Part shown: positions 1 through 38,857 of the stretch, piece by piece
Layout of the letters: each line of letters opens with the position of its first letter
How positions within the stretch are numbered: the first letter of the stretch is position 1
Assembly (NCBI GenBank): GCA_020722815.1
Contig: DYKB01000065.1
Coordinates: 1 to 38,857 of the forward strand
DNA length: 38,857 nucleotides
From: Caldithrix sp.
Lineage (GTDB): Bacteria; Zhuqueibacterota; Zhuqueibacteria; Thermofontimicrobiales; Sulfurfontimicrobiaceae
Direction of reading: 5' to 3'
Made by a program: the position numbers and the translations under genes
Notes under the pieces: model-generated
Seen by the model: only the letters and a program-made list of their open reading frames with translations
Told to the model about the DNA's origin: nothing
The model's database searches: none

Positions 1-120
1 GGTCAATAAGGTCGATTGGGTTTGATCGCGCGGCCTGGTTGATTAAAAACCTTATGAACCTGAGGAATTAGTAAAACCGGCGACACAACAAATTTGATAC
101 TATTCCCTGTGATCGGTTAC
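1..120 (+). mobile_element. Partial copy (right end) of a MITE-like repeat family. The window starts inside the element. Terminal inverted repeat CCCTGTGATCGGTTAC at 105..120.
   Basis: About 90% identical over ~120 bp to 29448..29569. Reverse-complement match to 38804..38857. Confidence 0.6.
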
Positions 121-172
121 GAATTAGTATAAATAACTTATTAATTTTGCTATATTTATCACGTTTTACGCA

Positions 173-724
173 TCACGCATTCAACCTTATCAGCAAATCA
201 CTATACGAATCCGGAATCAAATTTTGCGCTGGAATTTTTAATAATTTCAGGTAATTTTCACATTGGGCAGAGAGTTTTTCTTTTCCAATGGTTCCCTCAT
301 AATCAATCGCCTCAATTTCCACAAACTTTCCAAGTTTTTCAACTTCGTCCAAGTGAAATTTGACATTTTCAATCCAATAAATTTCACGTTTTTTGGAAAC
401 GATTATTTTAATTCCAAGTGCCTTTTCTAAAACATCTTTCATCCGGGCAGGATTTGCAATCGGCACCATTGATACCAATGATTGCTGAATTCCAGTTTGT
501 GATTCGCGGTTATAATGAATCAAAACCGCTTCATCCGAACTTTCCCGAAGTTTTAATCGACCATTTGCACAGTTAAAATAAGTATCAACCTGGTGAATTT
601 GTCCTTTTGCAACCGCGTTTTGGCTGAGAAGTATCGCTCGTAAAAAAGCCAAATCATCTGTATCTGCCTTAATTTCCATATTTAAATGACTCAAAAAACA
701 GGTCTCCTTTTCTGCCAGCATCAA
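173..724 (-). CDS. CYTH-domain protein (class IV adenylate cyclase / inorganic triphosphatase family). Family-typical start is probably the internal MEIKAD at ~679.
   Basis: ~180 aa. N-terminal MEIKxD, central basic LKLRE, and C-terminal HLDEVEKLGKFVEIEA segment typical of CyaB/CYTH. Only 3 nt downstream of the flotillin gene. Confidence 0.6.
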   Translation of the reverse strand: MMLAEKETCFLSHLNMEIKADTDDLAFLRAILLSQNAVAKGQIHQVDTYFNCANGRLKLRESSDEAVLIHYNRESQTGIQQSLVSMVPIANPARMKDVLEKALGIKIIVSKKREIYWIENVKFHLDEVEKLGKFVEIEAIDYEGTIGKEKLSAQCENYLKLLKIPAQNLIPDSYSDLLIRLNA

Positions 725-727
725 AAT

Positions 728-2089
728 TTATTTTTGATTCACCTTTTCAGTGGCTGCTGTTTTATTCTGTTTTTGTAGATGACTGAGAATATTGACACCT
801 GTCGCATTCTCAATCTGTTCAACTAACGAAAGAACCGCTGCTGGCATCTGATTCACCAGGCGCGCAACGCCTGTTTGCCCATTCGAACCACCCGTATCGA
901 TGACACTGATCTTATCGATGATGATTTCGCCAATCGTATCAGTAATCTGTTTTATAATTTCCGGCAGCATATTCAGCATGAAAATTTTCTCACCCTCACC
1001 TTTGGCGGTCTGATAAGTTTTAATAGTTTCCAATAAAATTTGAAGTTTTGCCTGGCCATTTTCAATAATTGGTGCAGCCATTCCCTTTGCCTCCAATTCA
1101 GCCGCTTCCTTTTTGGCACGGGCAGGTTCAATCACATCCGCCATTAATTTTTTCTGCTGTAAAATAATTCGTTCCTGCTCCACTTCCTGTTCAAATTTGG
1201 CGCGCGCCTTGAGCCCGGAAACTTTCGCTTCTTCTTCTTTGATGATGGCAATCTTTTCCAGCTCGGCTATTTTCACGCGCAAGTTGTTTTTTTCTTCTTC
1301 AATTTGTCGCTCGGAAATTGCATGTTTGACCTTTACCTCACGGTCCGTATCAATCTGGGCCGCCTGAATTTCGAGCTGTGCTTTGGCTTTGGCAATTTCA
1401 GCACGCTGGGCGGCATTCGCTTCAGCTTCTTCGGCTTCTGCCTTTTTTTCAGCTTCTGCTTTTCGGGCGGCGGCTAAAACTTCGGCTGTTTTCCGGCGGC
1501 CAACTGAATTTAAGTAACCCGCCTCATCGGAAATATTTTGTATTTTTAGCGTATCTAGGTGTAATCCTAATTGCTTCAGATCATTATCCGCTTCATCAAT
1601 CAGACTCGCTGCAAATTTAAGTCGATCTTCATTCACCTCTTCAGGTGTTAACAAAGCCAAAACGCCTCGCAAATTACCTTCCAACGTGTCTTTGGCAATT
1701 TTATGGACCTCGGCTTCTGGTTTTGTCAAAAATCGTTCGACAGCATTCCCAAAAGTCGGTTCACTTGAGTCGACTTTAACGTTCGCAACGGCTTCCATAT
1801 TCAGTGGAATACCCCCTTTAGAATAAGCATTTTTAACGGCCAATTCAAGCGGAATCGTCTGCAATGACATGCGCGCGGCCCGTTCAATTATCGGGATTCG
1901 AATTGTTCGACCACCGCGAATGAGTCGATAGCCAACAACGGAGCCATCCGGAAGCCTTCTTTTTCTTCCCGAAAGGATAATAACTTCATTGGGATGGCAA
2001 ATTAATAAAAAACGACTAATAATTGAAGCAATCACAATAATACCGATTGCAGCAACAACGGCAACCGTGATAATTAAACCTCCGTACAT
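728..2089 (-). CDS. Flotillin-like SPFH (band-7) domain membrane protein
   Basis: N-terminal TM helix, SPFH core, then a long Ala/Glu/Lys-rich coiled-coil (EAEKKAEAEEAEANAAQRAEIAKAKAQ), as in FloT/YqiK-type flotillins. Confidence 0.85.
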   Translation of the reverse strand: MYGGLIITVAVVAAIGIIVIASIISRFLLICHPNEVIILSGRKRRLPDGSVVGYRLIRGGRTIRIPIIERAARMSLQTIPLELAVKNAYSKGGIPLNMEAVANVKVDSSEPTFGNAVERFLTKPEAEVHKIAKDTLEGNLRGVLALLTPEEVNEDRLKFAASLIDEADNDLKQLGLHLDTLKIQNISDEAGYLNSVGRRKTAEVLAAARKAEAEKKAEAEEAEANAAQRAEIAKAKAQLEIQAAQIDTDREVKVKHAISERQIEEEKNNLRVKIAELEKIAIIKEEEAKVSGLKARAKFEQEVEQERIILQQKKLMADVIEPARAKKEAAELEAKGMAAPIIENGQAKLQILLETIKTYQTAKGEGEKIFMLNMLPEIIKQITDTIGEIIIDKISVIDTGGSNGQTGVARLVNQMPAAVLSLVEQIENATGVNILSHLQKQNKTAATEKVNQK

Positions 2090-2100
2090 GATTTTCTCCT

Positions 2101-2766
2101 TTAATTTAATTTTAAAAAATCTTTTTCGGCAATATAAGCAATTCCATTTTTCACTTGCGTAATTAAAGCCTCTTCCCCATAATTAAATTCATCTTTCGAA
2201 GCTTCTCGGGCAATTTGTGCTACCAATTGAATGTTTTGACCGGGTGTTGTTATCAAAATCTTGCCAGCATGTGTGCGTGATAAATTTACAATTACTTTTA
2301 CGGACATTCCTTCCAGCTGACGCAAATCCGTTGAGGAGGTGACTTCATTCTGTTTAAAATAGGTCAGGGCTTTGTATCCAACAATAGCCGTGAAAAGCCC
2401 CATCAAAGTTGAGGTGATAAATGTTACCCATCCGGGTATTTTTTGCCAGGATAAAACCACACCAGTCAATCCGAAGAAAGCCATAAAAAGTACAAAATTT
2501 CGAAGACTGAAATATTTTAATGCTGCGGATAATCCCGCGCTATCGTGTGAAATATCAGTCTCGCTGTTAAAATGCACATCGGAATCAATGGAAGTCTCAA
2601 CATCAGTAGCAATATCATGTTCAATTGCAATATCATGATCAACATCAAAATGAACATCTGAACCCACATCTACATCGGTATCAGTATCCGTATGTGAACC
2701 AAAAAATAGTGTGAAAATTAATAAGGCTCCCCCAAAAATCAGGCAGGCCAGATAAAGGGTGAACAT
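2101..2766 (-). CDS. NfeD-like membrane protein (YuaF/YqiJ family, partner of flotillin) carrying an Asp/His-rich insert
   Basis: TM helices plus a C-terminal OB-fold-like soluble domain. Sits directly upstream of the flotillin gene, as in nfeD-floT/yqiJK operons. Confidence 0.65.
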   Translation of the reverse strand: MFTLYLACLIFGGALLIFTLFFGSHTDTDTDVDVGSDVHFDVDHDIAIEHDIATDVETSIDSDVHFNSETDISHDSAGLSAALKYFSLRNFVLFMAFFGLTGVVLSWQKIPGWVTFITSTLMGLFTAIVGYKALTYFKQNEVTSSTDLRQLEGMSVKVIVNLSRTHAGKILITTPGQNIQLVAQIAREASKDEFNYGEEALITQVKNGIAYIAEKDFLKLN

Positions 2767-2767
2767 C

Positions 2768-3481
2768 TCAGGACTCCTTATCTTTAAGTAGCCGTTTTTT
2801 TAATTGCGCTAATTCATCGACGACAGCTTGTTCCGTCAGATAGCGGTCGAATTGCGCAGATGGATTGAGTATCGTTTCGTAAATTTCTCTATTGGCTTCA
2901 ACTTGCGATTCAAGTTTTAGAATTTCTTCCTCCAGATTATTCATCAAGGTATTCAATTTAAGCAGGGTAAAATCACCAGATTGATCAACTGCAAATTTTG
3001 CATCTGAGTCGAATTCCGATTTCCAGTTTCCGATTTGGTTCTCAACGAGAATTTTTCGCCGTTCCAATTCCTGGCTTTTCTGCTGAACTTTTTCAAATTC
3101 TTTTTCCAAAAGTGCCAGTTCTTGTTTGAATTGGGTGGCAATTTGTGTTGCCTGTTTGAATTCACCTTCTAATTGTGTCCGTGAAGTTTGTATTTGTAAT
3201 TTTTTCGTAATGGCATCGCGGGCTTGTAATTCATTCTCTTTTTCAAATGCTTTTTGAGCTTCCTGTTCAAATATTTCTATTTTCGCATCAATTTCATTAA
3301 TTTGTTGTTCATATTGCTTTTGACAGGTCACCGCCCGAACAGTCTCCCGTCGCAAACGCAGGTGAAGTCCTTCAATTTCGGCGATGAGCTTCTTTATTTT
3401 GATTTCGGGATGCTGTTCAGGTTCCAGTGCGGCATTGAGATTGGCGCGAAAAATTTGATAAATTCGATTAAGCAGCCTCAT
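2768..3481 (-). CDS. pspA: PspA/IM30 (phage-shock protein A / Vipp1 / LiaH) family protein. The ORF track starts at 3496 (TTG), but the ATG at 3481 with a GAGGG RBS fits the family N-terminus.
   Basis: N-terminus MRLLNRIYQIFRANLNAALEPEQHPE matches the PspA start (M..F.R....ANINALL.K.EDP). Rest of the protein is coiled-coil. Only 1 nt gap to nfeD. Confidence 0.8.
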   Translation of the reverse strand: MRLLNRIYQIFRANLNAALEPEQHPEIKIKKLIAEIEGLHLRLRRETVRAVTCQKQYEQQINEIDAKIEIFEQEAQKAFEKENELQARDAITKKLQIQTSRTQLEGEFKQATQIATQFKQELALLEKEFEKVQQKSQELERRKILVENQIGNWKSEFDSDAKFAVDQSGDFTLLKLNTLMNNLEEEILKLESQVEANREIYETILNPSAQFDRYLTEQAVVDELAQLKKRLLKDKES

Positions 3482-3793
3482 AAATTGCCCTCGCAATTTG
3501 CATCTTAAATGATAAAAATTTATTAATACACATCATCAAAAATTGATGTTCCATGATTCGTCGCTGCGTGAAATTACTGGCATCCAGATTCTGGCATGAT
3601 TGAAAAATGATTTTAAGCAAGCAAATCATCCAGGTTAACCTTTGTCATCTTCAGACTTATTTTATACCATTTCAATACGTGAATACGAAACTTAAGGTTT
3701 CATATTTGCACTTTTTGATGAATTTTTCAAATATCTCTGTTTATTAAAGATCACATTATCATTTTTAAAAATCAAGAGAAACTTTGGCTTTGG

Positions 3794-3826
3794 TAAAAAA
3801 AAGGAGTGCCATTTTCAGGGCACTCC
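3794..3826 (-). terminator. Rho-independent terminator on the minus strand (GC hairpin GGAGTGCC/GGCACTCC followed by a T-run when read on the minus strand)
   Basis: Plus strand reads AAAAAAAAGGAGTGCCATTTTCAGGGCACTCC. Confidence 0.5.
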
Positions 3827-4087
3827 TTCCTGGGGTTAGAGATAATACTGAGTCATCTGAGGTTTTGTTTGTGTCATTTTTTCGGAATGAATCGAGGTAG
3901 CTTTATGCAACTTATCATCTGTGTTTTTTCTATAAAGGTGCTCCTTATATAGTGAATGGATATTTTAAATTCTGATTATTTCTATTAATTTTTCTTTGCA
4001 ATCTTTGTTTTAATTTAATTCAAATTATATGCCAATTTATCAATCATTATTTTTCAATAAGTTAGCAATCATCGTGAATTTGACACC

Positions 4088-4123
4088 ATGCAAAATTTGC
4101 AGATCATCCTGCAAATTTTGCAT
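4088..4123. promoter_or_regulatory. Perfect 15-bp inverted repeat ATGCAAAATTTGCAG-N6-CTGCAAATTTTGCAT. A third half-site lies near 4246..4262.
   Basis: Read directly from the sequence. Sits in the ~1 kb non-coding gap between the peptidase stop and the pspA start. Confidence 0.45.
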
Positions 4124-4461
4124 TTTTCGAAAATCGGGAAGTTTGTTTGCACAGGCATTAAGACTGATTTAACGGTGGTTCATTAAGAAATTTCAGAATA
4201 AAAAAAAGCTATGCCTGTATTTTTGGCATAAAATAGTAAAAAAGATGCAAATTTTGCAGGTTGGCATAATTTATTAAAAACCGAATAAGCATTTAAAATT
4301 ATTGAACTTACAGAATTTTGGATAAACCAAATTTTCCACTTTCGTTGATGGCCATTTTTTGAGGTTTCCAAAGAAAAAAATCGATGAAAAATGAAGTGAA
4401 ATTATTAAAATTCCCCCAACTCGAATTAATTAAACAAATTTCGGGGTGATAAAAAAGTGAA

Positions 4462-7400
4462 TTAGCGGAGGAGTAGCATTTTATAGACTTTCTTTAGTGC
4501 AGGCGTCGCGATTGAAGCATAATAAACACCGCTGGGAACAATTTTACCAATCGAATCCTTCCCATCCCAGCTAATTTTATACGAACCCGGAGAATTCCAC
4601 TCATCCCGAAGAACACAAAGCTGGTGGCCAAGGCTGTTATAAATAATGATACGGACCAGACCTGAATTTTCCTGAAAATACCTTATTTGGGTTATTGCAT
4701 TGAAGGGATTTGGGAAGGTCCCAACTGCATATTCTTGGATTATAGACTCCCGGGTATTTTTCAGGTCAGGAGGCGCGGGCGGAAGCAGCGTTAGATTATT
4801 AGGACTTGTGCCTGATATCAACTGGTCAGGATTTAGCGATATTTGAGCAGGACCGGATACGATATTTAAAGTACACTGTTGAGTTGCATAAATCCAATAG
4901 CCTTTCATCGGTTCCAAAAGTGCTGTCCCCGCGGGATAAATGGGAATCACCGATTGTGTATTCGTATCCCATCCATGAACGCTGGTGATAGTACCATCGG
5001 GTTCATCGTTGGGATCGTTAAACGTCACCGGCGCAAGAGGTGAACCGATTAAATGCCAGCCTGGGCTCAATGTTGATTGCAGTTCGTACACCGGAATCCC
5101 TGTAATCGTAAGCGTTTGAGGGCTAGCAACGTGAAGCCAATAGCCGCTATTAGGCAGCAAGCTATCGACCTGTTGATAAATCGTTTGACGATTATTGAAT
5201 ATGTACGCCGCCATATCGTGCGATAAAATTGCATTCACGCGCTGGTTTGCCGGATAAACTGGCACTGAAATAAGATACCAACCAGCTATCGGAAATTCAT
5301 AATTGACCTGAACCGGCCGGGGGGTATAGTCAATCTGAATTAATTGCGCGTGACTGATTTGTGCTGAACTTGAAATCGACATGTCGAGATTCAGATTACC
5401 ACCGCTCAACTGAAAGCAATAATTTTCAATCTGGGGAAGATCGGCAGGCTCCCATGATATTGAAACGGGATTTGCCAATGAATCACCCGTAATTATTTTC
5501 CAGCCGATACTATCGGTGTAAGGCAGGCACCAGGGCTGAATATCCCGAGCTAACGTGTCCTGATCATGTAAGAAAAAATTGGAATACGTCATTCTTACTG
5601 AATCCATCGCTTCATCGAGTCCGGCGTCAAAATCTCTGCTCGCACACGAATCTCCGCCAATCGTCAGATAATAAACAGAATCACCCGTTTCAATTCGGAT
5701 CGGTAACTCCCATTGTGCACCAATTCTACCCCAAATTGGCACCTGAAGAAATCGCTCATCTGAATCATTGCAGACAATTTTAATGAGGCTCTGCTCCTGG
5801 TTGCGACTGATGGCCAGAAAATTAACCCGCAGCGAACAACATTGTCCGGACTCCAGTAAAATGGGCAAAGCATCCAGATTCGTCAGGCGATAATTGGAGG
5901 AATCCAGACGGGTTTCCAACTCAATGTTGAGTAATTGAAGCGCCTGGTTCCCCTGATTAACAATTTTGAGGTATTGTTCTGAAAAAGAGCCCAATTTAAC
6001 CACGCCAAAATCCATTTTTTCGGGAAAAGTCTGAATTTCAGGTCCGAAATTACCAATTTGAAAAACAGAATCACTTTCATCTGAAATTATATCGTCCAGG
6101 CTGCTGATTTTGATTTTGCATTGCTTACTTTCTGGTCCGGAAACCAGCCACAATTCATTCTCATCATTGAAAGTCGAATCCAATAAAGTTTCCCAGCTAA
6201 TTCCATTGTCACGGGTCAATTCAATTTTAATCGCACGATCGTAATTTTTTGCAATCCAGGAAATTGTCTGATTTGAGCCAGGCGACCAAAGGTCTCCACT
6301 TCCCGGACACGTCAGGGAAAGTGATGGCGTGGCGTCGGTTATAAATTTTATTGATAAAGAACCGGTGGTGTTGGCTGCTACCAAAAGCGGCGTCTGTTGC
6401 GAGACAAAAACGCTCTCAGGATTTCGATTTTCATAATTCTCAAACTGCTCAATGGCAAAATAACCAATCCGGGCGGTTTCTGTCGTTGCATTATTTTGAA
6501 CTTTTAAACGCCAATAACCCTGATTTGCTTCGATATATTTGGATAATTCAGAAACATCAAGTACCATAAAATTTGCTGGAAACGAGGAATTACCGCCTTT
6601 TAATTGAAAATCATTAAAAGACTTCGTTTTATAGGTAATGCTTTCATCACAAACATCAATGGAAATCGCACATTGCCCCCGTTGGGGGTGTTGAATTTCG
6701 AAAACAGAAAGTAATTGAGGTTGATAATTTTCGTAATTTTGATAAACCATGTAAAATTTAATGCGCTCTTTTAAACACTGGTATGAAATATAATAAAATC
6801 CATCATGAACCTTTTCCCAATTATAAGTGCCAACGCCCCATGAATTTGCAATTTTGAATGCCCCCCGAAGGTCGGTTTTTCCATTTTCAGGGTAGGGACC
6901 AAAATTATCATCATAACCCACGATAACATTGGCATGATTTACCTCGGTTGCTAGGTAATTATCGGTTGTCCACAGGTCATCATTGGATAATTTTGCATAA
7001 TAACGCGCATCGATGGCAATCAGTGCCAGATTCTGATTGGCAAGTAAACTTTTAAGATTTTGCAGGGCATCATCGGAAGTTAAATCGGTGGTCGCAAAGG
7101 CCGTTGCCGAACGATAAAGGGGTGCTTCGCGCCAGGCTGTTTCGGTAGGCCAGGTGGTGGAATTAAATGGATTATAGGGCATATTTTCCCAGGTGGCACA
7201 ACCGATACGTTCCAGCAGATTCATAGCGTCATAAAAAGTGGCACCCTCATCTTTGCCATCGTTAATCTGGTGATAAATAAAATCTGGCGAAAAAATTTTG
7301 GCATGATATGATGGATCGGGCTGGCCATAATCGTTCTGATTCCAGACACATTTCGAAAGGTCCCATTGGTGTTCGCGTGCTTCCTGGAAGGTTTTAACAT

Positions 7401-7773
7401 AGTACCCACAGGCCCAGCCAATGCAGGAACCTTCACTGTATTGATTACCAATTGGCGGAAACCAGTGGGTCAGGGCATTATCCACCTTATTGGGGAGCTC
7501 CAGCGAAACCGATTGGACATATTCCAATCTAACCGGTGCGCTGGAAATTTCAGCCCACTCACTTTCTGTCGGCGGTCTCAAGCCCGTTCCCTGCCCGAGA
7601 ATCCGCTCATTATAATTTTTTCCTTCCTGGAAAGTACCCAAATATGCTCGTAATTCATCCAATTCTTTTACAGTCAGATGTCTTCTGGTTGTCTTTATGT
7701 GACGCGCAGCCGTCGAAGAAAAAAGTACGAGACAGGTAAACAGGAAAATAGTCCAACGTCGTTTCTGTAACAT
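4462..7773 (-). CDS. Secreted papain-family (C1) cysteine peptidase with a long beta-rich extension and a T9SS C-terminal sorting domain
   Basis: Signal peptide. Catalytic motifs QYSEGSCIGWACGYY (Cys), NHANVIVGYDDNF (His) and NSWGVGTYNW...GFYYISY (Asn/Trp). C-terminus ...SGVYYASIATPALKKVYKMLLLR is a typical Por_Secre_tail. Confidence 0.8.
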   Translation of the reverse strand: MLQKRRWTIFLFTCLVLFSSTAARHIKTTRRHLTVKELDELRAYLGTFQEGKNYNERILGQGTGLRPPTESEWAEISSAPVRLEYVQSVSLELPNKVDNALTHWFPPIGNQYSEGSCIGWACGYYVKTFQEAREHQWDLSKCVWNQNDYGQPDPSYHAKIFSPDFIYHQINDGKDEGATFYDAMNLLERIGCATWENMPYNPFNSTTWPTETAWREAPLYRSATAFATTDLTSDDALQNLKSLLANQNLALIAIDARYYAKLSNDDLWTTDNYLATEVNHANVIVGYDDNFGPYPENGKTDLRGAFKIANSWGVGTYNWEKVHDGFYYISYQCLKERIKFYMVYQNYENYQPQLLSVFEIQHPQRGQCAISIDVCDESITYKTKSFNDFQLKGGNSSFPANFMVLDVSELSKYIEANQGYWRLKVQNNATTETARIGYFAIEQFENYENRNPESVFVSQQTPLLVAANTTGSLSIKFITDATPSLSLTCPGSGDLWSPGSNQTISWIAKNYDRAIKIELTRDNGISWETLLDSTFNDENELWLVSGPESKQCKIKISSLDDIISDESDSVFQIGNFGPEIQTFPEKMDFGVVKLGSFSEQYLKIVNQGNQALQLLNIELETRLDSSNYRLTNLDALPILLESGQCCSLRVNFLAISRNQEQSLIKIVCNDSDERFLQVPIWGRIGAQWELPIRIETGDSVYYLTIGGDSCASRDFDAGLDEAMDSVRMTYSNFFLHDQDTLARDIQPWCLPYTDSIGWKIITGDSLANPVSISWEPADLPQIENYCFQLSGGNLNLDMSISSSAQISHAQLIQIDYTPRPVQVNYEFPIAGWYLISVPVYPANQRVNAILSHDMAAYIFNNRQTIYQQVDSLLPNSGYWLHVASPQTLTITGIPVYELQSTLSPGWHLIGSPLAPVTFNDPNDEPDGTITSVHGWDTNTQSVIPIYPAGTALLEPMKGYWIYATQQCTLNIVSGPAQISLNPDQLISGTSPNNLTLLPPAPPDLKNTRESIIQEYAVGTFPNPFNAITQIRYFQENSGLVRIIIYNSLGHQLCVLRDEWNSPGSYKISWDGKDSIGKIVPSGVYYASIATPALKKVYKMLLLR

Positions 7774-7866
7774 TAACAGGCTCCAAAAAAATCCAGCAAA
7801 TCAGCGACTTTCGATGTTTTAAACCGACCAGAGTTGGAGTAAGTCCGCCTTTACTTTAAAATACTA

Positions 7867-8060
7867 CCTGAAATTCTAAAATGAATCGTTTTCTCTGAAG
7901 TCTTGACCCCCTCTGTCTCTCCCCCATTTTCAAAAAGCGAAAATGGGGGAGAGAATCTCGCTTTATCTCCCCCAAAATTCCGCTTTTTAGAATTTGGGGA
8001 GGCAGGAGGGGGTCATACATTGATTCTGAACATCAAAAATTTCCATTTTAGAATTTTAGG
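7867..8060. mobile_element. MITE-like insertion of 194 bp. Imperfect 17-bp TIRs CCTGAAATTCTAAAATG / CATTTTAGAATTTTAGG. 5-bp target-site duplication TACTA on both sides (7862..7866 and 8061..8065).
   Basis: The interior is a nest of GC-rich hairpins (TCTCCCCCATTTTC/GAAAATGGGGGAGA; CTCCCCCAAAATTC/GAATTTGGGGAG; outer GACCCCCTC/GAGGGGGTC). Confidence 0.6.
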
Positions 8061-8496
8061 TACTACATGAAAACTTGCTTCTTTTTAACCGGGAGTTGGA
8101 TTCCATTTGACTATTTGTTCATCCTGATTTTCATTTTACATCACATTTGAATGTTTGTTGCTAATTTTAAATAATTGAAATTTCAATAATTCAATATTAT
8201 AAAATAGCAATTATTTTTTAAAAAGTCAAATATATTTTTTAACACGATTGCAATCAATTCTGCAGTCCTGTCAATTAAAATTTAACCCAATCTCCTTTTC
8301 CACCTGGCACTATTTCAAGTTTTATACCAGATTAGCGTAATCTAACATTATGATAATAAATAAGTTATATTTTTAAAATAATAACAATCTCCCCTAAAAA
8401 GAGACAAGAAATTTCGATTCGAACGATGGACAATAGATATAATTGTTAGAAATTTTGTATTAATTAACCAACTAAAATTATTCAGATACCCATAAA

Positions 8497-8533
8497 TAAA
8501 AAAAGCCCTGAAATCCATCTCAGGGCTTTTTGA
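8497..8533. terminator. Bidirectional intrinsic-terminator-like hairpin (A-run, AGCCCTGA / TCAGGGCT, T-run) in the middle of a 1.2-kb intergenic region
   Basis: AAAAAAAGCCCTGAAATCCATCTCAGGGCTTTTTG. Confidence 0.4.
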
Positions 8534-9023
8534 AAATAACCAGGAAAACGGAGGGAGGAAAAGTACGTTATCCTGCAAAAAATATTAGGGTGTATAAGGA
8601 AACTTGAAGGGACACACTGTCCCAATTTAATACAAAAAATCCAGCAATATATTTTGAAATGTATGCTATTTAATAAAATTATAATATATAGTCTGATTTA
8701 TTCCAATTTTGCTCCTTTAATTAAAATAGTGATATATTTTGTAATTGTCAAGTCTTTTTTCATCTTAATTCATTTTTTTTAATTCGGATTCCTGCTTAAA
8801 TGAACGAAGAGAGATTTAATGTACAGAACGAATACGTATATTACTCAGATTCCATAAAGAAATCGTAAAAAAGACTTGAATCTAATCAAATTGATCATTA
8901 TACTTTTATTGTTTTTCATCGAGATGCGGTTCTAATTTTTATGAAAAACACAGAAATGGCAGGTCTCAATAAAAAACGCGATTTATTTAATAGACCCTTA
9001 CTCATAAAATGGAGGAATTAAAA

Positions 9024-9875
9024 ATGAAACAATCAACACGCCGAGATTTTTTTAAACTAGCCGGAACCGGTGTTCTCTCCGCGTCATTTTTATCGTCAAT
9101 TAGTCCAGACGATTTAAGTGCCATGCCAGAGAAGAAATCCGGCCAACCCCTGCTCAATCTCGGAATGGCTTCCTATACTTTTCGAAAATTTAGTATGGAA
9201 AAGACTATTGAAATGACCAAAAGGCTGGGTCTGAAACACATTGCTTTTAAAAGCATGCACTTGCCACTGGAAAGTACAGCGGACGAGGTTCGGGCAGTCG
9301 CCGCAAAAGTAAAAGAAGCGGGTCTCGATCTCTATGGCTGTGGCGTTGTTTATATGAAAGATGAAGCATCCGTGCAGCAGGCCTTTGATTATGCAAAAGC
9401 GGCAGGGATGAAGGTCATTATCGGCGTTCCCAACCATGAGTTACTTGAACTTGTGGAACTGAAAGTTAAAGAATTCGATATTCAGGTTGCCATCCATAAT
9501 CATGGACCGGGCGACAAATTATATCCAACACCGGAGAGTATTTACGAGAAGATTAAAAAGCTTGATTCGCGAATTGGCCTCTGCGTTGATATTGGCCATA
9601 CCCAACGCGTCGCGATTGATCCCTCAGCGGCGGTAAAAAAATATCAAGATCGACTGCTCGATATCCATGTTAAAGACGTGAGTGCATCAACGCCTGAAGG
9701 TAAAACCGTCGAAATTGGACGCGGGGTAATTGATATTCCCAAATTTTTAAAAACACTTATTAAGTTGAAATATACCGGAAAAGTGTCACTTGAATACGAA
9801 AAGGATGAAGCCGATCCACTTCCGGGTGCGGCGGAATCGATTGGTTATTTGAGAGGGGTTTTGGCGTTACTATAG
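9024..9875 (+). CDS. Tat-signal sugar-phosphate isomerase/epimerase (xylose-isomerase-like TIM barrel). Start taken at the ATG preceded by GGAGG; the ORF track begins at 9009.
   Basis: Twin-arginine motif STRRDFFKLAG. TIM-barrel AP-endonuclease/xylose-isomerase-like fold motifs (IHNHGPGD, CVDIGH). Confidence 0.75.
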   Translation: MKQSTRRDFFKLAGTGVLSASFLSSISPDDLSAMPEKKSGQPLLNLGMASYTFRKFSMEKTIEMTKRLGLKHIAFKSMHLPLESTADEVRAVAAKVKEAGLDLYGCGVVYMKDEASVQQAFDYAKAAGMKVIIGVPNHELLELVELKVKEFDIQVAIHNHGPGDKLYPTPESIYEKIKKLDSRIGLCVDIGHTQRVAIDPSAAVKKYQDRLLDIHVKDVSASTPEGKTVEIGRGVIDIPKFLKTLIKLKYTGKVSLEYEKDEADPLPGAAESIGYLRGVLALL

Positions 9876-9894
9876 TTTTATGTATTCCCCAATT

Positions 9895-9942
9895 TAATTA
9901 AAAACCGGCGGATGTGTTCTTTTCCGCCGGCTTATATTTTTG
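9895..9942. terminator. Bidirectional rho-independent terminator between convergent genes
   Basis: AAAAACCGGCGGA-tgtgttctttt-TCCGCCGGCTT followed by ATATTTTT. A-run on the other side. Confidence 0.6.
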
Positions 9943-9951
9943 CTAAATTAA

Positions 9952-12903
9952 TTACTTTTGCTCCGTATAAATCGTCACCATCACTCGCCGATTCAACTGT
10001 CTTCCCAGTGCTGTTTCATTATCCCCAAGGAGAATCTTTTCGTCAGTTGGAGAAAGAAATTCCAGCGGTTCATTTTCACCATGTCCTTCCGGCGCATCGA
10101 TCCGGTGGCGAATTTGATTAAAAATATCCGGATATCGTGATTTTAAATCTTTCACAAATTGCTCATGGAAAATTCTGGCGCGGCGAATGGAAAGAATTTT
10201 ATTCACTCCTTCCGGGCCAACTGCACAGCCATGGCCGACAAATTTGATTCGCTTATCCGGTGACTGTATTAAATGCGGTATCATATCTTCCAGATTTGAC
10301 CAGTAAAAATTATAATACGGTTTGGCCTCGGCAAATTTGGCGATGAGATAATAAGATCGTTCAATATTTGTTTTTTCAGTATTTAAAACAGCATTCTTTA
10401 GTCGGGTGCGAAATTTACGGCCCAATGAATCAGTTAATGTTAATGAATAACCCAGATTTTGAATTTCACCATTAATCTGCTCCTTTAAACGTGATTCAGA
10501 TATTTGCCAATCAAATGGCCTGAAGAGTCGATTTTTAGCAAATTTTGATAAAATACTAACCAGATCGGAGGTTTCATTTAACTCAAGGGCCATAAATGCG
10601 CTTTCAAGCGCAACGGCACTGCTGATTTCACCATTAAATTGGATGGGAAAAAATTCTTTTCGCTTGTTTACCGATTGAACCGGATAAAATAAGACTTTTT
10701 CAATCGATTCTTCAATAGAAATCGTAACGTATCTTCGTTCTTCCAGGATGTGTCGCGCATCGTTTTGATTTTTTGGTAATGTGCGTTTTGCAAGGAGTTC
10801 ACCAGGCATTATCATAATTTGTTCTGAACGAACTCCCAATTTTATCAGTGAATCACGGACCGCCAGGGCGCGCGCGTTCGCCAGATTCACATTTATTTCA
10901 TCAGCGTTGGGATCAGCCGTGCCCTGGAGCCTGACTTTCAAATCCCGCTGCTCATTCAATCTTCTGGCAAAATAGGTGAGCGGCGGCAGAACGGAAGAAA
11001 TTTTCCCAAATTGATTTTTGATAACAGCACTATTTTGCCCGAAAAAGATTTTCCCGATGTAGGGCAACTCAAAAATTTTCGTATAGACTTTTGCTGCCAA
11101 TAGTGTATCCGCAGTAAAGAATCGCCCTTTGGGAATTGTAAAAAACTTTTCTGTTCGCTGTGTATGCAATTTTGTGGTTAAGCTATCTTCCGACTTCACT
11201 ATTTTGGCAGAAATTGCATGTAACCCCGGTGTCGAAGTGTGCCATCCAATGACAACGGCAGTTGAATCACCTGATTTTAAATCAGGAATATCTTTTTTTG
11301 CCATTGCAGGACGAACAGAATGGATCGAATCCGAATTGACCGATTTCTCGGGATTCGCTTTGGCCGGAAAATTATCAAAAAGCTGAAGCTGAAAATTTTT
11401 CGCGACCTTTTCACCTAAATTCTTAATGACAATTTTCAATTTCCCCTGGTAATCATCTTCAGTAATCCAGGAATCCGGTTCAAAAACAAAAGCCAAAATC
11501 TCGGGATCAGGCGCTGTCAAAGTAAAGTTGGCAATTTTATGGCGGCCCCGGTTTGCGAAACGAATATGCTGATCCCGATCATAAGCAAAAACCAGCCAAT
11601 AATATTTACCGGAATTTAACCGGGTGCTCAAAAATTCGGTTTGAAGCAGTCGTTCATTGATATGGAAGTTCATTTTCGGTAATTCATAAATGAGACTGAC
11701 GGGATCTTCCTGACTTTTTTTAATAACGTCCACCAACTTAACGCTATCTTTGCTGGCAAGCAGCCAATAGTTCAAATTATCATAAAGATCAGGATCGCGC
11801 GATGCTTCCCAGCGAAAAGGAACGGCATCTTCATCAATTTGAGCCCCCATTTCAGGCGATTCCATTTGAAATCGCTCGGGAAGCAGCGGTTGATGGGTCA
11901 CCGTCCCATGATAGGGCGCATCAAAAAAGCTATTTTCCTGATTAAGCGCCAGATCAACCCGGAGGGCATTATTTCGGCCTGGAAATAAGTTTTGAAAAAC
12001 CTGATCATTCAGTTGAAGGCTGCCCCCAACCGTTAAATTTCCCAACAAATTATCTTCCAGGCTAAATCCCATCTGAATTGCAATAAAATTCCGCCAGGAA
12101 AGTTCAGTCCCTAACGATAAAAAGCCTTCTTCATCCTTCACCTGACGGTAATCGATACCCGTGCTCAATTGAACTCCCCGATGTGAACCCAGATGCAGGG
12201 CGGTACCCATCCGAAAAGTTTCGGGAAGGGGTGTTCCTTGATTATTGTAGTGAATTTCGTCGCCCAGATTATTGATACCAATACCGGCGGTAAAAATCGC
12301 GTACTCAAAAGCATTAAATGATGCCGACTCAAAATTAATTCTCGGCGAACGAAACAGAATCCCTGTATCAAAAATAACGGCATTGGCATTAAAATCTGCC
12401 AATTGGCTGTTGAAATATTTGATATTAAATCCCCAGAGCAAATTGGGTGTCAGCTTACTTAAGGGTTGACCAATACTCATGGTTGCCACGAGATGATGCC
12501 CACCAACGCCAGCCGTGGTCGCGCGCGCACTATTAAATGTAGGAATTCCCAGATAATTCACCCCCAAAATCATTCGTGTCTGCTGGCTGATGGGATTCCG
12601 CAGTCGACGACCAAAGAGGAAAGTCGTATGATAAATATCCGAAACCCAGGTTGAATAACTGCTGGACCAGAACCATTCACGGCTCAAGCCGGTGGCTGCC
12701 GGATTTGAAAAATAGGAATATGAATAATCGAGTACACTGGTTGTGCTACCGGCCATCCCGACACCGCGTGCATCGGGAACGATTTTCAAGTAGCCAATTC
12801 CGGAGCGAATTTGCCCATAACTTAATCCAAAGATCAGGAGGATGAGACAAAATCCGGTAGTTACATTCTTTATATGGTTTATTTGTATTTTTCTCATGTT
12901 CAC
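9952..12903 (-). CDS. Outer-membrane protein: N-terminal beta-barrel (PorP/SprF- or PorV-like, uncertain), central CARDB-like region, two C-terminal OmpA-like peptidoglycan-binding domains. Putative anchor/partner for the upstream T9SS adhesin.
   Basis: Signal peptide. Aromatic-rich alternating beta-strand N-terminal ~330 aa ending in a C-terminal Phe-type barrel pattern. OmpA-like cores LQGTADPNADEINVNLANARALAVRDSL and FVGHGCAVGPEGVNKILSIRRARIF...APEGHGENEP. 9 bp downstream of the adhesin gene. Confidence 0.55.
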   Translation of the reverse strand: MNMRKIQINHIKNVTTGFCLILLIFGLSYGQIRSGIGYLKIVPDARGVGMAGSTTSVLDYSYSYFSNPAATGLSREWFWSSSYSTWVSDIYHTTFLFGRRLRNPISQQTRMILGVNYLGIPTFNSARATTAGVGGHHLVATMSIGQPLSKLTPNLLWGFNIKYFNSQLADFNANAVIFDTGILFRSPRINFESASFNAFEYAIFTAGIGINNLGDEIHYNNQGTPLPETFRMGTALHLGSHRGVQLSTGIDYRQVKDEEGFLSLGTELSWRNFIAIQMGFSLEDNLLGNLTVGGSLQLNDQVFQNLFPGRNNALRVDLALNQENSFFDAPYHGTVTHQPLLPERFQMESPEMGAQIDEDAVPFRWEASRDPDLYDNLNYWLLASKDSVKLVDVIKKSQEDPVSLIYELPKMNFHINERLLQTEFLSTRLNSGKYYWLVFAYDRDQHIRFANRGRHKIANFTLTAPDPEILAFVFEPDSWITEDDYQGKLKIVIKNLGEKVAKNFQLQLFDNFPAKANPEKSVNSDSIHSVRPAMAKKDIPDLKSGDSTAVVIGWHTSTPGLHAISAKIVKSEDSLTTKLHTQRTEKFFTIPKGRFFTADTLLAAKVYTKIFELPYIGKIFFGQNSAVIKNQFGKISSVLPPLTYFARRLNEQRDLKVRLQGTADPNADEINVNLANARALAVRDSLIKLGVRSEQIMIMPGELLAKRTLPKNQNDARHILEERRYVTISIEESIEKVLFYPVQSVNKRKEFFPIQFNGEISSAVALESAFMALELNETSDLVSILSKFAKNRLFRPFDWQISESRLKEQINGEIQNLGYSLTLTDSLGRKFRTRLKNAVLNTEKTNIERSYYLIAKFAEAKPYYNFYWSNLEDMIPHLIQSPDKRIKFVGHGCAVGPEGVNKILSIRRARIFHEQFVKDLKSRYPDIFNQIRHRIDAPEGHGENEPLEFLSPTDEKILLGDNETALGRQLNRRVMVTIYTEQK

Positions 12904-12911
12904 TCTCGCTG

Positions 12912-15900
12912 CTATCGCACTATCATCACTTTTTTATATGCATTATATGGGTCTGATTTTAAAGTAATGAGATACAGACCACTCCCAACTTTCATTCCAT
13001 TTTGCGTCCACCCATTCCAGTAATAGGTGTTCCATCCTGCCGGATAAAAAGCATCCGTTAATTGCGTCACATGCGAACCCGCCAGGTCATAAACATCCAG
13101 CTTCGCCTGCCGATTCGTACTCAGTTTAAAGTTAATCCCCAGGCTTTCTTCGCTCTCAGGCTGATAAACATTTCGTTCCAACACGAAATCATTGCTGCTA
13201 TATATTTCAACCGAGGTGGAAGAACGCGCCGTATTTCCGGCGATATCAGTCACAATCAATTCAAACCGGATTTCTTCATGATCCGCCGATGAATAAAGCC
13301 GGGTATTCGTATATTTTATCGGAAGGGTAATTTTTATACCCGGTTGAATCATGATTGTCGAAACAAGCTCATCTGCAAAATTCTTTTCTATCTCCCCATT
13401 TGCCAGATATACCCAGATATCCCAGGTTTGAACCGGATTGGAGACCTCGATCTCAATCGTAATCGGCTCACCAACTTCAATTTTTCTGGGCAAAGTTCCG
13501 ATCGAAACGCTTAAATCACCAATTGGTATTTGTGATTGGATATTATACACCGTATCTGTCACACTATTGTTACCGCGATGGGGATCGCCTTCGTTTTGCG
13601 CCTGAATTCTTACCTGATTTATCAACAAATTTTCACCAATCGGCATGATGGCGGGTACCGTCGCATCAAACTGAATGGAAATAGTTGAATCAGGCATTAA
13701 TTGACCGAATTCCCAGACAATTTTACGATTTGCATTTTGAACCGGTGGATGATTAAAATTATTCGTGGTAACAAATTGTGGAATTGAATCAGCTACAATC
13801 AGATTTCTCGCAATACCTTCGGATATATTCTGAATGCGAATGCGATATTGATAAGTTTCACCCGATTTTGCAAAATGAATCGTATCACCGGCAATAATCG
13901 TGAAAGAATCCGTATCAGTAAATTGAATGACCGAAATATCGACCGGCGGCGCGGACTGAATATTGACGACAGTATCGATGACGACATTATTGCTCCGGTA
14001 TTCTTCAGCTTCATTTTGGGCATTTATCACAACCTGATTTATTAATAAATTTTCACCAAGTGGCATCCCAACCGGCACCGTCGCCTCAAAACTGAGGAAC
14101 AGCATTGAATCCGGTCGCAGTCGATTAATTTGCCAGGTTACTTTTCGATTTTCTTTCTGAACCGGTTGAATATTAAAATTACTGACGCTGACAAATTCCG
14201 GTATAGAATCCGTTACCATAATATTTTGTGCAACGCCTTCCAACAAATTTTCTATCTGAATAAAATAGTGGTATGTTTCTCCTGATTTGGCATAATGAGT
14301 TGTATCCCCGTCATTTACAATAAATGAATCGGTTTTCACAAGTTGGCTCACCGAAACATCCACTGGCAGTTGAGGCTGACTTTGAATATTAAAAACTGTG
14401 TCAATCGTGCTATTGTTATCCAGATACTCCGGACTTTCATTTTGGACCTGAATTTGAACCTGATTGATTAACAAATTCTCTCCCAGCGGCATTAAAAATG
14501 GAACTGATGCATTGAATTTGATAAATATGGATGAATCTGGCATTAATTGGGGAATTTCCCAAATTAACTTTCGATTTGTATTCTGATCCGGTGGTCTATT
14601 AAATTGACTCGTTAAAATAAATGCCGGAAGTGAATCTATAATAACGATATTCTGCGCTATGCCTTCCAATTGATTTCGAATCAAAATTTGATATTGGTAG
14701 GTTTCACCGGATTTAACAAAATGAACGGTATCACCCGCCATGATGGCCATTGAATCCGTTTTAATGAACTGAAGCACCGATACATCAACCGGAAATTGAG
14801 GTTGACTTTGAATATTGATGACGGTGTCGACAACGCTATTATTTTTTAAGTACGTACTATCTTCGTTTTGCGCCGACACCTGAACCTGATTAATCAATAA
14901 ATTTTCACCAACCGGCATTATCATTGGCAAAGTCGCATCAAATGTAATTTGAACTATCGAATCAGGTAATAACTGACCAACTTCCCAAATGATTTTTCGC
15001 TTCGCATTTTGAACCGGTGGAATGTTAAAATTTACGACTGTAACAAAATTCGGGATTGAATCGGTAATAACGATATTTTGCGCCACTCCATCCGATGGAT
15101 TTTGAATTCGGAGTTGATAATGGTAAGTTTCTCCCGACTTTGCATAACGTATCGTATCCCCGGCAACAATAGCAAAGGAATCTGTTTTGACATAATGCCG
15201 CACCGCAACATCCACAGGTGGTTCTGGTTCGTTTACAATATTAAATACCGTGTCAACAACACTATTATTACCCAAAAATTCTGAATGCTCATTAGCGGCC
15301 TGTATTTGCACCCGGTTTATTAGCAAATTTTCACCTGTTGGCATTGCCACTGGCAAGGTTGCATTAAAGGTGACAATAAAAATCGAATCCGGCGGTAATT
15401 GATCAATTTCCCAGGTTATTTTTCGATTGCTATTTTGAACAGGTACCTGATTAAAATTATCAACAGAAACAAATTCCGGAATAGAATCAATTATAACGAC
15501 ATTTCTGGCTACGCCTTTCGAGGGGTTTTGAACTAAAACGTGATATTGATAAGTTTCACCTGACTGTGCGTAATGAACAGTATCACCGGAAATTACGACA
15601 AATGAATCGGTTTTGGTAAACTGGGTGACAGAAATATCAACATCGGGAGAATCGATTGGCGCAAATGGAATGGCCATTATATTGGTTTCGGCAAAATTAT
15701 TATCCAGCAGCGAATCAAGCCGGGCAAACACACCACTTCGATTAATGACCTGAAATGAATCAGCAATGAGCGAATCTGTAAGTCGCGCTTGAAATTCCAC
15801 GGCCATCGATTGCCCTGCCAGCAGTGAATCAATCAACCAGAACAGCGTATCCTGTACCTGAGAATCTGGTGATACCGAAAAATTGAATAAATCAACTGAA

Positions 15901-17591
15901 TCCGATAAAATATCCCACAATTTTATTTCATGGGCAGTCACCGGACCCAGATTTTGAATTTGTAATTGATAGCGATACTGCTGTCCCGGTAAAACGACCT
16001 GAATCGAATCGCCATTAATTAAAATTAAGGAATCGGTTTCAACTTCTTGTGATAAGGACAGATCAAATTTATATTCAACCGGCGGTGCTGGTGGATTCAA
16101 AACGGTAATTGAATCTATATCAGTATTATTTTGAAGTGAGGAGTCGTTGTCAACATAAACATAAGCCTGACTCTTCAATTGCGTCATATTCGTAAAATCG
16201 CTATCAGGTAAAAACACGTTAATTTGCAATTCAATTTCATTACCTGGTGCCAATTCATCAAGCTCCCAACTCAGCATTCGGGAGTTAAGTTGGCGGGCCT
16301 GTTCTGAAGCATTTATAAATTGGACATGATCGGGTAAAATATGAATCATTTTCAAATTCCTGGCGATTTCAGCATTCAGATTTCGAACGGTAAGGGTATA
16401 TTGAAAATTATTTCCAGGCTCTACCGCCCGAAGGGTTTCGCCATTCACAACGACAGCCGTATCAGATACAGAACTCAATCCGATTGACACATCGGTAAAA
16501 GGGCCGGTGCCCTGAACAAAATATCGACCGGTTCCTTGGCCGGAGCCTGAAGCCGTATTGACTGTAACATCGACAACGCGCCAGGTATTGTTATACACCG
16601 GATCAGTTGATGTATGGGCCATGATATAAAAATTATGGATTAACTGCGAAAGGTGTCGATAAATATCTTCAATATTCCGATTGGCATCTGTCTGGAAAAA
16701 CAATCCGCCAGTACTATCAGCAATCGCCTTTAAAGTATCTGGATTTGCCCCGGTCCCGTATGCAATTGTAAAAATAGAAGTATTATAGTATAAAGCACTG
16801 TCGACAACATCTTCTTTAGTATAGATTGACGCGTTATCTTCACCATCGGCATATACAATAATCGACCGTTTACCAGTGATATTTTTTAATTGTTGAATTG
16901 CCAGAATCAGGGCATCATAAAGTCCCGTTCGACCTCTGGCCTGAGCAGTGTTTAAAACGGCCATCAATTGTGTCGTATCGGCCGTGATGGGTTGATTCGC
17001 AATTATCTGATCATCAAAGACAATGATACCAACTTCATCATTCGAACGCATCATCCGAACAAAGCTTCGCGCACCTTCAACTGCATTGGTAATCTCTTTT
17101 CGCATACTCCAACTGGCATCCATCAACAGCATGGTGCGAACCGGAATGTCGATCGCCTCACGAATTTCTGTAAATAAAGGCTGAGGTTGTTGAAAAAATA
17201 CATTGGGACTGGCTGGCAAATCGGGATTTTCATGATGATATTCGAGAACAGGCTGCCAGATATCTGAAATGCGTGAACCTATCTCCGCGGTTTCATCGGC
17301 TCCCAACCAGCGAGCAGTATCTGCCAGGCCAGTTATGGGTACCCCCGAACTATCCAGTACCGAGATCGTTGATAAAATTGGAAATGGAAAATCCGCGACC
17401 AGCCCATGGACTTCAAAATCACGATTGAGAGAGATCGTATTAATGCTGACTTTTAATTTTAATAAATCATTATTCTGGGTAAGTGCTTTTTGTGAACCAA
17501 GCAAAATAAAAAATCCAGAAAAAAGTAACAGTATTTGCCGAAAAATAACAAATACATTCTCCAAATGACATCGCTTCCGTGTGATATGCAT
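12912..17591 (-). CDS. Giant T9SS-secreted adhesin: signal peptide, vWA domain with intact MIDAS (LLMDASWSM), at least 7 DUF11 (conserved repeat domain, PF01345-like) repeats, T9SS C-terminal sorting domain
   Basis: DxSxS MIDAS motif. Repeated ~141-aa units GDTxHYAKSGETYxY...ARNxxxxDSIPxF...NRKIxWExxQLxPDSxxxIxFxATxP. C-terminus GSGLYLITLKSDPYNAYKKVMIVR. Confidence 0.8.
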   Translation of the reverse strand: MHITRKRCHLENVFVIFRQILLLFSGFFILLGSQKALTQNNDLLKLKVSINTISLNRDFEVHGLVADFPFPILSTISVLDSSGVPITGLADTARWLGADETAEIGSRISDIWQPVLEYHHENPDLPASPNVFFQQPQPLFTEIREAIDIPVRTMLLMDASWSMRKEITNAVEGARSFVRMMRSNDEVGIIVFDDQIIANQPITADTTQLMAVLNTAQARGRTGLYDALILAIQQLKNITGKRSIIVYADGEDNASIYTKEDVVDSALYYNTSIFTIAYGTGANPDTLKAIADSTGGLFFQTDANRNIEDIYRHLSQLIHNFYIMAHTSTDPVYNNTWRVVDVTVNTASGSGQGTGRYFVQGTGPFTDVSIGLSSVSDTAVVVNGETLRAVEPGNNFQYTLTVRNLNAEIARNLKMIHILPDHVQFINASEQARQLNSRMLSWELDELAPGNEIELQINVFLPDSDFTNMTQLKSQAYVYVDNDSSLQNNTDIDSITVLNPPAPPVEYKFDLSLSQEVETDSLILINGDSIQVVLPGQQYRYQLQIQNLGPVTAHEIKLWDILSDSVDLFNFSVSPDSQVQDTLFWLIDSLLAGQSMAVEFQARLTDSLIADSFQVINRSGVFARLDSLLDNNFAETNIMAIPFAPIDSPDVDISVTQFTKTDSFVVISGDTVHYAQSGETYQYHVLVQNPSKGVARNVVIIDSIPEFVSVDNFNQVPVQNSNRKITWEIDQLPPDSIFIVTFNATLPVAMPTGENLLINRVQIQAANEHSEFLGNNSVVDTVFNIVNEPEPPVDVAVRHYVKTDSFAIVAGDTIRYAKSGETYHYQLRIQNPSDGVAQNIVITDSIPNFVTVVNFNIPPVQNAKRKIIWEVGQLLPDSIVQITFDATLPMIMPVGENLLINQVQVSAQNEDSTYLKNNSVVDTVINIQSQPQFPVDVSVLQFIKTDSMAIMAGDTVHFVKSGETYQYQILIRNQLEGIAQNIVIIDSLPAFILTSQFNRPPDQNTNRKLIWEIPQLMPDSSIFIKFNASVPFLMPLGENLLINQVQIQVQNESPEYLDNNSTIDTVFNIQSQPQLPVDVSVSQLVKTDSFIVNDGDTTHYAKSGETYHYFIQIENLLEGVAQNIMVTDSIPEFVSVSNFNIQPVQKENRKVTWQINRLRPDSMLFLSFEATVPVGMPLGENLLINQVVINAQNEAEEYRSNNVVIDTVVNIQSAPPVDISVIQFTDTDSFTIIAGDTIHFAKSGETYQYRIRIQNISEGIARNLIVADSIPQFVTTNNFNHPPVQNANRKIVWEFGQLMPDSTISIQFDATVPAIMPIGENLLINQVRIQAQNEGDPHRGNNSVTDTVYNIQSQIPIGDLSVSIGTLPRKIEVGEPITIEIEVSNPVQTWDIWVYLANGEIEKNFADELVSTIMIQPGIKITLPIKYTNTRLYSSADHEEIRFELIVTDIAGNTARSSTSVEIYSSNDFVLERNVYQPESEESLGINFKLSTNRQAKLDVYDLAGSHVTQLTDAFYPAGWNTYYWNGWTQNGMKVGSGLYLITLKSDPYNAYKKVMIVR
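13500..15650. repeat. Five near-identical tandem repeats of ~423 bp (141 codons) inside the adhesin gene. More diverged copies extend to ~16500.
   Basis: Recurring strings such as AATTTTCACCAA(T/C)CGGCAT at ~13620, 14050, 14470, 14900 and 15330 (period ~423 bp). Confidence 0.8.
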
Positions 17592-18367
17592 TGATTCTTC
17601 CCTGCTATTTTTGAATCTGGTCAGAATTATTTAAAGAAAAAATTGTATTCAAAACCGGATTGTTAATCCCTTAATCCCAAAATTATATCATTTTATCATG
17701 AAATTGACTCAAGATTTAACCAGGCATAAAGTTCAGAACTAACAAACATTATACCAAATGATTTTGGGCCATTTTATCAATTTTAGGCGCTTTAAATCAT
17801 TAATTTCAATTTTTGAATTAAGGACAGATTGAATCATCCTGAAACAATTACAGCTTTGGTCGTCACTCAAGAATATGTATTTCAAATGTTTTGAGCAACT
17901 TCAATCTGACGGCGATGCCCCAGGCCTTCCAAGGGAGAATAGGACTTTTTCATTTGAATCTTGCCCGGGTTACTATTCCAGGTCTTCTCCCTGAAGGGGA
18001 ATTGGGGCACACCCATCAGAATAATTTGATAAATATAATATTTTGGTAACGTTATATTTAAATTGCCATGAGCTATAGAGGCTGTCCGAGAACTAACCTT
18101 GCGAAGGTTAAAAAAACATAATATATCGCTTAAAATTGAAATATTAATCAATATATATAGTTCTACCCATTCAACAATTTTCGCGAGGTTACTTTTCGGA
18201 AAGACTCTAAATCGCGTGGCTATTCATTTGTTTTTTAATGAGTTAAAATCTTGACCTAATTGAAATGGGATTTAGGGGTGGGTTCGATTTATTTAATTCC
18301 GATAACCATTTTGTTAGTCCTATAAATATGAAAATATTTAATGACTAATTCCATCCAAATCGAATTG

Positions 18368-19834
18368 CTATAAATAAAGCTTTTCAATCAGATAAAAAAT
18401 AGTCGTGATCCAGAAAACGCTTAGCACGGTTAAAAAAAATCCTGATTTGAACATTTGTTTTAGCGAGACGCCCGGCACCCCTGCATAAGCGATGGCATTT
18501 ATTGGACTGGCCATCGGTGTCATAAAAGCAGCACTGGCGGCCATTGTCACCGATAAAAGAAAATAGACTGGACTCAAATTTAAATTTTCGGCAATCCGGA
18601 TAAGGAGTGGCGCCATAATTAACAAAATCGTTGTATTATTGATAATTTGGGTGAAAAAAATGGCAACAACATTAATTGCCAGAAAAAAGAGTAACATTTC
18701 ATCACCTTTGGGAATCAGCATAATCGATATTTTCTCTAAAAACTGGATTACATACCCATCCATCTCAGGGGTCGCTGGAATATCCCCCCACATCGAAAAC
18801 CAGTAAACAAAGCCGATAATCAGCCCCATAAAAATCAAACCGAGAAACGGCAAATCATAAATCAATTGATTAATTGAGACAAATGTCCGCTTGTTTTTTT
18901 GTTTCAGGTCGATATTTTTCTTATTGAAAAATTGAAACCAGATCCAATTAATAATTTGCGTGATCCCACTTTCCAGCCGTTTTATAAAATTACCAGAAAT
19001 TGAAAATTTCAGGCGATTTTTTAATTCTTTCATGAGTTCTATCACAGCAATAAATGGCGCAGAGATCAGAAATAGAGTCAGGTAAATTAAATTCTGGCCG
19101 AAAAAAATTAAGCGCTTATTGCCGCGTGGCACAATGAACGCAAAAAAGATAAAACAGGCCAAATAAATTAAAAAAATGATGTCAATTATATTAAAGTTCT
19201 GAATGATATTGTTCGGTTTGGCGATAAATTGAACCGCGGTTAATATGATAATTAATAAAATATTTATAATAAAAAAGAACAGATATTTTTTAAAACCGGC
19301 TGGTGCTTCTTGACCTGATGATAATTCAAAATTTTGATGAAAAACCATCTTCTTTTCATTCAATTTTAAGATAAAGCGACTGAATAATAATAAAATTATC
19401 GTTCCGGGAATTCCCAATATAAGCCAGGAGAAAAAAGTGATATTTTCTCTGCCCGGGAAACGATAAAATTCGATGAGTCCCAGATAAACAATATTTAATC
19501 CTGACCCAATAAGAGACCCCATCCCGCCAATATTCGATCCATAAATCAATGCCAGCACAAGAATTGTCGCCGATTGTTCTTTCAATTCCTTCTCGGGTAT
19601 TCCTTCCAGTATATATTTAATGATGGGGATCATGGTGAGAATCACCACCGTATTGGAAAAAAAAAGCGACAGCGTGTATGAACTAATGAGTAGCCCGGTC
19701 ACCATCGTGGAAATATTGAGTTTTGACCGCATCAACAATCTATCGATAAAATAGCAATGCATATTGGCATCAATCATCACGCGTGAAATTAAAAAACTCA
19801 ACACAACAATTATTGTATTTTGCATCCAATTCAT
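18368..19834 (-). CDS. Polytopic permease of the ArsB/NhaD/DASS (SLC13-like) ion-transporter superfamily
   Basis: 12+ TM helices. Two hairpin signature motifs GSGLNIV and ASPINAI (S/T-x-x-N type). Very AT-rich coding sequence. Confidence 0.5.
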   Translation of the reverse strand: MNWMQNTIIVVLSFLISRVMIDANMHCYFIDRLLMRSKLNISTMVTGLLISSYTLSLFFSNTVVILTMIPIIKYILEGIPEKELKEQSATILVLALIYGSNIGGMGSLIGSGLNIVYLGLIEFYRFPGRENITFFSWLILGIPGTIILLLFSRFILKLNEKKMVFHQNFELSSGQEAPAGFKKYLFFFIINILLIIILTAVQFIAKPNNIIQNFNIIDIIFLIYLACFIFFAFIVPRGNKRLIFFGQNLIYLTLFLISAPFIAVIELMKELKNRLKFSISGNFIKRLESGITQIINWIWFQFFNKKNIDLKQKNKRTFVSINQLIYDLPFLGLIFMGLIIGFVYWFSMWGDIPATPEMDGYVIQFLEKISIMLIPKGDEMLLFFLAINVVAIFFTQIINNTTILLIMAPLLIRIAENLNLSPVYFLLSVTMAASAAFMTPMASPINAIAYAGVPGVSLKQMFKSGFFLTVLSVFWITTIFYLIEKLYL

Positions 19835-20148
19835 TTATTTATGGCTCCTATATTCCAAAACGGGACAACCATCTCAACTCTTTTGCAGGCATTTTTAGTT
19901 TTGCCGGGTAGTCTTTTTTTTCAAATTCATACTATTCAAAATAAAGCGAAACGCCGTTCCTCAATTGCTGATTAATATTTCAGTTTTCTTTTTACAGCGA
20001 ATTTTCGAGTTTGTTTCCAGAAATTTTCAAGCAAATTGAGGTTAAATTTTTCATCAAAATGTTACCGGACATTCACACATCCTTAATAAATATTTTATAT
20101 TTTTTTTAAAATTCTTTAGTGGTTTTTTAAATTAAATATGAAAAGGCC

Positions 20149-21006
20149 ATGGTCAATTCTCTGTTTTTAAAACGAACGATTCAGATTTTAAACACCGATT
20201 TCCCGCTGCTAAATACGGCGTTACGTCGGCTCATTAAACTGCTAATGATCTGTTTAGGGCATTTGATCCATGTCGTTCATGAAGAACGCTTATTTTTCAC
20301 ACCAGAGCCGGTCATATTTGTCAGCAATCATAATACCTCCTATGAGACCTTCATGTTGGCGCTTTACCTGGTCTACCGCAGACAGGGGAAAATGGTCAGC
20401 TTCGTCATCGATTGGATGTATGGGGTAATTCCCGGATTAAGCTGGCTTTTTCGGCAATGCAATCCGATTTATGTTTATAATAAACCATCAAAACTGTTCT
20501 GGATGAATCGAAAACGCAAAGTGTTTCAACAAGCGCCAGTTTATGAACAATGTATCGCGCGTCTAAATGCGGGTCGCAGTATTGCCATCTTTCCAGAAGG
20601 CACCCGGAATCGGCACCCGGTGAATTTAAAACGGGGACGCAAAGGTGTGGCACAAATTGCACTGGAAACCGGAATTCCTGTAGTTCCGATTGGTATTGAT
20701 TTCCCCCAAAAAATGAAAAAAGGTGAAATCCCGAAATTTGGGCATATCATTTTTCGTATTGGAACTCCCATGCGGTTTATGGATGAAGTACAACGATATC
20801 AAAGAAACACGAATAATCAACTCCTATCACCCGAAAAGGTGAAGACAAATAACCAGCCGCTGATTAATCAAATTACATACCAAATTATGCAGCGATTGGC
20901 GGATTTATCCAACAAAAAATATCCATATAACTCGCCTGATAGTCAAGTCAATCCGGAACAAACGGTTTTCACCATAAAATTGCCAAAGGAGGAAATTTAT
21001 GTCTAA
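20149..21006 (+). CDS. Lysophospholipid/1-acyl-glycerol-3-phosphate acyltransferase (PlsC/LPLAT family; OlsA-like)
   Basis: Block I SNHNTSYE (HX4D/E variant). Block III FPEGTRNR. Block IV PVVPIGI. Confidence 0.65.
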   Translation: MVNSLFLKRTIQILNTDFPLLNTALRRLIKLLMICLGHLIHVVHEERLFFTPEPVIFVSNHNTSYETFMLALYLVYRRQGKMVSFVIDWMYGVIPGLSWLFRQCNPIYVYNKPSKLFWMNRKRKVFQQAPVYEQCIARLNAGRSIAIFPEGTRNRHPVNLKRGRKGVAQIALETGIPVVPIGIDFPQKMKKGEIPKFGHIIFRIGTPMRFMDEVQRYQRNTNNQLLSPEKVKTNNQPLINQITYQIMQRLADLSNKKYPYNSPDSQVNPEQTVFTIKLPKEEIYV

Positions 21007-21652
21007 AGTCACGACAATCAAAGTGCTGAATGAAGAAACACGAAAGCCGGCACTGCAAATTATCGAAGCCGTATTTCTAAAAGAAAAAAATTGGCTCTTT
21101 AATGCGGATGAACAAATTCCAGTCGATATTGGCACCAGTTCCAGATTTTCCTGGTTTTTAGCGTATGTCAATGATGAGCCGGCTGGTGTGATGAGATTGG
21201 TTTATGACCCGCCACTACAGCTTCCTGAAAATTTTCAGGTCACGTTACGAGAGGATATAAATCTGGATGAAATTGCCAAACAGGGAAAATTTGTTGAAGT
21301 CGGACGATTTATGATTCTTCCCAAATATCGTCGCCGAATTTTAGTGGCTTTACGCTTGATGCGAATTGCAGTTCAGGAAGTGGTTGAACGGGATTATACA
21401 CATTTTATCACCGATGTGTTTGAAAATGAAGTCCATTCCCCATTTAATTTTCACACCCGGATTTTAGGTTTTGAGGTGATTGGAAAGCATCTTTATGGCG
21501 AATTAAATTGCAGTTGTACACGTATTATTCTGACATTGGATATTTTAAAGGCATATAAACGGATAAAAGAACGGCGGGGTCATGTTTATCAGGCAGTTTT
21601 AGCGGGACTTACGGATATCCTGGATAAAAAATTGGCGCAACAAGCCCATTGA
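20999..21652 (+). CDS. GNAT-fold N-acyltransferase-like protein (OlsB/GlsB-like putative aminolipid N-acyltransferase). Overlaps the PlsC-like gene by 8 bp.
   Basis: ~217 aa. Central VEVGRFMILPKYRR motif resembles the acyl-amino-acid synthase / AHL-synthase-like GNAT core. Translationally coupled to an O-acyltransferase. Confidence 0.45.
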   Translation: MSKVTTIKVLNEETRKPALQIIEAVFLKEKNWLFNADEQIPVDIGTSSRFSWFLAYVNDEPAGVMRLVYDPPLQLPENFQVTLREDINLDEIAKQGKFVEVGRFMILPKYRRRILVALRLMRIAVQEVVERDYTHFITDVFENEVHSPFNFHTRILGFEVIGKHLYGELNCSCTRIILTLDILKAYKRIKERRGHVYQAVLAGLTDILDKKLAQQAH

Positions 21653-21939
21653 TAATCAACCGGCAGGTTTGAAATTTTCTTTAAATAGTTTATCAGCCGC
21701 AAATTTCACCATCCAAATGCAGTTTTATTTTTTTATGCTTGCAACAAATTCAAATTAAATTTATATTCATGCTGGCCGAAAATCTGCAATATTCTTTTTC
21801 AATTTAAATGCTTCAATAATCTGAAATGATAATGATTGAAAAAAATTCAGTAATATTGTTTTTTCATTTAAATGATAAATCATATTTTTGTGATAATAAC
21901 TGTTTTTCTGGTGCATAAAAATTATGAGAAAATTCTGAT

Positions 21940-22425
21940 ATGTTTGAAACAAATAATTTGGCTCAACTTCTGACCGAATATGGTGTCTATTCCGGTTCAT
22001 TTTTAATCAATATCTTAAGCGGTTTTATCCCGGTTATCAATTCAGAAGTTTTTCTCGTGCTCATTTCAACGACGCTGAGTAAAGCCCTTTTTCTTCCTGT
22101 TCTCCTCATTTCGGCGACAGGGCAGATGCTGGCAAAAGTAGTCATGTATTTAGCTGGACGAGGAATTTTAAAGATTTCATTTAAAAAATATGAAGAAAAA
22201 ATGAATGAAGTATTGCTCAAAATGCAAAAATGGCAGTCAAAAACCGGCATTTTTCTGTTTATTAGCTCATTTACCGGCTTCCCACCGTTCTATCTGGTGA
22301 CAATTGCCGCGGGAATGATTAAAATGAATCTCATCCAATTTTTTATTTTTGGATTCGCCGGCCGATTTTTGCGATTTACTTTGCTGTTGTATTTTCCCTA
22401 CTACTTTAAAGAAATATTCTGGTAA
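21940..22425 (+). CDS. Small DedA/YqaA-like (VTT-domain) membrane protein
   Basis: 161 aa, 4 TM helices, G-F-P-P-F re-entrant motif. Confidence 0.4.
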   Translation: MFETNNLAQLLTEYGVYSGSFLINILSGFIPVINSEVFLVLISTTLSKALFLPVLLISATGQMLAKVVMYLAGRGILKISFKKYEEKMNEVLLKMQKWQSKTGIFLFISSFTGFPPFYLVTIAAGMIKMNLIQFFIFGFAGRFLRFTLLLYFPYYFKEIFW

Positions 22426-22498
22426 GGATTTTCCGACCCAAATTGGTCGATTCCATTGATTATTGTTTTGATAGATCACCATAATCTCTAGTGAATCA

Positions 22499-23908
22499 TT
22501 ACAAATATAATCTTCGCCGCCGATGCATATAAATACCGGCGCCAATACCTGAAATAATCAATAGAATAGCAAATGAATTTCGCGCCAGTTTTCGAATTTT
22601 TGACGACGCCCGATACCGCTGGTTGACCAGACCAGTCCACTGATTCAATTTTTCATTGCGGAAAACCGGATCGCGCCAATGATTTCCCCGACTGATGCTA
22701 TCAGCTTCTTCTTCCGTAATCGGAATATGACTGAGATACTTTAAGACTGAATCGATTTTCCCCGCTTTCATTGCCCCGCGCCAAACATTTCGAAGGTCCC
22801 GATGTGGTTCAATAACAAAAGTGCCGATGAGATCATTAACAATGCCCCAACGAATGGCCCCTTTGCCAGCATTATAAATAAAATTGGATTTCCACTTGAA
22901 TGGATTCATCTGAACCGCAGTCCGTCCTTTGATTTCCGGATACAGTGCCGGAAGTACACTAAATTTTGCCAGATCAAATTGCTGCGGTCCGTCTGGTTCG
23001 CCTTTTTTAAGAATCCAGATTTTTTGGCCGGTTTTTGAAAACAAGAAATTCATAAATTCACGCGCGACAGGAAGATTGGGCGCTCCTTTTAATATGCAAA
23101 TGCCATCACCGGCGATAATTGTTAGATCTGATGGCATGACAAAGCCAATCATGTCCTCTCCAAACGCCTGAGCCTGCGCCCAGGCGAAAGAATCCATTGT
23201 CAAGCCATAAGCGACTTCACCCTGCGACACATTTTTTGGCGTCTGTGCCCCATAAGCAGTGAAACTACGGGTATTTGCACCCATTGCCACGATAACTTCC
23301 CACCCTTTTTCCCAGCCATAAGCCTGAAGGATGATTTCAAAAGTTGCGTGAATACTTCCACTCTTTCGCGGATCGGCAGAACCAACCCATGAATAAAGCT
23401 CGGGACGCATTAAATCATCCCAGGTGATAGGTTCCGGAAGTCCTAATTTTTTCAGCGCCAGTTTATTATACATAATGCCAAATCCAGCCAATGTTGCTGC
23501 ATACCAGTGAGAATCCGGGTCATAAAGGGGGATTCCATTAATATCCGGAGGAATGTCCTGCAATAATGAATCGGGTAACCGATAGGGAAAAGACAGCCCC
23601 ACGCGTTTTAGTTCATCATAAGGTTCAATCCCGCCGCCAAAAAACAGATCAATCCCAATGCCATCGGGTTTATTCTTAAACTCGGACCGGATAAAACGAA
23701 GAATATCTGAAGCGCCGCCAATATCCAACCAGGTAAATTCTATGGTTCGCTGGTACTTCTGGAGATAATGTTTCTCAAACGCGTGCTGAAACTCTAATTT
23801 CACCCCTTCCCAATGCGGAGAAAGGATCACAAGCCGATCCTGAGCCTGGAGATGAATAATGGTGACTATACTGAAAATAAAAAACAATTTTAATTTTGTT
23901 TTGGACAT
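22499..23908 (-). CDS. Extracytoplasmic solute-binding protein (ABC-type family-1 SBP fold) with a C-terminal TM anchor. No permease or ATPase partner in the window.
   Basis: Signal peptide. SBP-like bilobal motif spacing. C-terminal hydrophobic segment ILLIISGIGAGIYMHRRRR. Confidence 0.4.
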   Translation of the reverse strand: MSKTKLKLFFIFSIVTIIHLQAQDRLVILSPHWEGVKLEFQHAFEKHYLQKYQRTIEFTWLDIGGASDILRFIRSEFKNKPDGIGIDLFFGGGIEPYDELKRVGLSFPYRLPDSLLQDIPPDINGIPLYDPDSHWYAATLAGFGIMYNKLALKKLGLPEPITWDDLMRPELYSWVGSADPRKSGSIHATFEIILQAYGWEKGWEVIVAMGANTRSFTAYGAQTPKNVSQGEVAYGLTMDSFAWAQAQAFGEDMIGFVMPSDLTIIAGDGICILKGAPNLPVAREFMNFLFSKTGQKIWILKKGEPDGPQQFDLAKFSVLPALYPEIKGRTAVQMNPFKWKSNFIYNAGKGAIRWGIVNDLIGTFVIEPHRDLRNVWRGAMKAGKIDSVLKYLSHIPITEEEADSISRGNHWRDPVFRNEKLNQWTGLVNQRYRASSKIRKLARNSFAILLIISGIGAGIYMHRRRRLYL

Positions 23909-23943
23909 GTTTAAATCGTAAAAACATTTCTTAATTTTTTATC

Positions 23944-24492
23944 TTAAAAATTTAAATTCAATTCCCTGGCCGTAAATAAAAGCCCCATAATCGTTTTGCT
24001 ATCCCGAAATCGTTCCTGTTTGAGCCATTCGAGTGCTGTTTGAAACGGAAGTTTGATGTGCTCCAGAAATTCTTCCTGATCCGGCTGAAAATCTGGTTGG
24101 ACTTCAAGTTCTGTTGCCAGAAAAATCTTAATAACACCGGTGGAATAGCCTTCCGCATGATAATATGAAACCAACTTTTTCAGTTTGCCGGCCCGAATTC
24201 CAATTTCTTCCAACAATTCTCTTCGAGCGGTTTTTTCCGGTGATTCCGAAGGTTCAATAATACCGGCCGGGATTTCAATCAATGTTTCATTCACGGCCGG
24301 TCGCGAATGTCGGACGAAATGAACATTATTTTCGTTATCCAGTGCCAATATTGCAACAGCGTCACGTGGAACCACAATATCACGCATGGCATGACGGTCG
24401 TCCGGCAATGCAACTTCCCAGCGCTCAAACGATAAATAATTGCCCTTGTAAATCTGTTCTTTATGAACAACAACTTCTTCGATATTTTTCAT
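23944..24492 (-). CDS. NUDIX hydrolase (ADP-ribose / nucleotide-sugar pyrophosphatase type)
   Basis: Nudix box GIIEPSESPEKTARRELLEEIGI. Confidence 0.8.
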   Translation of the reverse strand: MKNIEEVVVHKEQIYKGNYLSFERWEVALPDDRHAMRDIVVPRDAVAILALDNENNVHFVRHSRPAVNETLIEIPAGIIEPSESPEKTARRELLEEIGIRAGKLKKLVSYYHAEGYSTGVIKIFLATELEVQPDFQPDQEEFLEHIKLPFQTALEWLKQERFRDSKTIMGLLFTARELNLNF

Positions 24493-24494
24493 TA

Positions 24495-26414
24495 CTATTT
24501 CCTGAATTCAATCATGGCATTTAAATAAGCCTCAGGCATCCCGGTATCGAAACGCTGGCCATCGACTACCACGCCATAAATGCCATCCAGTTGTCGGACT
24601 TTATCCAGCGCCGGGGTGAATTGAAATTCACCATGATCGCGGAGATTATTTTTAATTATTTCTTCCAGAAATCCAAAAATGGCCGGCTGTAAAACATAAA
24701 GACCAAAAATTGTCAAAAACTCATTTTCTGCCAGATTTTCAACCCGGAGATTATTTTTAGCATAATCCAGCGAGGGCTTTTCGAAAATTTCCGTGATATT
24801 CAATTCCTTGCCTGGCTCAATCCAAGTGCCCGTGACTGCACCATATTTACTGAGTTCGGTGGCCGGGGTTGTTTTTAAGCCAATGACATTTTTAGAATGT
24901 CGATGATAAATATTTAATACTTGCTTTGCACAGGAAACCGCAGTATTGGAACGATACAAATGATCACCCAGCATGAGTAAAAATGGCTCATTTTTAATCC
25001 ACTCTCTGGCACAAAAAACCGCATGGCCAAAACCTTCCTGCGATTCCTGGGGAATGATGCTGATTTTACGCCCAATCTCTTCCAGATAACGGGTATATTC
25101 TTTGAATTTATTTGGTAAATGATTCAAATGATAAGGCGACAGGGGTTGATTAAAGAAATCATTAAAAAATTCCACATCATTTTTATCCACCACCAGACAA
25201 ATTTCTTCTATGCCAGCCGCCAGGGCTTCTTCAATGATCACCAGAATAATTGGTTTCATCAATCCATCCCGATCCAGAATCGGGAAAAGCTCCTTTTTCA
25301 GCGTCTTGGTAGCCGGATATAATGGCGATCCAAATCCACCGGCCGTAATAACCGCTTTTTTCACCACTTTGGGTGGCGAGAGATGAAATCGCAAACATTT
25401 CACATCCAATTCTGTTTCCAGAATCTGGATGACCTTTTCCTGTTCAGCCGGACCTTTGGCCAATAACTGGGCGGTACCATCCCCCTGGGAACCGACCCCT
25501 TTCCCACCATAAATATAAGGCTGAATCGCCGGATAGTTTAACACCAGGTGCAATTTGGGCGCAGTTAACTGCGATAGACAGGCGGGCTTAAGATATTTGT
25601 CGAACATTTCCTGGGCCTTGCTTAAAATGGCCCCCAATTTTTCAGCGCTCCCCTCCTCGATGGCTTTCATGCCGTCCATGACAATCTGTTTATTCAACGG
25701 CCCCAGGTAATGCTGTACACCCTTGCCAATTTCCGAATCCGGAAACGGGTAATGTTGATTTAATTTTTGCAGGATTTCTTTCGTATCCTTTTCAGCATTC
25801 AAATCAACGATAATAAAATAAAAATCCCCACCGGCATTAAGTTCCTTTACGTTCAAAATATCCCGGTCATACTCCATTAAAATGGGACGCGTACCAAAAG
25901 CACACCCCTGATCCATTCGTCCGCAGCGGGAAGGAGTTGTTAATTCGCCCTGATAGGCCGCCTCCATTTCACCGCGAATGGTCATTTTCAGATCATAAAT
26001 CCGATTAAAAGCGCGTGCCACCAGCACACAAAATGCCGCAGAAGAGGAAAGCCCTTTTTTTAAGGGGAGATCCATCTTGTAACTCCGGATACTCAACCCT
26101 TTGACATGATAATTTGTCAGAATCACATACGCCACGCCAGCCGCATAGCTAAAAAAGCCACCTTTTTCAGCTTCATCCAGCAAGGCTTGTTTCTCCATGG
26201 AAATCTCATACGGTCCTAAAACCCGTCCATCATATAATTCACTGGTGAGAACCAATTTATTTGGATGCGATTCAACGGTGGCATAGATCCCCTGATTCGT
26301 TCCGGAAATAATCGTATAGCCTTTTTCCAGTGCAGAATTAATTCGCCGATAACCACCAGCCCAATCTGAGTGCTCTCCCAACAAGCAAATACGTCCTGGA
26401 ACAAATAAATCCAT
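24495..26414 (-). CDS. Bifunctional fusion: N-terminal GHMP sugar-1-kinase (galactokinase-like) and C-terminal GalU-like sugar-1-phosphate nucleotidyltransferase
   Basis: Galactokinase signature GRICLLGEHSDWAGG. GHMP ATP motif PLKKGLSSSAAFCV. GalU-like KAVITAGGFGSPLYPATKTLKKELFPI and GFGHAVFCAREWIKNEPFLLMLGDHLY. Confidence 0.75.
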   Translation of the reverse strand: MDLFVPGRICLLGEHSDWAGGYRRINSALEKGYTIISGTNQGIYATVESHPNKLVLTSELYDGRVLGPYEISMEKQALLDEAEKGGFFSYAAGVAYVILTNYHVKGLSIRSYKMDLPLKKGLSSSAAFCVLVARAFNRIYDLKMTIRGEMEAAYQGELTTPSRCGRMDQGCAFGTRPILMEYDRDILNVKELNAGGDFYFIIVDLNAEKDTKEILQKLNQHYPFPDSEIGKGVQHYLGPLNKQIVMDGMKAIEEGSAEKLGAILSKAQEMFDKYLKPACLSQLTAPKLHLVLNYPAIQPYIYGGKGVGSQGDGTAQLLAKGPAEQEKVIQILETELDVKCLRFHLSPPKVVKKAVITAGGFGSPLYPATKTLKKELFPILDRDGLMKPIILVIIEEALAAGIEEICLVVDKNDVEFFNDFFNQPLSPYHLNHLPNKFKEYTRYLEEIGRKISIIPQESQEGFGHAVFCAREWIKNEPFLLMLGDHLYRSNTAVSCAKQVLNIYHRHSKNVIGLKTTPATELSKYGAVTGTWIEPGKELNITEIFEKPSLDYAKNNLRVENLAENEFLTIFGLYVLQPAIFGFLEEIIKNNLRDHGEFQFTPALDKVRQLDGIYGVVVDGQRFDTGMPEAYLNAMIEFRK

Positions 26415-26725
26415 TGCACGCTCCTTTTTTTAGGGGTTGAAAATGCGTTTGACGAATCGTGATTCGCCATGAAGCATGTGTCTTCATGGCAATATTCGAT
26501 TTGAATATATTTCCGAAATTTTAAATTACAAAAATATTGAAATTAAAGCAAGCAAAATTCTCGATGAGATGGTTTCAGCATCAATTGCATTCAATTTTTA
26601 CAAGGCAAATTGGCAATTTGCCCAACGATGCGCGGCCAAAACTCTTTTTTCCCGGTGCTGTCGGTACAAATTTTGCACAAAAATCATTTTAAAAAGGAAT
26701 TGTTAATAAAATTTCAGGAAGAAAA

Positions 26726-27127
26726 ATGATGAAATATCCAGGGTTAATGACTATTTTACACATATTGCTAATTTCACCACTTGTGATTCCCCAAAATTTT
26801 ACCACCCAGCCAAAATTATCGGCTTGTCCAACCGCCATGATGACACAAGTGCCTTCAGCCACCACAATTATTAATGATCGGTATCACTTTGCCCAACCGG
26901 TGTTTCTTTTTCAAAGAATAGCTCCCATGACAACTGCTGCCCTGCCGATGAGAAAAATTATTAAAACTGATGATCGGGCATTTGATAAGAAAGTGTTTTT
27001 CAGGTTGGTGACGGGGAAAAATCTAATGATTAAAAATTTCGTCAATCAGCTAATTTTACCAGATTCTTCGTTCATATTGAATAATCAACCACCAAAACCA
27101 CCGCAACGATTTATACGAAAGAAATAG
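26726..27127 (+). CDS. Hypothetical small secreted protein
   Basis: ORF with an N-terminal signal-peptide-like segment. No recognisable domain. Confidence 0.25.
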   Translation: MMKYPGLMTILHILLISPLVIPQNFTTQPKLSACPTAMMTQVPSATTIINDRYHFAQPVFLFQRIAPMTTAALPMRKIIKTDDRAFDKKVFFRLVTGKNLMIKNFVNQLILPDSSFILNNQPPKPPQRFIRKK

Positions 27128-27147
27128 TTAAAATTTATGCTACCCCC

Positions 27148-27706
27148 GCTTTACCAAACCTTGCGCCTTTTGAGGTCAGTCCAGAATTTGGTTTTAAATC
27201 ACCATTAATTGTTATTCACGCTCCGGGTTAAAGGTTTGGCAAAGCCCACGCGCCGCTTTGCCAAACCTCGCCGAATCACCAACTGGTGAGAAACGCAAAA
27301 ATCGTCCTGAAAAGCCGAAACGTGGTTTGTGAATCTGGTTTGGTAAAGCTTGAGCTGCGTAAAAACCTCGAGTACAAGCTTTACCAAACCTTGCACCTTT
27401 CGGGGTCAGGTCAGGATTGGTTTTTAAATCACCATTAATTGTTATTTACGCTCCGGGTTGAAGGTTTGGGAAAGCTTATTCACCGCTTTGCCAAACCTCG
27501 CCGAATCACCAACTGGTGAGAAACGCAAAAATCGTCCTGAAAAACCGAAACGTGGTTTGTAAATCTGGTTTGGTAAAGCTTGGGGTGACCTGAGAGCTTG
27601 GGAAAAAGCTTTACCAAACCTTGCGCCCTTTGTGGTATGGTCAGGTATTGCTTTTAAACCACCTTCAGATATTCAATGACATTCCGGATTATAGGTTTGG
27701 CAAAGC
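27148..27706. repeat. Tandem array (2.4 copies, period 230 bp) of a ~202-bp unit bounded by inverted 13-mers GCTTTACCAAACC ... GGTTTGGTAAAGC, with an internal hairpin GGTTTGGCAAAGC-N10-GCTTTGCCAAACC
   Basis: Units at 27148..27349, 27378..27579 and 27608..~27706. The 28-bp spacers between units differ. Confidence 0.8.
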
Positions 27707-27715
27707 TCCCTGCTT

Positions 27716-27832
27716 TACTATCATCGCGCAATGTTTTGCATTAAATTCATTTTGCATCGCTATCATCGCGCACTGTTTTGCATCAAAATTATTTTGCATA
27801 GCTATCAACGCCCAATGTTCAGAATTTAGAAC
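27716..27832. repeat. About 2.7 copies of a 42-bp tandem repeat (TCATCGCGCAMTGTTTTGCAT + YAAATTCATTTTGCATMGCTA)
   Basis: Read directly. It also generates a spurious Cys/Ala-rich ORF at 27621..27860. Confidence 0.7.
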
Positions 27833-27926
27833 GCTTTGTTTTGTTGAAAATGGCCTTTGATTGAAAGTAAGTATTCAGTTTAGTTTAAAGATTATGCTTT
27901 TTCAGGGAGAGTTTGCAAAAATTTAT

Positions 27927-28994
27927 TCAATTCTCAGCCTTTTCCGTGAGACTTTTAATCCCAAAGTCAATAATCGGGGCAAACATGTTAGCGAGCAGAA
28001 TGGCGAACATAACGCCGCCGGCAAAGAGGGAGAATGAGCGAATCAGCACTGTGAGCATGCCGGCCATGGCACCATAAATCCAGCGGCCGGCATTCGTGCG
28101 GGCCATGGAGACGGGGTCGGTGATCATAAAATAGCCGGCATAAACCAGGCCACCCGCAAGCAAGCCAAACAAGGGATGGGGAACCTGCGCAGGGACAGTT
28201 AAATGCAGGATTGTTTGCAGCACCAGGAATCCGCCGAAGAAACTAACCACTACACGCCAGTTGGCAATTTTTTTATAAAGCAGATAAATCCCGCCAATTG
28301 ACAGCAATAGCGCCGAAGTCTCCCCCAGTGAGCCGCCGCCAATTCCAACCAAATTCCCAAGCTTTTCAAATTGGCCATTAATATTACCGAGAAATAGTTG
28401 CCAGTAATCCGGAAGTGCGGCGGCACCATCACGGAAGGCACTAAGTGGCGTGGCGGTCGTGATGGCATCCACTAAATCGGCGGCTTTGGTGAAGTGCCAG
28501 GACACAAATCCAGCCGGAAAATCGCTGAAATTGGCAGCGGGCAACCAGCGATTGGTCATGTGAACCGGAAAAGTAATGTAAACAAAACCTCTGGCCACCA
28601 GTGCCGGATTAAACACATTATTTCCAAATCCACCAAAGGCCATTTTACCGAAAGTTACGCCGAAAATCGCCCCTAAAGGAACCATCCACAACGGAATTGT
28701 CGGGGGCAGACTCAACGCGTAAAGGATGGCCGTGACGAGGATGGCTTCGGTGACTTTTCCGTTTTTCCCGCGCACAAAAAGCCATTCGGTTAAGACACAG
28801 GTGATAATTGAGAGGAGGGTAACAACAAATGCGAACCAGCCGAAAAAGAAAACCGCACCGAAGAGCACCGGTATGAGGGCATAAACGACTGTCCGCATGG
28901 CTGGTTGTTTCTGGAAAGCAATTTTAAGTGACATAAGAATCCTGTTGTTATATAATAGAATATGTTTGTAACGCAGCGGATGCGGAAAACGCAA
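27927..28994 (-). CDS. RnfD/NqrB-family integral membrane protein (orphan). Real start possibly the internal Met at ~28934.
   Basis: LSLPPTIPLWMVPLGAIFGVTFGKMAFGGFGNNVFNPALVARGF and GIGGGSLGETSALLLSIGGIYL match conserved NqrB/RnfD blocks. Confidence 0.8.
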   Translation of the reverse strand: MRFPHPLRYKHILLYNNRILMSLKIAFQKQPAMRTVVYALIPVLFGAVFFFGWFAFVVTLLSIITCVLTEWLFVRGKNGKVTEAILVTAILYALSLPPTIPLWMVPLGAIFGVTFGKMAFGGFGNNVFNPALVARGFVYITFPVHMTNRWLPAANFSDFPAGFVSWHFTKAADLVDAITTATPLSAFRDGAAALPDYWQLFLGNINGQFEKLGNLVGIGGGSLGETSALLLSIGGIYLLYKKIANWRVVVSFFGGFLVLQTILHLTVPAQVPHPLFGLLAGGLVYAGYFMITDPVSMARTNAGRWIYGAMAGMLTVLIRSFSLFAGGVMFAILLANMFAPIIDFGIKSLTEKAEN

Positions 28995-29095
28995 AGAATA
29001 AACCGCTTATTTTGCATAAGCGCTTCTTCTGCTAACTTCTGTGAGTGCTTCATCGCTGCGTTGTTTTATTTATTTTCGATAAGCAGCTAAATTTT

Positions 29096-29569
29096 GTAAC
29101 CGATCACAGGGTGAAAACGAACAATTATCATTTTTTGTGTCCAGGGCAGCGGTGGATAAAGTCTGCTGGAATATCCTCAAGCCGACTGCGCCTCATCAAA
29201 AGATCAGCTTTGCTGAAAAGGGTGAACACTTTATTGAATGTTGTCATCCGACATTGTCGCTGAAAAAGATTAAGAAAGATAACGTTGGCTGGATTTGACC
29301 CATCCGGTTGGTTGAGGTAACACCTTCTTAACCTTAGTAATCCGCCAAACCCGGAACACCACCAACCTTATTCCCTTATTGGTGATGATAATCAAATGAA
29401 AAAATAAGGTCATAAGGTTAAATTGTCGGGACCCTCGAATTGTTACTAAGGTCAATAAGGTTTATTGGGTTTGATCGCGCGGCCTAGTTGATTAAAAACC
29501 TTATTATCCTTAGGAATCAGTAAAACCGGCGACACAACAAATTTGATCCTATTCCCTGTGATCGGTTAC
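29096..29569. mobile_element. Complete MITE-like element of 474 bp. 16-bp TIRs GTAACCGATCACAGGG / CCCTGTGATCGGTTAC. 8-bp target-site duplication TAAATTTT (29088..29095 and 29570..29577).
   Basis: Same family as 1..120 and 38804..38857. Interior is rich in AAGGT/ACCTT hairpins. The only ORF (61 aa) is implausible. Confidence 0.7.
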
Positions 29570-29849
29570 TAAATTTTTTATACCCGTGCAAATTGATATT
29601 AAAAAATTGTTACAAACTTTGTGATAATGCTAAAATATACAAAATCAACTCAGGAAAAACAATATTTTTTTATGATGGTTTTGGGGATGAATTTGAGGAT
29701 TAATCGATATTATGCGATGAATCAGGAAGTTGCGTGGTCCCCCAAAATGCACTTCGCCATAACAACCACCGCACTATTTTGTTATTAAGCATCCCCCCCG
29801 GCCTGTCGAAGCTTGCCCTGAGCCTGTCGAAGAGGGTGAAATCCACCCG

Positions 29850-31157
29850 TCAAATTCGCGCCAGTCCCAAAAAGACCGCATGAAGCATAATGATGAGACT
29901 CAAAAAAATCCGGCGTGATTTCTCCGGATTGAATTTCAGTAAGGAATAGTGAATCCAGTTTCCCTTACAACTGGTAATACAATCGCCGCAAAGGGTGCAG
30001 GTTGGGCCGGGACGTTTTTTTTGAATATCATCGAATGATAAGGCATCGTATCGGCAGACGAAATGGCAGGCACGGCATTCGGTACACTCATTATCCAGCC
30101 TGATACGAAAAAGCGATAATTTGCCAAGCCAGTTTGCTACCAGTCCCATGGGGCAATAGGTTATACAATGTGTCATAATTCCTTTTTTTCGCGACCAGAA
30201 AACCATCAGACCGATTCCAAATAGTCCAAAAGCGATGGCGAGACCCAGCGCAAGGCTTATGGAGAGGCCGGCAAATCGGAGTACCAGACTGATGACAATG
30301 ACGCCGACAAGAATTCCCAACCGCAGCTTTCCAGCCCAGCCCGGCATTTTTTGGGGTCGCGTGCTATTTTGTGCAGCCAGATTATCCCAGGCACCAATGT
30401 AGCACAGATAGCTGCACCAGGCCGGGCCGGCTAATAAGACCGTTACACCAAAAAGAATGGGCATAAAAAAACCGGTACCCCGATAAATTGGTCCGCCCAA
30501 AATGAGTGCCGGAATCGGCAGATGCAATTTGCCAGTCATCAGGAACTTCTCAAAGCCAATCAGTCCCAATAATAATTGGAGAAAGAAAACAATGGAAAAT
30601 CCCAGCCAGAGTCGCAAACGCCACTGGCGGCTGGTTTCGGTAATATAAATTTTATCAACCATCCAGCCAGCGTACAAAGCTAATCCGAAAATCTGGAGCC
30701 AGCCATAATTGGGAAAGAATCGTTCAACCAATAACATGGGGGGCTGCACTTGCAGGTGGACAATTCCCAGAACGATCGCCGTCAGGATAAAGGTGACGGT
30801 GCTGAGTGTCGCGGTTTCGGGGACCCGATTAATACGTTCCTGCAATTTTTGATTTCGAAATAATAAAAGCGAGATAACCGTAAAAAGTGCCACACTTCCC
30901 AGAATAGCAATTAAGCGAATCCAGGGCTGACCCGCGGCTTGCCGGATTTGAACCAATTGCATCAGGCTACGAATCCATTCGAATGTCCCAAGTAAAAGGG
31001 CCAATTGAATAATATTGGAAATCCATTTTTTACGAAAAAGGAGAAGTACCGGCAAAAGGAGACAAATCCAGACCAACGCCGGCGCATTATGCCGGGAAAA
31101 GTGCGCTCCTAACAAAATGAAGGATAGAATTACCAGGACAATACGGAGTAAATTCAT
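29850..31157 (-). CDS. Polytopic membrane iron-sulfur protein of the NapH/MauN/NosR-C-terminal family (polyferredoxin)
   Basis: ~10 TM helices. CxYLCxxG-type motif AWCSYLCYIGAW. Two C-terminal 4Fe-4S motifs CTECRACHFVC and CTLCGDCITSC. Confidence 0.65.
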   Translation of the reverse strand: MNLLRIVLVILSFILLGAHFSRHNAPALVWICLLLPVLLLFRKKWISNIIQLALLLGTFEWIRSLMQLVQIRQAAGQPWIRLIAILGSVALFTVISLLLFRNQKLQERINRVPETATLSTVTFILTAIVLGIVHLQVQPPMLLVERFFPNYGWLQIFGLALYAGWMVDKIYITETSRQWRLRLWLGFSIVFFLQLLLGLIGFEKFLMTGKLHLPIPALILGGPIYRGTGFFMPILFGVTVLLAGPAWCSYLCYIGAWDNLAAQNSTRPQKMPGWAGKLRLGILVGVIVISLVLRFAGLSISLALGLAIAFGLFGIGLMVFWSRKKGIMTHCITYCPMGLVANWLGKLSLFRIRLDNECTECRACHFVCRYDALSFDDIQKKRPGPTCTLCGDCITSCKGNWIHYSLLKFNPEKSRRIFLSLIIMLHAVFLGLARI

Positions 31158-31170
31158 TTCAAAATCTCCA

Positions 31171-31512
31171 TTAACCGCGAATCATGGTGAGTAGCATTTT
31201 AAATTTCTGAACGGCTTTTACCGCATGGGGGATATTGGCAGGCATGAGAACCGTTTCGCCTGTCCGGGCCGTCATTTTCTGTCCACCGATTATCAATTCG
31301 GCTTCGCCATCCAGTACCTGGACGAACGCATCGAAGGGGGCGGAATGTTCACTGAGCGCCTGACCTGCATCAAAAGCAAAAAGGGTCATGGTGCCGGCAT
31401 CATTTCCGGTAATCGTACGACTGACAATTGATGTGCGCGCATACTCGACTAAATCAGTCAGTTTTACTGGCTGTGAGAGCGGAAAAGTGTTTTTCTTATC
31501 ATCGTTTTTCAC
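31171..31512 (-). CDS. Cupin-2 small beta-barrel protein
   Basis: 113 aa. Cupin motifs G..ALSEHSAPFDAFVQVLDGEAEL and ETVLMPANIPHAVKA. Confidence 0.7.
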   Translation of the reverse strand: MKNDDKKNTFPLSQPVKLTDLVEYARTSIVSRTITGNDAGTMTLFAFDAGQALSEHSAPFDAFVQVLDGEAELIIGGQKMTARTGETVLMPANIPHAVKAVQKFKMLLTMIRG

Positions 31513-31875
31513 TTAAATCTCCTGAATATTTTATGAAATTGTTTGTTAAATTGATAATTATATTACGTATTTTATGCAAAAAAGCCAAAGCTGTTCCACA
31601 AAAAGTCAAAATCAAGTAAGGAGGCCCTTCCTTCGGTCGTAATCGGGCCTGGCTTTCTACACGAAGAATCTTTTAATATCGTACCAAATTCTTCGTACCG
31701 CAAAAAACGAGGCACGCCGAATGACAGTATAATCGGATTAAGTTAATTTAATAATAATTCATCATTACGATAATAACCCATCGGAACTCAATGAAACGAA
31801 AACTCGTAACATGTAAGGGCGATGATGAATAAACTTGTAACTTTAATTTGAATATAAACATCTAATAATCAGAAT

Positions 31876-32340
31876 ATGACACCATTTTACACATATTATG
31901 AATCGCCGATAGGTATCATAAAAATTGTCGGCACAGAGAATGCTATAACACATTTGCTTTTTATCGATAAGCGTGAGCCAGCATCAGGCTCAATTCCGAC
32001 AGTGCTGAATTCGATGGGATCACAATTAGATGAATATTTTGCCGGACGAAGAAAAAAATTTGATATCCCGATTTTGATGCAGGGGACGCCATTTCAGGAA
32101 AAGGTATGGCAGGAACTACTCAAGATCCCTTATGGCGTCTGCATGAGTTACGGGGAGATTGCGCAAAGAATTGGGCAGAAAAAGGCCTCCCGTGCGGTGG
32201 GATCAGCCAATCACCTCAACAAGTTGCCAATCATCATCCCCTGCCATCGTGTAATCGGAAAGAACAGGAAGCTGGTCGGATATGCAGGTGGTGTCTGGCG
32301 CAAAGAATGGCTTTTGGAACACGAGCAACGCTTTATTTGA
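31876..32340 (+). CDS. ogt: Methylated-DNA-protein-cysteine methyltransferase (Ogt/MGMT)
   Basis: Active-site IIPCHRVIG and HTH motif YGVCMSYGEIAQRIG. Confidence 0.9.
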   Translation: MTPFYTYYESPIGIIKIVGTENAITHLLFIDKREPASGSIPTVLNSMGSQLDEYFAGRRKKFDIPILMQGTPFQEKVWQELLKIPYGVCMSYGEIAQRIGQKKASRAVGSANHLNKLPIIIPCHRVIGKNRKLVGYAGGVWRKEWLLEHEQRFI

Positions 32341-32492
32341 TAGCATTAATTGGATAAAGTATCGAGTAGTCAGATATTTTTTAAATTTCATTCGAATAAC
32401 TATCAATTAATGCTTGTTTTTTTCATTGAAAATAATTAGTTTTAATATAAATAAATGGTCCGGAAAGAAATATTAATTTGGAGTATCCCTGA

Positions 32493-32810
32493 ATGAGTGA
32501 TGATGATCTACAAAATGACACCAATACATCGACGCAAGAAAAAACAACTGTTGAAGAGCCAAAACTTTATCGTGTTTTACTCCACAACGATAATTACACG
32601 ACCATGGATTTTGTGGTTATGATACTGGAAAAAGTATTTCATAAATCACCATCCGAGGCAACTCGAATCATGCTGAATGTCCATCAAAAAGGGATTGGCG
32701 TTTGTGGAATTTATCCACGGGACGTTGCTGAAACGAAAGTTGTGACGGTTCAGGTGTTGGCAGAAAACCATAATTTTCCCTTGTTATGTACAATGGAAGA
32801 AAATGAATGA
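32493..32810 (+). CDS. clpS: ATP-dependent Clp protease adaptor ClpS
   Basis: KLYRVLLHNDNYTTMDFVVMILEKVFHKS...ATRIMLNVHQKGIGVCG. Confidence 0.9.
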   Translation: MSDDDLQNDTNTSTQEKTTVEEPKLYRVLLHNDNYTTMDFVVMILEKVFHKSPSEATRIMLNVHQKGIGVCGIYPRDVAETKVVTVQVLAENHNFPLLCTMEENE

Positions 32811-32828
32811 TAAAGGAATTAGGATTGT

Positions 32829-35093
<2,265 letters not shown>

Positions 35094-35251
35094 CCATCCC
35101 GGTTCAATTATATTTATCAAACCATCGCCGGACCAGTTTTCAAACGCCTCTTTTTGAAAGCTGTTCTTAAAATTTTTCTTTGAAAAAAATAAAAAATTGT
35201 TATATTATTAAACAAAATCCTTCCGCTTAACAATTGTGAATACTCAAATAT

Positions 35252-36817
35252 ATGAAAAACATAACACCAAAAGAATCATTAAGCTATCAAATATATCGAT
35301 TGACAGCGGAATATTTGCATTCCCTCAAAAAAAAGGATTTGAAAGACTTTGTAATGACGTCTGATTCTTTGAAAAAAGCTGAGGAATTTTTCCAGGCCAT
35401 TGATAATATTGATTCACAAGTTTCTGTCCTTTTGCCAGATGATACAACCGGAATTTTAGCGGCAGCATTCGCAGATAAAATTGCAGAATCCTGTTCGAAT
35501 ATAAAAATCAAAATGACCTTTTATGTGGAGAATAAAAAACATATTCCTCTGCTTGAGCAAAATTTACAGTTCATCAAGGATAGATTTAAAAAAAGTAACA
35601 ATACAATCGATTCTGTAATTGAAACAAAAAATTTTATAAAAACCCAAACCCATCTTTTGAATGAAGAACCGCTTTTCAGGGGCATTGAAAACCAGCGCAA
35701 TTTTGATCTGATTCTTTCAAATCCACCGGTTTATAAAATTTGCAAATTGACATCCGACTTGAAATCAATTAACAACACGGTTTCCGGCCAGGCCAATATT
35801 TTCACTTTTTATCTCGTTTTTGCCAGTCAATTATTGACCGAAAAAGGCCAACTTATCATTTTGACACCAGAAAAATTTCTTTCAAGTCGCTATTTTACAA
35901 ATTTTAGAAAATGGTTATTGAATCATATCAAACCTGTGGCGATTCATCTTTTTCAAAACGATAGCATTTTAGAAGATGTAATTTTGACATTTAAAAAATC
36001 ACCTGCAGAACTAACGACTGTAAAAATAAATCTTTATGAGGCTCAACACCCGATTAAATCCTTTTCGACGCCTGTTAAATCATTAATCCCCGCGCGCGAT
36101 GCCAATAAAGTTATTCCCCTCCCGCTGGATGAACTGGAAATTGAAATTTTGCATTACGTCCGCTCCTGGAAAAAACGATTTTCATATATTGGATTAAAAG
36201 CAGCATCCGGTCGAATTATTCTCGCTGAAGTAAAATCTTTATTAAAAGTTCTCAAAAAAGAAGATGAAAAAGCGCGAAAACCATTGCTCTGGCCTGATCA
36301 TCTGCAAAATTTTTCGATTACACATCCTATCGAAAATTTTAAAGCCCCCCAAACGATTCGCTTCGCAGTAGAAGCGGAAAAACGATTTATTAAAAATCAA
36401 CGTTATATCATGGTAAAACGTATGATGACTGCGAATCACCGCCGGAAAATTTATGCCGGCTATTACGCACCCGCCTTGTTTGAATCCAACCTGATTGCAC
36501 TTGAAAAACGACTCATCTACATCTGGAAAATAGAAGGCAAATTATCGCTCGAGGAATCATTGGGCATTATGGCGATTTTAAATTCAAGCCTTATCAATCA
36601 TTATTTGAGAATCGTCAATGGAACCCGGCCAATTTCCGCTGCCGATCTTCGCATTCTTCCCATTCCCGATTACGAAAAAATTATTGAAATTGGCGCGGCA
36701 ATAAATCACCTGAAAGAACTGAATTATTCACATATTGATCAAATTGTTCATGAAAAATTTAAAATTCCAGCCAACATCCAGCATTATCTTGAAAAAGAAA
36801 ATGAGAAATATGGTTAA
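35252..36817 (+). CDS. N6-adenine (gamma-class, Eco57I/TaqI-like) methyltransferase-like protein with an atypical catalytic motif NPPV and a degenerate SAM motif
   Basis: FDLILSNPPVYKICKL (motif IV, D/N-P-P-Y-like). Downstream ANIFTFYLVFASQLLTEKGQLIILTP. No canonical FxGxG. Confidence 0.45.
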   Translation: MKNITPKESLSYQIYRLTAEYLHSLKKKDLKDFVMTSDSLKKAEEFFQAIDNIDSQVSVLLPDDTTGILAAAFADKIAESCSNIKIKMTFYVENKKHIPLLEQNLQFIKDRFKKSNNTIDSVIETKNFIKTQTHLLNEEPLFRGIENQRNFDLILSNPPVYKICKLTSDLKSINNTVSGQANIFTFYLVFASQLLTEKGQLIILTPEKFLSSRYFTNFRKWLLNHIKPVAIHLFQNDSILEDVILTFKKSPAELTTVKINLYEAQHPIKSFSTPVKSLIPARDANKVIPLPLDELEIEILHYVRSWKKRFSYIGLKAASGRIILAEVKSLLKVLKKEDEKARKPLLWPDHLQNFSITHPIENFKAPQTIRFAVEAEKRFIKNQRYIMVKRMMTANHRRKIYAGYYAPALFESNLIALEKRLIYIWKIEGKLSLEESLGIMAILNSSLINHYLRIVNGTRPISAADLRILPIPDYEKIIEIGAAINHLKELNYSHIDQIVHEKFKIPANIQHYLEKENEKYG

Positions 36818-36915
36818 TTATGGGAACCAAAGGGCATTCGAATACATATAAATTAGATTTCAATGGACTTAATACTTATTGAAATGCGATTATAGATGAC
36901 AAGAAAGGTAACTGG

Positions 36916-37986
36916 ATGAAGATTGGTTTGATCGGATTGTCCAAATCCGGAAAGACAACGATTTTTAATGCACTAACCAAATCAAAAGCGGATACGAACA
37001 GTTTTAGTGCGATAAAAAATGAGCCCAATTTAGCGATTGTTGAAGTCGGGGATAAAAGAATTGATCGATTAACACAGATTTATCAACCGAAAAAGGTTGT
37101 TTATGCAACAGTTGAATTAACTGATTTTGTTGGGGTTACGAAAGGTTCCGGAAAAGACGGCCTTTTTCCACCCGAATTAATGAAATTAGTCAGAAATGTG
37201 GATGCCCTGACCGTCGTTATTCGTAATTTTGACGATGATTTTTCAGGAAGTCCAACGCCCAGGGAAGATATTGAACAAATTGAAGTGGAACTTTTACTTT
37301 CAGATCTCATTGTTGTGGAAAAAAGACTCGAGAGAATTGCTGAAGCCTATAAAAAAGGATTAAAAAATAATCTCCTGCAAATTGAAGAACGGGCACTCAG
37401 AAGAATTCAGGACCAGCTCAATCATAATAAATTTATCAATGGCTTAAGTTTTGATCAGGATGAAATGAAGACGATTCGAACGCATCAATTATTAACGCAG
37501 AAGCCTGTTATGGTGATTTTGAATTCCAGCGAAACAAATTTTGGAAAAAATGATTTGCTGTTGAACGAGCTTAATCAAAAATATAATTCCATTGAATTTG
37601 CCGGCAAGTTTGAAATGGAATTAGCCCAATTGGAAAATGAAGAAGAAATCCAAATGTTTATGGATGACATCGGGATATCAGAATCAGCCCGGAATAGACT
37701 TACCACCGCGGCTTACGATTTGTTAGGGTACATCAGTTTTTTCACGGTGGGTGCCGACGAAGTTCGGGCCTGGAATATTCACAAGGGCGACACGGCAGTT
37801 GACGCCGCGGCAGCGATTCACACGGACCTGGCCAAAGGTTTCATTCGTGCCGAATGCTTTCATTATGACGCGCTGATTGAAAGTGGCTCGGAAAAAGCTG
37901 TTCGCGAAAAAGGCCTTTTTCGCCTTGAAGGAAAGGAATATAAGGTTCGCGATGGCGATATTTTAAGCATTCGGTTTAATATTTAG
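36916..37986 (+). CDS. ychF: Ribosome-binding ATPase YchF/OLA1 (Obg-family GTPase with a TGS domain)
   Basis: G1 GLSKSGKTT, coiled-coil insert, C-terminal TGS FFTVGADEVRAW...DLAKGFIRAE. Confidence 0.85.
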   Translation: MKIGLIGLSKSGKTTIFNALTKSKADTNSFSAIKNEPNLAIVEVGDKRIDRLTQIYQPKKVVYATVELTDFVGVTKGSGKDGLFPPELMKLVRNVDALTVVIRNFDDDFSGSPTPREDIEQIEVELLLSDLIVVEKRLERIAEAYKKGLKNNLLQIEERALRRIQDQLNHNKFINGLSFDQDEMKTIRTHQLLTQKPVMVILNSSETNFGKNDLLLNELNQKYNSIEFAGKFEMELAQLENEEEIQMFMDDIGISESARNRLTTAAYDLLGYISFFTVGADEVRAWNIHKGDTAVDAAAAIHTDLAKGFIRAECFHYDALIESGSEKAVREKGLFRLEGKEYKVRDGDILSIRFNI

Positions 37987-38067
37987 TACTTACATAGTTT
38001 CCCGGATCATCACTATAAAAATTTTATAAATTGCTTTCAATTAATTTAAAATTTATAAGAGTTTAAA

Positions 38068-38787
38068 ATGAGTTTTGATAAAATAGCCGTACAAAATTTA
38101 CAAAATCGCTTACAAAAAAACAGCTACCCCGGACGTGGGATCGTCATGGGCAAAAACCAATCTGGTTCACATCTGGTTCAAATTTACTGGATAATGGGAA
38201 GAAGCGAAAATAGTCGAAATCGCCTTTTTACGCTCGAACACGACATTATTAAGACTGAACCGAAAGAGGCATCGAAAATGACCAATCCAGAACTCATTAT
38301 TTATCAGGCAGTACGGCATCTGGAAAATTACTACATTGTCTCAAATGGGGTTCAAACTGATACAATTTATGCGGCACTTCAGGAAGGTAATTCTTTCGGG
38401 GCTGGTTTTAAAAAGTATGTTTATGAACCCGACTCACCCAATTATACACCCAGAATTGCTGGTTTGATAAATCTTCAAACCGGAGAACCAATCTTTCAAA
38501 TGGCGATTGTAAAAAAATCGGTAATGAATTCAGCCCCGATTTATAGTTTTTTTGAATATTCCCGGATTGAAAATGGATATGGCTATTGCCTCCACACGTA
38601 CGAAAAAGATGAGACACCCTTACCCTCATTTGCAGGTGAACCATATCTGGTACCAATCGCGGATAAACTGGAGGAGATTGCTCACCAGTACTGGCAAATT
38701 TTAGCTACCGAAAATAAAATTGCCCTGGTTGCGAAGAGTGTAGATGTGAACAGTTTGAAAGTCGCTTACGCTATAATAAACAAATAG
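38068..38787 (+). CDS. PurO-like (archaeal-type IMP cyclohydrolase family) protein. Tentative.
   Basis: N-terminus YPGRGIVMGKNQSGSHLVQIYWIMGRSENSRNR resembles the PurO motif GR..v.Gk...G...v.YrvsSRSFPNR. Confidence 0.35.
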   Translation: MSFDKIAVQNLQNRLQKNSYPGRGIVMGKNQSGSHLVQIYWIMGRSENSRNRLFTLEHDIIKTEPKEASKMTNPELIIYQAVRHLENYYIVSNGVQTDTIYAALQEGNSFGAGFKKYVYEPDSPNYTPRIAGLINLQTGEPIFQMAIVKKSVMNSAPIYSFFEYSRIENGYGYCLHTYEKDETPLPSFAGEPYLVPIADKLEEIAHQYWQILATENKIALVAKSVDVNSLKVAYAIINK

Positions 38788-38803
38788 TTAGTATTCTGAC
38801 AGA

Positions 38804-38857
38804 GTAACCGATCACAGGGAATAGTATCAAATTTGTTGTGTCGCCGGTTTTACTGAT
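38804..38857 (-). mobile_element. Third copy of the 29096..29569 MITE family, in inverted orientation. Starts with the TIR GTAACCGATCACAGGG and is truncated by the window end.
   Basis: Reverse complement equals the 3' part of 1..120. Confidence 0.6.

Follow-up and report, generated by a model that had tools for sequence, protein, structure and literature searches.

Psp/flotillin systems are known chiefly as structural machines that repair membranes. The PspA-NfeD-flotillin triad, which the earlier note on this DNA took to be a known module, has indeed already been described (PMC11237479, PMC9239133, PMC8581546), and in the Acidobacteriota Band 7/FloT and NfeD accompany PspA (Popp et al. 2022, PMC9239133). 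In pspA-ydjGHI (samGHI) of B. subtilis, PspA is encoded with an SPFH protein and membrane anchors, and the SPFH protein ties PspA to the membrane; this protein, YdjI, is cytosolic and is recruited by YdjG and YdjH, which are zinc-ribbon and TPM-domain proteins (PMC8581546). In the classical dyads yuaF(nfeD2)-floT of B. subtilis and yqiJ-yqiK of E. coli, a small NfeD-like membrane protein is encoded immediately upstream of flotillin and PspA is absent from the operon.

The locus reported here lies at one end of the window (the whole stretch of DNA that was analysed, 38,857 nucleotides) and consists of four consecutive minus-strand ORFs, at 2768..3496, 2101..2766, 728..2089 and 173..724 when the longest-ORF starts are used. 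We read positions 728-3481 as a candidate-division KSB1 copy of the widespread triad, a membrane-maintenance operon, and the CYTH gene as a lineage-specific tail gene, of the triphosphatase type and not a class-IV adenylate cyclase (AC-IV), with a probability of about 0.7. The features are:

2768..3481, minus strand: pspA, encoding a PspA/IM30 (ESCRT-III-like) protein of 237 aa (PF04012)
2101..2766, minus strand: YqiJ/YuaF-type NfeD-like membrane protein, 221 aa (ortholog profile)
728..2089, minus strand: flotillin, 453 aa (PF01145, E=8e-21)
695..727, minus strand: flotillin-CYTH spacer of 33 nt with the CYTH Shine-Dalgarno AAGGAG at 709-704 (sequence)
173..694, minus strand: stand-alone CYTH / triphosphate tunnel metalloenzyme, 173 aa (PF01928, E=1.9e-13)
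3795..3828, minus strand: intrinsic-terminator-like hairpin, AAGGAGTGCC-N8-GGCACTCCTT and then a T-run (sequence, MFE fold)

With the longest-ORF starts, the intergenic gaps are 1, 11 and 3 nt, the NfeD-like gene starting 1 nt past the pspA stop and leaving 11 nt to flotillin, and the 1-12 nt given in the earlier note hold on that basis. They fail between flotillin and CYTH, since a CYTH start at TTG 694 makes the spacer 33 nt, not 3, and the gaps 1, 11 and 33 nt. Beyond CYTH the window continues for another 172 nt. In relatives the gene after CYTH is a convergent FHA-domain gene, and hence CYTH closes the same-strand run.

Direct Pfam matches, all above the gathering scores, were obtained for three of the four genes (PspA/IM30, flotillin and CYTH), and the gene identities proposed earlier were borne out by PF04012, PF01145 and PF01928 and, for the NfeD-like gene, supported by an ortholog profile. 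The PspA match (PF04012, E=2.6e-12, 47.2 bits) exceeds the curated threshold of 33.9, and in a sequence alignment residues 1-232 pair end to end with residues 1-218 of the PspA/Vipp1 structures 8qbw/6zvr (E=3e-9). The score against the equivalog TIGR02977 is 53.4 bits, below the cut-off of 242.95; judged by its sequence, the protein is a divergent member of the PspA family, not an E. coli-type ortholog. Its start is most likely ATG 3481 (237 aa), which matches the public record call, and the longest ORF would begin at TTG 3496.

In the NfeD-like protein, a TM helix at the N-terminus is followed by an Asp-rich linker, two more TM helices and a putative partner-binding domain of the NfeD type at the C-terminus. 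The window protein alone gave zero Pfam matches, and its identity is taken solely from a profile of 25 orthologs, which matches the C-terminal domain of B. subtilis YuaF (PDB 2k14, E=2e-4). Pfam NfeD (PF01957) is matched by four of these 25 orthologs and the public record for the gene carries a 'faint' NfeD_TM match. The flotillin is composed of an N-terminal TM helix, an SPFH/Band-7 domain, an Ala/Glu-rich coiled coil and a flotillin C-terminal region. Its SPFH domain scores 75.3 bits against PF01145 (Band_7; cut-off 23.6, E=8e-21), and residues 29-446 align with residues 3-428 of human flotillin-1 (9l3g, E=2e-39), an alignment in which the likeness extends beyond the SPFH domain across the coiled coil and the C-terminal region. 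A 97%-identical protein carries the name flotillin, candidate division KSB1.

The triads of PMC11237479 and PMC9239133 match this one in their protein types and gene order (PspA, NfeD-like, flotillin) and are as tightly packed as here. The window locus differs from those systems in having neither a CesT/Tir chaperone nor an AAA+ ATPase, and in the 3'-appended CYTH gene, reported by neither survey. The earlier placing of CYTH outside every described version of the module thus stands, as neither of the two systematic PspA-neighbourhood surveys mentions it in its main text or in the supplements covered; literature searches found no paper joining a CYTH domain with flotillin and none joining a triphosphate tunnel metalloenzyme with phage shock. 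As in yuaF-floT and yqiJ-yqiK, the small NfeD-like membrane protein is encoded immediately upstream of flotillin, and the C-terminal domain of its family matches the YuaF structure 2k14. Unlike those dyads, the window locus includes pspA and its NfeD-like protein has the Asp-rich linker; its flotillin, moreover, scores just 163 bits against the FloT equivalog NF058507 (cut-off 700). The encoding of PspA with an SPFH protein and membrane anchors is shared with pspA-ydjGHI (PMC8581546), whereas the window has a TM-anchored flotillin with a YuaF-type partner and its gene content is non-orthologous. By analogy with characterised families, the flotillin would build an SPFH scaffold at the inner membrane and be partnered there by the small NfeD-like membrane protein via the latter's C-terminal domain, and PspA, as an ESCRT-III-type polymer, would be recruited to seal or remodel stressed membrane.

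The last ORF matches PF01928 with 51.1 bits (cut-off 23.2, E=1.9e-13), as expected from its earlier assignment to the CYTH family. Its AF2 model (pLDDT 96.2) has the eight-stranded tunnel fold, and the closest structures, at TM about 0.8, are SaTTM 7ns9, PH1012 2dc4 and YpAC-IV 2fjt/3n0z, with the triphosphatase SaTTM as the top match. SaTTM (Saci_0718), Pyrococcus PH1012/Pfu-838710 and Y. pestis CyaB share with it a single-domain tunnel fold of about 170-180 aa, at a sequence identity of only 20-24%. The gene is under purifying selection (dN/dS 0.07-0.11).

The CYTH start is most likely TTG 694 (173 aa, 'MSHLNMEIKA'). AAGGAG sits 9 nt upstream of this codon, the TTG start and its Shine-Dalgarno sequence are kept in the related loci L090, L091, L002 and L008, and 103 of 120 CYTH homologs have just 3-4 residues ahead of the N-x-E-x-K motif. 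Two other starts were considered and rejected: TTG 724 (longest ORF), on account of an in-frame stop that interrupts the frame in L002, 6 codons ahead of the conserved TTG, and ATG 679 (public gene call, 168 aa), where the codon in L002 and L091 is Leu. An HF-like 'CF' at the spacing of the cyclase motif was likewise set aside, as it needs the 724 start and belongs to an extension that is unconserved and, in L002, untranslatable.

In place of the hallmark ExExK, the CYTH protein has N5-M-E7-I-K9, which retains the second Glu and the Lys; Asn substitutes the first Glu in 117 of 120 members of the subfamily, which sets it apart from SaTTM, PH1012/Pfu-838710 and Y. pestis CyaB. The C-terminal metal-binding ExE (E126-I-E128) is present in 120/120 members, and a basic ladder (R46/K48/R50, K101/R103) is conserved along with the acidic E126-x-E128. 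The published determinants of AC-IV are HFxxxxExExK, a small neutral residue for the first Arg of xxRxR (V61 in YpCyaB) and ExA (PMC8233210, Vogt et al. 2021), and all three fail here. Only MSHL precedes the window motif, and HF occurs at that position in 0 of 120 members; the gatekeeper position, small in AC-IV, is Lys48, invariant in 120/120 and in a register backed by alignment to the RVR of PH1012; and the second Glu of ExE is E128, where YpCyaB aligns as E-I-A. Both the HF motif and the ExA signature that distinguish Y. pestis CyaB are therefore missing. The equivalog TIGR00318 scores 47 bits, under its cut-off of 57.95, and stays below it (39-51 bits) in 9/9 subfamily members tested.

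Several observations would fit a class-IV (CyaB-type) adenylate cyclase producing cAMP, the reading in public homolog annotation: the top sequence-profile matches include the Y. pestis AC-IV (E=8e-12), TIGR00318 is the sole NCBIfam match, several homologs are source-named 'class IV adenylate cyclase' and the model has a structural TM of about 0.8 to AC-IV. Since all three determinants and the TIGR00318 cut-off are missed, and with a triphosphatase as the best structural match, this reading is very improbable; the cyclase option offered in the earlier note is accordingly disfavoured on sequence grounds. The protein is predicted instead to be a triphosphatase-type tunnel metalloenzyme hydrolysing a triphosphate or NTP-like substrate, a prediction that, given the Asn for Glu in ExExK, leans on motif rules derived from other subfamilies. 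A large CYTH subfamily of wide distribution, whose members often bear the label 'class IV adenylate cyclase', is thus shown to be devoid of the cyclase determinants.

The neighbourhood surveys covered this flotillin subfamily and this CYTH subfamily only, at 80 loci each. Among the flotillin loci of other species, an NfeD-like ortholog lies directly upstream in 78 of 80 and PspA lies upstream in 17 of 80, and triad orthologs in matching arrangement were found in MAGs of Calditrichota, Desulfobacterota-like, Omnitrophota and Acidobacteriota lineages. CYTH was within 7 kb of flotillin in none of these 80 loci. Conversely, PspA, NfeD or flotillin occurred in 0/80 metagenome loci of the CYTH subfamily (48-57% identity; 49 loci longer than 4 kb), and upon clustering of the neighbours in 80 loci no family was present in more than five. 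CYTH relatives at 57-59% identity stand alone, and in the next KSB1 relative, whose flotillin is 75% identical, the order is CHASE2-sigma54 activator, PspA, NfeD, flotillin and then a convergent methyltransferase, with no CYTH. The CYTH subfamily is ubiquitous and has no fixed gene neighbours, and the co-localisation with the triad is absent from every relative outside one genus-level clade.

Within that clade, CYTH adjoins flotillin only in four closely related lineages. As far as the contigs reach, L090, L091 and L002 have the flanks in common, namely downstream FHA, FHA-GAF and FGGY genes, with a 1103-aa gene upstream in both L090 and L091; of the three, L090 reaches furthest, across about 17 kb. 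As the flanking genes are shared too, the CYTH adjacency counts as one event inherited by descent and gives no independent evidence. In L091 and L092, a 290-nt hairpin-repeat insertion separates flotillin from CYTH. Between the window and L090, nucleotide identity is about 91% for pspA to flotillin and falls at the gene boundary to about 78% for CYTH, while dS rises from 0.30-0.57 to 1.42. Even so, CYTH has stayed beside flotillin in four lineages with dS above 1, and the linkage may have been selected. A stand-alone CYTH gene would have been placed directly downstream of the triad, ahead of the convergent FHA-domain gene, in the ancestor of this genus-level KSB1 clade.

These comparisons bear on whether CYTH genuinely belongs to the PspA-NfeD-flotillin system as its fourth component, induced along with it under membrane stress and acting on triphosphate, polyphosphate or nucleotides at flotillin microdomains. 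The same strand, the 33-nt spacer, an own Shine-Dalgarno sequence and the lack of a visible terminator speak for it, as do the retention of the arrangement in four diverged lineages and the purifying selection on CYTH (dN/dS about 0.1). Nevertheless, it is unlikely: the link is missing in 80/80 flotillin loci, 80/80 CYTH loci and the nearest outgroup KSB1 genome, flanking synteny is likewise kept within the clade, L091 and L092 tolerate a 290-nt repeat insertion between the two genes, flotillin and CYTH have had decoupled evolutionary histories, and a precedent was found neither by the literature searches nor in the two PspA-neighbourhood surveys. The coupling of envelope stress to nucleotide or polyphosphate chemistry suggested in the earlier note is therefore unsupported, with 0/80 and 0/80 loci in the two surveys and shared flanks in the clade. 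If CYTH did work with PspA and flotillin, it would be the first triphosphate- or nucleotide-acting enzymatic partner of Psp/flotillin systems. A narrower version, in which one KSB1 genus captured a triphosphatase-type N-x-E-x-K CYTH into the triad operon, where its co-induction would link membrane damage to triphosphate, polyphosphate or nucleotide hydrolysis at flotillin microdomains, is quite improbable; if true, it would give a Psp-type system a lineage-specific enzymatic output. Overall, the comparative evidence argues against a partnership, the triad being known and the CYTH neighbour a one-off in a narrow clade. Nothing indicates that CYTH works with the triad, and in all likelihood it is an incidental passenger. 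In practical terms the gain is modest: the PspA-NfeD-flotillin operon is documented in KSB1, the CYTH start codon is corrected, and the CYTH subfamily is shown to lack the cyclase determinants and to have Asn for the first Glu of the catalytic motif.

As to transcription, the short spacer and same-strand packing would fit true operon membership, and the 33-nt spacer is short enough for co-transcription of CYTH with flotillin to be plausible. No hairpin plus T-run is seen in the spacer, and no convincing promoter is visible between the two genes in the window. With its own ribosome-binding site and a spacer of only 33 nt, CYTH in this genome is probably expressed by read-through of flotillin transcription. 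Alternatively, CYTH might be transcribed independently, from a promoter in the flotillin 3' end, or be functionally tied to the downstream convergent FHA / FHA-GAF signalling genes and not to the triad. There is a weak sigma70-like match on the minus strand at 813-786, the hairpin-rich 290-nt insertion in L091 and L092 would probably impede read-through while CYTH there is intact with the same Shine-Dalgarno sequence, and throughout the clade CYTH is accompanied by FHA genes and by genes with weak GAF matches. However, at 9 of 12 the promoter match does not surpass those in shuffled sequence, promoter-like sites in 1-4500 being no commoner than in shuffles (15 found, 12 expected), and neither an FHA nor a GAF family recurs beside the CYTH subfamily in the 80 other loci. 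A link between cNMP and GAF domains is unlikely as the CYTH enzyme is without cyclase determinants, and the alternative as a whole appears improbable. The GAF matches of the clade neighbour genes are only weak or faint.

Upstream of pspA, an Rfam E-value scan of the gap returned chance-level matches alone (E above 0.3), and a gathering scan of Rfam and a tRNA scan over the whole window gave zero matches. A sigma54 promoter came into question since the relative with the 75%-identical flotillin carries a CHASE2-sigma54 activator beside pspA; the search found only an imperfect TGGCAT-N5-TTGA, upstream of the terminator and not beside pspA. A consensus terminator scan of 1-4500 listed no minus-strand terminator and also missed the hairpin at 3795..3828. 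This hairpin, about 310 nt upstream of pspA, also occurs as a conserved feature in L090 and L091. It closes a transcription unit of its own upstream, and the pspA run is therefore expected to have its promoter somewhere from about 3794 to 3482.

The pspA-NfeD-flotillin core (the triad) is one more example of an already known operon type, and the CYTH gene that follows it is a lineage-specific tail gene for which a functional tie to the triad is unsupported. The features are listed below, with the first four as given by an ORF scan.

2768-3496, minus strand, PspA ORF, longest form
2101-2766, minus strand, NfeD-like ORF
728-2089, minus strand, flotillin ORF
173-724, minus strand, CYTH ORF, longest form
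173-694, minus strand, CYTH with corrected start, 173 aa, MSHLNMEIKA...

Matches above the Pfam gathering threshold were obtained for the pspA product (PspA_IM30, E=2.6e-12), the flotillin (Band_7, E=8e-21) and the last gene (CYTH, E=1.9e-13), the latter bearing out the earlier note's assignment of this ORF. PspA/Vipp1 structures matched PspA across its full length (E=3e-9) and human flotillin-1 aligned to flotillin residues 29-446 (E=2e-39); a flotillin with 97% identity to that of the window is labelled candidate division KSB1. The NfeD-like protein alone had no Pfam match. A profile of 25 orthologues matched YuaF of B. subtilis in its C-terminal domain (2k14, E=2e-4), 4 of the 25 matched PF01957 (NfeD), and of 80 other loci 78 have an orthologue directly 5' of flotillin; the four minus-strand ORFs had therefore been correctly identified, with 'NfeD' being of the YqiJ/YuaF type. 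TM1 and TM2 of this protein are joined by a long low-complexity linker (residues ~24-75; DTDTDVDVGSDVHFDVDHD...) that is rich in Asp and contains His, and whose D-x-D-x pattern is also present in the consensus of the 25 orthologues; weak matches to Ser-Asp-repeat adhesins produced by this linker were spurious.

The AlphaFold model of the CYTH protein was confident (pLDDT 96.2) and matched SaTTM (7ns9), PH1012 (2dc4), Pfu (1yem) and Y. pestis class-IV adenylate cyclase (AC-IV), all at TM ~0.8. Three determinants of AC-IV have been described (Vogt et al. 2021, PMC8233210), i.e. an HF motif four residues ahead of ExExK, a small residue replacing the first Arg of xxRxR, and ExA, not ExE, on strand beta-8. 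The cyclase option raised in the earlier note is unlikely, as all three are missing from the window protein (no HF; gatekeeper position: Lys48; C-terminal motif: E126-I-E128) and from 120 of 120 homologues examined, and TIGR00318 scored 39-51 bits in 9/9 subfamily members tested (cut-off: 57.95). The dN/dS of 0.07-0.11 shows a functional gene and, judging from its motifs, the protein most likely hydrolyses a triphosphate, NTP or similar substrate. The first Glu of ExExK is replaced by Asn (N-x-E-x-K) in 117/120 subfamily members, a departure from the family hallmark of which we know no characterised example. Members of this subfamily (50-59% identity to the window protein) were found in Bacteroidota, KSB1, CPR and archaeal MAGs. 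Several public records label members 'class IV adenylate cyclase'; the same sequence features make a systematic misannotation probable.

PspA most likely starts at ATG 3481 (237 aa), the same call as in the public record. At the CYTH start, the arrangement AAGGAG-N9-TTG AGT CAY YTG AAT is conserved across four related contigs, with a stop codon six codons 5' of the TTG in the related contig L002; a Leu codon occupies the position of window ATG 679 in L002 and L091, for which reason this alternative start was rejected; and 103 of the 120 homologues have only 3-4 residues ahead of the catalytic motif. The CYTH gene was therefore set to 173-694. Intergenic gaps along the run are thus 1, 11 and 33 nt, with a Shine-Dalgarno sequence in front of each gene, so that the spacing of 1-12 nt previously proposed holds for the first two gaps but not for flotillin-CYTH. 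Sequence inspection and a terminator scan detected no hairpin with a T-run between flotillin and CYTH, and co-transcription of the four genes in this genome is plausible. In relatives the gene 3' of CYTH is a convergent FHA-domain gene, so CYTH is the last of the same-strand run; in the public contig CCWRPB010000125.1 (GCA_973313415.1), which includes the window, 427 nt separate it from the end of the contig. A terminator-like hairpin at 3795-3828, ~310 nt upstream of pspA, ends a separate upstream unit.

An alignment of 25 flotillins was used to collect 80 loci from species-representative genomes (48-71% identity, 7-kb flanks), the neighbours of which were identified with purpose-built HMMs. 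PspA was found upstream in 17 of these loci (KSB1-like, Calditrichota, Desulfobacterota-like, Omnitrophota and Acidobacteriota), and the HMM search of the 7-kb flanks returned a CYTH gene in 0/80. The reciprocal survey covered 80 metagenome loci of the same CYTH subfamily (48-57% identity; 49 longer than 4 kb; 531 kb in total), all of which lacked PspA, NfeD-like and flotillin genes; neighbour clustering gave no family in more than 5/80 loci. The nearest CYTH relatives outside the window's clade (57-59% identity) stand alone. This subfamily is a 'solo' gene of variable context, and the proposal that CYTH is a functional part of the triad found no support in either survey.

Within the clade, CYTH lies 3' of flotillin in L090 (GCA_016932535.1), L091/L092 (GCA_974003575.1, GCA_022730055.1), L002/L003 and L008, with identities to the window of 92-97% for flotillin, 72-92% for PspA and 74-81% for CYTH. 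The longer contigs of the clade also share flanking genes: OmpA-like, AP_endonuc_2 and 1103-aa genes on the 5' side in L090, the 1103-aa gene in L091, and FHA, FHA-GAF, FGGY kinase and 392-aa genes on the 3' side in L090, L091 and L002. The adjacency therefore reflects one ancestral event followed by descent and not repeated selection. At the triad locus of the next KSB1 relative (L093/L094, flotillin 75% identical) CYTH is absent, the order being CHASE2-sigma54 activator, PspA, NfeD, flotillin and a convergent methyltransferase. At this locus (L093 1-2921; L094) the 688-aa activator lies directly 5' of pspA and could act as a PspF-like regulator that carries a membrane sensor domain; the window has no such gene. 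In L091/L092 a 290-nt hairpin-repeat insertion separates flotillin from CYTH (L091 9357-9646; L092 1451-1740) and the NfeD-flotillin gap is 654 nt (L091 7347-8000).

Nucleotide identity between the window and L090 is ~90% from 4085 to 735, spanning an upstream conserved block, pspA, nfeD and flotillin, and drops to ~78% in CYTH, while dS is 0.30-0.57 for the triad and 1.42 for CYTH; the two therefore do not have one common recent history. Either recombination or different constraint could account for this contrast.

The triad was described in a 2024 survey (PMC11237479), and PspA with Band 7/FloT and NfeD was reported in Acidobacteriota (Popp et al. 2022, PMC9239133); neither survey mentions CYTH. 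The B. subtilis pspA-ydjGHI operon (PMC8581546) is analogous but not orthologous to that of the window. A literature search returned no paper linking CYTH/TTM (triphosphate tunnel metalloenzyme) with flotillin or phage shock. As neither survey nor literature makes the link, the four-gene arrangement is undescribed, but the data indicate that its rarity and local occurrence are the reason. Of the original interpretation, the known-type triad operon is retained and the functional connection of CYTH is not; that one genus has truly recruited a TTM enzyme to its Psp/flotillin operon appears improbable.

The 1103-aa protein (4462-7773, minus strand), encoded upstream of the pspA region, shows a signal-like segment at its N-terminus, a sub-threshold Ig-like domain as its sole Pfam match and a C-terminal tail that, from sequence only, resembles a T9SS sorting domain. 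It is fast-evolving (75% identity to L090 vs 97% for flotillin), with its gene at 66-88% nucleotide identity and the AP_endonuc_2 gene (8700-9850) at 93-98%. Such a mosaic of identity to L090 over window 1-10200 points to tracts of recombination among related KSB1 populations.

The region upstream of pspA (window 3795-4260, minus strand; L090 ~5820-6300; L091 ~5140-5650) contains three copies of a 13-nt palindrome, TGCAAA(W)TTTGCA (4246-4258, 4110-4122 and 4089-4101), which has 5 matches in the whole window vs 0.42 expected by chance. A fourth exact copy, TGCAAATTTTGCA, lies within the pspA coding region (2990-3002) and is kept in L090 and L008, not in L091. The palindromes are followed on the 3' side by TTGGCATATAATTTGAA, which could be a sigma54-like (TGGCAT-N5-TTGA) or TATAAT box, and then by a ~240-nt block (window ~3795-4040) that is almost identical in the window, L090 and L091 (flanking intergenic DNA: 40-70% identical) and terminates in the 3795-3828 hairpin. 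The block had no Rfam match and a fold z-score of only -1.6; situated a short way 5' of pspA, it is a candidate for a regulated small RNA or a micro-ORF. Several intergenic gaps of the sister species contain inserted repeats rich in hairpins, among them GGACAAATTGTTAATTTGTCC and GGGCAAATTGACAATTTGCCC; those of L091 lie between NfeD and flotillin, between flotillin and CYTH, and on the 5' side of the palindromes (~4860-5000), and the repeats of L091/L092 look like REP or MITE elements.

Follow-up and report, generated by a model that had tools for sequence, protein, structure and literature searches.

Among described small bacterial elements, Correia elements (CREE) of Neisseria, ERIC and RUP are non-coding, carry terminal inverted repeats and AT-rich duplicated targets, fold back on themselves, and stand between genes in many copies. 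Transcripts of Correia and ERIC elements undergo processing at the hairpins and can change how neighbouring genes are expressed. Phages have repeated intergenic hairpin sites of their own, such as the RNase III processing sites of T7 and the hairpin promoters of N4, and transposons of the Tn3 family have ends of about 38 bp that start with GGGG. The duplicated target of CREE is mostly TA (PMC9330008), and duplications of 5 bp accompany both the non-autonomous Tn3-derived inverted-repeat miniature elements, or TIMEs (PMC4133298), and insertion sequences of the IS1380 family (ISEcp1, IS1247, ISPme1), with ISEcp1 having the IRL CCTAGATTCTACGT and 5-bp AT-rich direct repeats (PMC6061673), and IS1247 being 1672 bp long with inverted repeats of 16/13 and a direct repeat of 5 (PMC3281130). 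The element that we describe here lies in a window of 38,857 bp (the whole stretch of DNA analysed, contig DYKB01000065.1 of assembly GCA_020722815.1). It is known in kind, and represents a new MITE family of an uncultured phylum, which resembles CREE, ERIC and RUP in the features listed above but differs from them in its ends, in the length of its duplication, in its partner family, and in a core apparently borrowed from a phage-type element. We think it very probable that this element is a non-autonomous MITE that was inserted via an IS1380-type transposase and that carries, as its core, a phage-homologous fold-back cargo.

Structurally, the element is 194 bp long and spans 7867–8060 between two TACTA pentamers, with the whole region 7862–8065 reading TACTA, CCTGAAATTCTAAAATG ... 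CATTTTAGAATTTTAGG, TACTA (Table 1). The left end CCTGAAATTCTAAAATG matches the reverse complement of the right end, CCTAAAATTCTAAAATG, at 16 of 17 positions, which confirms the imperfect 17-bp terminal inverted repeats, flanked by TACTA, of a preliminary description made from the window alone. Perfect matches to CCTRAAATTCTAAAATG occur in the window solely at these two ends; with up to three mismatches allowed, the end 17-mer is matched five times against 0.87 expected, a count reached in none of 100 shuffles, and the window holds a single copy of the element. The interior had been described as GC-rich hairpins in an AT-rich spacer, as is indeed the case (GC content of 0.50 in the core versus 0.30 in the 1.2-kb spacer), and it resolves into two hairpins and an outer stem of 9 bp that is formed by the C-rich boxes of two inverted units, GACCCCCTC at 7905–7913 pairing with GAGGGGGTC at 8006–8014. 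The RNA folding proposed as a check was carried out and gave a strong fold for both strands, of about −84 kcal/mol, with z-scores of −8.6 (plus strand) and −7.6 (minus strand) relative to dinucleotide shuffles. The element itself encodes nothing: its open reading frames reach only 54–55 aa, cross the hairpins, and have other copies of the element as their sole database relatives. A G-quadruplex or i-motif reading of the C and G runs was rejected, as neither strand has four runs, and BLAST searches of the element against plasmids gave no match.

Table 1. Coordinates of the element, its parts and the adjacent divergent gene in the window, and of the copies of phage element U in one viral contig.
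Feature	Position	Strand	Basis or remark
1103-aa ORF	4462–7773	−	divergent from isomerase gene
Target-site duplication, left copy	7862–7866	.	TACTA, read from sequence
Left terminal inverted repeat, CCTGAAATTCTAAAATG	7867–7883	+	sequence; IRL-like
Left arm, AT-rich, poorly conserved	7884–7904	.	copy alignment; 20 bp shorter than in canonical 212–214-bp copies
Unit U1: C-rich box GACCCCCTC (7905–7913) and hairpin 1	7903–7952	+	covariance model
Hairpin 1	7916–7931 / 7939–7954	+	perfect 16-bp arms, 7-nt loop AAAAAGC
11-nt spacer separating the two inverted units	7955–7965	.	sequence
Unit U2, inverted relative to U1: box GACCCCCTC (8006–8014) and hairpin 2	7965–8016	−	sequence, model matches
Hairpin 2, imperfect	7966–7980 / 7990–8001		part of U2
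Right arm, AT-rich	8017–8043	.	copy alignment
Right terminal inverted repeat, reverse complement CCTAAAATTCTAAAATG	8044–8060	−	sequence; IRR-like
Target-site duplication, right copy	8061–8065	.	TACTA
Phage element U, copies in viral contig L265 (its own numbering)	1043–1104, 6915–6976, 9212–9268, 11562–11620, 12063–12127

The orthologous locus of a close relative, which had been chosen in advance as the refutation test, favours the MITE reading. This genome (GCA_016932535.1, KSB1; locus L128), whose isomerase is 98% identical to that of the window, lacks the element and has one TACTA (L128 5005–5009) at a junction that reads ...TTTAAAATACTACATGAAAAC... and is also given as ...CTTTAAAATACTACATGAAAAC.... 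To the left, it is 98% identical to window 7701–7873 (173 nt), and to the right its alignment resumes at window 8061, with 97 of the first 100 nt past the duplication identical. At the junction the window therefore exceeds its relative by exactly 194 + 5 bp, the trace of a transposon insertion with a 5-bp target duplication, and thus the window element was inserted. The alignment dates this insertion to after the split from the lineage of GCA_016932535.1, and the earlier characterization of the transposition as recent holds in that sense, but not as a matter of sequence age, the window copy being only 87.5% identical to the family consensus, with a 20-bp deletion in its left arm and no sibling close enough for dating. 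Given that a single empty-site genome was recovered and that a 5-bp direct repeat can mediate slipped-strand deletion, one could instead suppose that the element is ancestral, that a precise deletion between the TACTA repeats removed it from the L128 lineage, and that the window records no insertion at all. Yet identical ends with 5-bp duplications are found at dozens of unrelated sites, and the 5-mer differs each time, so the duplication is made by insertion; as loss would in any case still need an earlier insertion of the element, we regard this history as very unlikely. The inserted element also acts as an assembly-breaking repeat: an independently assembled Logan contig (SRR1559028; L127) that is otherwise identical to the window begins at 8036, within the MITE and 25 bp short of its right end, and contig breaks of this sort are typical of repeats or of presence/absence polymorphisms.

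With their CCT start, the ATTCTA that they contain, and the 5-bp AT-rich duplication beside them, the ends first led us to guess at the IS1380 family, that of ISEcp1, and this was confirmed by the literature on ISEcp1 and by the transposase found in elements with matching ends. One such element, of 1613 bp (L192, positions 10–1622 of a 1738-bp contig from the metagenome scan), is flanked by TAATA and TAGTA, ends in CCTAAAATTCTAAAATG and CCTAAAAATCTAAAATA, and contains a single ORF of 435 aa, whose scores are 242.9 bits (cut-off 180) with the NCBIfam model NF033539, “IS1380 family transposase”, and 144.7 bits with Pfam PF13701. Related transposase genes, 49–99% identical, abut the same end at four further loci (L197, L199, L201, L237), and a protein search with the L192 transposase located two elements in KSB1 genomes, one of 1635 bp in GCA_034506395.1 (L250; ends CCTAAAATTCTAAAACA and CCTAGATTTCTAAAATG, the latter its IRR) and one of 1660 bp in GCA_014381395.1 and many read-set assemblies (L252–L259; ends CTTAAAATTCTAAAACA and CTTAAATTTCTAAAATG), with a perfect TATTA duplication at L253. 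These autonomous elements measure 1.61–1.66 kb and encode one DDE transposase of 435–442 aa. The end sequence expected of partner IS1380-family elements is CCTRAAATTCTAAAA, and the two ends of each element agree with the 17-mer of the MITE at 17 and 15 positions (L192), 15 and 15 (L250), or 14 and 15 (the L252 type) out of 17. As in the IS1380 family at large, these are ends that start with CCT and contain ATTCTA (compare the ISEcp1 IRL with the L250 IRR), accompanied by 5-bp AT-rich duplications, whereas the window element differs from the family in having no transposase and in having only about 20 nt per end in common with the insertion sequences. The partners found here come from KSB1 and Ignavibacteria, with transposases that are only remotely similar to those encoded by the Proteobacteria elements.

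The MITE even preserves the distinction between the left and right ends of the insertion sequences, in that its left end is followed by AA (...ATGAAA), like the transposase-start end of L197 and L237, and its right end by GAA (...ATGGAA), like the transposase-stop end of L192 and L199. Similarity to the insertion sequences ceases after about 20–30 nt, and thus the MITE does not derive by simple internal deletion from any of the insertion sequences that were recovered. On the points by which dependence on IS1380 can be judged from sequence, namely the match of the ends and the 5-bp AT-rich duplication, the MITE has the properties of an IS1380-dependent element. The duplication of 5 bp would also suit a TIME, a described class (PMC4133298) that is likewise non-autonomous, and the element might on that ground be assigned to the Tn3 derivatives; against this, its ends are 17–20 bp long and start with CCT rather than being the 38-bp ends of Tn3 type, and they are identical to the ends of elements that carry an IS1380-family, not a Tn3, transposase, so we consider a Tn3 origin extremely improbable. 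In the literature that we searched, no paper describing IS1380-derived MITEs was found.

Mechanistically, we infer that an IS1380-type transposase actually moved the window copy. In the pathway that we propose, a DDE transposase of the IS1380 family would come in trans from an insertion sequence of 1.6 kb that has matching ends and lies elsewhere in the genome, and the terminal inverted repeats of 17–20 bp would serve as its putative binding and cleavage sites. The element would then be joined to a staggered 5-bp cut at TACTA in the AT-rich spacer, in keeping with a preference for T-N-W-N-A, and repair of the stagger would leave TACTA duplicated; the chemistry of the move may have been either cut-and-paste or copying. 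The fold-back centre, made of two inverted hairpin units of about 50 nt, would be propagated by the family as cargo.

Copies of the same family were recovered with the 55-aa ORF as a query and by a metagenome scan. The ORF has four relatives among 5.8 billion proteins, all of them spurious ORFs inside other copies of the element, and the contigs of these four proteins carry copies of 212–214 bp. In total, the protein query and the scan yielded 16 or more family copies on other contigs of KSB1 type, with 212–214 bp as the canonical length and with several copies ending at contig edges, including in the Ga0172362/3 metagenomes. One contig (L133), with genes that share 90% identity or more with proteins named candidate division KSB1, holds two copies with the duplications GAATA and TTATA, and the duplications of three others (L134, L135, L136) are degraded to a 3/5 match. 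Mean pairwise identity among full-length copies is 0.93–0.95 in the ends and 0.92–0.94 in the GC-rich core, and 0.76–0.87 in the arms between them. A core conserved as much as the ends, together with the very stable fold (z about −8), might be taken to mean that the element is resident in the divergent promoter region as a structured RNA gene or a cis-regulatory element, of whose fold the inverted repeats would simply be part. This we judge highly improbable, considering that the element is absent from the orthologous spacer of the close relative, that its copies occur in unrelated contexts with target duplications, and that it matches no family in Rfam 15 (the best scores, 15–27 bits, are with miRNA models that have thresholds of 60–100).

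The ends of the MITE are shared well beyond this family. As the 17-mer end alone gave more than 120 single chance matches in viral contigs, we scanned with a longer, 22-position pattern, CCTRAAATTCTAAAATGRAAWK, which identified 66 loci in metagenomes and 40 in species-representative genomes, the latter from KSB1/Zhuqueibacterota, Ignavibacteria and several MAGs that bear the label Cytophagia or Bacteroidales. Most matches delimit elements of 150–450 bp that have quite different interiors, all of them long fold-backs. In the paired-end set of 66 unique elements (130–450 bp), the flanking duplication is perfect (5/5) in 21, or 22 with the window copy included, and 4/5 in another 16, as against 0 and 1 of 66 with a perfect 5-bp duplication in shifted controls. 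The perfect duplications have the consensus T-N-W-N-A (19 of the 21 begin with T, and 19 end with A), and TACTA conforms to it. With an empty site, a multi-copy family at unrelated sites and matching autonomous IS1380-family elements, the MITE reading of the preliminary description is borne out, and every feature of a MITE that could be tested is present here: the element is short (below a limit of about 500 bp) and lacks a transposase gene, has terminal inverted repeats, has a target-site duplication together with an empty site, is multi-copy, and has a matching autonomous element. Candidate transposases among the ORFs of 350–725 aa beside solitary ends in the genome loci were rejected on identification as ProRS, NuoF, Wzz, a histidine kinase and an S46 peptidase, and three end-pattern matches (L160, L162, L165) were set aside as chance or coding matches.

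Several observations concern the arrangement of these elements. MITEs with these ends lie side by side at six loci (L155, L177, L195, L206, L221, L231), only 5 bp apart in L155 (4936–5100 and 5106 onwards), and some loci have clusters of 4–9 ends within 1 kb, which suggests either insertion hot spots or insertion beside existing copies. In L133, a second, unrelated MITE (4032–4263) is nested in the core of a family copy (3870–4316); it has the ends CATAGCTGTCAGGTTAAGG, a duplication of about 9–10 bp (GAGGCAGGAG), and the hairpins CCTCACCCC / CCCTCTCCC...GGGAGAGGG. A similar C-rich fold-back is nested in a 408-bp element of L153 (2262–2669), and GC-rich hairpin modules recur inside these AT-rich MITEs.

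The core of the MITE leads to phages. A search of viral contigs with hairpin 1 gave matches in GC-rich phage contigs, and, leaving aside an indel of 9 nt, unit U1 of the MITE and one L121 phage copy agree at 45 of 46 positions. A covariance model that was built solely on 27 phage copies finds the MITE at 7903–7952 over the full model length (43.9 bits, E = 1.6e-12), at 7918–8016 on the minus strand (30.5 bits, E = 3e-8) and at 7965–8001 on the plus strand (E = 0.0017); all its matches in the window are inside the MITE, the next best having E = 0.65, and its only matches in 780 kb of bacterial loci are copies of this MITE family. Compared with the phage element, which we call U, the core consists of two inverted copies of a unit of about 50 nt: the box and the hairpin P2 are present, the hairpin P1 is absent, and the setting is the inside of a MITE rather than a gene boundary. 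These matches show the core to be homologous, as far as sequence and model scores can tell, to phage element U. Being a doublet of inverted hairpin units, the core is also REPIN-like, and it could be imagined as REP/REPIN-like units moved by a RAYT (IS200/IS605-type) enzyme, with the outer repeats incidental. REP/REPIN units, however, have no target duplication, are scattered on their own and go with a RAYT gene. The unit never occurs outside the family bounded by terminal inverted repeats in the 780 kb of bacterial loci, and it is the outer repeats, not the core, that mark the insertion boundaries and adjoin the duplication; we give this idea next to no credence. The window element does not fit the description of a TIME, of a REP/REPIN or of a known RNA family.

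In phages, U is defined by a C-rich box, P1 and P2, with the conserved base CTCCCCCAWWT...AWWTGGGGGAG. Read from 5′ to 3′, it comprises a stop codon, rACCCCCT, CTGTC, P1, GACATCT and CCCCCAAAT, followed by the P2 apex (a variable hairpin), ATTTrGGGGAGA, 16–28 nt that include a ribosome-binding site, and the ATG of the next gene. P1 is a stem of 4–9 bp with loops such as TTC, AGTA and TGAA, and P2 has the conserved base CTCCCCCAAAT...ATTTGGGGGAG. A scan keyed on the P1 flanks identified 40 viral contigs, of which 5 are chance matches (the viral loci with U being L121–L125, L243–L249 and L260–L294). Two contigs, L265 and L266, have 5–6 copies per 12 kb; every copy starts at a stop codon, and each stands before a different gene. 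L265, which encodes a large terminase and a head protease, is from a tailed phage (the positions of its copies are in Table 1). The inner pairs of P1 occur in more than 10 different compensating forms; in the base of P2, three pairs show changes on both sides, and 91% of cells are paired versus at most 64% with slid partners. Of 27 copies, 15 have a C·A mismatch in P2. In 31 of 34 unique copies, the better fold is that of the strand complementary to the phage genes, and of the G-U pairs in these 34 copies 33 are on the complementary strand versus 4 on the sense strand. The structured strand of U thus appears to be the template strand, and this bias argues against a simple mRNA hairpin. U is similar to the RNase III sites of T7 and the hairpin promoters of N4 in being a repeated intergenic two-hairpin element of phages, an analogy that concerns the core unit alone; it is dissimilar in its bias toward the strand complementary to the genes, and we claim no sequence relation. 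Searches with U, phage copies included, found no family in Rfam 15, there was no real match among 50,697 deposited phage genomes, and a literature search for C-rich palindromes returned nothing relevant.

Beyond homology, the core could be a functional phage-type module, with the KSB1 MITE family having captured two inverted copies of U and now spreading them in host genomes, where the core is kept as conserved as the putatively transposase-binding ends. This is a tentative idea that we consider possible but rather improbable. If it is true, U itself would be an undescribed, widespread structured element of phages, and, should U serve in processing, in termination or as a single-strand promoter, the MITE would make a phage regulatory signal portable and independent of orientation. 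A phage-derived core that is conserved as strongly as the ends is a feature that specialists might not expect, and it connects a MITE of bacteria with an intergenic phage element that is conserved, covarying and unannotated and that is a candidate for a new structured nucleic-acid motif. More broadly, these data document an active system of IS1380-type transposons and MITEs in the uncultured KSB1/Zhuqueibacterota and neighbours, with the defined end CCTRAAATTCTAAAATG and the target preference T-N-W-N-A, that can be used for masking assembly-breaking repeats, for following strain-level insertion polymorphisms, and for looking at expression changes beside insertions.

At its insertion site, the element lies between divergent genes. 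Its left end is 93 bp upstream of the ATG (7773, minus strand) of the 1103-aa ORF, in agreement with the distance of about 100 bp given in the preliminary description, but the label that came with it, a T9SS C1-peptidase, could not be retained: sequence searches in Pfam, NCBIfam and PDB detected no C1 or other peptidase domain in this protein, which has Ig-like and choice-of-anchor D domains and a sub-threshold C-terminal T9SS tail (21.8 bits versus a cut-off of 23), and whose N-terminal 560 aa have no match in Pfam or among PDB sequences. The divergent gene on the other side encodes a sugar phosphate isomerase/epimerase (PF01261), with a longest ORF of 288 aa starting at 9009 and a called product of 283 aa starting at about 9024, 5 codons past the start of the longest ORF. 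Between the window and its L128 relative, conservation is 97–98% over the 93 bp from the MITE to the start codon and over the 100 bp that adjoin it on the other side, as it is in the flanking genes (97–98%), versus 82.7% identity in the remaining spacer (window 8061–9100 against L128 5005–6077). The insertion site is therefore in a conserved part of the spacer, which is probably regulatory. That the element might supply or disrupt a promoter there, as the preliminary description suggested, is speculative. The spacer between these divergent genes otherwise evolves fast, with the conserved island standing at the insertion point. A scan of the spacer for the sigma-70 consensus gave weak matches (9–10 of 12 positions), this consensus being uninformative for the KSB1 phylum. 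In the middle of the 1.25-kb AT-rich spacer there is also a strong terminator-like hairpin on the minus strand (window 8500–8531), with 14 pairs followed by a T-run, whose sole Rfam match is a weak one to MicC (29 bits versus a threshold of 90). It adjoins small ORFs (8348–8578, 76 aa), and a small gene or small RNA that is missing from the annotation may be located there.

Follow-up and report, generated by a model that had tools for sequence, protein, structure and literature searches.

How might a bacterium outside the Bacteroidota tie a large surface adhesin to its cell wall? The question is raised by two adjoining genes, here called A and B, in a window of 38,857 nucleotides (the whole stretch of DNA analysed). 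A preliminary description of the locus had compared it with gene pairs of Bacteroidota, reading A as a cargo of the secretion system of type IX (T9SS) and B as its outer membrane (OM) partner. The host, however, is an uncultured bacterium from sediment that belongs to candidate division KSB1. The T9SS is described in the literature as Bacteroidota-specific, and the literature that we searched contained nothing on a T9SS in KSB1, Calditrichota or Zhuqueibacterota.

Organization of the locus

ORF calling on the window returned both frames at the positions given in the preliminary description, as a two-gene unit on the minus strand.

12912 to 17591, minus strand: gene A, predicted 1559-aa secreted fibrillar adhesin (cargo); ORF with ATG start, Pfam and NCBIfam domains, upstream of a B homologue at 73/74 loci
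12904 to 12911, minus strand: A/B spacer, 8 nt counted to the GTG and 14 nt counted to the alternative start of B, ATG 12897; from the sequence
9952 to 12903, minus strand: gene B, 983 aa (probably 981), predicted OM barrel with a fused periplasmic arm for wall binding; ORF with GTG start, homologues, AF2
17592 to 18367, minus strand: 776-nt intergenic region 5' of A, free of ORFs of at least 100 aa, presumed operon promoter region

The details of the junction differ slightly from the 9-bp gap and 983-aa product first reported. The gap to the GTG is 8 nt, and B probably starts at ATG 12897, two codons inside the frame and 14 nt from A, because a GAGAG Shine-Dalgarno-like stretch precedes this codon and because a database protein 96 % identical to B (P0001) is 981 aa long. 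At other loci the stop of A directly adjoins or overlaps the start of B, and the short spacer in the window implies that A and B would be co-transcribed. A promoter scan 5' of A gave a sigma-70-like match at 17809-17780, a bare consensus match that may not follow the rules of KSB1; across the locus, the promoter and terminator scan returned generic consensus matches alone. Scanning the window for tRNAs and Rfam families gave no match.

Predicted architecture of A

Five features could be delimited in A.

17475 to 17591, minus strand: residues 1-39, predicted Sec signal peptide (RKR basic n-region, hydrophobic core, ALTQ; read from the translation)
16554 to 17177, minus strand: residues 139-346, vWA head with MIDAS (PF13519 and TIGR03436)
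13530 to 16517, minus strand: residues 359-1354, stalk of seven CnaA-like DUF11/CLIPPER domains in tandem (PF01345; self-search)
13182 to 13529, minus strand: residues 1355-1470, Ig-like beta-sandwich, the pre-CTD domain (tblastn-conserved beside the CTD in nearly all loci; beta-sandwich in AF2)
12915 to 13181, minus strand: residues 1471-1559, C-terminal sorting/anchoring domain (CTD), provisionally T9SS type A (beta-sandwich of 7 strands with the motifs GxY and KKxxIVR)

The vWA domain with a MIDAS and the series of at least seven DUF11 repeats that had been proposed for A are both borne out. The head matches PF13519 (47.3 bits) and TIGR03436 (83.3 bits; cutoff 81.25), and its MIDAS is intact (D158-x-S160-x-S162, T222, D249), with these residues kept in 24-25 of the 26 vWA-type homologues. 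The stalk matches PF01345 in 7 stretches (199.5 bits, E 1.8e-59), and a self-search yields exactly 7 repeats between residues 359 and 1354. Thus, A fits the layout of a CLIPPER/DUF11 fibrillar adhesin, with a tandem PF01345 stalk, a vWA/MIDAS head and a CTD tail; the CLIPPER (DUF11) adhesin domains themselves are described in bioRxiv 10.1101/2025.04.25.650565. In the repeat alignment, Lys, Asp and Asn occupy the expected isopeptide-triad positions in repeats 3-6 only (4/7), an arrangement that appears compatible with intramolecular isopeptide bonds. A phmmer search of a DUF11 repeat against the PDB gave chance-level matches alone, with no direct alignment to the CLIPPER structure 9IFR, and the triad is therefore assigned by position alone.

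The T9SS tail ascribed to A is a borderline case. Against TIGR04183, full-length A scores 20.6 bits, below the cutoff of 23, and the last 90 aa scanned alone score 25.1 bits. The tail also matches FlgD_ig (28-31 bits against a cutoff of 27; 28.2 scanned alone) and reaches 15-20 bits with PF18962 (cutoff 27); the type B CTD model (TIGR04131) has no match in the tail among Pfam and NCBIfam models at E<=10. By these profile scores the CTD appears to be type A-like, if borderline, and not type B. In the AF2 model, which was built on an alignment of 4 sequences only, residues 1469-1557 form 7 strands at pLDDT 80-90, and the last 220 aa used as query returned 3 homologues only. The CTD is weakly similar to those of PorU and PorZ; indeed, PorU (6za2) is the top Foldseek match of the combined pre-CTD and CTD model, in a list that otherwise consists mostly of generic tandem-Ig folds. 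Across 73 loci, the mean identity of the CTD is 49 %, with 16 positions at least 90 % conserved.

Predicted architecture of B

B divides into a signal peptide, a barrel and a long arm made of five domains.

12814 to 12903, minus strand: residues 1-30, signal peptide with predicted cleavage before Q31-I-R33 (read from the translation)
11887 to 12813, minus strand: residues 31-339, 14-strand FadL-superfamily barrel, PorV/PorQ family
11494 to 11871, minus strand: residues 345-470, beta-sandwich with a W..DPDLYD..YW motif, periplasmic by topology (AF2 secondary structure; invariant columns)
11104 to 11493, minus strand: residues 471-600, CARDB-like beta-sandwich
10714 to 11061, minus strand: residues 615-730, OmpA-like domain 1 (PF00691), whose ligand residues G661-T-A-D664 and R678 are canonical
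10324 to 10686, minus strand: residues 740-860, third beta-sandwich, a spacer between the two OmpA-like domains (AF2 secondary structure; tblastn-conserved in most loci)
9955 to 10311, minus strand: residues 865-983, OmpA-like domain 2, conserved variant G890-H-G-C893, R908 and N971-R-R973

The preliminary description had likened the pair to the cargo/PorP(SprF) pairs of Bacteroidota and B to a PorP-PorE fusion, and had proposed HMM searches and structure prediction of the N-terminal domain as checks. The structure prediction agrees with a barrel: the AF2 model of B (pLDDT 75.8) contains a 14-strand FadL-superfamily OM barrel, modelled with modest confidence (pLDDT 40-78 in the barrel part). 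Q31 and R33, at the predicted mature end, are invariant in the homologue alignment. The HMM searches point to a different family from the one named. B scores above the cutoff of 90 with the PorV/PorQ family model NF033709 (94.4 bits for the full protein, 97.7 for the barrel alone), below the cutoff of 27 with the Pfam PorV model PF19572 (14-18 bits), and far below the equivalog cutoffs of both PorV (NF033710, 45.7 bits of 250) and PorQ (NF033711, 48.5 of 220). Judged by these scores, B is a distinct subfamily of the PorV/PorQ family and not a housekeeping PorV or PorQ. PorP/SprF models gave no match to the barrel alone in Pfam or NCBIfam at E<=10, a search in which the HMMER filters drop most matches above E ~0.1. 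A word-index search with the barrel profile for a stand-alone named PorV in KSB1 returned 15 matches, mostly fragments, and no taxon-resolved PorV.

The arm carries an OmpA_C-like domain predicted to bind peptidoglycan, and PorE's C-terminal domain (6top) is among the structural matches of B. OmpA-like domain 1 exceeds the PF00691 cutoff (41.7 bits against 27.2) and aligns to the GHTD and LSxARA motifs of Acinetobacter baumannii OmpA, with D664 and R678 invariant. OmpA-like domain 2, with its GHGCAVG core at residues 890-896, had been thought degenerate. That view can be set aside because the GHGC motif is invariant across the B family: G890, H891, C893, N901, S905, R908 and N971-R973 are unchanged in 24 diverged homologues. 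From this alignment, domain 2 is best described as a conserved variant in which a Cys replaces the DAP-binding Asp. As for PorE itself, the Pfam and NCBIfam searches detected no TPR, beta-propeller, WD40 or CRD domain in B, and its signal peptide has no lipobox. The module at residues 345-470 also recurs 20-41 times in giant proteins.

Distribution of the family and pairing of the genes

Homologues of B number 59, most of them near full length, and the family comprises 192 representatives at E<=1e-30, corresponding to ~190 database clusters. The domain E-values and the conservation across these clusters are far beyond chance. Few of the clusters carry a name, which is 'PorV/PorQ family protein', 'OmpA-like' or 'hypothetical' and no more.

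Pairing of the two genes is nearly obligate. In MAGs of KSB1, Zhuqueibacterota and Calditrichota, 74 related loci have DNA upstream of the B homologue, and at 73 of them the gene directly upstream ends in the same conserved CTD, the exception being an orphan B homologue (L023). This synteny supports the original proposal of a cargo gene followed by an OM barrel gene with a built-in peptidoglycan tether. The heads and stalks of the cargos vary widely, with a vWA domain or none, DUF11 or cadherin/Big_9 repeats, and lengths from 700 to >3300 aa; the pre-CTD domain and CTD are constant despite this variation. In addition, B diverges together with the class of its cargo: vWA and non-vWA cargos fall in contiguous clades of the barrel, and genomes with two copies have one vWA-type and one non-vWA pair each. 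The CTD is no less conserved than the barrel (mean identity 49 % and 45 %), and the two are correlated (r = 0.68), although this mirror-tree correlation could come from shared phylogeny alone. No conserved third gene accompanies the pair in the window, L001 and L003, whose flanks are entirely different. A PorU-like sortase gene (E 3e-122), whose product has its own type A CTD, adjoins the pair at L036 and at the KSB1 MAG locus L041, and further TIGR04183 cargos are encoded in the window and at other loci.

Discussion

We consider it fairly probable, from the in silico evidence of domain content and gene pairing, that A and B are a cargo gene and its cognate anchor gene in one operon, serving a type IX-like secretion pathway of the candidate phylum KSB1. 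We postulate that Sec would export A, and that its type A-like CTD would then take it across the OM through a T9SS translocon, presumably of the SprA/Sov type. The PorV/PorQ-family barrel of B, private to this cargo, would receive A at the cell surface and hold it by the same CTD. This step is modelled on the anchoring of PorU by PorV and of PorZ by PorQ (PMC7463736), and on that of type B cargo by SprF/PorP, for which PorE-PorP-PG1035 and SprF-SprB complexes are known (PMC9143113); synteny and co-conservation point indirectly to such binding between the CTD and the barrel of B. Since a 14-strand barrel has its two ends on the periplasmic side, the 640-residue C-terminal arm of B, with its three beta-sandwich spacers and two OmpA-like domains, would reach the peptidoglycan and bind it. 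The result would be a continuous mechanical chain from the MIDAS vWA head through an isopeptide-type CLIPPER stalk, the CTD and the barrel to the cell wall, that is, a static, load-bearing anchor for the adhesin.

The best reading of the likeness to PorP(SprF) systems is, in our opinion, one of function: A/B would be analogous to the substrate-SprF-PorE operons, whose products are static wall-anchored adhesins (PMC12618676), but would be made of other parts, a PorV-family barrel and a wall anchor joined to it in one protein. The functional half of the earlier comparison is thus apt (PMC9143113, PMC12618676); the family half fails on the absence of a PorP/SprF match and on the type A-like CTD. 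The module is probably a one-protein version, barrel and wall anchor together, of an anchoring system described to date from Bacteroidota alone. A bolder and more doubtful suggestion is that KSB1/Calditrichota have a third anchoring class. There, a type A-like CTD would remain for good in a PorV-family barrel of its own, and this barrel would have its link to the wall within one polypeptide, in part through an OmpA-like domain with an invariant Cys for the ligand Asp, a replacement that suggests a different wall chemistry. Against the cargo/anchor reading count the borderline score of the CTD, the distance of B from the PorV and PorQ equivalog cutoffs, the modest confidence of the barrel model, the orphan B at L023, the description of the T9SS as Bacteroidota-specific, and the fact that the type A CTDs of Bacteroidota are normally cleaved by PorU and not retained.

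Several other explanations deserve attention. B could be a dedicated shuttle and not the final anchor, taking A from the translocon via the CTD so that a PorU-like sortase can cleave the CTD and link A covalently to lipid or LPS, with the OmpA-like arm just positioning B near the secretion machinery. The type A class of the CTD, the sortase genes next to the pair at L036 and L041, and the cleavage of P. gingivalis type A CTDs and their exchange for A-LPS (PMC7463736) all speak for this. However, lateral shuttling hardly suits a barrel that two OmpA-like domains would fasten to the peptidoglycan, PorU and PorZ retain CTDs of their own and have PorV and PorQ as anchors (PMC7463736), and the conserved extra pre-CTD domain and a CTD identity of 49 %, unusually high for a class in which it lies below 40 % (PMC12618676), fit a permanent, specific interface. 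We regard the shuttle as unlikely. The chance is much slighter still that B unites a PorP/SprF-type barrel with a PorE-like protein and that A is type B-like cargo for the T9SS of a member of the Bacteroidota. Cargo-then-barrel order and an OmpA_C-like wall module do mirror the substrate-SprF-PorE operons of Flavobacterium johnsoniae, and 6top is among the structural matches, but the PorV/PorQ and type A models match, B has neither the TPR, WD40 and CRD domains nor the lipobox of PorE, and the host is a member of KSB1. Membership of PorP/SprF and of the type B CTD class was rejected, with no Pfam or NCBIfam match at E<=10, and is contradicted at the level of family.

There is also a small probability that B is a general envelope protein, either an OM-to-wall tether like OmpA/OprF or a FadL-like channel, with a regulatory or incidental link to A. 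It has the barrel-plus-OmpA_C layout of OmpA/OprF, and B at L023 stands without a cargo. Yet one CTD class adjoins B at 73/74 loci across phylum-level divergence, despite complete turnover of the flanks; the two paralogous pairs of a genome each have their own cargo class; and the PorV/PorQ HMM scores above cutoff. Least probable, together with the PorP-PorE fusion, is a self-contained surface-display device that would do without a T9SS translocon, B itself mediating export or insertion of the C-terminus of A. The described restriction of the T9SS to Bacteroidota favours this explanation, whereas the PorU-like sortase and the many type A CTD proteins oppose it, as does the width of the barrel: the 14-strand pore of FadL and PorV barrels is too narrow for a folded multidomain protein, here one of 1559 aa.

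If the third anchoring class exists, the module would be a minimal, one-operon force chain from ligand to peptidoglycan, and cargo-specific T9SS anchoring would exist outside the Bacteroidota. Current T9SS models hold that type A CTDs share a general PorV shuttle, that private PorP/SprF shuttles serve type B CTDs only, and that a separate PorE gives wall anchorage. In the KSB1 module the same logic would be realized with other parts, namely a PorV-family barrel, a type A-like CTD and a fused OmpA arm, in a different, uncultured phylum, and T9SS-type surface display would reach further within the FCB group. The module would also offer a compact natural fusion for the study of how a barrel holds a CTD and how an adhesin is mechanically coupled to the wall, as well as a concrete annotation for the ~190 clusters.

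Comparison with known systems

The closest parallels are the substrate/PorP(SprF)/PorE operons of F. johnsoniae (e.g. Fjoh_3952-3951-3950) and PorE-PorP-PG1035 of P. gingivalis, in which, as in A/B, an adhesin gene directly precedes that of a 14-strand FadL-type barrel, and the barrel is specific for the CTD of its cargo, as proposed for B. The PorP/SprF gene lies directly downstream of its cognate cargo gene, as does B (8-14 nt in the window; 73/74 loci). In these type B operons an OmpA_C-like wall module makes the complex static, as proposed for A/B, and a genome likewise has several paralogous pairs (PMC9143113, PMC12618676). In contrast, the A/B barrel is of the PorV/PorQ family and not PorP/SprF, the CTD of A appears type A-like and not type B, and the host belongs to KSB1/Calditrichota and not Bacteroidota. 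The wall module of B is fused to its barrel and has two OmpA-like domains, without the TPR, beta-propeller, carboxypeptidase-regulatory-like and lipoprotein features, including the lipid anchor, of PorE.

With PorV-PorU and PorQ-PorZ, the pair would share a PorV/PorQ-family barrel as the OM anchor of a surface protein. However, B carries a 640-aa periplasmic arm absent from PorV and PorQ, its partner is an adhesin and not a sortase or A-LPS carrier, and the A and B genes are strictly adjacent. Like OmpA/OprF, B joins an OM barrel to a periplasmic OmpA-like wall domain in one polypeptide, and its domain 1 has the same Asp/Arg ligand pair as OmpA of A. baumannii. Unlike OmpA/OprF, it has a PorV-like barrel of 14 strands rather than 8, also contains three spacers with a beta-sandwich fold and a further OmpA-like domain, which has Cys for the ligand Asp, and is encoded by a gene almost obligately paired with that of a CTD-bearing cargo. 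Finally, the CLIPPER adhesin B9T28_05395 of Acinetobacter silvestris combines, as A/B does, an adhesive head on a tandem CLIPPER stalk with an OmpA-like anchor (bioRxiv 10.1101/2025.04.25.650565); in Acinetobacter this anchor lies inside the adhesin, whereas in A/B it sits on a separate barrel protein that would be reached via a T9SS-type CTD.

Organization of the gene pair

Both open reading frames of the module were recovered as first described, on the minus strand of the window:

12912..17591, minus: gene A, adhesin (cargo), 1559 aa, ATG start
9952..12903, minus: gene B, barrel and two OmpA-like domains, 983 aa from a GTG start

The A stop and the GTG of B are 8 nt apart. An alternative ATG at 12897, two codons past the GTG and preceded by a GAGAG stretch, together with the 981-aa length of a database protein 96 % identical to B (P0001, whose record names a candidate division KSB1 bacterium as its source), suggests that B is probably 981 aa long and the spacer 14 nt. 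Because a 776-nt region without genes lies upstream of the pair and a xylose-isomerase-like gene lies convergent downstream, A and B form a two-gene operon. Elsewhere in the window, four genes at 173-3496 (minus strand), encoding a CYTH-domain protein, an SPFH/flotillin-like protein, a membrane protein bearing a repeat rich in Asp and His, and a PspA/IM30 homologue, probably constitute a membrane-stress module. A gene fusing a GHMP kinase to a nucleotidyltransferase, with a NUDIX hydrolase gene after it, occupies 23944-26414 (minus strand), and an Eco57I-type methylase gene 35252-36817 (plus strand).

Head, stalk and tail of the adhesin

The proposed MIDAS-containing vWA head and at least seven DUF11 repeats of A were borne out. 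The head matches PF13519 (Pfam, 47.3 bits) and TIGR03436 (NCBIfam, 83.3 bits, cutoff 81.25), and its MIDAS residues (D158, S160, S162, T222 and D249) are kept in 24-25 of 26 vWA-type homologues. The Pfam/NCBIfam scan placed DUF11 in seven stretches (E 1.8e-59), along with matches to DUF7619 and, at the C-terminus, FlgD_ig/Por_Secre_tail; a self-search delimited seven repeats of ~140 residues each, spanning residues 359-1354. DUF11, recently renamed CLIPPER, has been shown to build the stalks of fibrillar adhesins; the domain is CnaA-like and can carry a Lys-Asn isopeptide (bioRxiv 10.1101/2025.04.25.650565). Lys, Asp and Asn stand at positions matching this isopeptide in repeats 3-6 only, an assignment by position alone because direct alignment of an A repeat to a solved CLIPPER structure gave no usable alignment.

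Two further domains follow the stalk of A:

1355-1470: Ig-like domain
1471-1559: C-terminal domain (CTD)

The suggested T9SS tail is borderline: TIGR04183 reached 25.1 bits on the last 90 aa alone, but 20.6 bits on full-length A, below the cutoff of 23. FlgD_ig scored 28.2 bits on the same 90 aa (cutoff 27), and no type B CTD model in Pfam or NCBIfam matched the tail at E<=10. An AF2 model of the pre-CTD domain and CTD, built on an alignment of only four sequences (pLDDT 74.5), comprises two beta-sandwiches in tandem, with seven strands in the CTD (pLDDT 80-90); its best Foldseek match was P. gingivalis PorU (6za2, E 1.8e-6), with generic tandem-Ig proteins close behind.

Barrel and predicted periplasmic arm

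Residues 36-299 of B belong to the PorV/PorQ family (NCBIfam NF033709, cutoff 90; 94.4 bits, or 97.7 when only the barrel is scanned), while scoring well under the equivalog cutoffs of the PorV (45.7 of 250) and PorQ (48.5 of 220) models. PorP/SprF models of Pfam and NCBIfam gave no match even at E<=10, on which ground the likeness to PorP/SprF originally proposed for B was rejected. AF2 modelling on an alignment of 24 sequences (mean pLDDT 75.8; 40-78 in the barrel, mostly 80-94 elsewhere) divides B as follows:

31-339: barrel, 14 strands
345-470: first beta-sandwich
471-600: CARDB-like sandwich
615-730: OmpA-like domain 1
740-860: third sandwich
865-983: OmpA-like domain 2

Both termini of FadL- and PorV-type barrels are periplasmic, which by analogy should place the C-terminal arm of B in the periplasm, the compartment in which OmpA-like domains act. 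The predicted mature N-terminus is Gln Q31 (G/QIR; codon at window 12811-12813, minus strand), invariant in 24/24 aligned homologues and reminiscent of the pyroglutamate 'Q-rule' of Bacteroidetes signal-peptidase-I substrates. The first sandwich (W..DPDLYD..YW motif; window 11494-11871, minus strand) also occurs in 20-41 tandem copies in giant proteins of 2400-5200 aa (P0178, P0185, P0194, P0197, P0212, P0216 and P0219).

In OmpA-like domain 1, G661-T-A-D664 and R678 align with the GHTD motif and Arg of A. baumannii OmpA; in domain 2, G890-H-G-C893 and R908 align with those of OprF. Across 24 homologues (32-76 % identity), D664, R678, G890, H891, C893, N901, S905, R908, N971, R972 and R973 are invariant. 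Given this invariance (GH[GA]C in place of GHTD), the second core, called degenerate in the preliminary description, is, judging from the alignment, a conserved variant rather than a decayed copy, with Cys where the Asp that contacts DAP would stand. C893, in domain 2 (window 9955-10311, minus strand), is the one cysteine that never varies in the B family; nor do its partner Arg and the NRR motif.

Distribution and pairing of the module

A word-index search returned 59 B homologues, most near full length; the few with names come from KSB1 or Zhuqueibacterota and are called 'PorV/PorQ family protein'. An exhaustive profile search gave 192 representatives at E<=1e-30, most of 960-1060 aa and covering the whole profile; some variants have only the barrel and first sandwiches in common with B. 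In two such variants, P0056 and P0058, barrel and first sandwich are followed by DUF11 and a canonical GHTD OmpA-like domain, with LysM in P0056. Scanning one genome per species yielded 78 loci in MAGs of KSB1, Zhuqueibacterota and Calditrichota, several of the records bearing other automatic organism labels (e.g. 'uncultured Cytophagia'); the organism of the window is placed in KSB1 and not in Bacteroidota, the phylum whose pairs the module was first likened to.

By tblastn with segments of A and B and frame analysis, the CTD of A (E 1e-17 to 1e-35) ends the gene directly upstream of the B homologue in 73 of the 74 loci with upstream DNA. With the cargo stop preceding the barrel match by 60-110 nt, the two genes abut or overlap. 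At the sole exception, the upstream genes are divergent, on the other strand:

L023, 3088-6006, plus: B homologue with no CTD-bearing cargo gene beside it; the same MAG also has a paired copy (L015)

Cargos range from ~700 to >3300 aa; about half of the complete ones have a vWA head and the others are DUF11-only or cadherin-like/Big_9, the constant part being the pre-CTD domain and CTD. Genes flanking the pair are unrelated among the window and two other loci (L001, L003). Pairwise identity averages 49 % in the CTD and 45 % in the barrel, and the distance matrices of the two are correlated (r = 0.68), a value that shared ancestry alone could partly explain. Cargos with and without vWA form contiguous clades in the barrel dendrogram, and two-copy genomes hold one of each (e.g. 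L007 with L027, L006 with L030), as would be expected if each cognate pair duplicated and diverged as a whole.

Signs of a T9SS in the host organisms

Beyond A, the window encodes another secreted protein with a type A CTD, and more such proteins occur in L005, L073 and L036. PorU-like sortase homologues were found at two loci. The coordinates of the window protein and of the two homologues are:

Window 4462..7773, minus: type A CTD protein, 1103 aa (TIGR04183 27 bits, cutoff 23)
L036 8477-14257, minus: PorU-like protein, convergent beside the B homologue
L041 6583-8622, minus: PorU-like protein, convergent beside the B homologue

The 1103-aa protein has a HYDIN/ASH-type Ig domain and, in its N-terminal region, a papain-like-looking 'GSCIGWACGYY' motif without support from any Pfam model. 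The 1927-aa L036 protein adjoins the pair, carries a type A CTD of its own and matches the PorU2 (E 3e-122) and PorU (E 3e-106) models below their equivalog cutoffs (409 vs 450 and 356 vs 420 bits). The L041 copy, from a MAG labelled KSB1, is 44 % identical and in the same position; the window has no such homologue. We found no paper on T9SS in KSB1, Zhuqueibacterota or Calditrichota.

A proposed route to the wall

On balance, we favor a path in which A would be exported by Sec, its CTD would direct T9SS-type translocation, and B would capture and retain the CTD while its arm binds peptidoglycan. This would link the MIDAS head to the wall in a static, load-bearing chain. The main rival, which we think rather unlikely, is that B merely extracts A from the translocon, after which a PorU-like sortase cleaves the CTD; a wall-stapled barrel, however, seems poorly suited to shuttling.

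Synteny and barrel size bear on two other accounts, making it improbable that B is a general OmpA-like tether whose linkage to A is incidental, and very improbable that the pair is a translocon-independent device. Equally hard to credit is the reading of B as a PorP/PorE fusion, since B matched no PorP/SprF model and A no type B CTD model in the scans at E<=10.

Comparison with known systems

Every domain of A and B is already known, and the few B entries with a source name go by PorV/PorQ family, OmpA-like or hypothetical. The literature searched contained no description of three features: B obligately paired with a single class of CTD, a PorV-family barrel joined in one protein to two OmpA-like domains, and the module's presence in KSB1/Calditrichota.

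PorV anchors PorU and PorQ anchors PorZ, both surface proteins (PMC7463736), while PorP binds both PG1035, a type B cargo, and PorE, a lipoprotein that attaches to the wall; SprF in turn binds SprB (PMC9143113). In F. johnsoniae, operons of a substrate, an SprF-like shuttle and a PorE-like protein give statically anchored adhesins, and all type A CTDs are handled by PorV (PMC12618676). The analogy initially drawn with PorP(SprF)-PorE systems thus holds for function but not for family assignment: the logic is alike, whereas the parts differ, being here a private PorV-family barrel, a type A-like CTD and a wall anchor fused to the barrel.

Follow-up and report, generated by a model that had tools for sequence, protein, structure and literature searches.

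Five anciently duplicated CLIPPER units, with two older ones, as the probable stalk of a KSB1 cell-surface protein

A gene for a 1559-aa protein on a contig of Caldithrix sp. (DYKB01000065.1, assembly GCA_020722815.1) carries five tandem CLIPPER units that are anciently duplicated and evolve independently, and these units, together with two older ones, in all probability form the stalk of a KSB1 cell-surface protein. The window analyzed here is the whole stretch of 38,857 nucleotides from that contig. An earlier note on this DNA had described five tandem in-frame units inside an adhesin gene, and both points are borne out: the units lie within the minus-strand ORF 12912..17591 and span positions 13524-15647 of the window, very close to the interval given in the note. 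The ORF encodes an adhesin-like surface protein with a von Willebrand factor A (VWA) head, a CLIPPER/DUF11 stalk and a type IX secretion system (T9SS) sorting tail. The copies had also been taken for near-identical, and the locus for a hotspot of contraction and expansion prone to assembly collapse; these claims fail on the sequence of the units and on their number in close relatives. In-frame periodicity in the gene of a surface protein is not enough to make the locus hypervariable, since it is the DNA identity between the units that decides. That identity is far too low here, and the gene is therefore taken as correctly assembled and as encoding a fixed stalk of five units (seven in total).

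The borders of the units were set from protein anchors (Table 1). The repeat period is 426 nt (142 codons) in four units and 420 nt in U4, rather than the 423 bp given before, with the single 420-nt spacing in the array arising because U4 has 140 codons. In the autocorrelation of the sequence, lag 423 gives a background-level match of 0.256, while lag 426 gives 0.549 vs. 0.281 +/- 0.011 in 1000 codon shuffles (z = 24.8). Tandem Repeats Finder did not report the array, either at default settings or at a minimum score of 30. The program has a limit of about 70% identity and the units lie below it, so ungapped family detection, autocorrelation and protein anchors were used. With units of 142 or 140 codons, the deletion or duplication of one unit preserves the frame, as had been proposed. 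Upstream of the five units lie U0 and CLIPPER-type unit 1, which are far more diverged and share the same fold, bringing the protein to seven units.

Table 1. Features of the surface-protein gene and its partner (window coordinates), with the counterparts of the units in the 66%-identical sister lineage (P0002).
Feature	Position	Strand	Description	Counterpart in P0002
Whole gene	12912..17591	-	1559 aa; from ORF list and translation	
Signal-peptide-like N-terminus	17478..17591	-	aa 1 to about 38 (MHITRKRCHLENVFVIFRQILLLFSGFFILLGSQKALTQ); basic residues, then hydrophobic stretch	
VWA domain	16554..17177	-	aa 139-346; TIGR03436 83.3 bits (cutoff 81.25)	
CLIPPER-type unit 1	16104-16493	-	aa 367-496; unit HMM 52.0 bits; diverged; V/H/S instead of triad	
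U0, CLIPPER-type	15648-16073	-	aa 507-648; 43-47% DNA identity to U1-U5; Glu in Lys position	
U1	15222-15647	-	aa 649-790, 142 codons; Lys/Asp/Asn triad present	u3, positional ortholog; 73% DNA identity, 83% bootstrap
U2	14796-15221	-	aa 791-932, 142 codons; triad present; unit used for modeling	u4 and u5, co-ortholog; 76% and 75% DNA identity, 94% bootstrap
U3	14370-14795	-	aa 933-1074, 142 codons; triad present	u6, ortholog; 71% DNA identity
U4	13950-14369	-	aa 1075-1214, 140 codons; triad present	u7, closest match; 72% DNA identity
U5	13524-13949	-	aa 1215-1356, 142 codons; Asp in Lys position	
Ig-like beta-sandwich domain	13143..13523	-	aa 1357 to about 1483; between repeats and sorting domain	
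T9SS type A sorting domain	12915..13142	-	aa 1484-1559, end ...KKVMIVR; TIGR04183	
Partner gene	9952..12903	-	downstream, co-directional; PorV/PorQ-family outer-membrane barrel + two OmpA-like peptidoglycan-binding domains	

The protein is ordered as a signal-like N-terminus, an N-terminal region, the VWA domain, seven CLIPPER/DUF11 units, an Ig-like domain and the T9SS type A sorting domain. Judged from its residues, the N-terminus is a putative signal peptide. The VWA domain also matches PF13519 (VWA_2; 47.3 bits, cutoff 27, aa 153-251), its translation features the MIDAS-type DxSxS motif LLMDASWSM (DASWS), and it is presumed to be a ligand-binding head. The C-terminal 204 aa were modeled with AlphaFold2 (pLDDT 88) as two beta-sandwiches, for which a fold search returned generic two-Ig-domain PDB matches, with PorU at rank 3. 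These matches are not specific for a T9SS tail, and the HMM result was used instead: against a cutoff of 23, TIGR04183 reaches 20.6 bits when run on the full protein and 23.5 bits when run on the 204-aa C-terminus alone, a marginal pass, and this HMM is matched by 13/13 homologs (best E 7.3e-8).

All seven CLIPPER stretches of the protein are covered by the Pfam family DUF11/CLIPPER (PF01345; 199.5 bits vs. a gathering threshold of 24.6), and the NCBIfam model TIGR01451 scores 116.9 bits on the 1559-aa protein (cutoff 24). The AlphaFold2 model of U2 (pLDDT 91) is all-beta, and its best PDB match in Foldseek is 9IFR (E 1.3e-5, TM 0.74 target-normalized), the solved CLIPPER domain of Acinetobacter silvestris B9T28_05395 (PMC12617251). 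From this model, the units are predicted to have a CnaA-like Ig beta-sandwich fold. Searches of PDB sequences with a single unit and with a 19-sequence profile did not reach any CLIPPER structure and gave only chance hits (E >= 0.13); 9IFR was reached via the canonical DUF11 repeats of the family member P0015, Foldseek and hhalign.

In CLIPPER domains, an intramolecular Lys-Asn isopeptide bond catalyzed by Asp is found in many, not all, members and confers thermal and protease stability (PMC12617251). The hhalign alignment (97% probability) places K12/D54/N111 of the units opposite Lys715, the catalytic Asp and Asn806 of 9IFR, with low per-column confidence in the N-terminal part, which holds the Lys. 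This candidate triad is complete in U1-U4 and incomplete in U5, U0 and unit 1. Across the window and P0002 it is found in 9/11 amplified units, and it occurs in 0/61 other units of the family. As the triad aligns with the isopeptide residues of a solved CLIPPER domain, the four units that carry it may be covalently cross-linked. In all other members of the family, the homologous single-copy unit lacks the Lys, so this position could also be a variable surface residue of the ordinary kind.

Directly downstream of the gene lies a co-directional partner gene, whose product matches NF033709 over aa 36-299 (94.4 bits, cutoff 90) and has OmpA hits over aa 617-730 and 870-978. The two genes are separated by a gap of 8 nt in which a terminator scan found no terminator-like site. 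Among related loci, the partner is kept after the gene in L001, L002, L003, L007, L009, L010 and L011 and is missing in L005. None of the core T9SS genes SprA/Sov, PorK-N and PorU lies within the 38.9-kb window, and a second protein with a Por_Secre_tail-like end is encoded at 4462..7773.

From these domains we infer the following route of secretion, anchoring and stalk function. Export of the protein would begin with Sec and continue with the type IX secretion system, by way of the type A sorting domain at the C-terminus. It would be attached to the outer membrane by its C-terminal end, possibly aided by the PorV-like/OmpA protein, with which it may be co-transcribed. The N-terminal VWA domain (MIDAS) would then be shown at the far tip of a rod of about seven Ig-like domains, in which U1-U4 may gain mechanical and proteolytic stability from covalent cross-links. 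A more ambitious version, which we consider unlikely, is that cargo and PorV/PorQ-like/OmpA barrel form a dedicated two-gene T9SS module of KSB1, in which the cargo is tethered to peptidoglycan via its partner and slow, lineage-specific amplification of the newly triad-bearing CLIPPER unit sets the length of the stalk.

It is also conceivable, though we regard it as quite unlikely, that each unit is a ligand-binding or cell-cell interaction module and that amplification raised avidity, not reach. The ratio dN/dS between units is 0.12-0.19, indicating purifying selection on each copy, and this selection would suit a binding module, as would invariant residues beyond the needs of the fold (e.g., D4, T13, N41, N119-E120 and N128) and the amplification of one specific unit type, which corresponds to the last unit of relatives. 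DUF11 proteins of Methanothermobacter have, in addition, been reported to stabilize cell aggregates (PMC12617251). Against such a role, no binding site or ligand is identifiable in the units, the conserved Asp and Asn residues are equally explicable as structural or metal-binding contacts between domains, and published CLIPPER domains are described as stalk-forming, typically as the stalks of fibrillar adhesins (PMC12617251).

In favoring a stalk of fixed length, much weight falls on the divergence among the five units. Their pairwise identity is only 63-67% in DNA and 57-65% in protein, falling to 44-52% at third codon positions. Synonymous sites between units are saturated (dS 1.6 or more), with dN at 0.27-0.33, and no exact repeat in the gene exceeds 19 nt. 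Homologous recombination requires tens of bp of identity, and at about 20% divergence its frequency is lower by orders of magnitude (PMC4824099). With the divergence they have reached, the units can no longer recombine homologously, slip in replication or collapse in assembly. Programmed variation by a diversity-generating retroelement, an invertase or another system was considered and rejected, as the ORFs of the window include neither a reverse transcriptase nor a recombinase, no 21-mer of the gene has a second copy in the window, and the substitutions in U5 lack an adenine-specific bias; separately, no RNA family was detected when the whole window was scanned against Rfam.

Comparison with relatives places the duplications far back in time. 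The window units are closer to their positional counterparts in P0002 (70-76% DNA identity) than to their own neighbors (62-68%), and in a neighbor-joining tree the amplified units form one clade in which they are grouped by position. This grouping with the P0002 units indicates that the array is older than the split between the two lineages and that its units have not been homogenized. The amplification took place in the common ancestor of the window lineage and its 66%-identical sister, with only one unit gained or lost since then. In the sister lineage there are six units of the amplified type vs. five in the window, and the four full-length proteins of the sister cluster all have a length of 1697 aa. 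Across the family, which includes paralogs, the number of units ranges from 2 to 8, a range consistent with only slow gain and loss. More recent amplification is seen in P0003 (locus L003), where two units share a 57-nt exact repeat and 85% protein identity.

Among close relatives the number does not change. Across the 4680 nt of the gene, three assemblies (JGI, Logan) show 0-1 mismatches to the window, with equal length and all five units, and the exact protein is on record from both JGI and NCBI/Logan. The gene of the MAG GCA_016932535.1 is 94.8% identical, without gaps over 3153 nt, and also has five units. Cluster mates at about 90% identity are named 'candidate division KSB1 bacterium.' The comparison of strains that the earlier note had proposed thus reveals no variation in unit number among relatives that are at least 90% identical, in a sample that is small and made of metagenome assemblies, probably all short-read, from which rare length variants within a population would escape. 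Scanning metagenome contigs for further close relatives yielded nothing, and a genome scan returned only 29-43%-identical relatives. Of the supposed length variability, what stands is that the number of units has changed in the course of evolution, as the six units of the sister and the range within the family attest; what does not stand is variation among close relatives. Repeat number is an evolutionarily slow character.

These observations bear directly on the idea of a length-variable adhesin of the Periscope type, in which near-identical DNA repeats recombine or slip often and unit number differs between strains and cells. The layout of head, tandem array of folded domains and C-terminal anchor fits this idea, the units are in frame, and the additional unit of the sister lineage, the family range and the recent amplification in P0003 can be counted in its favor. 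The screen that defined Periscope Proteins sought repeats of >50 aa with 80% or more protein identity, their high DNA identity permitting intragenic recombination (PMC8201768), and the units here fall well short of this criterion. Their longest exact shared run is below what recombination needs (PMC4824099), their synonymous sites are saturated with no sign of concerted evolution, and length is constant among relatives at 90% identity or more. With 33-37% divergence between units added to these points, the contraction/expansion hotspot is not upheld, and we judge a Periscope-type adhesin to be very improbable.

Least probable of all, and scarcely credible, is an assembly artifact in which a short-read assembler collapsed or expanded the real number of units: the source is a metagenome-assembled contig, related genes often end at contig ends (6/7 loci of the genome scan) and the gene is split between aa 486 and aa 510 in GCA_016932535.1, but this break is upstream of the five units, no 21-, 25- or 31-mer of the gene recurs in the whole window on either strand and thus de Bruijn assemblers face no ambiguity, each unit is distinct in sequence with its own ortholog in P0002, and the three assemblies, together with the 95%-identical genome without an indel, agree on five units. 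The risk of assembly collapse raised earlier is hence not apparent in this gene.

One unit is unusually diverged between close relatives. U5 has 85% DNA identity to its counterpart in the 95%-identical MAG vs. 94-98% for the other units (dS 0.38, dN 0.11). Its substitutions comprise 38 transitions and 25 transversions, and an adenine-specific bias is absent beyond the ordinary excess of transitions. Gene conversion from a paralogous unit was considered as a cause and rejected: a donor search that covered the units of the window, L002 and P0002 found none, with the best unit matching at most 32/63 differing sites for either allele.

Taken together, the anciently duplicated stalk provides a dated domain amplification followed by a long independent divergence of the copies. 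Such divergence after amplification is usual for multidomain proteins and is the opposite of the Periscope pattern. The gene also adds, from KSB1, a T9SS protein that combines a VWA head with a CLIPPER stalk and has a conserved PorV-like/OmpA partner.

The closest known counterparts are the stalks of CLIPPER adhesins, with which the protein shares a strong Pfam match in seven stretches, a predicted CnaA-like Ig fold and the placement of tandem units in mid-protein, with a putative signal peptide and the adhesive domain before them and a sorting domain after them. Residues aligning with the Lys/Asp/Asn isopeptide triad of 9IFR are present in four units. The units are longer than those of known CLIPPER domains, at 142 aa vs. 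about 114-120 aa, because an extra beta-hairpin follows the first strand. Sequence identity to 9IFR is about 14-20%, and 3/7 units lack the triad. The host, candidate division KSB1, the VWA head and the T9SS-tail anchor likewise set this protein apart from the known CLIPPER example.

The likeness to T9SS type A cargo of Bacteroidota/FCB lies in the TIGR04183 sorting domain and in the T9SS-family barrel gene immediately downstream. In Flavobacterium, SprB is a cargo with a cognate outer-membrane partner that is SprF/PorP-like. The present pair differs in having a partner of the PorV/PorQ rather than the PorP/SprF family, with two OmpA-like domains fused to it, in a cargo tail of type A, not type B, and in coming from KSB1. 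The head resembles VWA surface proteins of the acidobacterial type (TIGR03436) in scoring above cutoff and in its MIDAS-type DxSxS motif. It differs from BatA/BatB-like VWA proteins, whose BatA-type models reach 35.8 vs. a cutoff of 380, and neither family has the long CLIPPER array and T9SS tail found here. The Periscope Proteins, which include SasG, Rib/alpha C, Sgo_0707 SHIRT, Esp and CdrA, also project an N-terminal functional domain from a C-terminal anchor by means of tandem folded domains whose number differs among relatives, and the repeats of Sgo_0707 are 82-100% identical (PMC8201768). In contrast to these proteins, the KSB1 stalk has a repeat identity of 57-65%, and its number of units is constant among close relatives.

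The repeat-bearing gene contains a genuine array of five in-frame units with a period of 426 nt (142 codons), one unit having 140 codons. Autocorrelation maxima fall at a lag of 426 nt and its multiples, and the match at this lag within the array is 0.549 as opposed to 0.281 ± 0.011 in codon-shuffled controls (z = 24.8), while the match at a lag of 423 nt is at background (0.256); the periodicity is thus genuine, with a period of 426 nt rather than the 423 bp given in an earlier note. An ungapped repeat search recovered five to six in-register copies at 60–80% identity, with start-to-start distances of 420, 426, 426, and 426 nt. Tandem Repeats Finder, run with a maximum period of 500 nt, reported no array at 13500–15650, even when the minimum score was lowered to 30. 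Unit boundaries set from protein anchors span essentially this interval, in agreement with the five in-frame units of that note.

Coordinates of the repeat-bearing gene, its amplified units, and the downstream partner gene in the window
Feature	Position	Strand	Basis or description
Repeat-bearing ORF	12912..17591	minus	4,680 nt, 1559 aa
U1	15222-15647	minus	protein anchors
U2	14796-15221	minus	protein anchors
U3	14370-14795	minus	protein anchors
U4	13950-14369	minus	protein anchors
U5	13524-13949	minus	protein anchors
PorV/PorQ-family outer-membrane barrel with two OmpA-like peptidoglycan-binding domains	9952-12903	minus	983 aa; barrel 94.4 bits, cutoff 90

The units are old duplicates, every copy of which is under purifying selection. 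Pairwise identity among U1–U5 is 63–67% in DNA and 57–65% in protein, with 44–52% of third codon positions and 71–77% of first and second positions identical, and Nei-Gojobori estimates give dS from 1.6 to saturation, dN of 0.27–0.33, and dN/dS of 0.12–0.19. The longest exact direct repeat within the whole gene is 19 nt, and none of its 21-, 25-, or 31-mers recurs in the gene or in the rest of the window on either strand. Identities, dS, and the shortness of the exact repeats therefore show the earlier description of near-identical copies to be wrong.

Unit number is the same among close relatives. The gene recurs at equal length in two other assemblies, differing from the window at 1 of 4680 nt in a JGI metagenome and at none in the Logan assembly of SRR1559028. 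The related-strain MAG GCA_016932535.1, which carries the gene from aa 510 to its end, aligns at 94.8% identity over 3153 nt with zero gaps; a comparison of strains is the check that the earlier note had proposed. In this MAG the gene is broken in two (P0017/P0018), the break lying on the upstream side of the five-unit array, between aa 486 and 510, and a contig end cuts the homologous gene in six of seven related genome loci (L012, L013, L014, L016, L017, and L018). Such cut genes may reflect assembly-breaking repeat similarity in some relatives, or strain heterogeneity.

The next relative is the sister-lineage protein P0002 (66% protein identity, 1697 aa, six units of the amplified type), and every full-length sequence in its 90% cluster, four in all, is likewise 1697 aa long. 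DNA identity between the two arrays follows position: 73% for U1-u3, 76/75% for U2-u4/u5, 71% for U3-u6, 72% for U4-u7, and 70% for U5-u8, u4 and u5 together being the counterpart of U2, as compared with only 62–68% between paralogous units. In a bootstrap tree the amplified units all form one clade, sorted by position. This match by position shows that an array of at least five units is older than the split of the two lineages, and within neither array have the units homogenised one another. The lineages differ by one unit, while the flanks have diverged to 69–83% protein identity.

U5 alone among the units is only 85% identical to its counterpart (2116-2541 of locus L002) in the 94.8%-identical MAG. 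Between window and MAG its dS is 0.38 and its dN 0.11, as opposed to 0.05–0.16 and 0.01–0.04 in the neighbouring units. Because both are raised, a separate history, such as an imported allele, is suggested rather than selection alone; no donor is evident among the paralogous units.

In the wider family (33–41% identity), 2, 3, 4, 5, 6, 7, or 8 units occur between constant flanks, a range that is not purely orthologous variation since one genome holds two family members and paralogs are therefore included. That genome, GCA_964498785.1, encodes P0006 (7 units, without a partner gene) and P0011 (4 units, with a partner) at L005 and L007. The type of unit amplified differs between lineages, and unit number in the family evolves, slowly. 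In P0003 (L003 710-5758, JGI 3300017613), a different unit type is amplified with a period of 417 nt; within the gene a 57-nt sequence recurs exactly, 63 of the 31-mers are repeated, and two units share 85% protein identity. This expansion is more recent, and P0003 is a better candidate for true length variation than the window gene.

The encoded protein is adhesin-like, as had been proposed, with a VWA domain, a CLIPPER array, and a T9SS sorting domain. Pfam places DUF11 (PF01345, now named CLIPPER) in seven stretches (199.5 bits), together with the VWA domain and, weakly, a FlgD_ig-like C-terminus, and NCBIfam adds a DUF11-type repeat and, over cutoff, an acidobacterial-type VWA domain, in which a DxSxS MIDAS-type motif is present. 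The T9SS type A sorting domain scores slightly under cutoff on the full-length protein and 23.5 (cutoff 23) on the isolated C-terminal 204 aa, and its model is matched by 13 of 13 family members. An AlphaFold2 model of U2, built from a 19-unit alignment, is all-beta (pLDDT 91), and of the solved structures the CLIPPER domain 9IFR matches it best (E 1.3e-5, TM 0.74). CLIPPER domains frequently contain a Lys-Asn isopeptide bond that confers thermal and protease stability (PMC12617251). Profile-profile alignment (97% probability) places Lys12, Asp54, and Asn111 of the unit onto Lys715, the catalytic Asp, and Asn806 of 9IFR, and from this aligned triad such a bond is possible in the window units. 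The triad is complete in U1–U4; Lys is replaced by Asp in U5 and by Glu in U0, a diverged upstream unit, and unit 1, the other upstream unit, lacks all three residues. Among 72 CLIPPER-type units of 13 family proteins, complete triads occur only in amplified units of the window lineage (U1–U4, 13950-15647) and its sister (P0002 u4–u8, L001 3161-8254). The Lys position holds T, E, A, R, M, L, or Q in the homologous single-copy unit of other relatives, and in U5, the only one of U1–U5 without Lys, it is Asp in the window, Asn in the MAG, and Lys in P0002.

The PorV/PorQ-OmpA gene begins 8 nt downstream, with no terminator-like site found between the two genes. A partner of ~965–1036 aa follows the VWA-CLIPPER gene in L001, L002, L003, L007, L009, L010, and L011 and is absent in L005, which suggests a dedicated cargo/partner pair. 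We infer the functional model of the window protein as a whole: export would probably run through Sec and T9SS, the C-terminal end would hold the protein at the outer membrane, and seven Ig-like units would form a stalk with the VWA head at its tip. Five of these units stem from this amplification, and four of the five are possibly isopeptide-locked. The conserved partner may act as a shuttle or tether for the cargo, linking it to the cell wall. Alternatively, the repeat units themselves could bind something.

The surrounding genes are ordinary chromosomal ones, with no mobile or programmed-variation functions among them, and cluster mates of the window protein are named 'candidate division KSB1 bacterium'. 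A second large probable T9SS cargo lies close by (4462-7773, minus, 1103 aa); it contains a choice-of-anchor-D/HYDIN-like Ig domain, and its C-terminus resembles Por_Secre_tail (21.8 bits, cutoff 23); its gene adjoins the locus in L002 too. Elsewhere, an intergenic region (27148-27836) between a 133-aa ORF without a Pfam match and an RnfD-like gene holds 2.4 copies of a 230-nt unit at ~87% identity, each containing the inverted repeat GCTTTACCAAACCTT ... AAGGTTTGGCAAAGC, followed by three 42-nt repeats; the region has no Rfam match.

Homologous recombination depends on identical stretches tens of bp long and becomes orders of magnitude rarer as sequences diverge; the minimal efficient processing segment of Bacillus subtilis exceeds 40 bp, and by 20.8% divergence transformation is reduced up to ~45,000-fold (PMC4824099). 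Given 33–37% divergence between units and at most 19 nt of identity, together with the unchanged number in close relatives, a contraction/expansion hotspot is rejected. Assembly collapse is likewise not a risk here, because the divergence and the lack of long identity leave no ambiguity for an assembler at k ≥21, with which the agreement of separate assemblies fits. What stands of the earlier interpretation is an adhesin-like gene whose unit number changed over long evolutionary time. Periscope Proteins, the kind of length-variable surface protein that the earlier note had in mind, were defined by repeats of >50 aa with identity ≥80%, and their mechanism is explicitly linked with both high DNA identity and strain-to-strain variation (PMC8201768). 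Although both high repeat identity and strain-to-strain number variation are missing in the window array, it shares the Periscope architecture. The window protein is a CLIPPER-stalk surface protein, a known class.

Follow-up and report, generated by a model that had tools for sequence, protein, structure and literature searches.

We read positions 27148-27706 of the window (the whole 38,857-nt stretch of DNA analyzed here), with moderate confidence, as a mosaic cluster of five small non-coding elements that is MITE-like in anatomy and BIME-like in arrangement. The elements form a new family of a familiar bacterial repeat kind, the rigidity of their ends and length being the main oddity, and the family resembles a known kind of element in its behavior but falls short of the full definition of either a MITE or a REP/BIME. 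A cluster of MITE/REP-like elements was one of several possibilities raised in a preliminary description of this DNA, and it fits best: the elements are bounded by terminal inverted repeats, occur at a second locus, and are gained and lost at the boundaries of those repeats. Small repeats shape intergenic regions, break assemblies and can become regulatory or structural sites; to our knowledge, almost nothing is known of small repeat elements in candidate phyla such as KSB1.

The tandem array of 230-bp period that was first described is real. Tandem Repeats Finder recovers a period-230 repeat at 27148-27706 (2.4 copies, 83% matches, score 758), and 27148-27377 is 87% identical to 27378-27607. 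The natural unit, however, is neither 202 nor 230 bp, and the region resolves instead into five bounded elements. A window-wide search for GCTTTRCCAAACC allowing at most one mismatch gave 10 occurrences, five per strand, every one within 27148-27706, while shuffles of the window predict 0.09. An assembly artefact is excluded, since an independent JGI contig (L001) carries an identical array and a Logan contig (L002), which also contains the array start, breaks inside it.

The elements are of two types, type A (98-99 bp, n = 3) and type B (95 bp, n = 2), and follow one another in the order A-9 nt-B-28 nt-A-9 nt-B-28 nt-A (Table 1). Every element has GCTTTNCCAAACC first and the reverse complement, GGTTTGGNAAAGC, last. 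Position 6 of the 13-mer is A at one end of each window element and G at the other, and like termini are opposed, G-type across 9-10 nt and A-type across 25-30 nt.

Table 1. Elements, gaps, spacers and flanking features of the array in the window.
Feature	Positions	Strand	Description
133-aa ORF	26726-27127	+	Converges on array; no Pfam match; signal-peptide-like N-terminus
A1, type A, 98 bp	27148-27245	+	GCTTTACCAAACC to GGTTTGGCAAAGC; not in L021/L028 arrays
Gap g1, 9 nt	27246-27254	.	CCACGCGCC; between two opposed G-type termini
B1, type B, 95 bp	27255-27349	+	GCTTTGCCAAACC to GGTTTGGTAAAGC; 93% identical to L021B
Spacer S1, 28 nt	27350-27377	.	Between two opposed A-type termini
A2, type A, 98 bp	27378-27475	+	3' terminus GGTTTGGGAAAGC; 89% identical to A1
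Gap g2, 9 nt	27476-27484	.	TTATTCACC
B2, type B, 95 bp	27485-27579	+	98% identical to B1
Spacer S2, 28 nt	27580-27607	.	L021 orthologue 0.73 identical
A3, type A, 99 bp	27608-27706	+	L023 orthologue (11925-12023) 83% identical
42-bp tandem repeat, 2.4-3 copies	27711-27836	+	Begins GCTTTAC, the first 7 nt of the 13-mer
RnfD/NqrB-family gene, 335 aa	27927-28934	-	Converges on array from other side; Pfam PF03116, E = 1e-86

The 202-bp blocks that had been taken as the repeat unit (27148-27349 and 27378-27579) do have GCTTTACCAAACC at the start and GGTTTGGTAAAGC at the end, but each is a head-to-head dimer of A, gap and B, in which both elements are separately bounded by 13-mers. The hairpin reported inside the unit is present, with a loop of 9 nt (gaps g1 and g2) rather than 10, and one of its arms in the second copy is GGTTTGGGAAAGC. 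The CACCAACTGGTG mini-palindrome lies at 27277 and 27507, and B1 has a mini-hairpin, TCACCA-AC-TGGTGA, at 27276-27289. The two 28-bp spacers differ, as described (0.61 identical with gaps, ~54% ungapped); the outer 3 nt of S1 lengthen the palindrome to 16 bp. Gap g1 has the counterpart CCACGCACC in L023 and the related CCACGATTGC (as the reverse complement) at the hisA locus treated below. The GC content of the units is ~41-47%. Beyond their shared termini, the similarity of types A and B is not significant in shuffle tests (p ~0.2). Collinear short motifs, together with the orientation of nhmmer matches (a type A profile matches type B best in reverse), had hinted that A is the reverse complement of B; this idea was dropped on the same shuffle result.

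The window, which sits on an 86-kb contig of GCA_973313415.1, is chromosomal; it encodes ClpA/ClpS, Ogt, YchF, large surface proteins with FlgD_ig-type C-terminal domains and the RnfD-family gene (here rnfD), among others. The gene end closest to the array, 20 bp ahead of it, is the stop codon at 27127 that closes the 133-aa ORF. The third codon positions of this ORF carry differences about twice as often, an indication that it is truly coding, and its nearest named relative is in a candidate division KSB1 MAG. The array had been described as abutting the 3' end of rnfD; in fact the array end and the rnfD stop are 220 bp apart, with the 42-bp tandem repeat between them. That repeat accompanies element A3 in relatives, and in L023 it directly follows a type A element and reaches 9.5 copies (12042-12441; 2.4 in the window). 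The window has no gene for a transposase, an integrase or a reverse transcriptase and no cas gene; neither it nor any fetched locus has a transposase or other candidate enzyme, and no IS200-like or RAYT gene lies within ~49 kb of the contig. Those 49 kb hold a single element cluster. A reading of the array as a replication origin or terminus was also considered, and there is no skew switch at the array.

Comparison of the rnfD locus among relatives shows that the array varies by whole pieces. Contig L003, from the same sample, is shorter by exactly one 230-bp block (S1+A2+g2+B2), and the junction falls inside 19 nt common to the ends of B1 and B2. In L021 and L028 (flanking ORF 86% and 62% identical, respectively) a type B element comes first, where the window has A1 and g1. 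In L023, L024 and L026 (flanking ORF 59% identical) two additional genes take the place of the array start and are followed by a terminus remnant, the gap CCACGCACC, one A3-like element and then 42-bp repeats. All breakpoints of gain and loss are in or at 13-mer termini. The array is a long-standing resident of the rnfD locus, and its composition is still changing.

The period-230 tandem structure, the one-unit length polymorphism within the sample (L003) and a clearly recent tandem of four [A+spacer] units in L035 are features that would also arise if neutral intergenic DNA without special properties had simply been duplicated in tandem in recent times. We consider it very improbable that this is the whole explanation of the array. 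Divergence inside the 230-bp period is uneven (B1/B2, 98%; A1/A2, 89%; spacers, ~54-61%; gaps, 4/9), which excludes a simple recent duplication; elements are also found at a second locus and in related genomes, and their termini are invariant across lineages near synonymous saturation.

The second locus came to light in a metagenome scan, which gave one true relative, L005, with elements adjoining hisA; the set of hisA loci was then obtained by tracing HisA via its closest homologues in the clade. The elements occupy the intergenic region between hisA and a converging aminoacyl-tRNA synthetase gene, beginning 10 bp past the hisA stop codon, and number 0, 1, 3 or 5 across relatives. L037-L039 have no element and a 110-bp spacer; L033, from the window's sample, has one B-like element; L034 and L005 have A, a 25-27-nt spacer, B, a 10-nt gap and A; and L035 (same MAG as L021) has four direct [A + 26 nt] repeats and then one B-like element. 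Two loci are thus known in the KSB1 clade, and both are occupied in the window's sample. Whether read from hisA or from rnfD, the order and orientation of the array are alike, A(-) S B(-) g A(-), and at both loci the flanking genes converge, with a stop codon 10-21 bp ahead of the elements. The ‘empty’ hisA site of L037 retains TTTGGGA-N7-TCCCAAA, which may be a decayed terminus pair, so the site in that genome is not a clean pre-insertion site. By inspection of the window, L021, L023 and the hisA locus, neither a target-site duplication nor any direct repeat can be seen at the boundaries of arrays or elements.

The most distinctive property of the family is the constancy of its ends and length. 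Terminus statistics were compiled from 17 complete elements (11 type A, 6 type B; 34 termini) in the window and related KSB1 contigs. Twelve of the 13 terminal positions show 1 deviation in 408, while position 6 is free (A14, G14, C3, T3). Element lengths are only 95 or 98-99 bp, and the alignments of the 11 type A and the 6 type B elements are nearly gap-free, with interiors down to ~50% identity. About 6-10 nt beside each terminus are also kept within type (AACCCGGA and GGYGCAAGG in A; AGATTC and GTTCGGYGAGG in B).

Four-fold synonymous sites served as a neutral yardstick (0.74 identical between the window and L021; 0.39-0.60, ~0.5, between the window and L023). B1 and L021B are identical at 88 of 95 positions, above the neutral 0.74 (p = 3e-6), and A3 and L023A at 82 of 99, against a neutral ~0.5. 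Spacer S2, the sole spacer with an identifiable orthologue, matches its L021 counterpart at the neutral level. The elements evolve more slowly than synonymous sites, and S2 drifts at about the neutral rate.

These data bear on the main rival to a cluster of MITE/REP-like elements, namely an immobile cis-acting array of the host in which the inverted 13-mers are operator-like sites maintained by selection. The preliminary description had proposed an array of binding sites for one DNA-binding protein, a proposal that is compatible with our results and that the near-absolute invariance of the 13-mer even favors. Twelve invariant positions around a free position 6 have the signature of protein contact, and the unit length without indels despite ~50% identity in interiors, the retention of syntenic elements above the neutral rate, the low copy number and the lack of pairing covariation (see below) all point the same way. 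The predicted protein would be chromosomal and nucleoid-organizing, gyrase-like or looping, with the sites set in fixed helical phase, their centres ~82-86 bp apart inside an element and 22-23 and 38-43 bp apart across neighboring elements. Slow evolution at syntenic loci and fixed length fit a host-selected array of binding sites at least as well as a selfish element. We nevertheless regard the host array as possible but unlikely. No known protein is a candidate for it, and the rnfD and hisA loci share no gene neighbors, save that both lie between converging genes. Close relatives have from 0 to 5 elements, so no particular array is essential, and the same termini bound multi-copy dispersed elements in other phyla, which resembles spread rather than regulation.

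The array folds well beyond shuffled sequence on both strands (z = -6.1 and -6.5), as do single elements (z = -2 to -5), although any inverted repeat would show the same. A structured RNA, with long-stemmed domains forming parts of the rnfD and hisA 3' UTRs or separate sRNAs, is a weaker rival that draws on this folding. It is predicted to stabilize or terminate converging transcripts or to act in trans, roles that would suit the position of both loci directly downstream of the stop codons of converging genes and the like order of the array as seen from rnfD and from hisA. Within type B, three substitutions at 27314-27315 leave a small + strand hairpin intact by forming G-U pairs (manual inspection). 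We consider this rival doubtful because the pattern of conservation is not that of a fold. The 14 terminal pairs are the same throughout the 11 type A elements, none of 16 predicted pairs shows a compensatory change, and there is no conserved interior helix, pairing being limited to the terminal 13-15 bp; the covariation check thus supports no selected fold. Pairing at stem position 6 is random (A-C, G-U, A-G, G-G and U-A are all seen), and the interior hairpin and ‘core’ of type B are not kept in the B-like elements of the hisA locus. Conservation of the stem's sequence but not of its pairing, save at one free position, points to protein recognition. The array has no match in Rfam 15, either above the gathering threshold or with the cutoff relaxed to E ≤ 10, while searches of the window and related loci gave only tRNAs elsewhere; no tRNA or tmRNA was found at the array, and terminator-like sites are not enriched (1 found, 1.9 expected). 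Adjacent elements are oppositely oriented, so that only half are sense on any one transcript. The earlier suggestion of tandem structured sRNA genes thus gains no backing from covariation, Rfam or the alternating orientation.

The statement that the array is not a coding repeat agrees with our results. It contains only short, overlapping ORFs, a protein search with the 63-aa ORF spanning B1 gave no candidate, and, by inspection, a 3-base period is absent from the differences between orthologous units.

The cluster of small repeat elements, our preferred reading, has counterparts among known systems, each of which it resembles in part. As in the BIMEs of enterobacteria and pseudomonads, units alternate in orientation, with short linkers of two alternating lengths (in the window and at the hisA locus of L034 and L005), the array lies between converging genes just past stop codons, and unit number varies among strains. 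The units themselves differ: a REP is a GC-rich imperfect palindrome of 20-40 nt with a head tetranucleotide, whereas here they are AT-rich elements of 95-99 bp with 13-bp inverted repeat ends. REPs have a conserved GTAG-type head, number more than 100 in a genome and are associated with RAYT transposases; the present family seems to have a low copy number, and the surrounding ~49 kb hold no RAYT. REPINs, which are mobilized by RAYTs, provide a likeness in size, since they too have two inverted short motifs ~70 nt apart in a hairpin unit of ~100 nt and can form clusters. In a REPIN, however, each REP is palindromic and the whole doublet pairs, while in the present elements only the terminal 13-15 bp do so and the interior is unstructured.

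Bacterial MITEs, such as Correia/NEMIS, ERIC/IRU, RUP and RU-1/2/3 (reviewed in PMC3184786 and PMC2229807), provide the match in anatomy. Like them, the elements are small (95-99 bp), non-coding and intergenic, carry terminal inverted repeats (the 13-bp GCTTTNCCAAACC / GGTTTGGNAAAGC pair on 17/17 elements), can form a long hairpin, and have conserved subterminal sequence flanking a variable interior; several lineages have related families that share these termini. Unlike MITEs, they show no target-site duplication on inspection, and the copies known in the clade are few, clustered at two sites rather than dispersed, syntenic, and kept above the neutral rate. We know of no parent insertion sequence with these 13-mer ends.

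The palindromic repeats interleaved with short non-homologous segments of near-constant length also recall CRISPR and attC arrays. In a CRISPR the repeats measure 23-55 bp, the unique spacers are at least about as long, and cas genes are present; here the proportions are reversed, the conserved part being 95-99 bp and the variable part 9-30 bp (gaps of 9 and 28 bp in the window), the ‘spacers’ have orthologues in other genomes and drift at the neutral level, and cas genes are absent from the window. The initial exclusion of a CRISPR is upheld. Integron attC sites have RYYYAAC/GTTRRRY core sites. The termini here do not match that consensus, there are no cassettes or ORFs between sites, and there is no integrase. 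Readings as sigma-54 sites, attC sites or hammerhead-like motifs were dropped after by-eye comparison with known consensus sequences.

The mechanism that we propose for the cluster centers on its ends. The 13-mer would be the recognition site of a sequence-specific protein, either of the transposase/recombinase type, seeding loci, or a DNA-binding protein of the host, keeping them. Such a protein would explain why the ends are conserved and, probably, how two or more loci were seeded. Arrays may then gain or lose elements when their identical ends (13-19 bp) recombine or slip; the 230-bp period of the window would be one such gain, and a 125-bp period would arise likewise. Effects on flanking genes, such as stable hairpins at converging 3' ends, would be a by-product rather than the reason for the array. 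The signature of the family (12 invariant positions and one free, rigid length, and whole-element gain and loss at two loci) points to a specific protein partner. The arrays also account for contig breaks and for spurious gene calls, such as ORFs on the neighboring 42-bp repeat: L002, L021 and L028 end within the rnfD-locus array, and L005 begins within the hisA-locus array.

The same termini were sought in 185,579 species-representative genomes (596 Gb) as pairs 60-90 nt apart, which gave 15 loci where ~2 are expected by chance; no KSB1 genome is among the matches to the exact pattern in these representatives. Two alphaproteobacterial MAGs each contain several copies of 93-101-bp elements with the same 12-mer termini, a Roseivirgaceae MAG contains one 96-bp element with these termini, and two Cytophagaceae MAGs contain arrays of bare terminus hairpins. 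Matches in Mucilaginibacter appear, by inspection, to be conserved coding sequence and are due to chance, as are two singletons. The metagenome match L004 is a perfect palindrome at a contig end, an assembly artefact. The occurrence of the 12-mer terminus in three unrelated lineages far exceeds chance; it could reflect descent, transfer or a common binding protein. No similarity to the array or to an alphaproteobacterial composite was found in 72,556 plasmids, viral contigs gave no match to three patterns, and a literature search (sequence strings, GIY-YIG with repeats, COG2827/YhbQ) gave no description of the element family.

Resemblance between the KSB1 and alphaproteobacterial elements hardly extends to their interiors. 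One 24-nt hairpin match is significant (p < 0.0005), and collinear similarity is weak (z = 2-4). A covariance model of the alphaproteobacterial elements scores L021B at 21 bits and bare terminus hairpins at 20 bits, and the type B ‘core’ is not kept at the hisA locus. Interior homology was therefore set aside: since any similarity of the interiors to type B is weak at best, we claim only shared termini and size.

The presence of these termini in MAGs of Bacteroidota and Alphaproteobacteria is a hint of a widespread recognition module. In the broadest and most speculative form of this idea, which we hold to be rather unlikely, GCTTTNCCAAACC would be the site of an undescribed binding protein, recombinase or transposase that acts across KSB1, Bacteroidota and Alphaproteobacteria, building and maintaining elements of ~95-100 bp and their head-to-head arrays. 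If true, this would be a new REP/RAYT-like or MITE-like system, for which the sole, weak lead is a small GIY-YIG gene flanked by elements once, in the alphaproteobacterial MAG L017; the association is absent from the window and all other loci.

The alphaproteobacterial elements combine an invariant core with variable hairpins that show compensatory changes, and they often follow tRNA genes. One strand of these elements contains GTCATCCTGAGCG...CGAAAG.

The 13-mer that forms the inverted termini of the array elements in the window was used as a search pattern, and it leads to loci in alphaproteobacterial metagenome-assembled genomes (MAGs) that carry multi-copy elements of similar length. These elements and those of the window have CTTTGCCAAACC termini in common. 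The alphaproteobacterial copies share an invariant core, GTCATCCTGAGCG.AGTCGAAAG...GGATCT, and their variable hairpins show compensatory changes; they are frequently located directly 3' of tRNA genes, and some form head-to-head composites. No Rfam entry matched them, and they could represent an undescribed structured element. At one of these loci (L017), two direct copies of a composite element flank a small GIY-YIG gene, which occupies the place that a spacer has in the window. Neither the window nor any of the other loci contained a GIY-YIG gene.

Features at the window locus and at loci with related or neighboring sequences
Feature	Location	Size or copies	Remarks
Multi-copy elements	L006, L013, L016-L020 (e.g., L013 4304-4404)	93-101 bp	MAGs RUG13827 and UBA3635
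GIY-YIG gene	L017 7330-7659	109 aa	PF01541, E = 1e-15
Dense arrays of CCTTTGCCAAACC-like motifs	L012 5370-5815; L009 4795-4890		Cytophagaceae MAGs
Tandem repeat	window 27711-27836	42 bp, 2.4-3 copies	directly after element A3
Tandem repeat	L023 12042-12441	42 bp, 9.5 copies	in a relative
ORF	window 26726-27127	133 aa	beside the array
Two extra genes	L023 10888-11885	156 and 170 aa	in place of the first part of the array
MITE-like insertion	L021 3136-3300	~165 bp	KSB1 MAG GCA_016932535.1; between ORF stop and array
Large inverted repeat, nearly perfect	L034 2261-2600	~330 bp	GCA_964602955.1; after the hisA-locus array

The same pattern recovered the Cytophagaceae arrays, in which the motifs occur in both direct and inverted orientation and which include 30-bp hairpins (CTTTGCCAAACCttcaaGGTTTGGCAAAG). 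In both MAGs the arrays lie downstream of a gene that appears to be the same, as the stretch immediately preceding them is conserved. A metagenome match to the pattern (L004 2934-3027), preceded by a stretch that reads as a coding region, was rejected as an assembly artefact: the contig terminates in this match, whose 94 bp form a perfect palindrome.

Every copy of the 42-bp tandem repeat contains two or three TTTGC motifs and a GCTTTGC or GCTTTAC, which corresponds to nucleotides 1-7 of the 13-mer. The best sigma-70-like match of the region (TTGGCA-16-TATCAT, 10/12, window 27697-27724), a consensus match only, is composed of the terminal 13-mer of A3 and the first 42-bp repeat, and is directed into the 42-bp array. 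Small ORFs annotated by JGI on the 42-bp repeat are probably spurious.

The 133-aa ORF of the window is fast-evolving (59-86% identity, compared to 77-97% for neighboring proteins), with differences hitting third codon positions about twice as often, and probably encodes a real small secreted protein. In the relative L023, the two extra genes end 17 bp from a terminus remnant; Pfam yields nothing convincing for them, with DUF655 as the top match (E = 0.003, below its cut-off).

Among the hisA intergenic regions, which constitute the second locus of the elements, only that of L037 is without elements. It retains TTTGGGA-N7-TCCCAAA (3203-3225), and this resembles a decayed terminus-gap-terminus junction; the region is therefore not a clean empty site.

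Other palindromic sequences near the arrays of relatives are unrelated to the array elements. The L021 insertion, absent from the window, is bounded by the inverted sequences CCGTTCACAGGG...CCCTGTGAACG, apparently with a duplicated AAATTTA flanking it. The L034 inverted repeat, with arms cttaactaatactacaacgttaagt...acttaacgttgtagtactaataac, is a further palindromic element.

Follow-up and report, generated by a model that had tools for sequence, protein, structure and literature searches.

Terminal inverted repeats (TIRs) of the IS66 family generally begin with 5'-GTAA. The family members ISPpa5a and ISPpa7 are flanked by 8-bp direct repeats (PMC3281130), and ISDge4 of the ISBst12 group has the TIRs GTGACTACTCAGCA and GTAACTGCTCAGCA and an 8-bp direct repeat (PMC12898284). 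Described bacterial MITEs include a ~240-bp IS982-derived element of Cardinium (PMC9769881) and MITEPsy1 and MITEPsy2 of Pseudomonas syringae (PMC3189936). In a limited literature search, no paper explicitly described a MITE derived from IS66, which is not proof of novelty.

Here we describe a 474-bp unit in a 38,857-nucleotide stretch of DNA from Caldithrix sp. (GenBank assembly GCA_020722815.1, contig DYKB01000065.1; hereafter the window). We assign the unit, with a probability of about 90%, to the non-coding, non-autonomous MITEs of the IS66 family. Its TIR, GTAACCGATCACAGGG, begins with 5'-GTAA, as does the right TIR of ISDge4 (PMC12898284), and an 8-bp target-site duplication (TSD) is common to the unit and the family (PMC3281130, PMC12898284). 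Full-length elements with exactly the same ends, here called partners, pass IS66 transposase models, whereas no transposase is encoded in the window. The start of the TIR, the length of the TSD, and the partner transposase therefore place the window element in the IS66 family. Like other bacterial MITEs, the unit is small, non-coding, multicopy and intergenic, has IS-derived TIRs flanked by TSDs, is strongly self-complementary, and causes assembly breaks. It differs from the MITEs of Cardinium and P. syringae in its parent family, and with it in the TIR and in the length of the TSD, and it holds a degenerate internal duplicate of its own right end. With 474 bp, the unit is at the large end of the size range of bacterial MITEs.

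Ends and target site of the central element

The central element was read directly from the sequence as window positions 29096..29569 and is delimited by the following features.

29088..29095, no strand: left TSD copy TAAATTTT (read directly)
29096..29569, plus strand: complete MITE copy, 474 bp, non-coding (direct reading, self-BLAST, TIR scan)
29096..29111, plus strand: left TIR GTAACCGATCACAGGG (direct reading and TIR scan)
29554..29569, minus strand: right TIR, perfect complement of the left TIR (direct reading and TIR scan)
29570..29577, no strand: right TSD copy TAAATTTT (read directly)

The reading order is TAAATTTT (29088-29095), GTAACCGATCACAGGG (29096-29111), the interior, CCCTGTGATCGGTTAC (29554-29569), and again TAAATTTT (29570-29577), so that the perfect 16-bp TIRs and the perfect 8-bp TSD of the original prediction can be seen directly. 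The duplication is exactly 8 bp long, as the ninth base is not equal on the two sides. The TIR 16-mer is found without mismatches at four sites in the window: 105-120 (minus strand), 29096 (plus), 29554 (minus), and 38804 (plus). With up to three mismatches allowed, shuffled sequences are expected to contain 0.13 matches, and four matches were reached in none of 100 shuffles. The full-length IS66-type elements L020, L030, L045, and L065 end in the same sequence as the left TIR of the central copy, and we assign the left end of the MITE to the putative DruA-proximal (IRL) side of the parent IS type.

Dispersed copies and contig ends

Two further copies of the unit bracket the window.

1..120, plus strand: second copy, of which the contig end leaves the right-terminal 120 bp (self-BLAST, L017 assembly)
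38804..38857, minus strand: third copy, of which the contig end leaves the right-terminal 54 bp (self-BLAST, L015 assembly)

Window positions 1-123 match 29450-29572 in the same orientation with 93% identity, slightly above the ~90% claimed originally. Positions 38803-38857 are the reverse complement of 29516-29570 at 98% identity and, as predicted, follow the gene of a PF07826 IMP-cyclohydrolase (PurO-like), the copy starting 16 nt past the stop codon. The left copy is located 52 nt downstream of the stop codon of a CYTH-domain gene.

The same locus in other assemblies was found by exact-protein look-ups. Loci L015 and L017 belong to an 86-kb NCBI contig (GCA_973313415.1, CCWRPB010000125.1), and loci L016 and L018 are the original JGI contigs of sample 3300000227, TB_AS07_7. 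The left copy extends over at least 375 bp in L017 (11970-12344), where it is 94.7% identical to the central copy and the contig then ends. The right copy is complete in L015 (10737-11144); it is 408 bp long and 93-94% identical to the central copy, from which it differs by an internal deletion of 66 bp and one mismatch in a TIR. The JGI contigs also stop inside the repeat. Since complete or longer versions of both bracketing copies exist elsewhere, they are MITE-type copies, and not the ends of full-length IS. The original prediction correctly had copies bracketing the window, but described them as truncated; they are cut only by the assembly and not in the genome, and the contig ends appear to be repeat-induced assembly breaks.

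The right copy has no TSD in L015, where its flanks are CTGACAGA and GAATTGCC. An inversion between the two bracketing copies was considered for the missing TSD and rejected, because it predicts the flank ACTAATTC in place of the observed GAATTGCC.

A second full 474-bp copy, L005, has perfect TIRs, its own 8-bp TSD TATATTAA, and 93.7% identity. It came from searching one genome per species with the repeat-end 21-mer GTAACCGATCACAGGGWRWAR, and its 4.4-kb contig belongs to a MAG labelled Melioribacter roseus that was obtained from the same cave sample (SulCav_AS07-7). The distinct copies thus number at least four, three on the contig of the window and L005 from the same sample, in agreement with the predicted multicopy, non-autonomous character of the element. 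The copies are dispersed over unrelated intergenic sites in both orientations, and this cave sample is the only one in which the 474-bp sequence family was found. Any two copies are 93-95% identical. Such star-like divergence fits one past burst followed by 5-7% drift, and not ongoing activity. The prediction had called the element apparently active, a view not supported by this divergence, by the decayed copy that has no TSD, or by a window free of transposase genes.

The central copy is also present in an independent assembly (L015 1029-1502), with 98.3% identity and the same TIRs and TSD. The two versions differ at eight clustered positions, yet their flanks are 99.93% identical, which points to repeat collapse or strain variation. 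The clustered differences, together with the breaking of metagenome contigs inside the repeat, could be taken to mean that the repeat was created by the assembly, for instance as a contig end that is chimeric or duplicated. We regard the probability of this as practically negligible, because the central copy is found whole, with the same TIRs and TSD, both in the window and in GCA_973313415.1, L005 occupies an independent site, and the 5-7% differences between copies mark them as distinct loci.

The two window-end copies are inverted, with the same end facing inward, and no TSD of its own is seen for either, the right copy having none and the outer flank of the left copy lying off the contig. 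They could accordingly be imagined as the two arms of a composite transposon of ~39 kb, with the entire window as its cargo. However, the cargo looks chromosomal, including ClpS/ClpA-type, YchF GTPase, PurO-like, rnfD-like, and sugar kinase genes, and a third copy is positioned inside the segment. Short-read assemblers are expected to produce contigs with a repeat at both ends, and the outer flanks are not comparable with the left one off the contig. A composite transposon is very improbable, and we retain the reading of the copies as IS66-family MITEs.

Interior of the unit

The longest open reading frames (ORFs) inside the MITE encode 39-74 amino acids. A Pfam search with the three longest gave no match, and the changes in these ORFs between MITE copies are mostly non-synonymous. 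Comparison of the 474-bp unit by blastx with the partner transposases and DruA-like proteins, for coding remnants, returned only noise. The interior is thus non-coding, as predicted. A distant blastn search of the unit against PLSDB plasmids gave no match. Rfam gave no match at the gathering threshold over the whole window and none at E<=1 over 28900-29900; there was thus no sign of the outcome named beforehand as refuting a MITE, namely a conserved ncRNA or attachment site. The interior contains three recognizable features.

29296..29395, plus strand: degenerate internal duplicate of the right-terminal ~100 bp of the MITE, with a decayed TIR (BLAST self-matches and alignment)
29364..29419, no strand: hairpin A, inverted TAAGG-N3-ATAAGG(TT) pair, 29366-29378 minus and 29405-29417 plus (motif scan and folding)
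29446..29513, no strand: hairpin B, inverted TAAGG-N4-ATAAGG(TT) pair, 29447-29460 plus and 29499-29512 minus (motif scan and folding)

The window contains four occurrences of the motif TAAGG-N3-5-[AT]AAGG, where 0.59 are expected from shuffles. All four are within the right half of the element and form two inverted pairs, which correspond to the paired TAAGG..AAGGTT hairpin arms of the original prediction. The motif was not found in related IS elements. The MITE is predicted to fold much more stably than shuffles on both strands (z -5.4 and -4.9).

The internal duplicate corresponds to element positions 201-300. Its alignment has a mean column identity of 81% over four rows, and the internal and terminal segments are about 65-70% identical to each other. 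The MITE has therefore grown by duplicating its right end, and part of the TAAGG/CCTTA motif array is due to this duplication. No compensatory hairpin changes were found among the few differences between copies.

The very stable predicted fold on both strands, a motif present in four or five copies and nowhere else in the window, and the intergenic position of all copies near a gene end are what might be seen if the unit were a host-selected structured RNA or a regulatory module of TAAGG-N3-4-ATAAGGTT motifs, with the inverted ends incidental. We give this explanation only a small chance of being correct. Rfam has no match even at E<=1, and the copies are in both orientations next to unrelated neighbours (CYTH, PurO-like, and rnfD-like genes). 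The 8-bp TSD is perfect at two of the copies, and the unit has the ends of IS66-type elements. The differences between copies ignore the hairpins, one arm of which is altered without compensation in the central copy of the other assembly. Furthermore, the motif array owes part of its size to the duplicated right end. An IS66-family MITE is the reading that we follow below.

A probable insertion between NapH-like and RnfD genes

The central element is located in the spacer between the NapH-like and rnfD/nqrB-like genes. The nearest available relatives encode NapH-like proteins 83-84% identical to that of the window, and the gene order cupin, NapH-like, RnfD is kept in the relatives L051 and L054. 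Their orthologous NapH-like to RnfD spacers of 326 bp (L051) and 711 bp (L054) are both free of the element, and around the insertion point their divergence is too great to define an empty site to the exact base. The MITE is thus probably an insertion into the spacer rather than ancestral sequence.

A promoter-like block, AAAACATTGTTTTTCC...TTTTGTATATTT...CATTGTCA, and the start-codon region are common to all three spacers. The central MITE lies between this block and the rnfD/nqrB-like ATG at 28934, 161 nt upstream of the ATG. A consensus promoter scan of the region was uninformative. If the block is a promoter, the rnfD-like mRNA would now have a 474-nt highly structured leader. By its position, an effect of the MITE on the rnfD-like gene is conceivable, and we speculate that its expression may be affected. 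An effect on the NapH-like gene, located upstream of the insertion, is unlikely.

Short and intermediate relatives with the same ends

The 21-mer repeat-end scan was run on genomes and metagenomes and led to three kinds of element. Other short MITEs with the same TIR have lengths of 134, 149, 159, and 205 bp (L001, L002, L009, L012, and L014), each with a perfect 8-bp TSD. The hosts of these short elements are KSB1 and Desulfobulbaceae MAGs. Locus L043 (134-1385) is a 1252-bp deletion derivative with the TSD AAATAATT, and contains an intact gene for a 292-residue DruA-like protein and a 52-residue transposase remnant.

Perfect 8/8 duplications are present at ten independent insertions: two copies of the 474-bp MITE, five short MITEs, L043, and the full-length elements L065 and L057. 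The AT-rich TSDs are TAAATTTT, TATATTAA, CAAAAATC, GATATTTC, TAAAAAAG, TCTTTTTA, GGTTTATC, AAATAATT, and GAAAATTC. Among the elements shorter than 500 bp that could be checked, all have a TSD except the right-hand 408-bp copy. At about a dozen loci from the scan, only one TIR is present, close to the end of the contig, or no second end is recognizable. Locus L007 was discarded as a chance match within a coding ORF, the product of which looks Fur-like by eye.

Full-length IS66-type partners

Full-length elements with the same 16-bp TIR are 2345 (L020), 2391 (L030), 2406 (L031), 2405 (L035), 2444 (L045), and 2387 bp (L046) long. The element L065 of 2385 bp has an exact IRL, one mismatch in its IRR, and the perfect TSD GAAAATTC. 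The L057-L064 group consists of 2343-bp elements with the related TIRs GTAACCACTCACAGGC and GTAAGCCCTCACAGGG, and its TSD CATGGAAA is present in several independent assemblies. The autonomous same-TIR partner encoding a transposase, which the original prediction had proposed to look for, therefore exists in public metagenomes.

The full-length elements contain a DruA/DUF4338-like gene followed by an IS66-family transposase gene. In at least ten loci, the TIR is closely followed by the DruA-like gene, which overlaps the start of the transposase gene in the partners. The transposases of 459-526 residues match Pfam DDE_Tnp_IS66 (PF03050) at 1e-31 to 1e-34, together with DUF6444 and zf-IS66. They pass the NCBIfam equivalog NF033517, "IS66 family transposase", with 234 and 236 bits at a cutoff of 180. 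Unlike canonical IS66 elements, which have tnpA and tnpB upstream of tnpC, the partners lack the TnpA/TnpB accessory genes and have the single DruA/DUF4338-like gene instead. The additional gene, encoding ~290 residues, also distinguishes them from the single-transposase ISBst12 group.

The full-length copies L030, L031, L035, and L045 do not have matching flanks. We assume that they are on repeat-collapsed chimeric metagenome contigs; the simplest reading is that short-read assemblers join the flanks of different copies through long repeats.

Past the 16-bp TIR, the MITE has only weak similarity to the partners. The best match is between the left end of the MITE and the IRL of L046, with 22 identical bases (z=5.0). 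The autonomous partners L020, L030, L045, and L065, with the identical TIR, were found in other samples, as were the two DruA-like proteins and loci nearest to the L046 type. The matches of the repeat-end scans included no contig of the window in the genome collection and none of JGI sample 3300000227 in the metagenomes. The resemblance of the left end to the L046-type IS is the only hint of a possible parent of the MITE, as neither a direct parent nor a transposase from this genome was found.

DruA-like accessory gene

The accessory protein of the partners, about 290 residues long, matches the same Pfam family as Druantia DruA, PF14236 (DruA/DUF4338), at 1e-34 to 1e-43. A GNAT-like acetyltransferase fold has been proposed for DUF4338 (PMC10853773). 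The PADLOC model of Druantia DruA, in contrast, comprises 407 positions; two of three accessory proteins do not match it, and the third scores 37 bits. The accessory gene adjoins a transposase gene, and not druB-E as in Druantia.

At E<=1e-10, there are at least 2432 DruA-like homologues, the majority of them on contigs of ~2.3-2.7 kb, which is the signature of a multicopy IS. The limited literature search found no paper that pairs DUF4338 with IS66. It is possible, although we lean against it, that the partners belong to an abundant, seemingly undescribed IS66 subgroup, in which a DruA/DUF4338-like (GNAT-fold) protein replaces TnpA/TnpB, and which has spawned MITEs in several lineages, namely in the KSB1 and Desulfobulbaceae MAGs and in this cave bacterium.

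A separate arrangement was observed on a Thiodictyon plasmid, where a DUF4338 gene precedes an IS4-family transposase gene by no more than 3 kb, with an integrase gene and an IS91 transposase gene between them.

Classification and proposed mechanism

The 474-bp unit combines small size and TIRs with a TSD of the parent length, has no transposase capacity, occurs in dispersed copies, and shares its ends with an autonomous element. The TSD is present at the central copy and at L005, and absent at the decayed right copy. The IS66 family is indicated by the IS66-type DDE transposase (TnpC) of the partners, the GTAA start of the TIR, and the 8-bp TSD. The original prediction of a new MITE family holds for the 474-bp sequence family, which is new, but the kind of element is well known.

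We propose that an IS66-type DDE transposase supplied in trans would bind the 16-bp ends of the MITE, cut the target with an 8-bp stagger, and insert the unit into AT-rich intergenic DNA. The MITE family may have spread in a single past burst, after which its copies would have drifted apart by 5-7%. In this genome, the MITE is probably no longer moving. The contig probably ends within MITE copies because these are longer than the k-mers of the assembler.

Implications

The MITE explains where the contig ends. Joins through the repeat may be chimeric: if short-read assemblers join flanks through repeats, the 86-kb contig may be a chimera past the right-hand copy, in the part beyond window position 38857. 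The insertion sites of the MITE are markers for strain comparison. At the central site, 474 nt of strongly structured DNA have been placed between a promoter-like block and an rnfD/nqrB-like respiratory gene.

An orphan short repeat was linked to a transposase family with the repeat end as the sole probe. The most interesting by-product is the possible abundant IS66 subgroup with a DruA-like accessory gene. Such a subgroup would be common in environmental metagenomes and seems to have been overlooked because its copies assemble as isolated ~2.4-kb contigs. If the subgroup is real, Druantia DruA and a transposon accessory protein would share ancestry, which would be a further example of transposons and defence systems exchanging components and would provide a handle on the role of DUF4338.

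The spacer upstream of the rnfD-like gene

The spacer between the NapH-like and RnfD genes contains a stretch of about 90 bp (window 28970-29062) located between the start codon of the rnfD-like gene and the MITE. A 9-bp inverted repeat (AACGCAGCG / CGCTGCGTT) delimits the stretch, which is partly without a counterpart in the corresponding spacers of the two nearest relatives (L051 and L054). The stretch includes one further feature:
29004-29022, terminator-like hairpin

The spacer of the relative L054 (JGI 3300042991) carries a different insert of about 450 bp (L054 1400-1860). Inverted repeats in the insert are long and nested, as in CCACGACCTGAAG...CTGAAGGTCGTGG and AACCTTTCGAAGGTT, and the insert may be another MITE-like element. 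It is also possible that the spacer is a preferred landing site.

Directly downstream of the rnfD-like gene, the window contains a non-coding tandem array (27148-27836) composed of a 230-bp unit repeated 2.4 times (83% matches), followed by a 42-bp unit, also in 2.4 copies. The palindromes CCAAACCTT / AAGGTTTGG are located within the units. Tandem repeats of another kind, spanning 13589-16039, are positioned inside a very large open reading frame:
12912-17591, minus strand, very large ORF, 1559 aa
The unit of 420-426 nt is present in five to six tandem copies that are 60-80% identical and presumably encode repeated protein domains of about 141 residues.

Element ends and contig joins

The central MITE copy was compared with the same locus in the NCBI assembly (L015). 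Eight clustered differences are located in window 29336-29402 (L015 1269-1335), and the flanks of the copy are 99.93% identical. The differences could represent strain polymorphism or consensus mixing among repeat copies.

Matching 8-bp flanks are absent at four full-length IS copies from short-read metagenome contigs (L030, L031, L035, and L045) and at a 408-bp MITE copy in the 86-kb NCBI contig (L015 10729-11152 including flanks), whereas every other checkable element shorter than 500 bp has perfect 8-bp flanks. This suggests that contigs were joined chimerically through collapsed repeats. A misjoin may be present in the 86-kb contig, CCWRPB010000125.1, past window position 38857.

A match to the terminal inverted repeat in a Bacillota MAG (L007 4867-4882), consisting of the 16-mer plus five degenerate bases, was rejected as an element end. 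It is a chance match in a coding ORF, where it encodes ...VTDHRV..., and the ORF product looks Fur-like by eye. The case illustrates that single terminal-repeat matches are no evidence of an element.

IS66-family subgroup with a DruA-like gene

The full-length elements belong to an IS66-family subgroup with a size of about 2.35-2.45 kb, represented by these loci:
L020, 6-2350
L030, 1386-3776
L031, 717-3122
L035, 1568-3972
L045, 45-2488
L046, 6340-8726
L057, 3916-6258
L065, 104-2488

A DruA/DUF4338-like gene (about 290 aa) is positioned directly inside the left end and replaces the canonical IS66 tnpA/tnpB. Its overlap with the beginning of the IS66 transposase gene amounts to about 8 nt. The IS-borne DruA-like protein has at least 2432 homologues (E<=1e-10), most of them on contigs of about 2.4 kb. 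We found no link between DUF4338 and IS66 in the literature searched.

A DUF4338 gene is also located upstream of an IS4-family transposase gene on plasmid pTs485 of Candidatus Thiodictyon syntrophicum (NZ_CP020372.1, L056):
L056 3495-4373 and 7041-7861, DUF4338 gene / IS4-family transposase gene pair
The two genes are separated by an integrase plus IS91 insertion, and identity between this DUF4338 and its IS-borne counterpart is 38%. A second plasmid has its tblastn match at a gene whose annotation is ISAs1-family transposase. Several IS families may share DUF4338 as a recurrent accessory gene.
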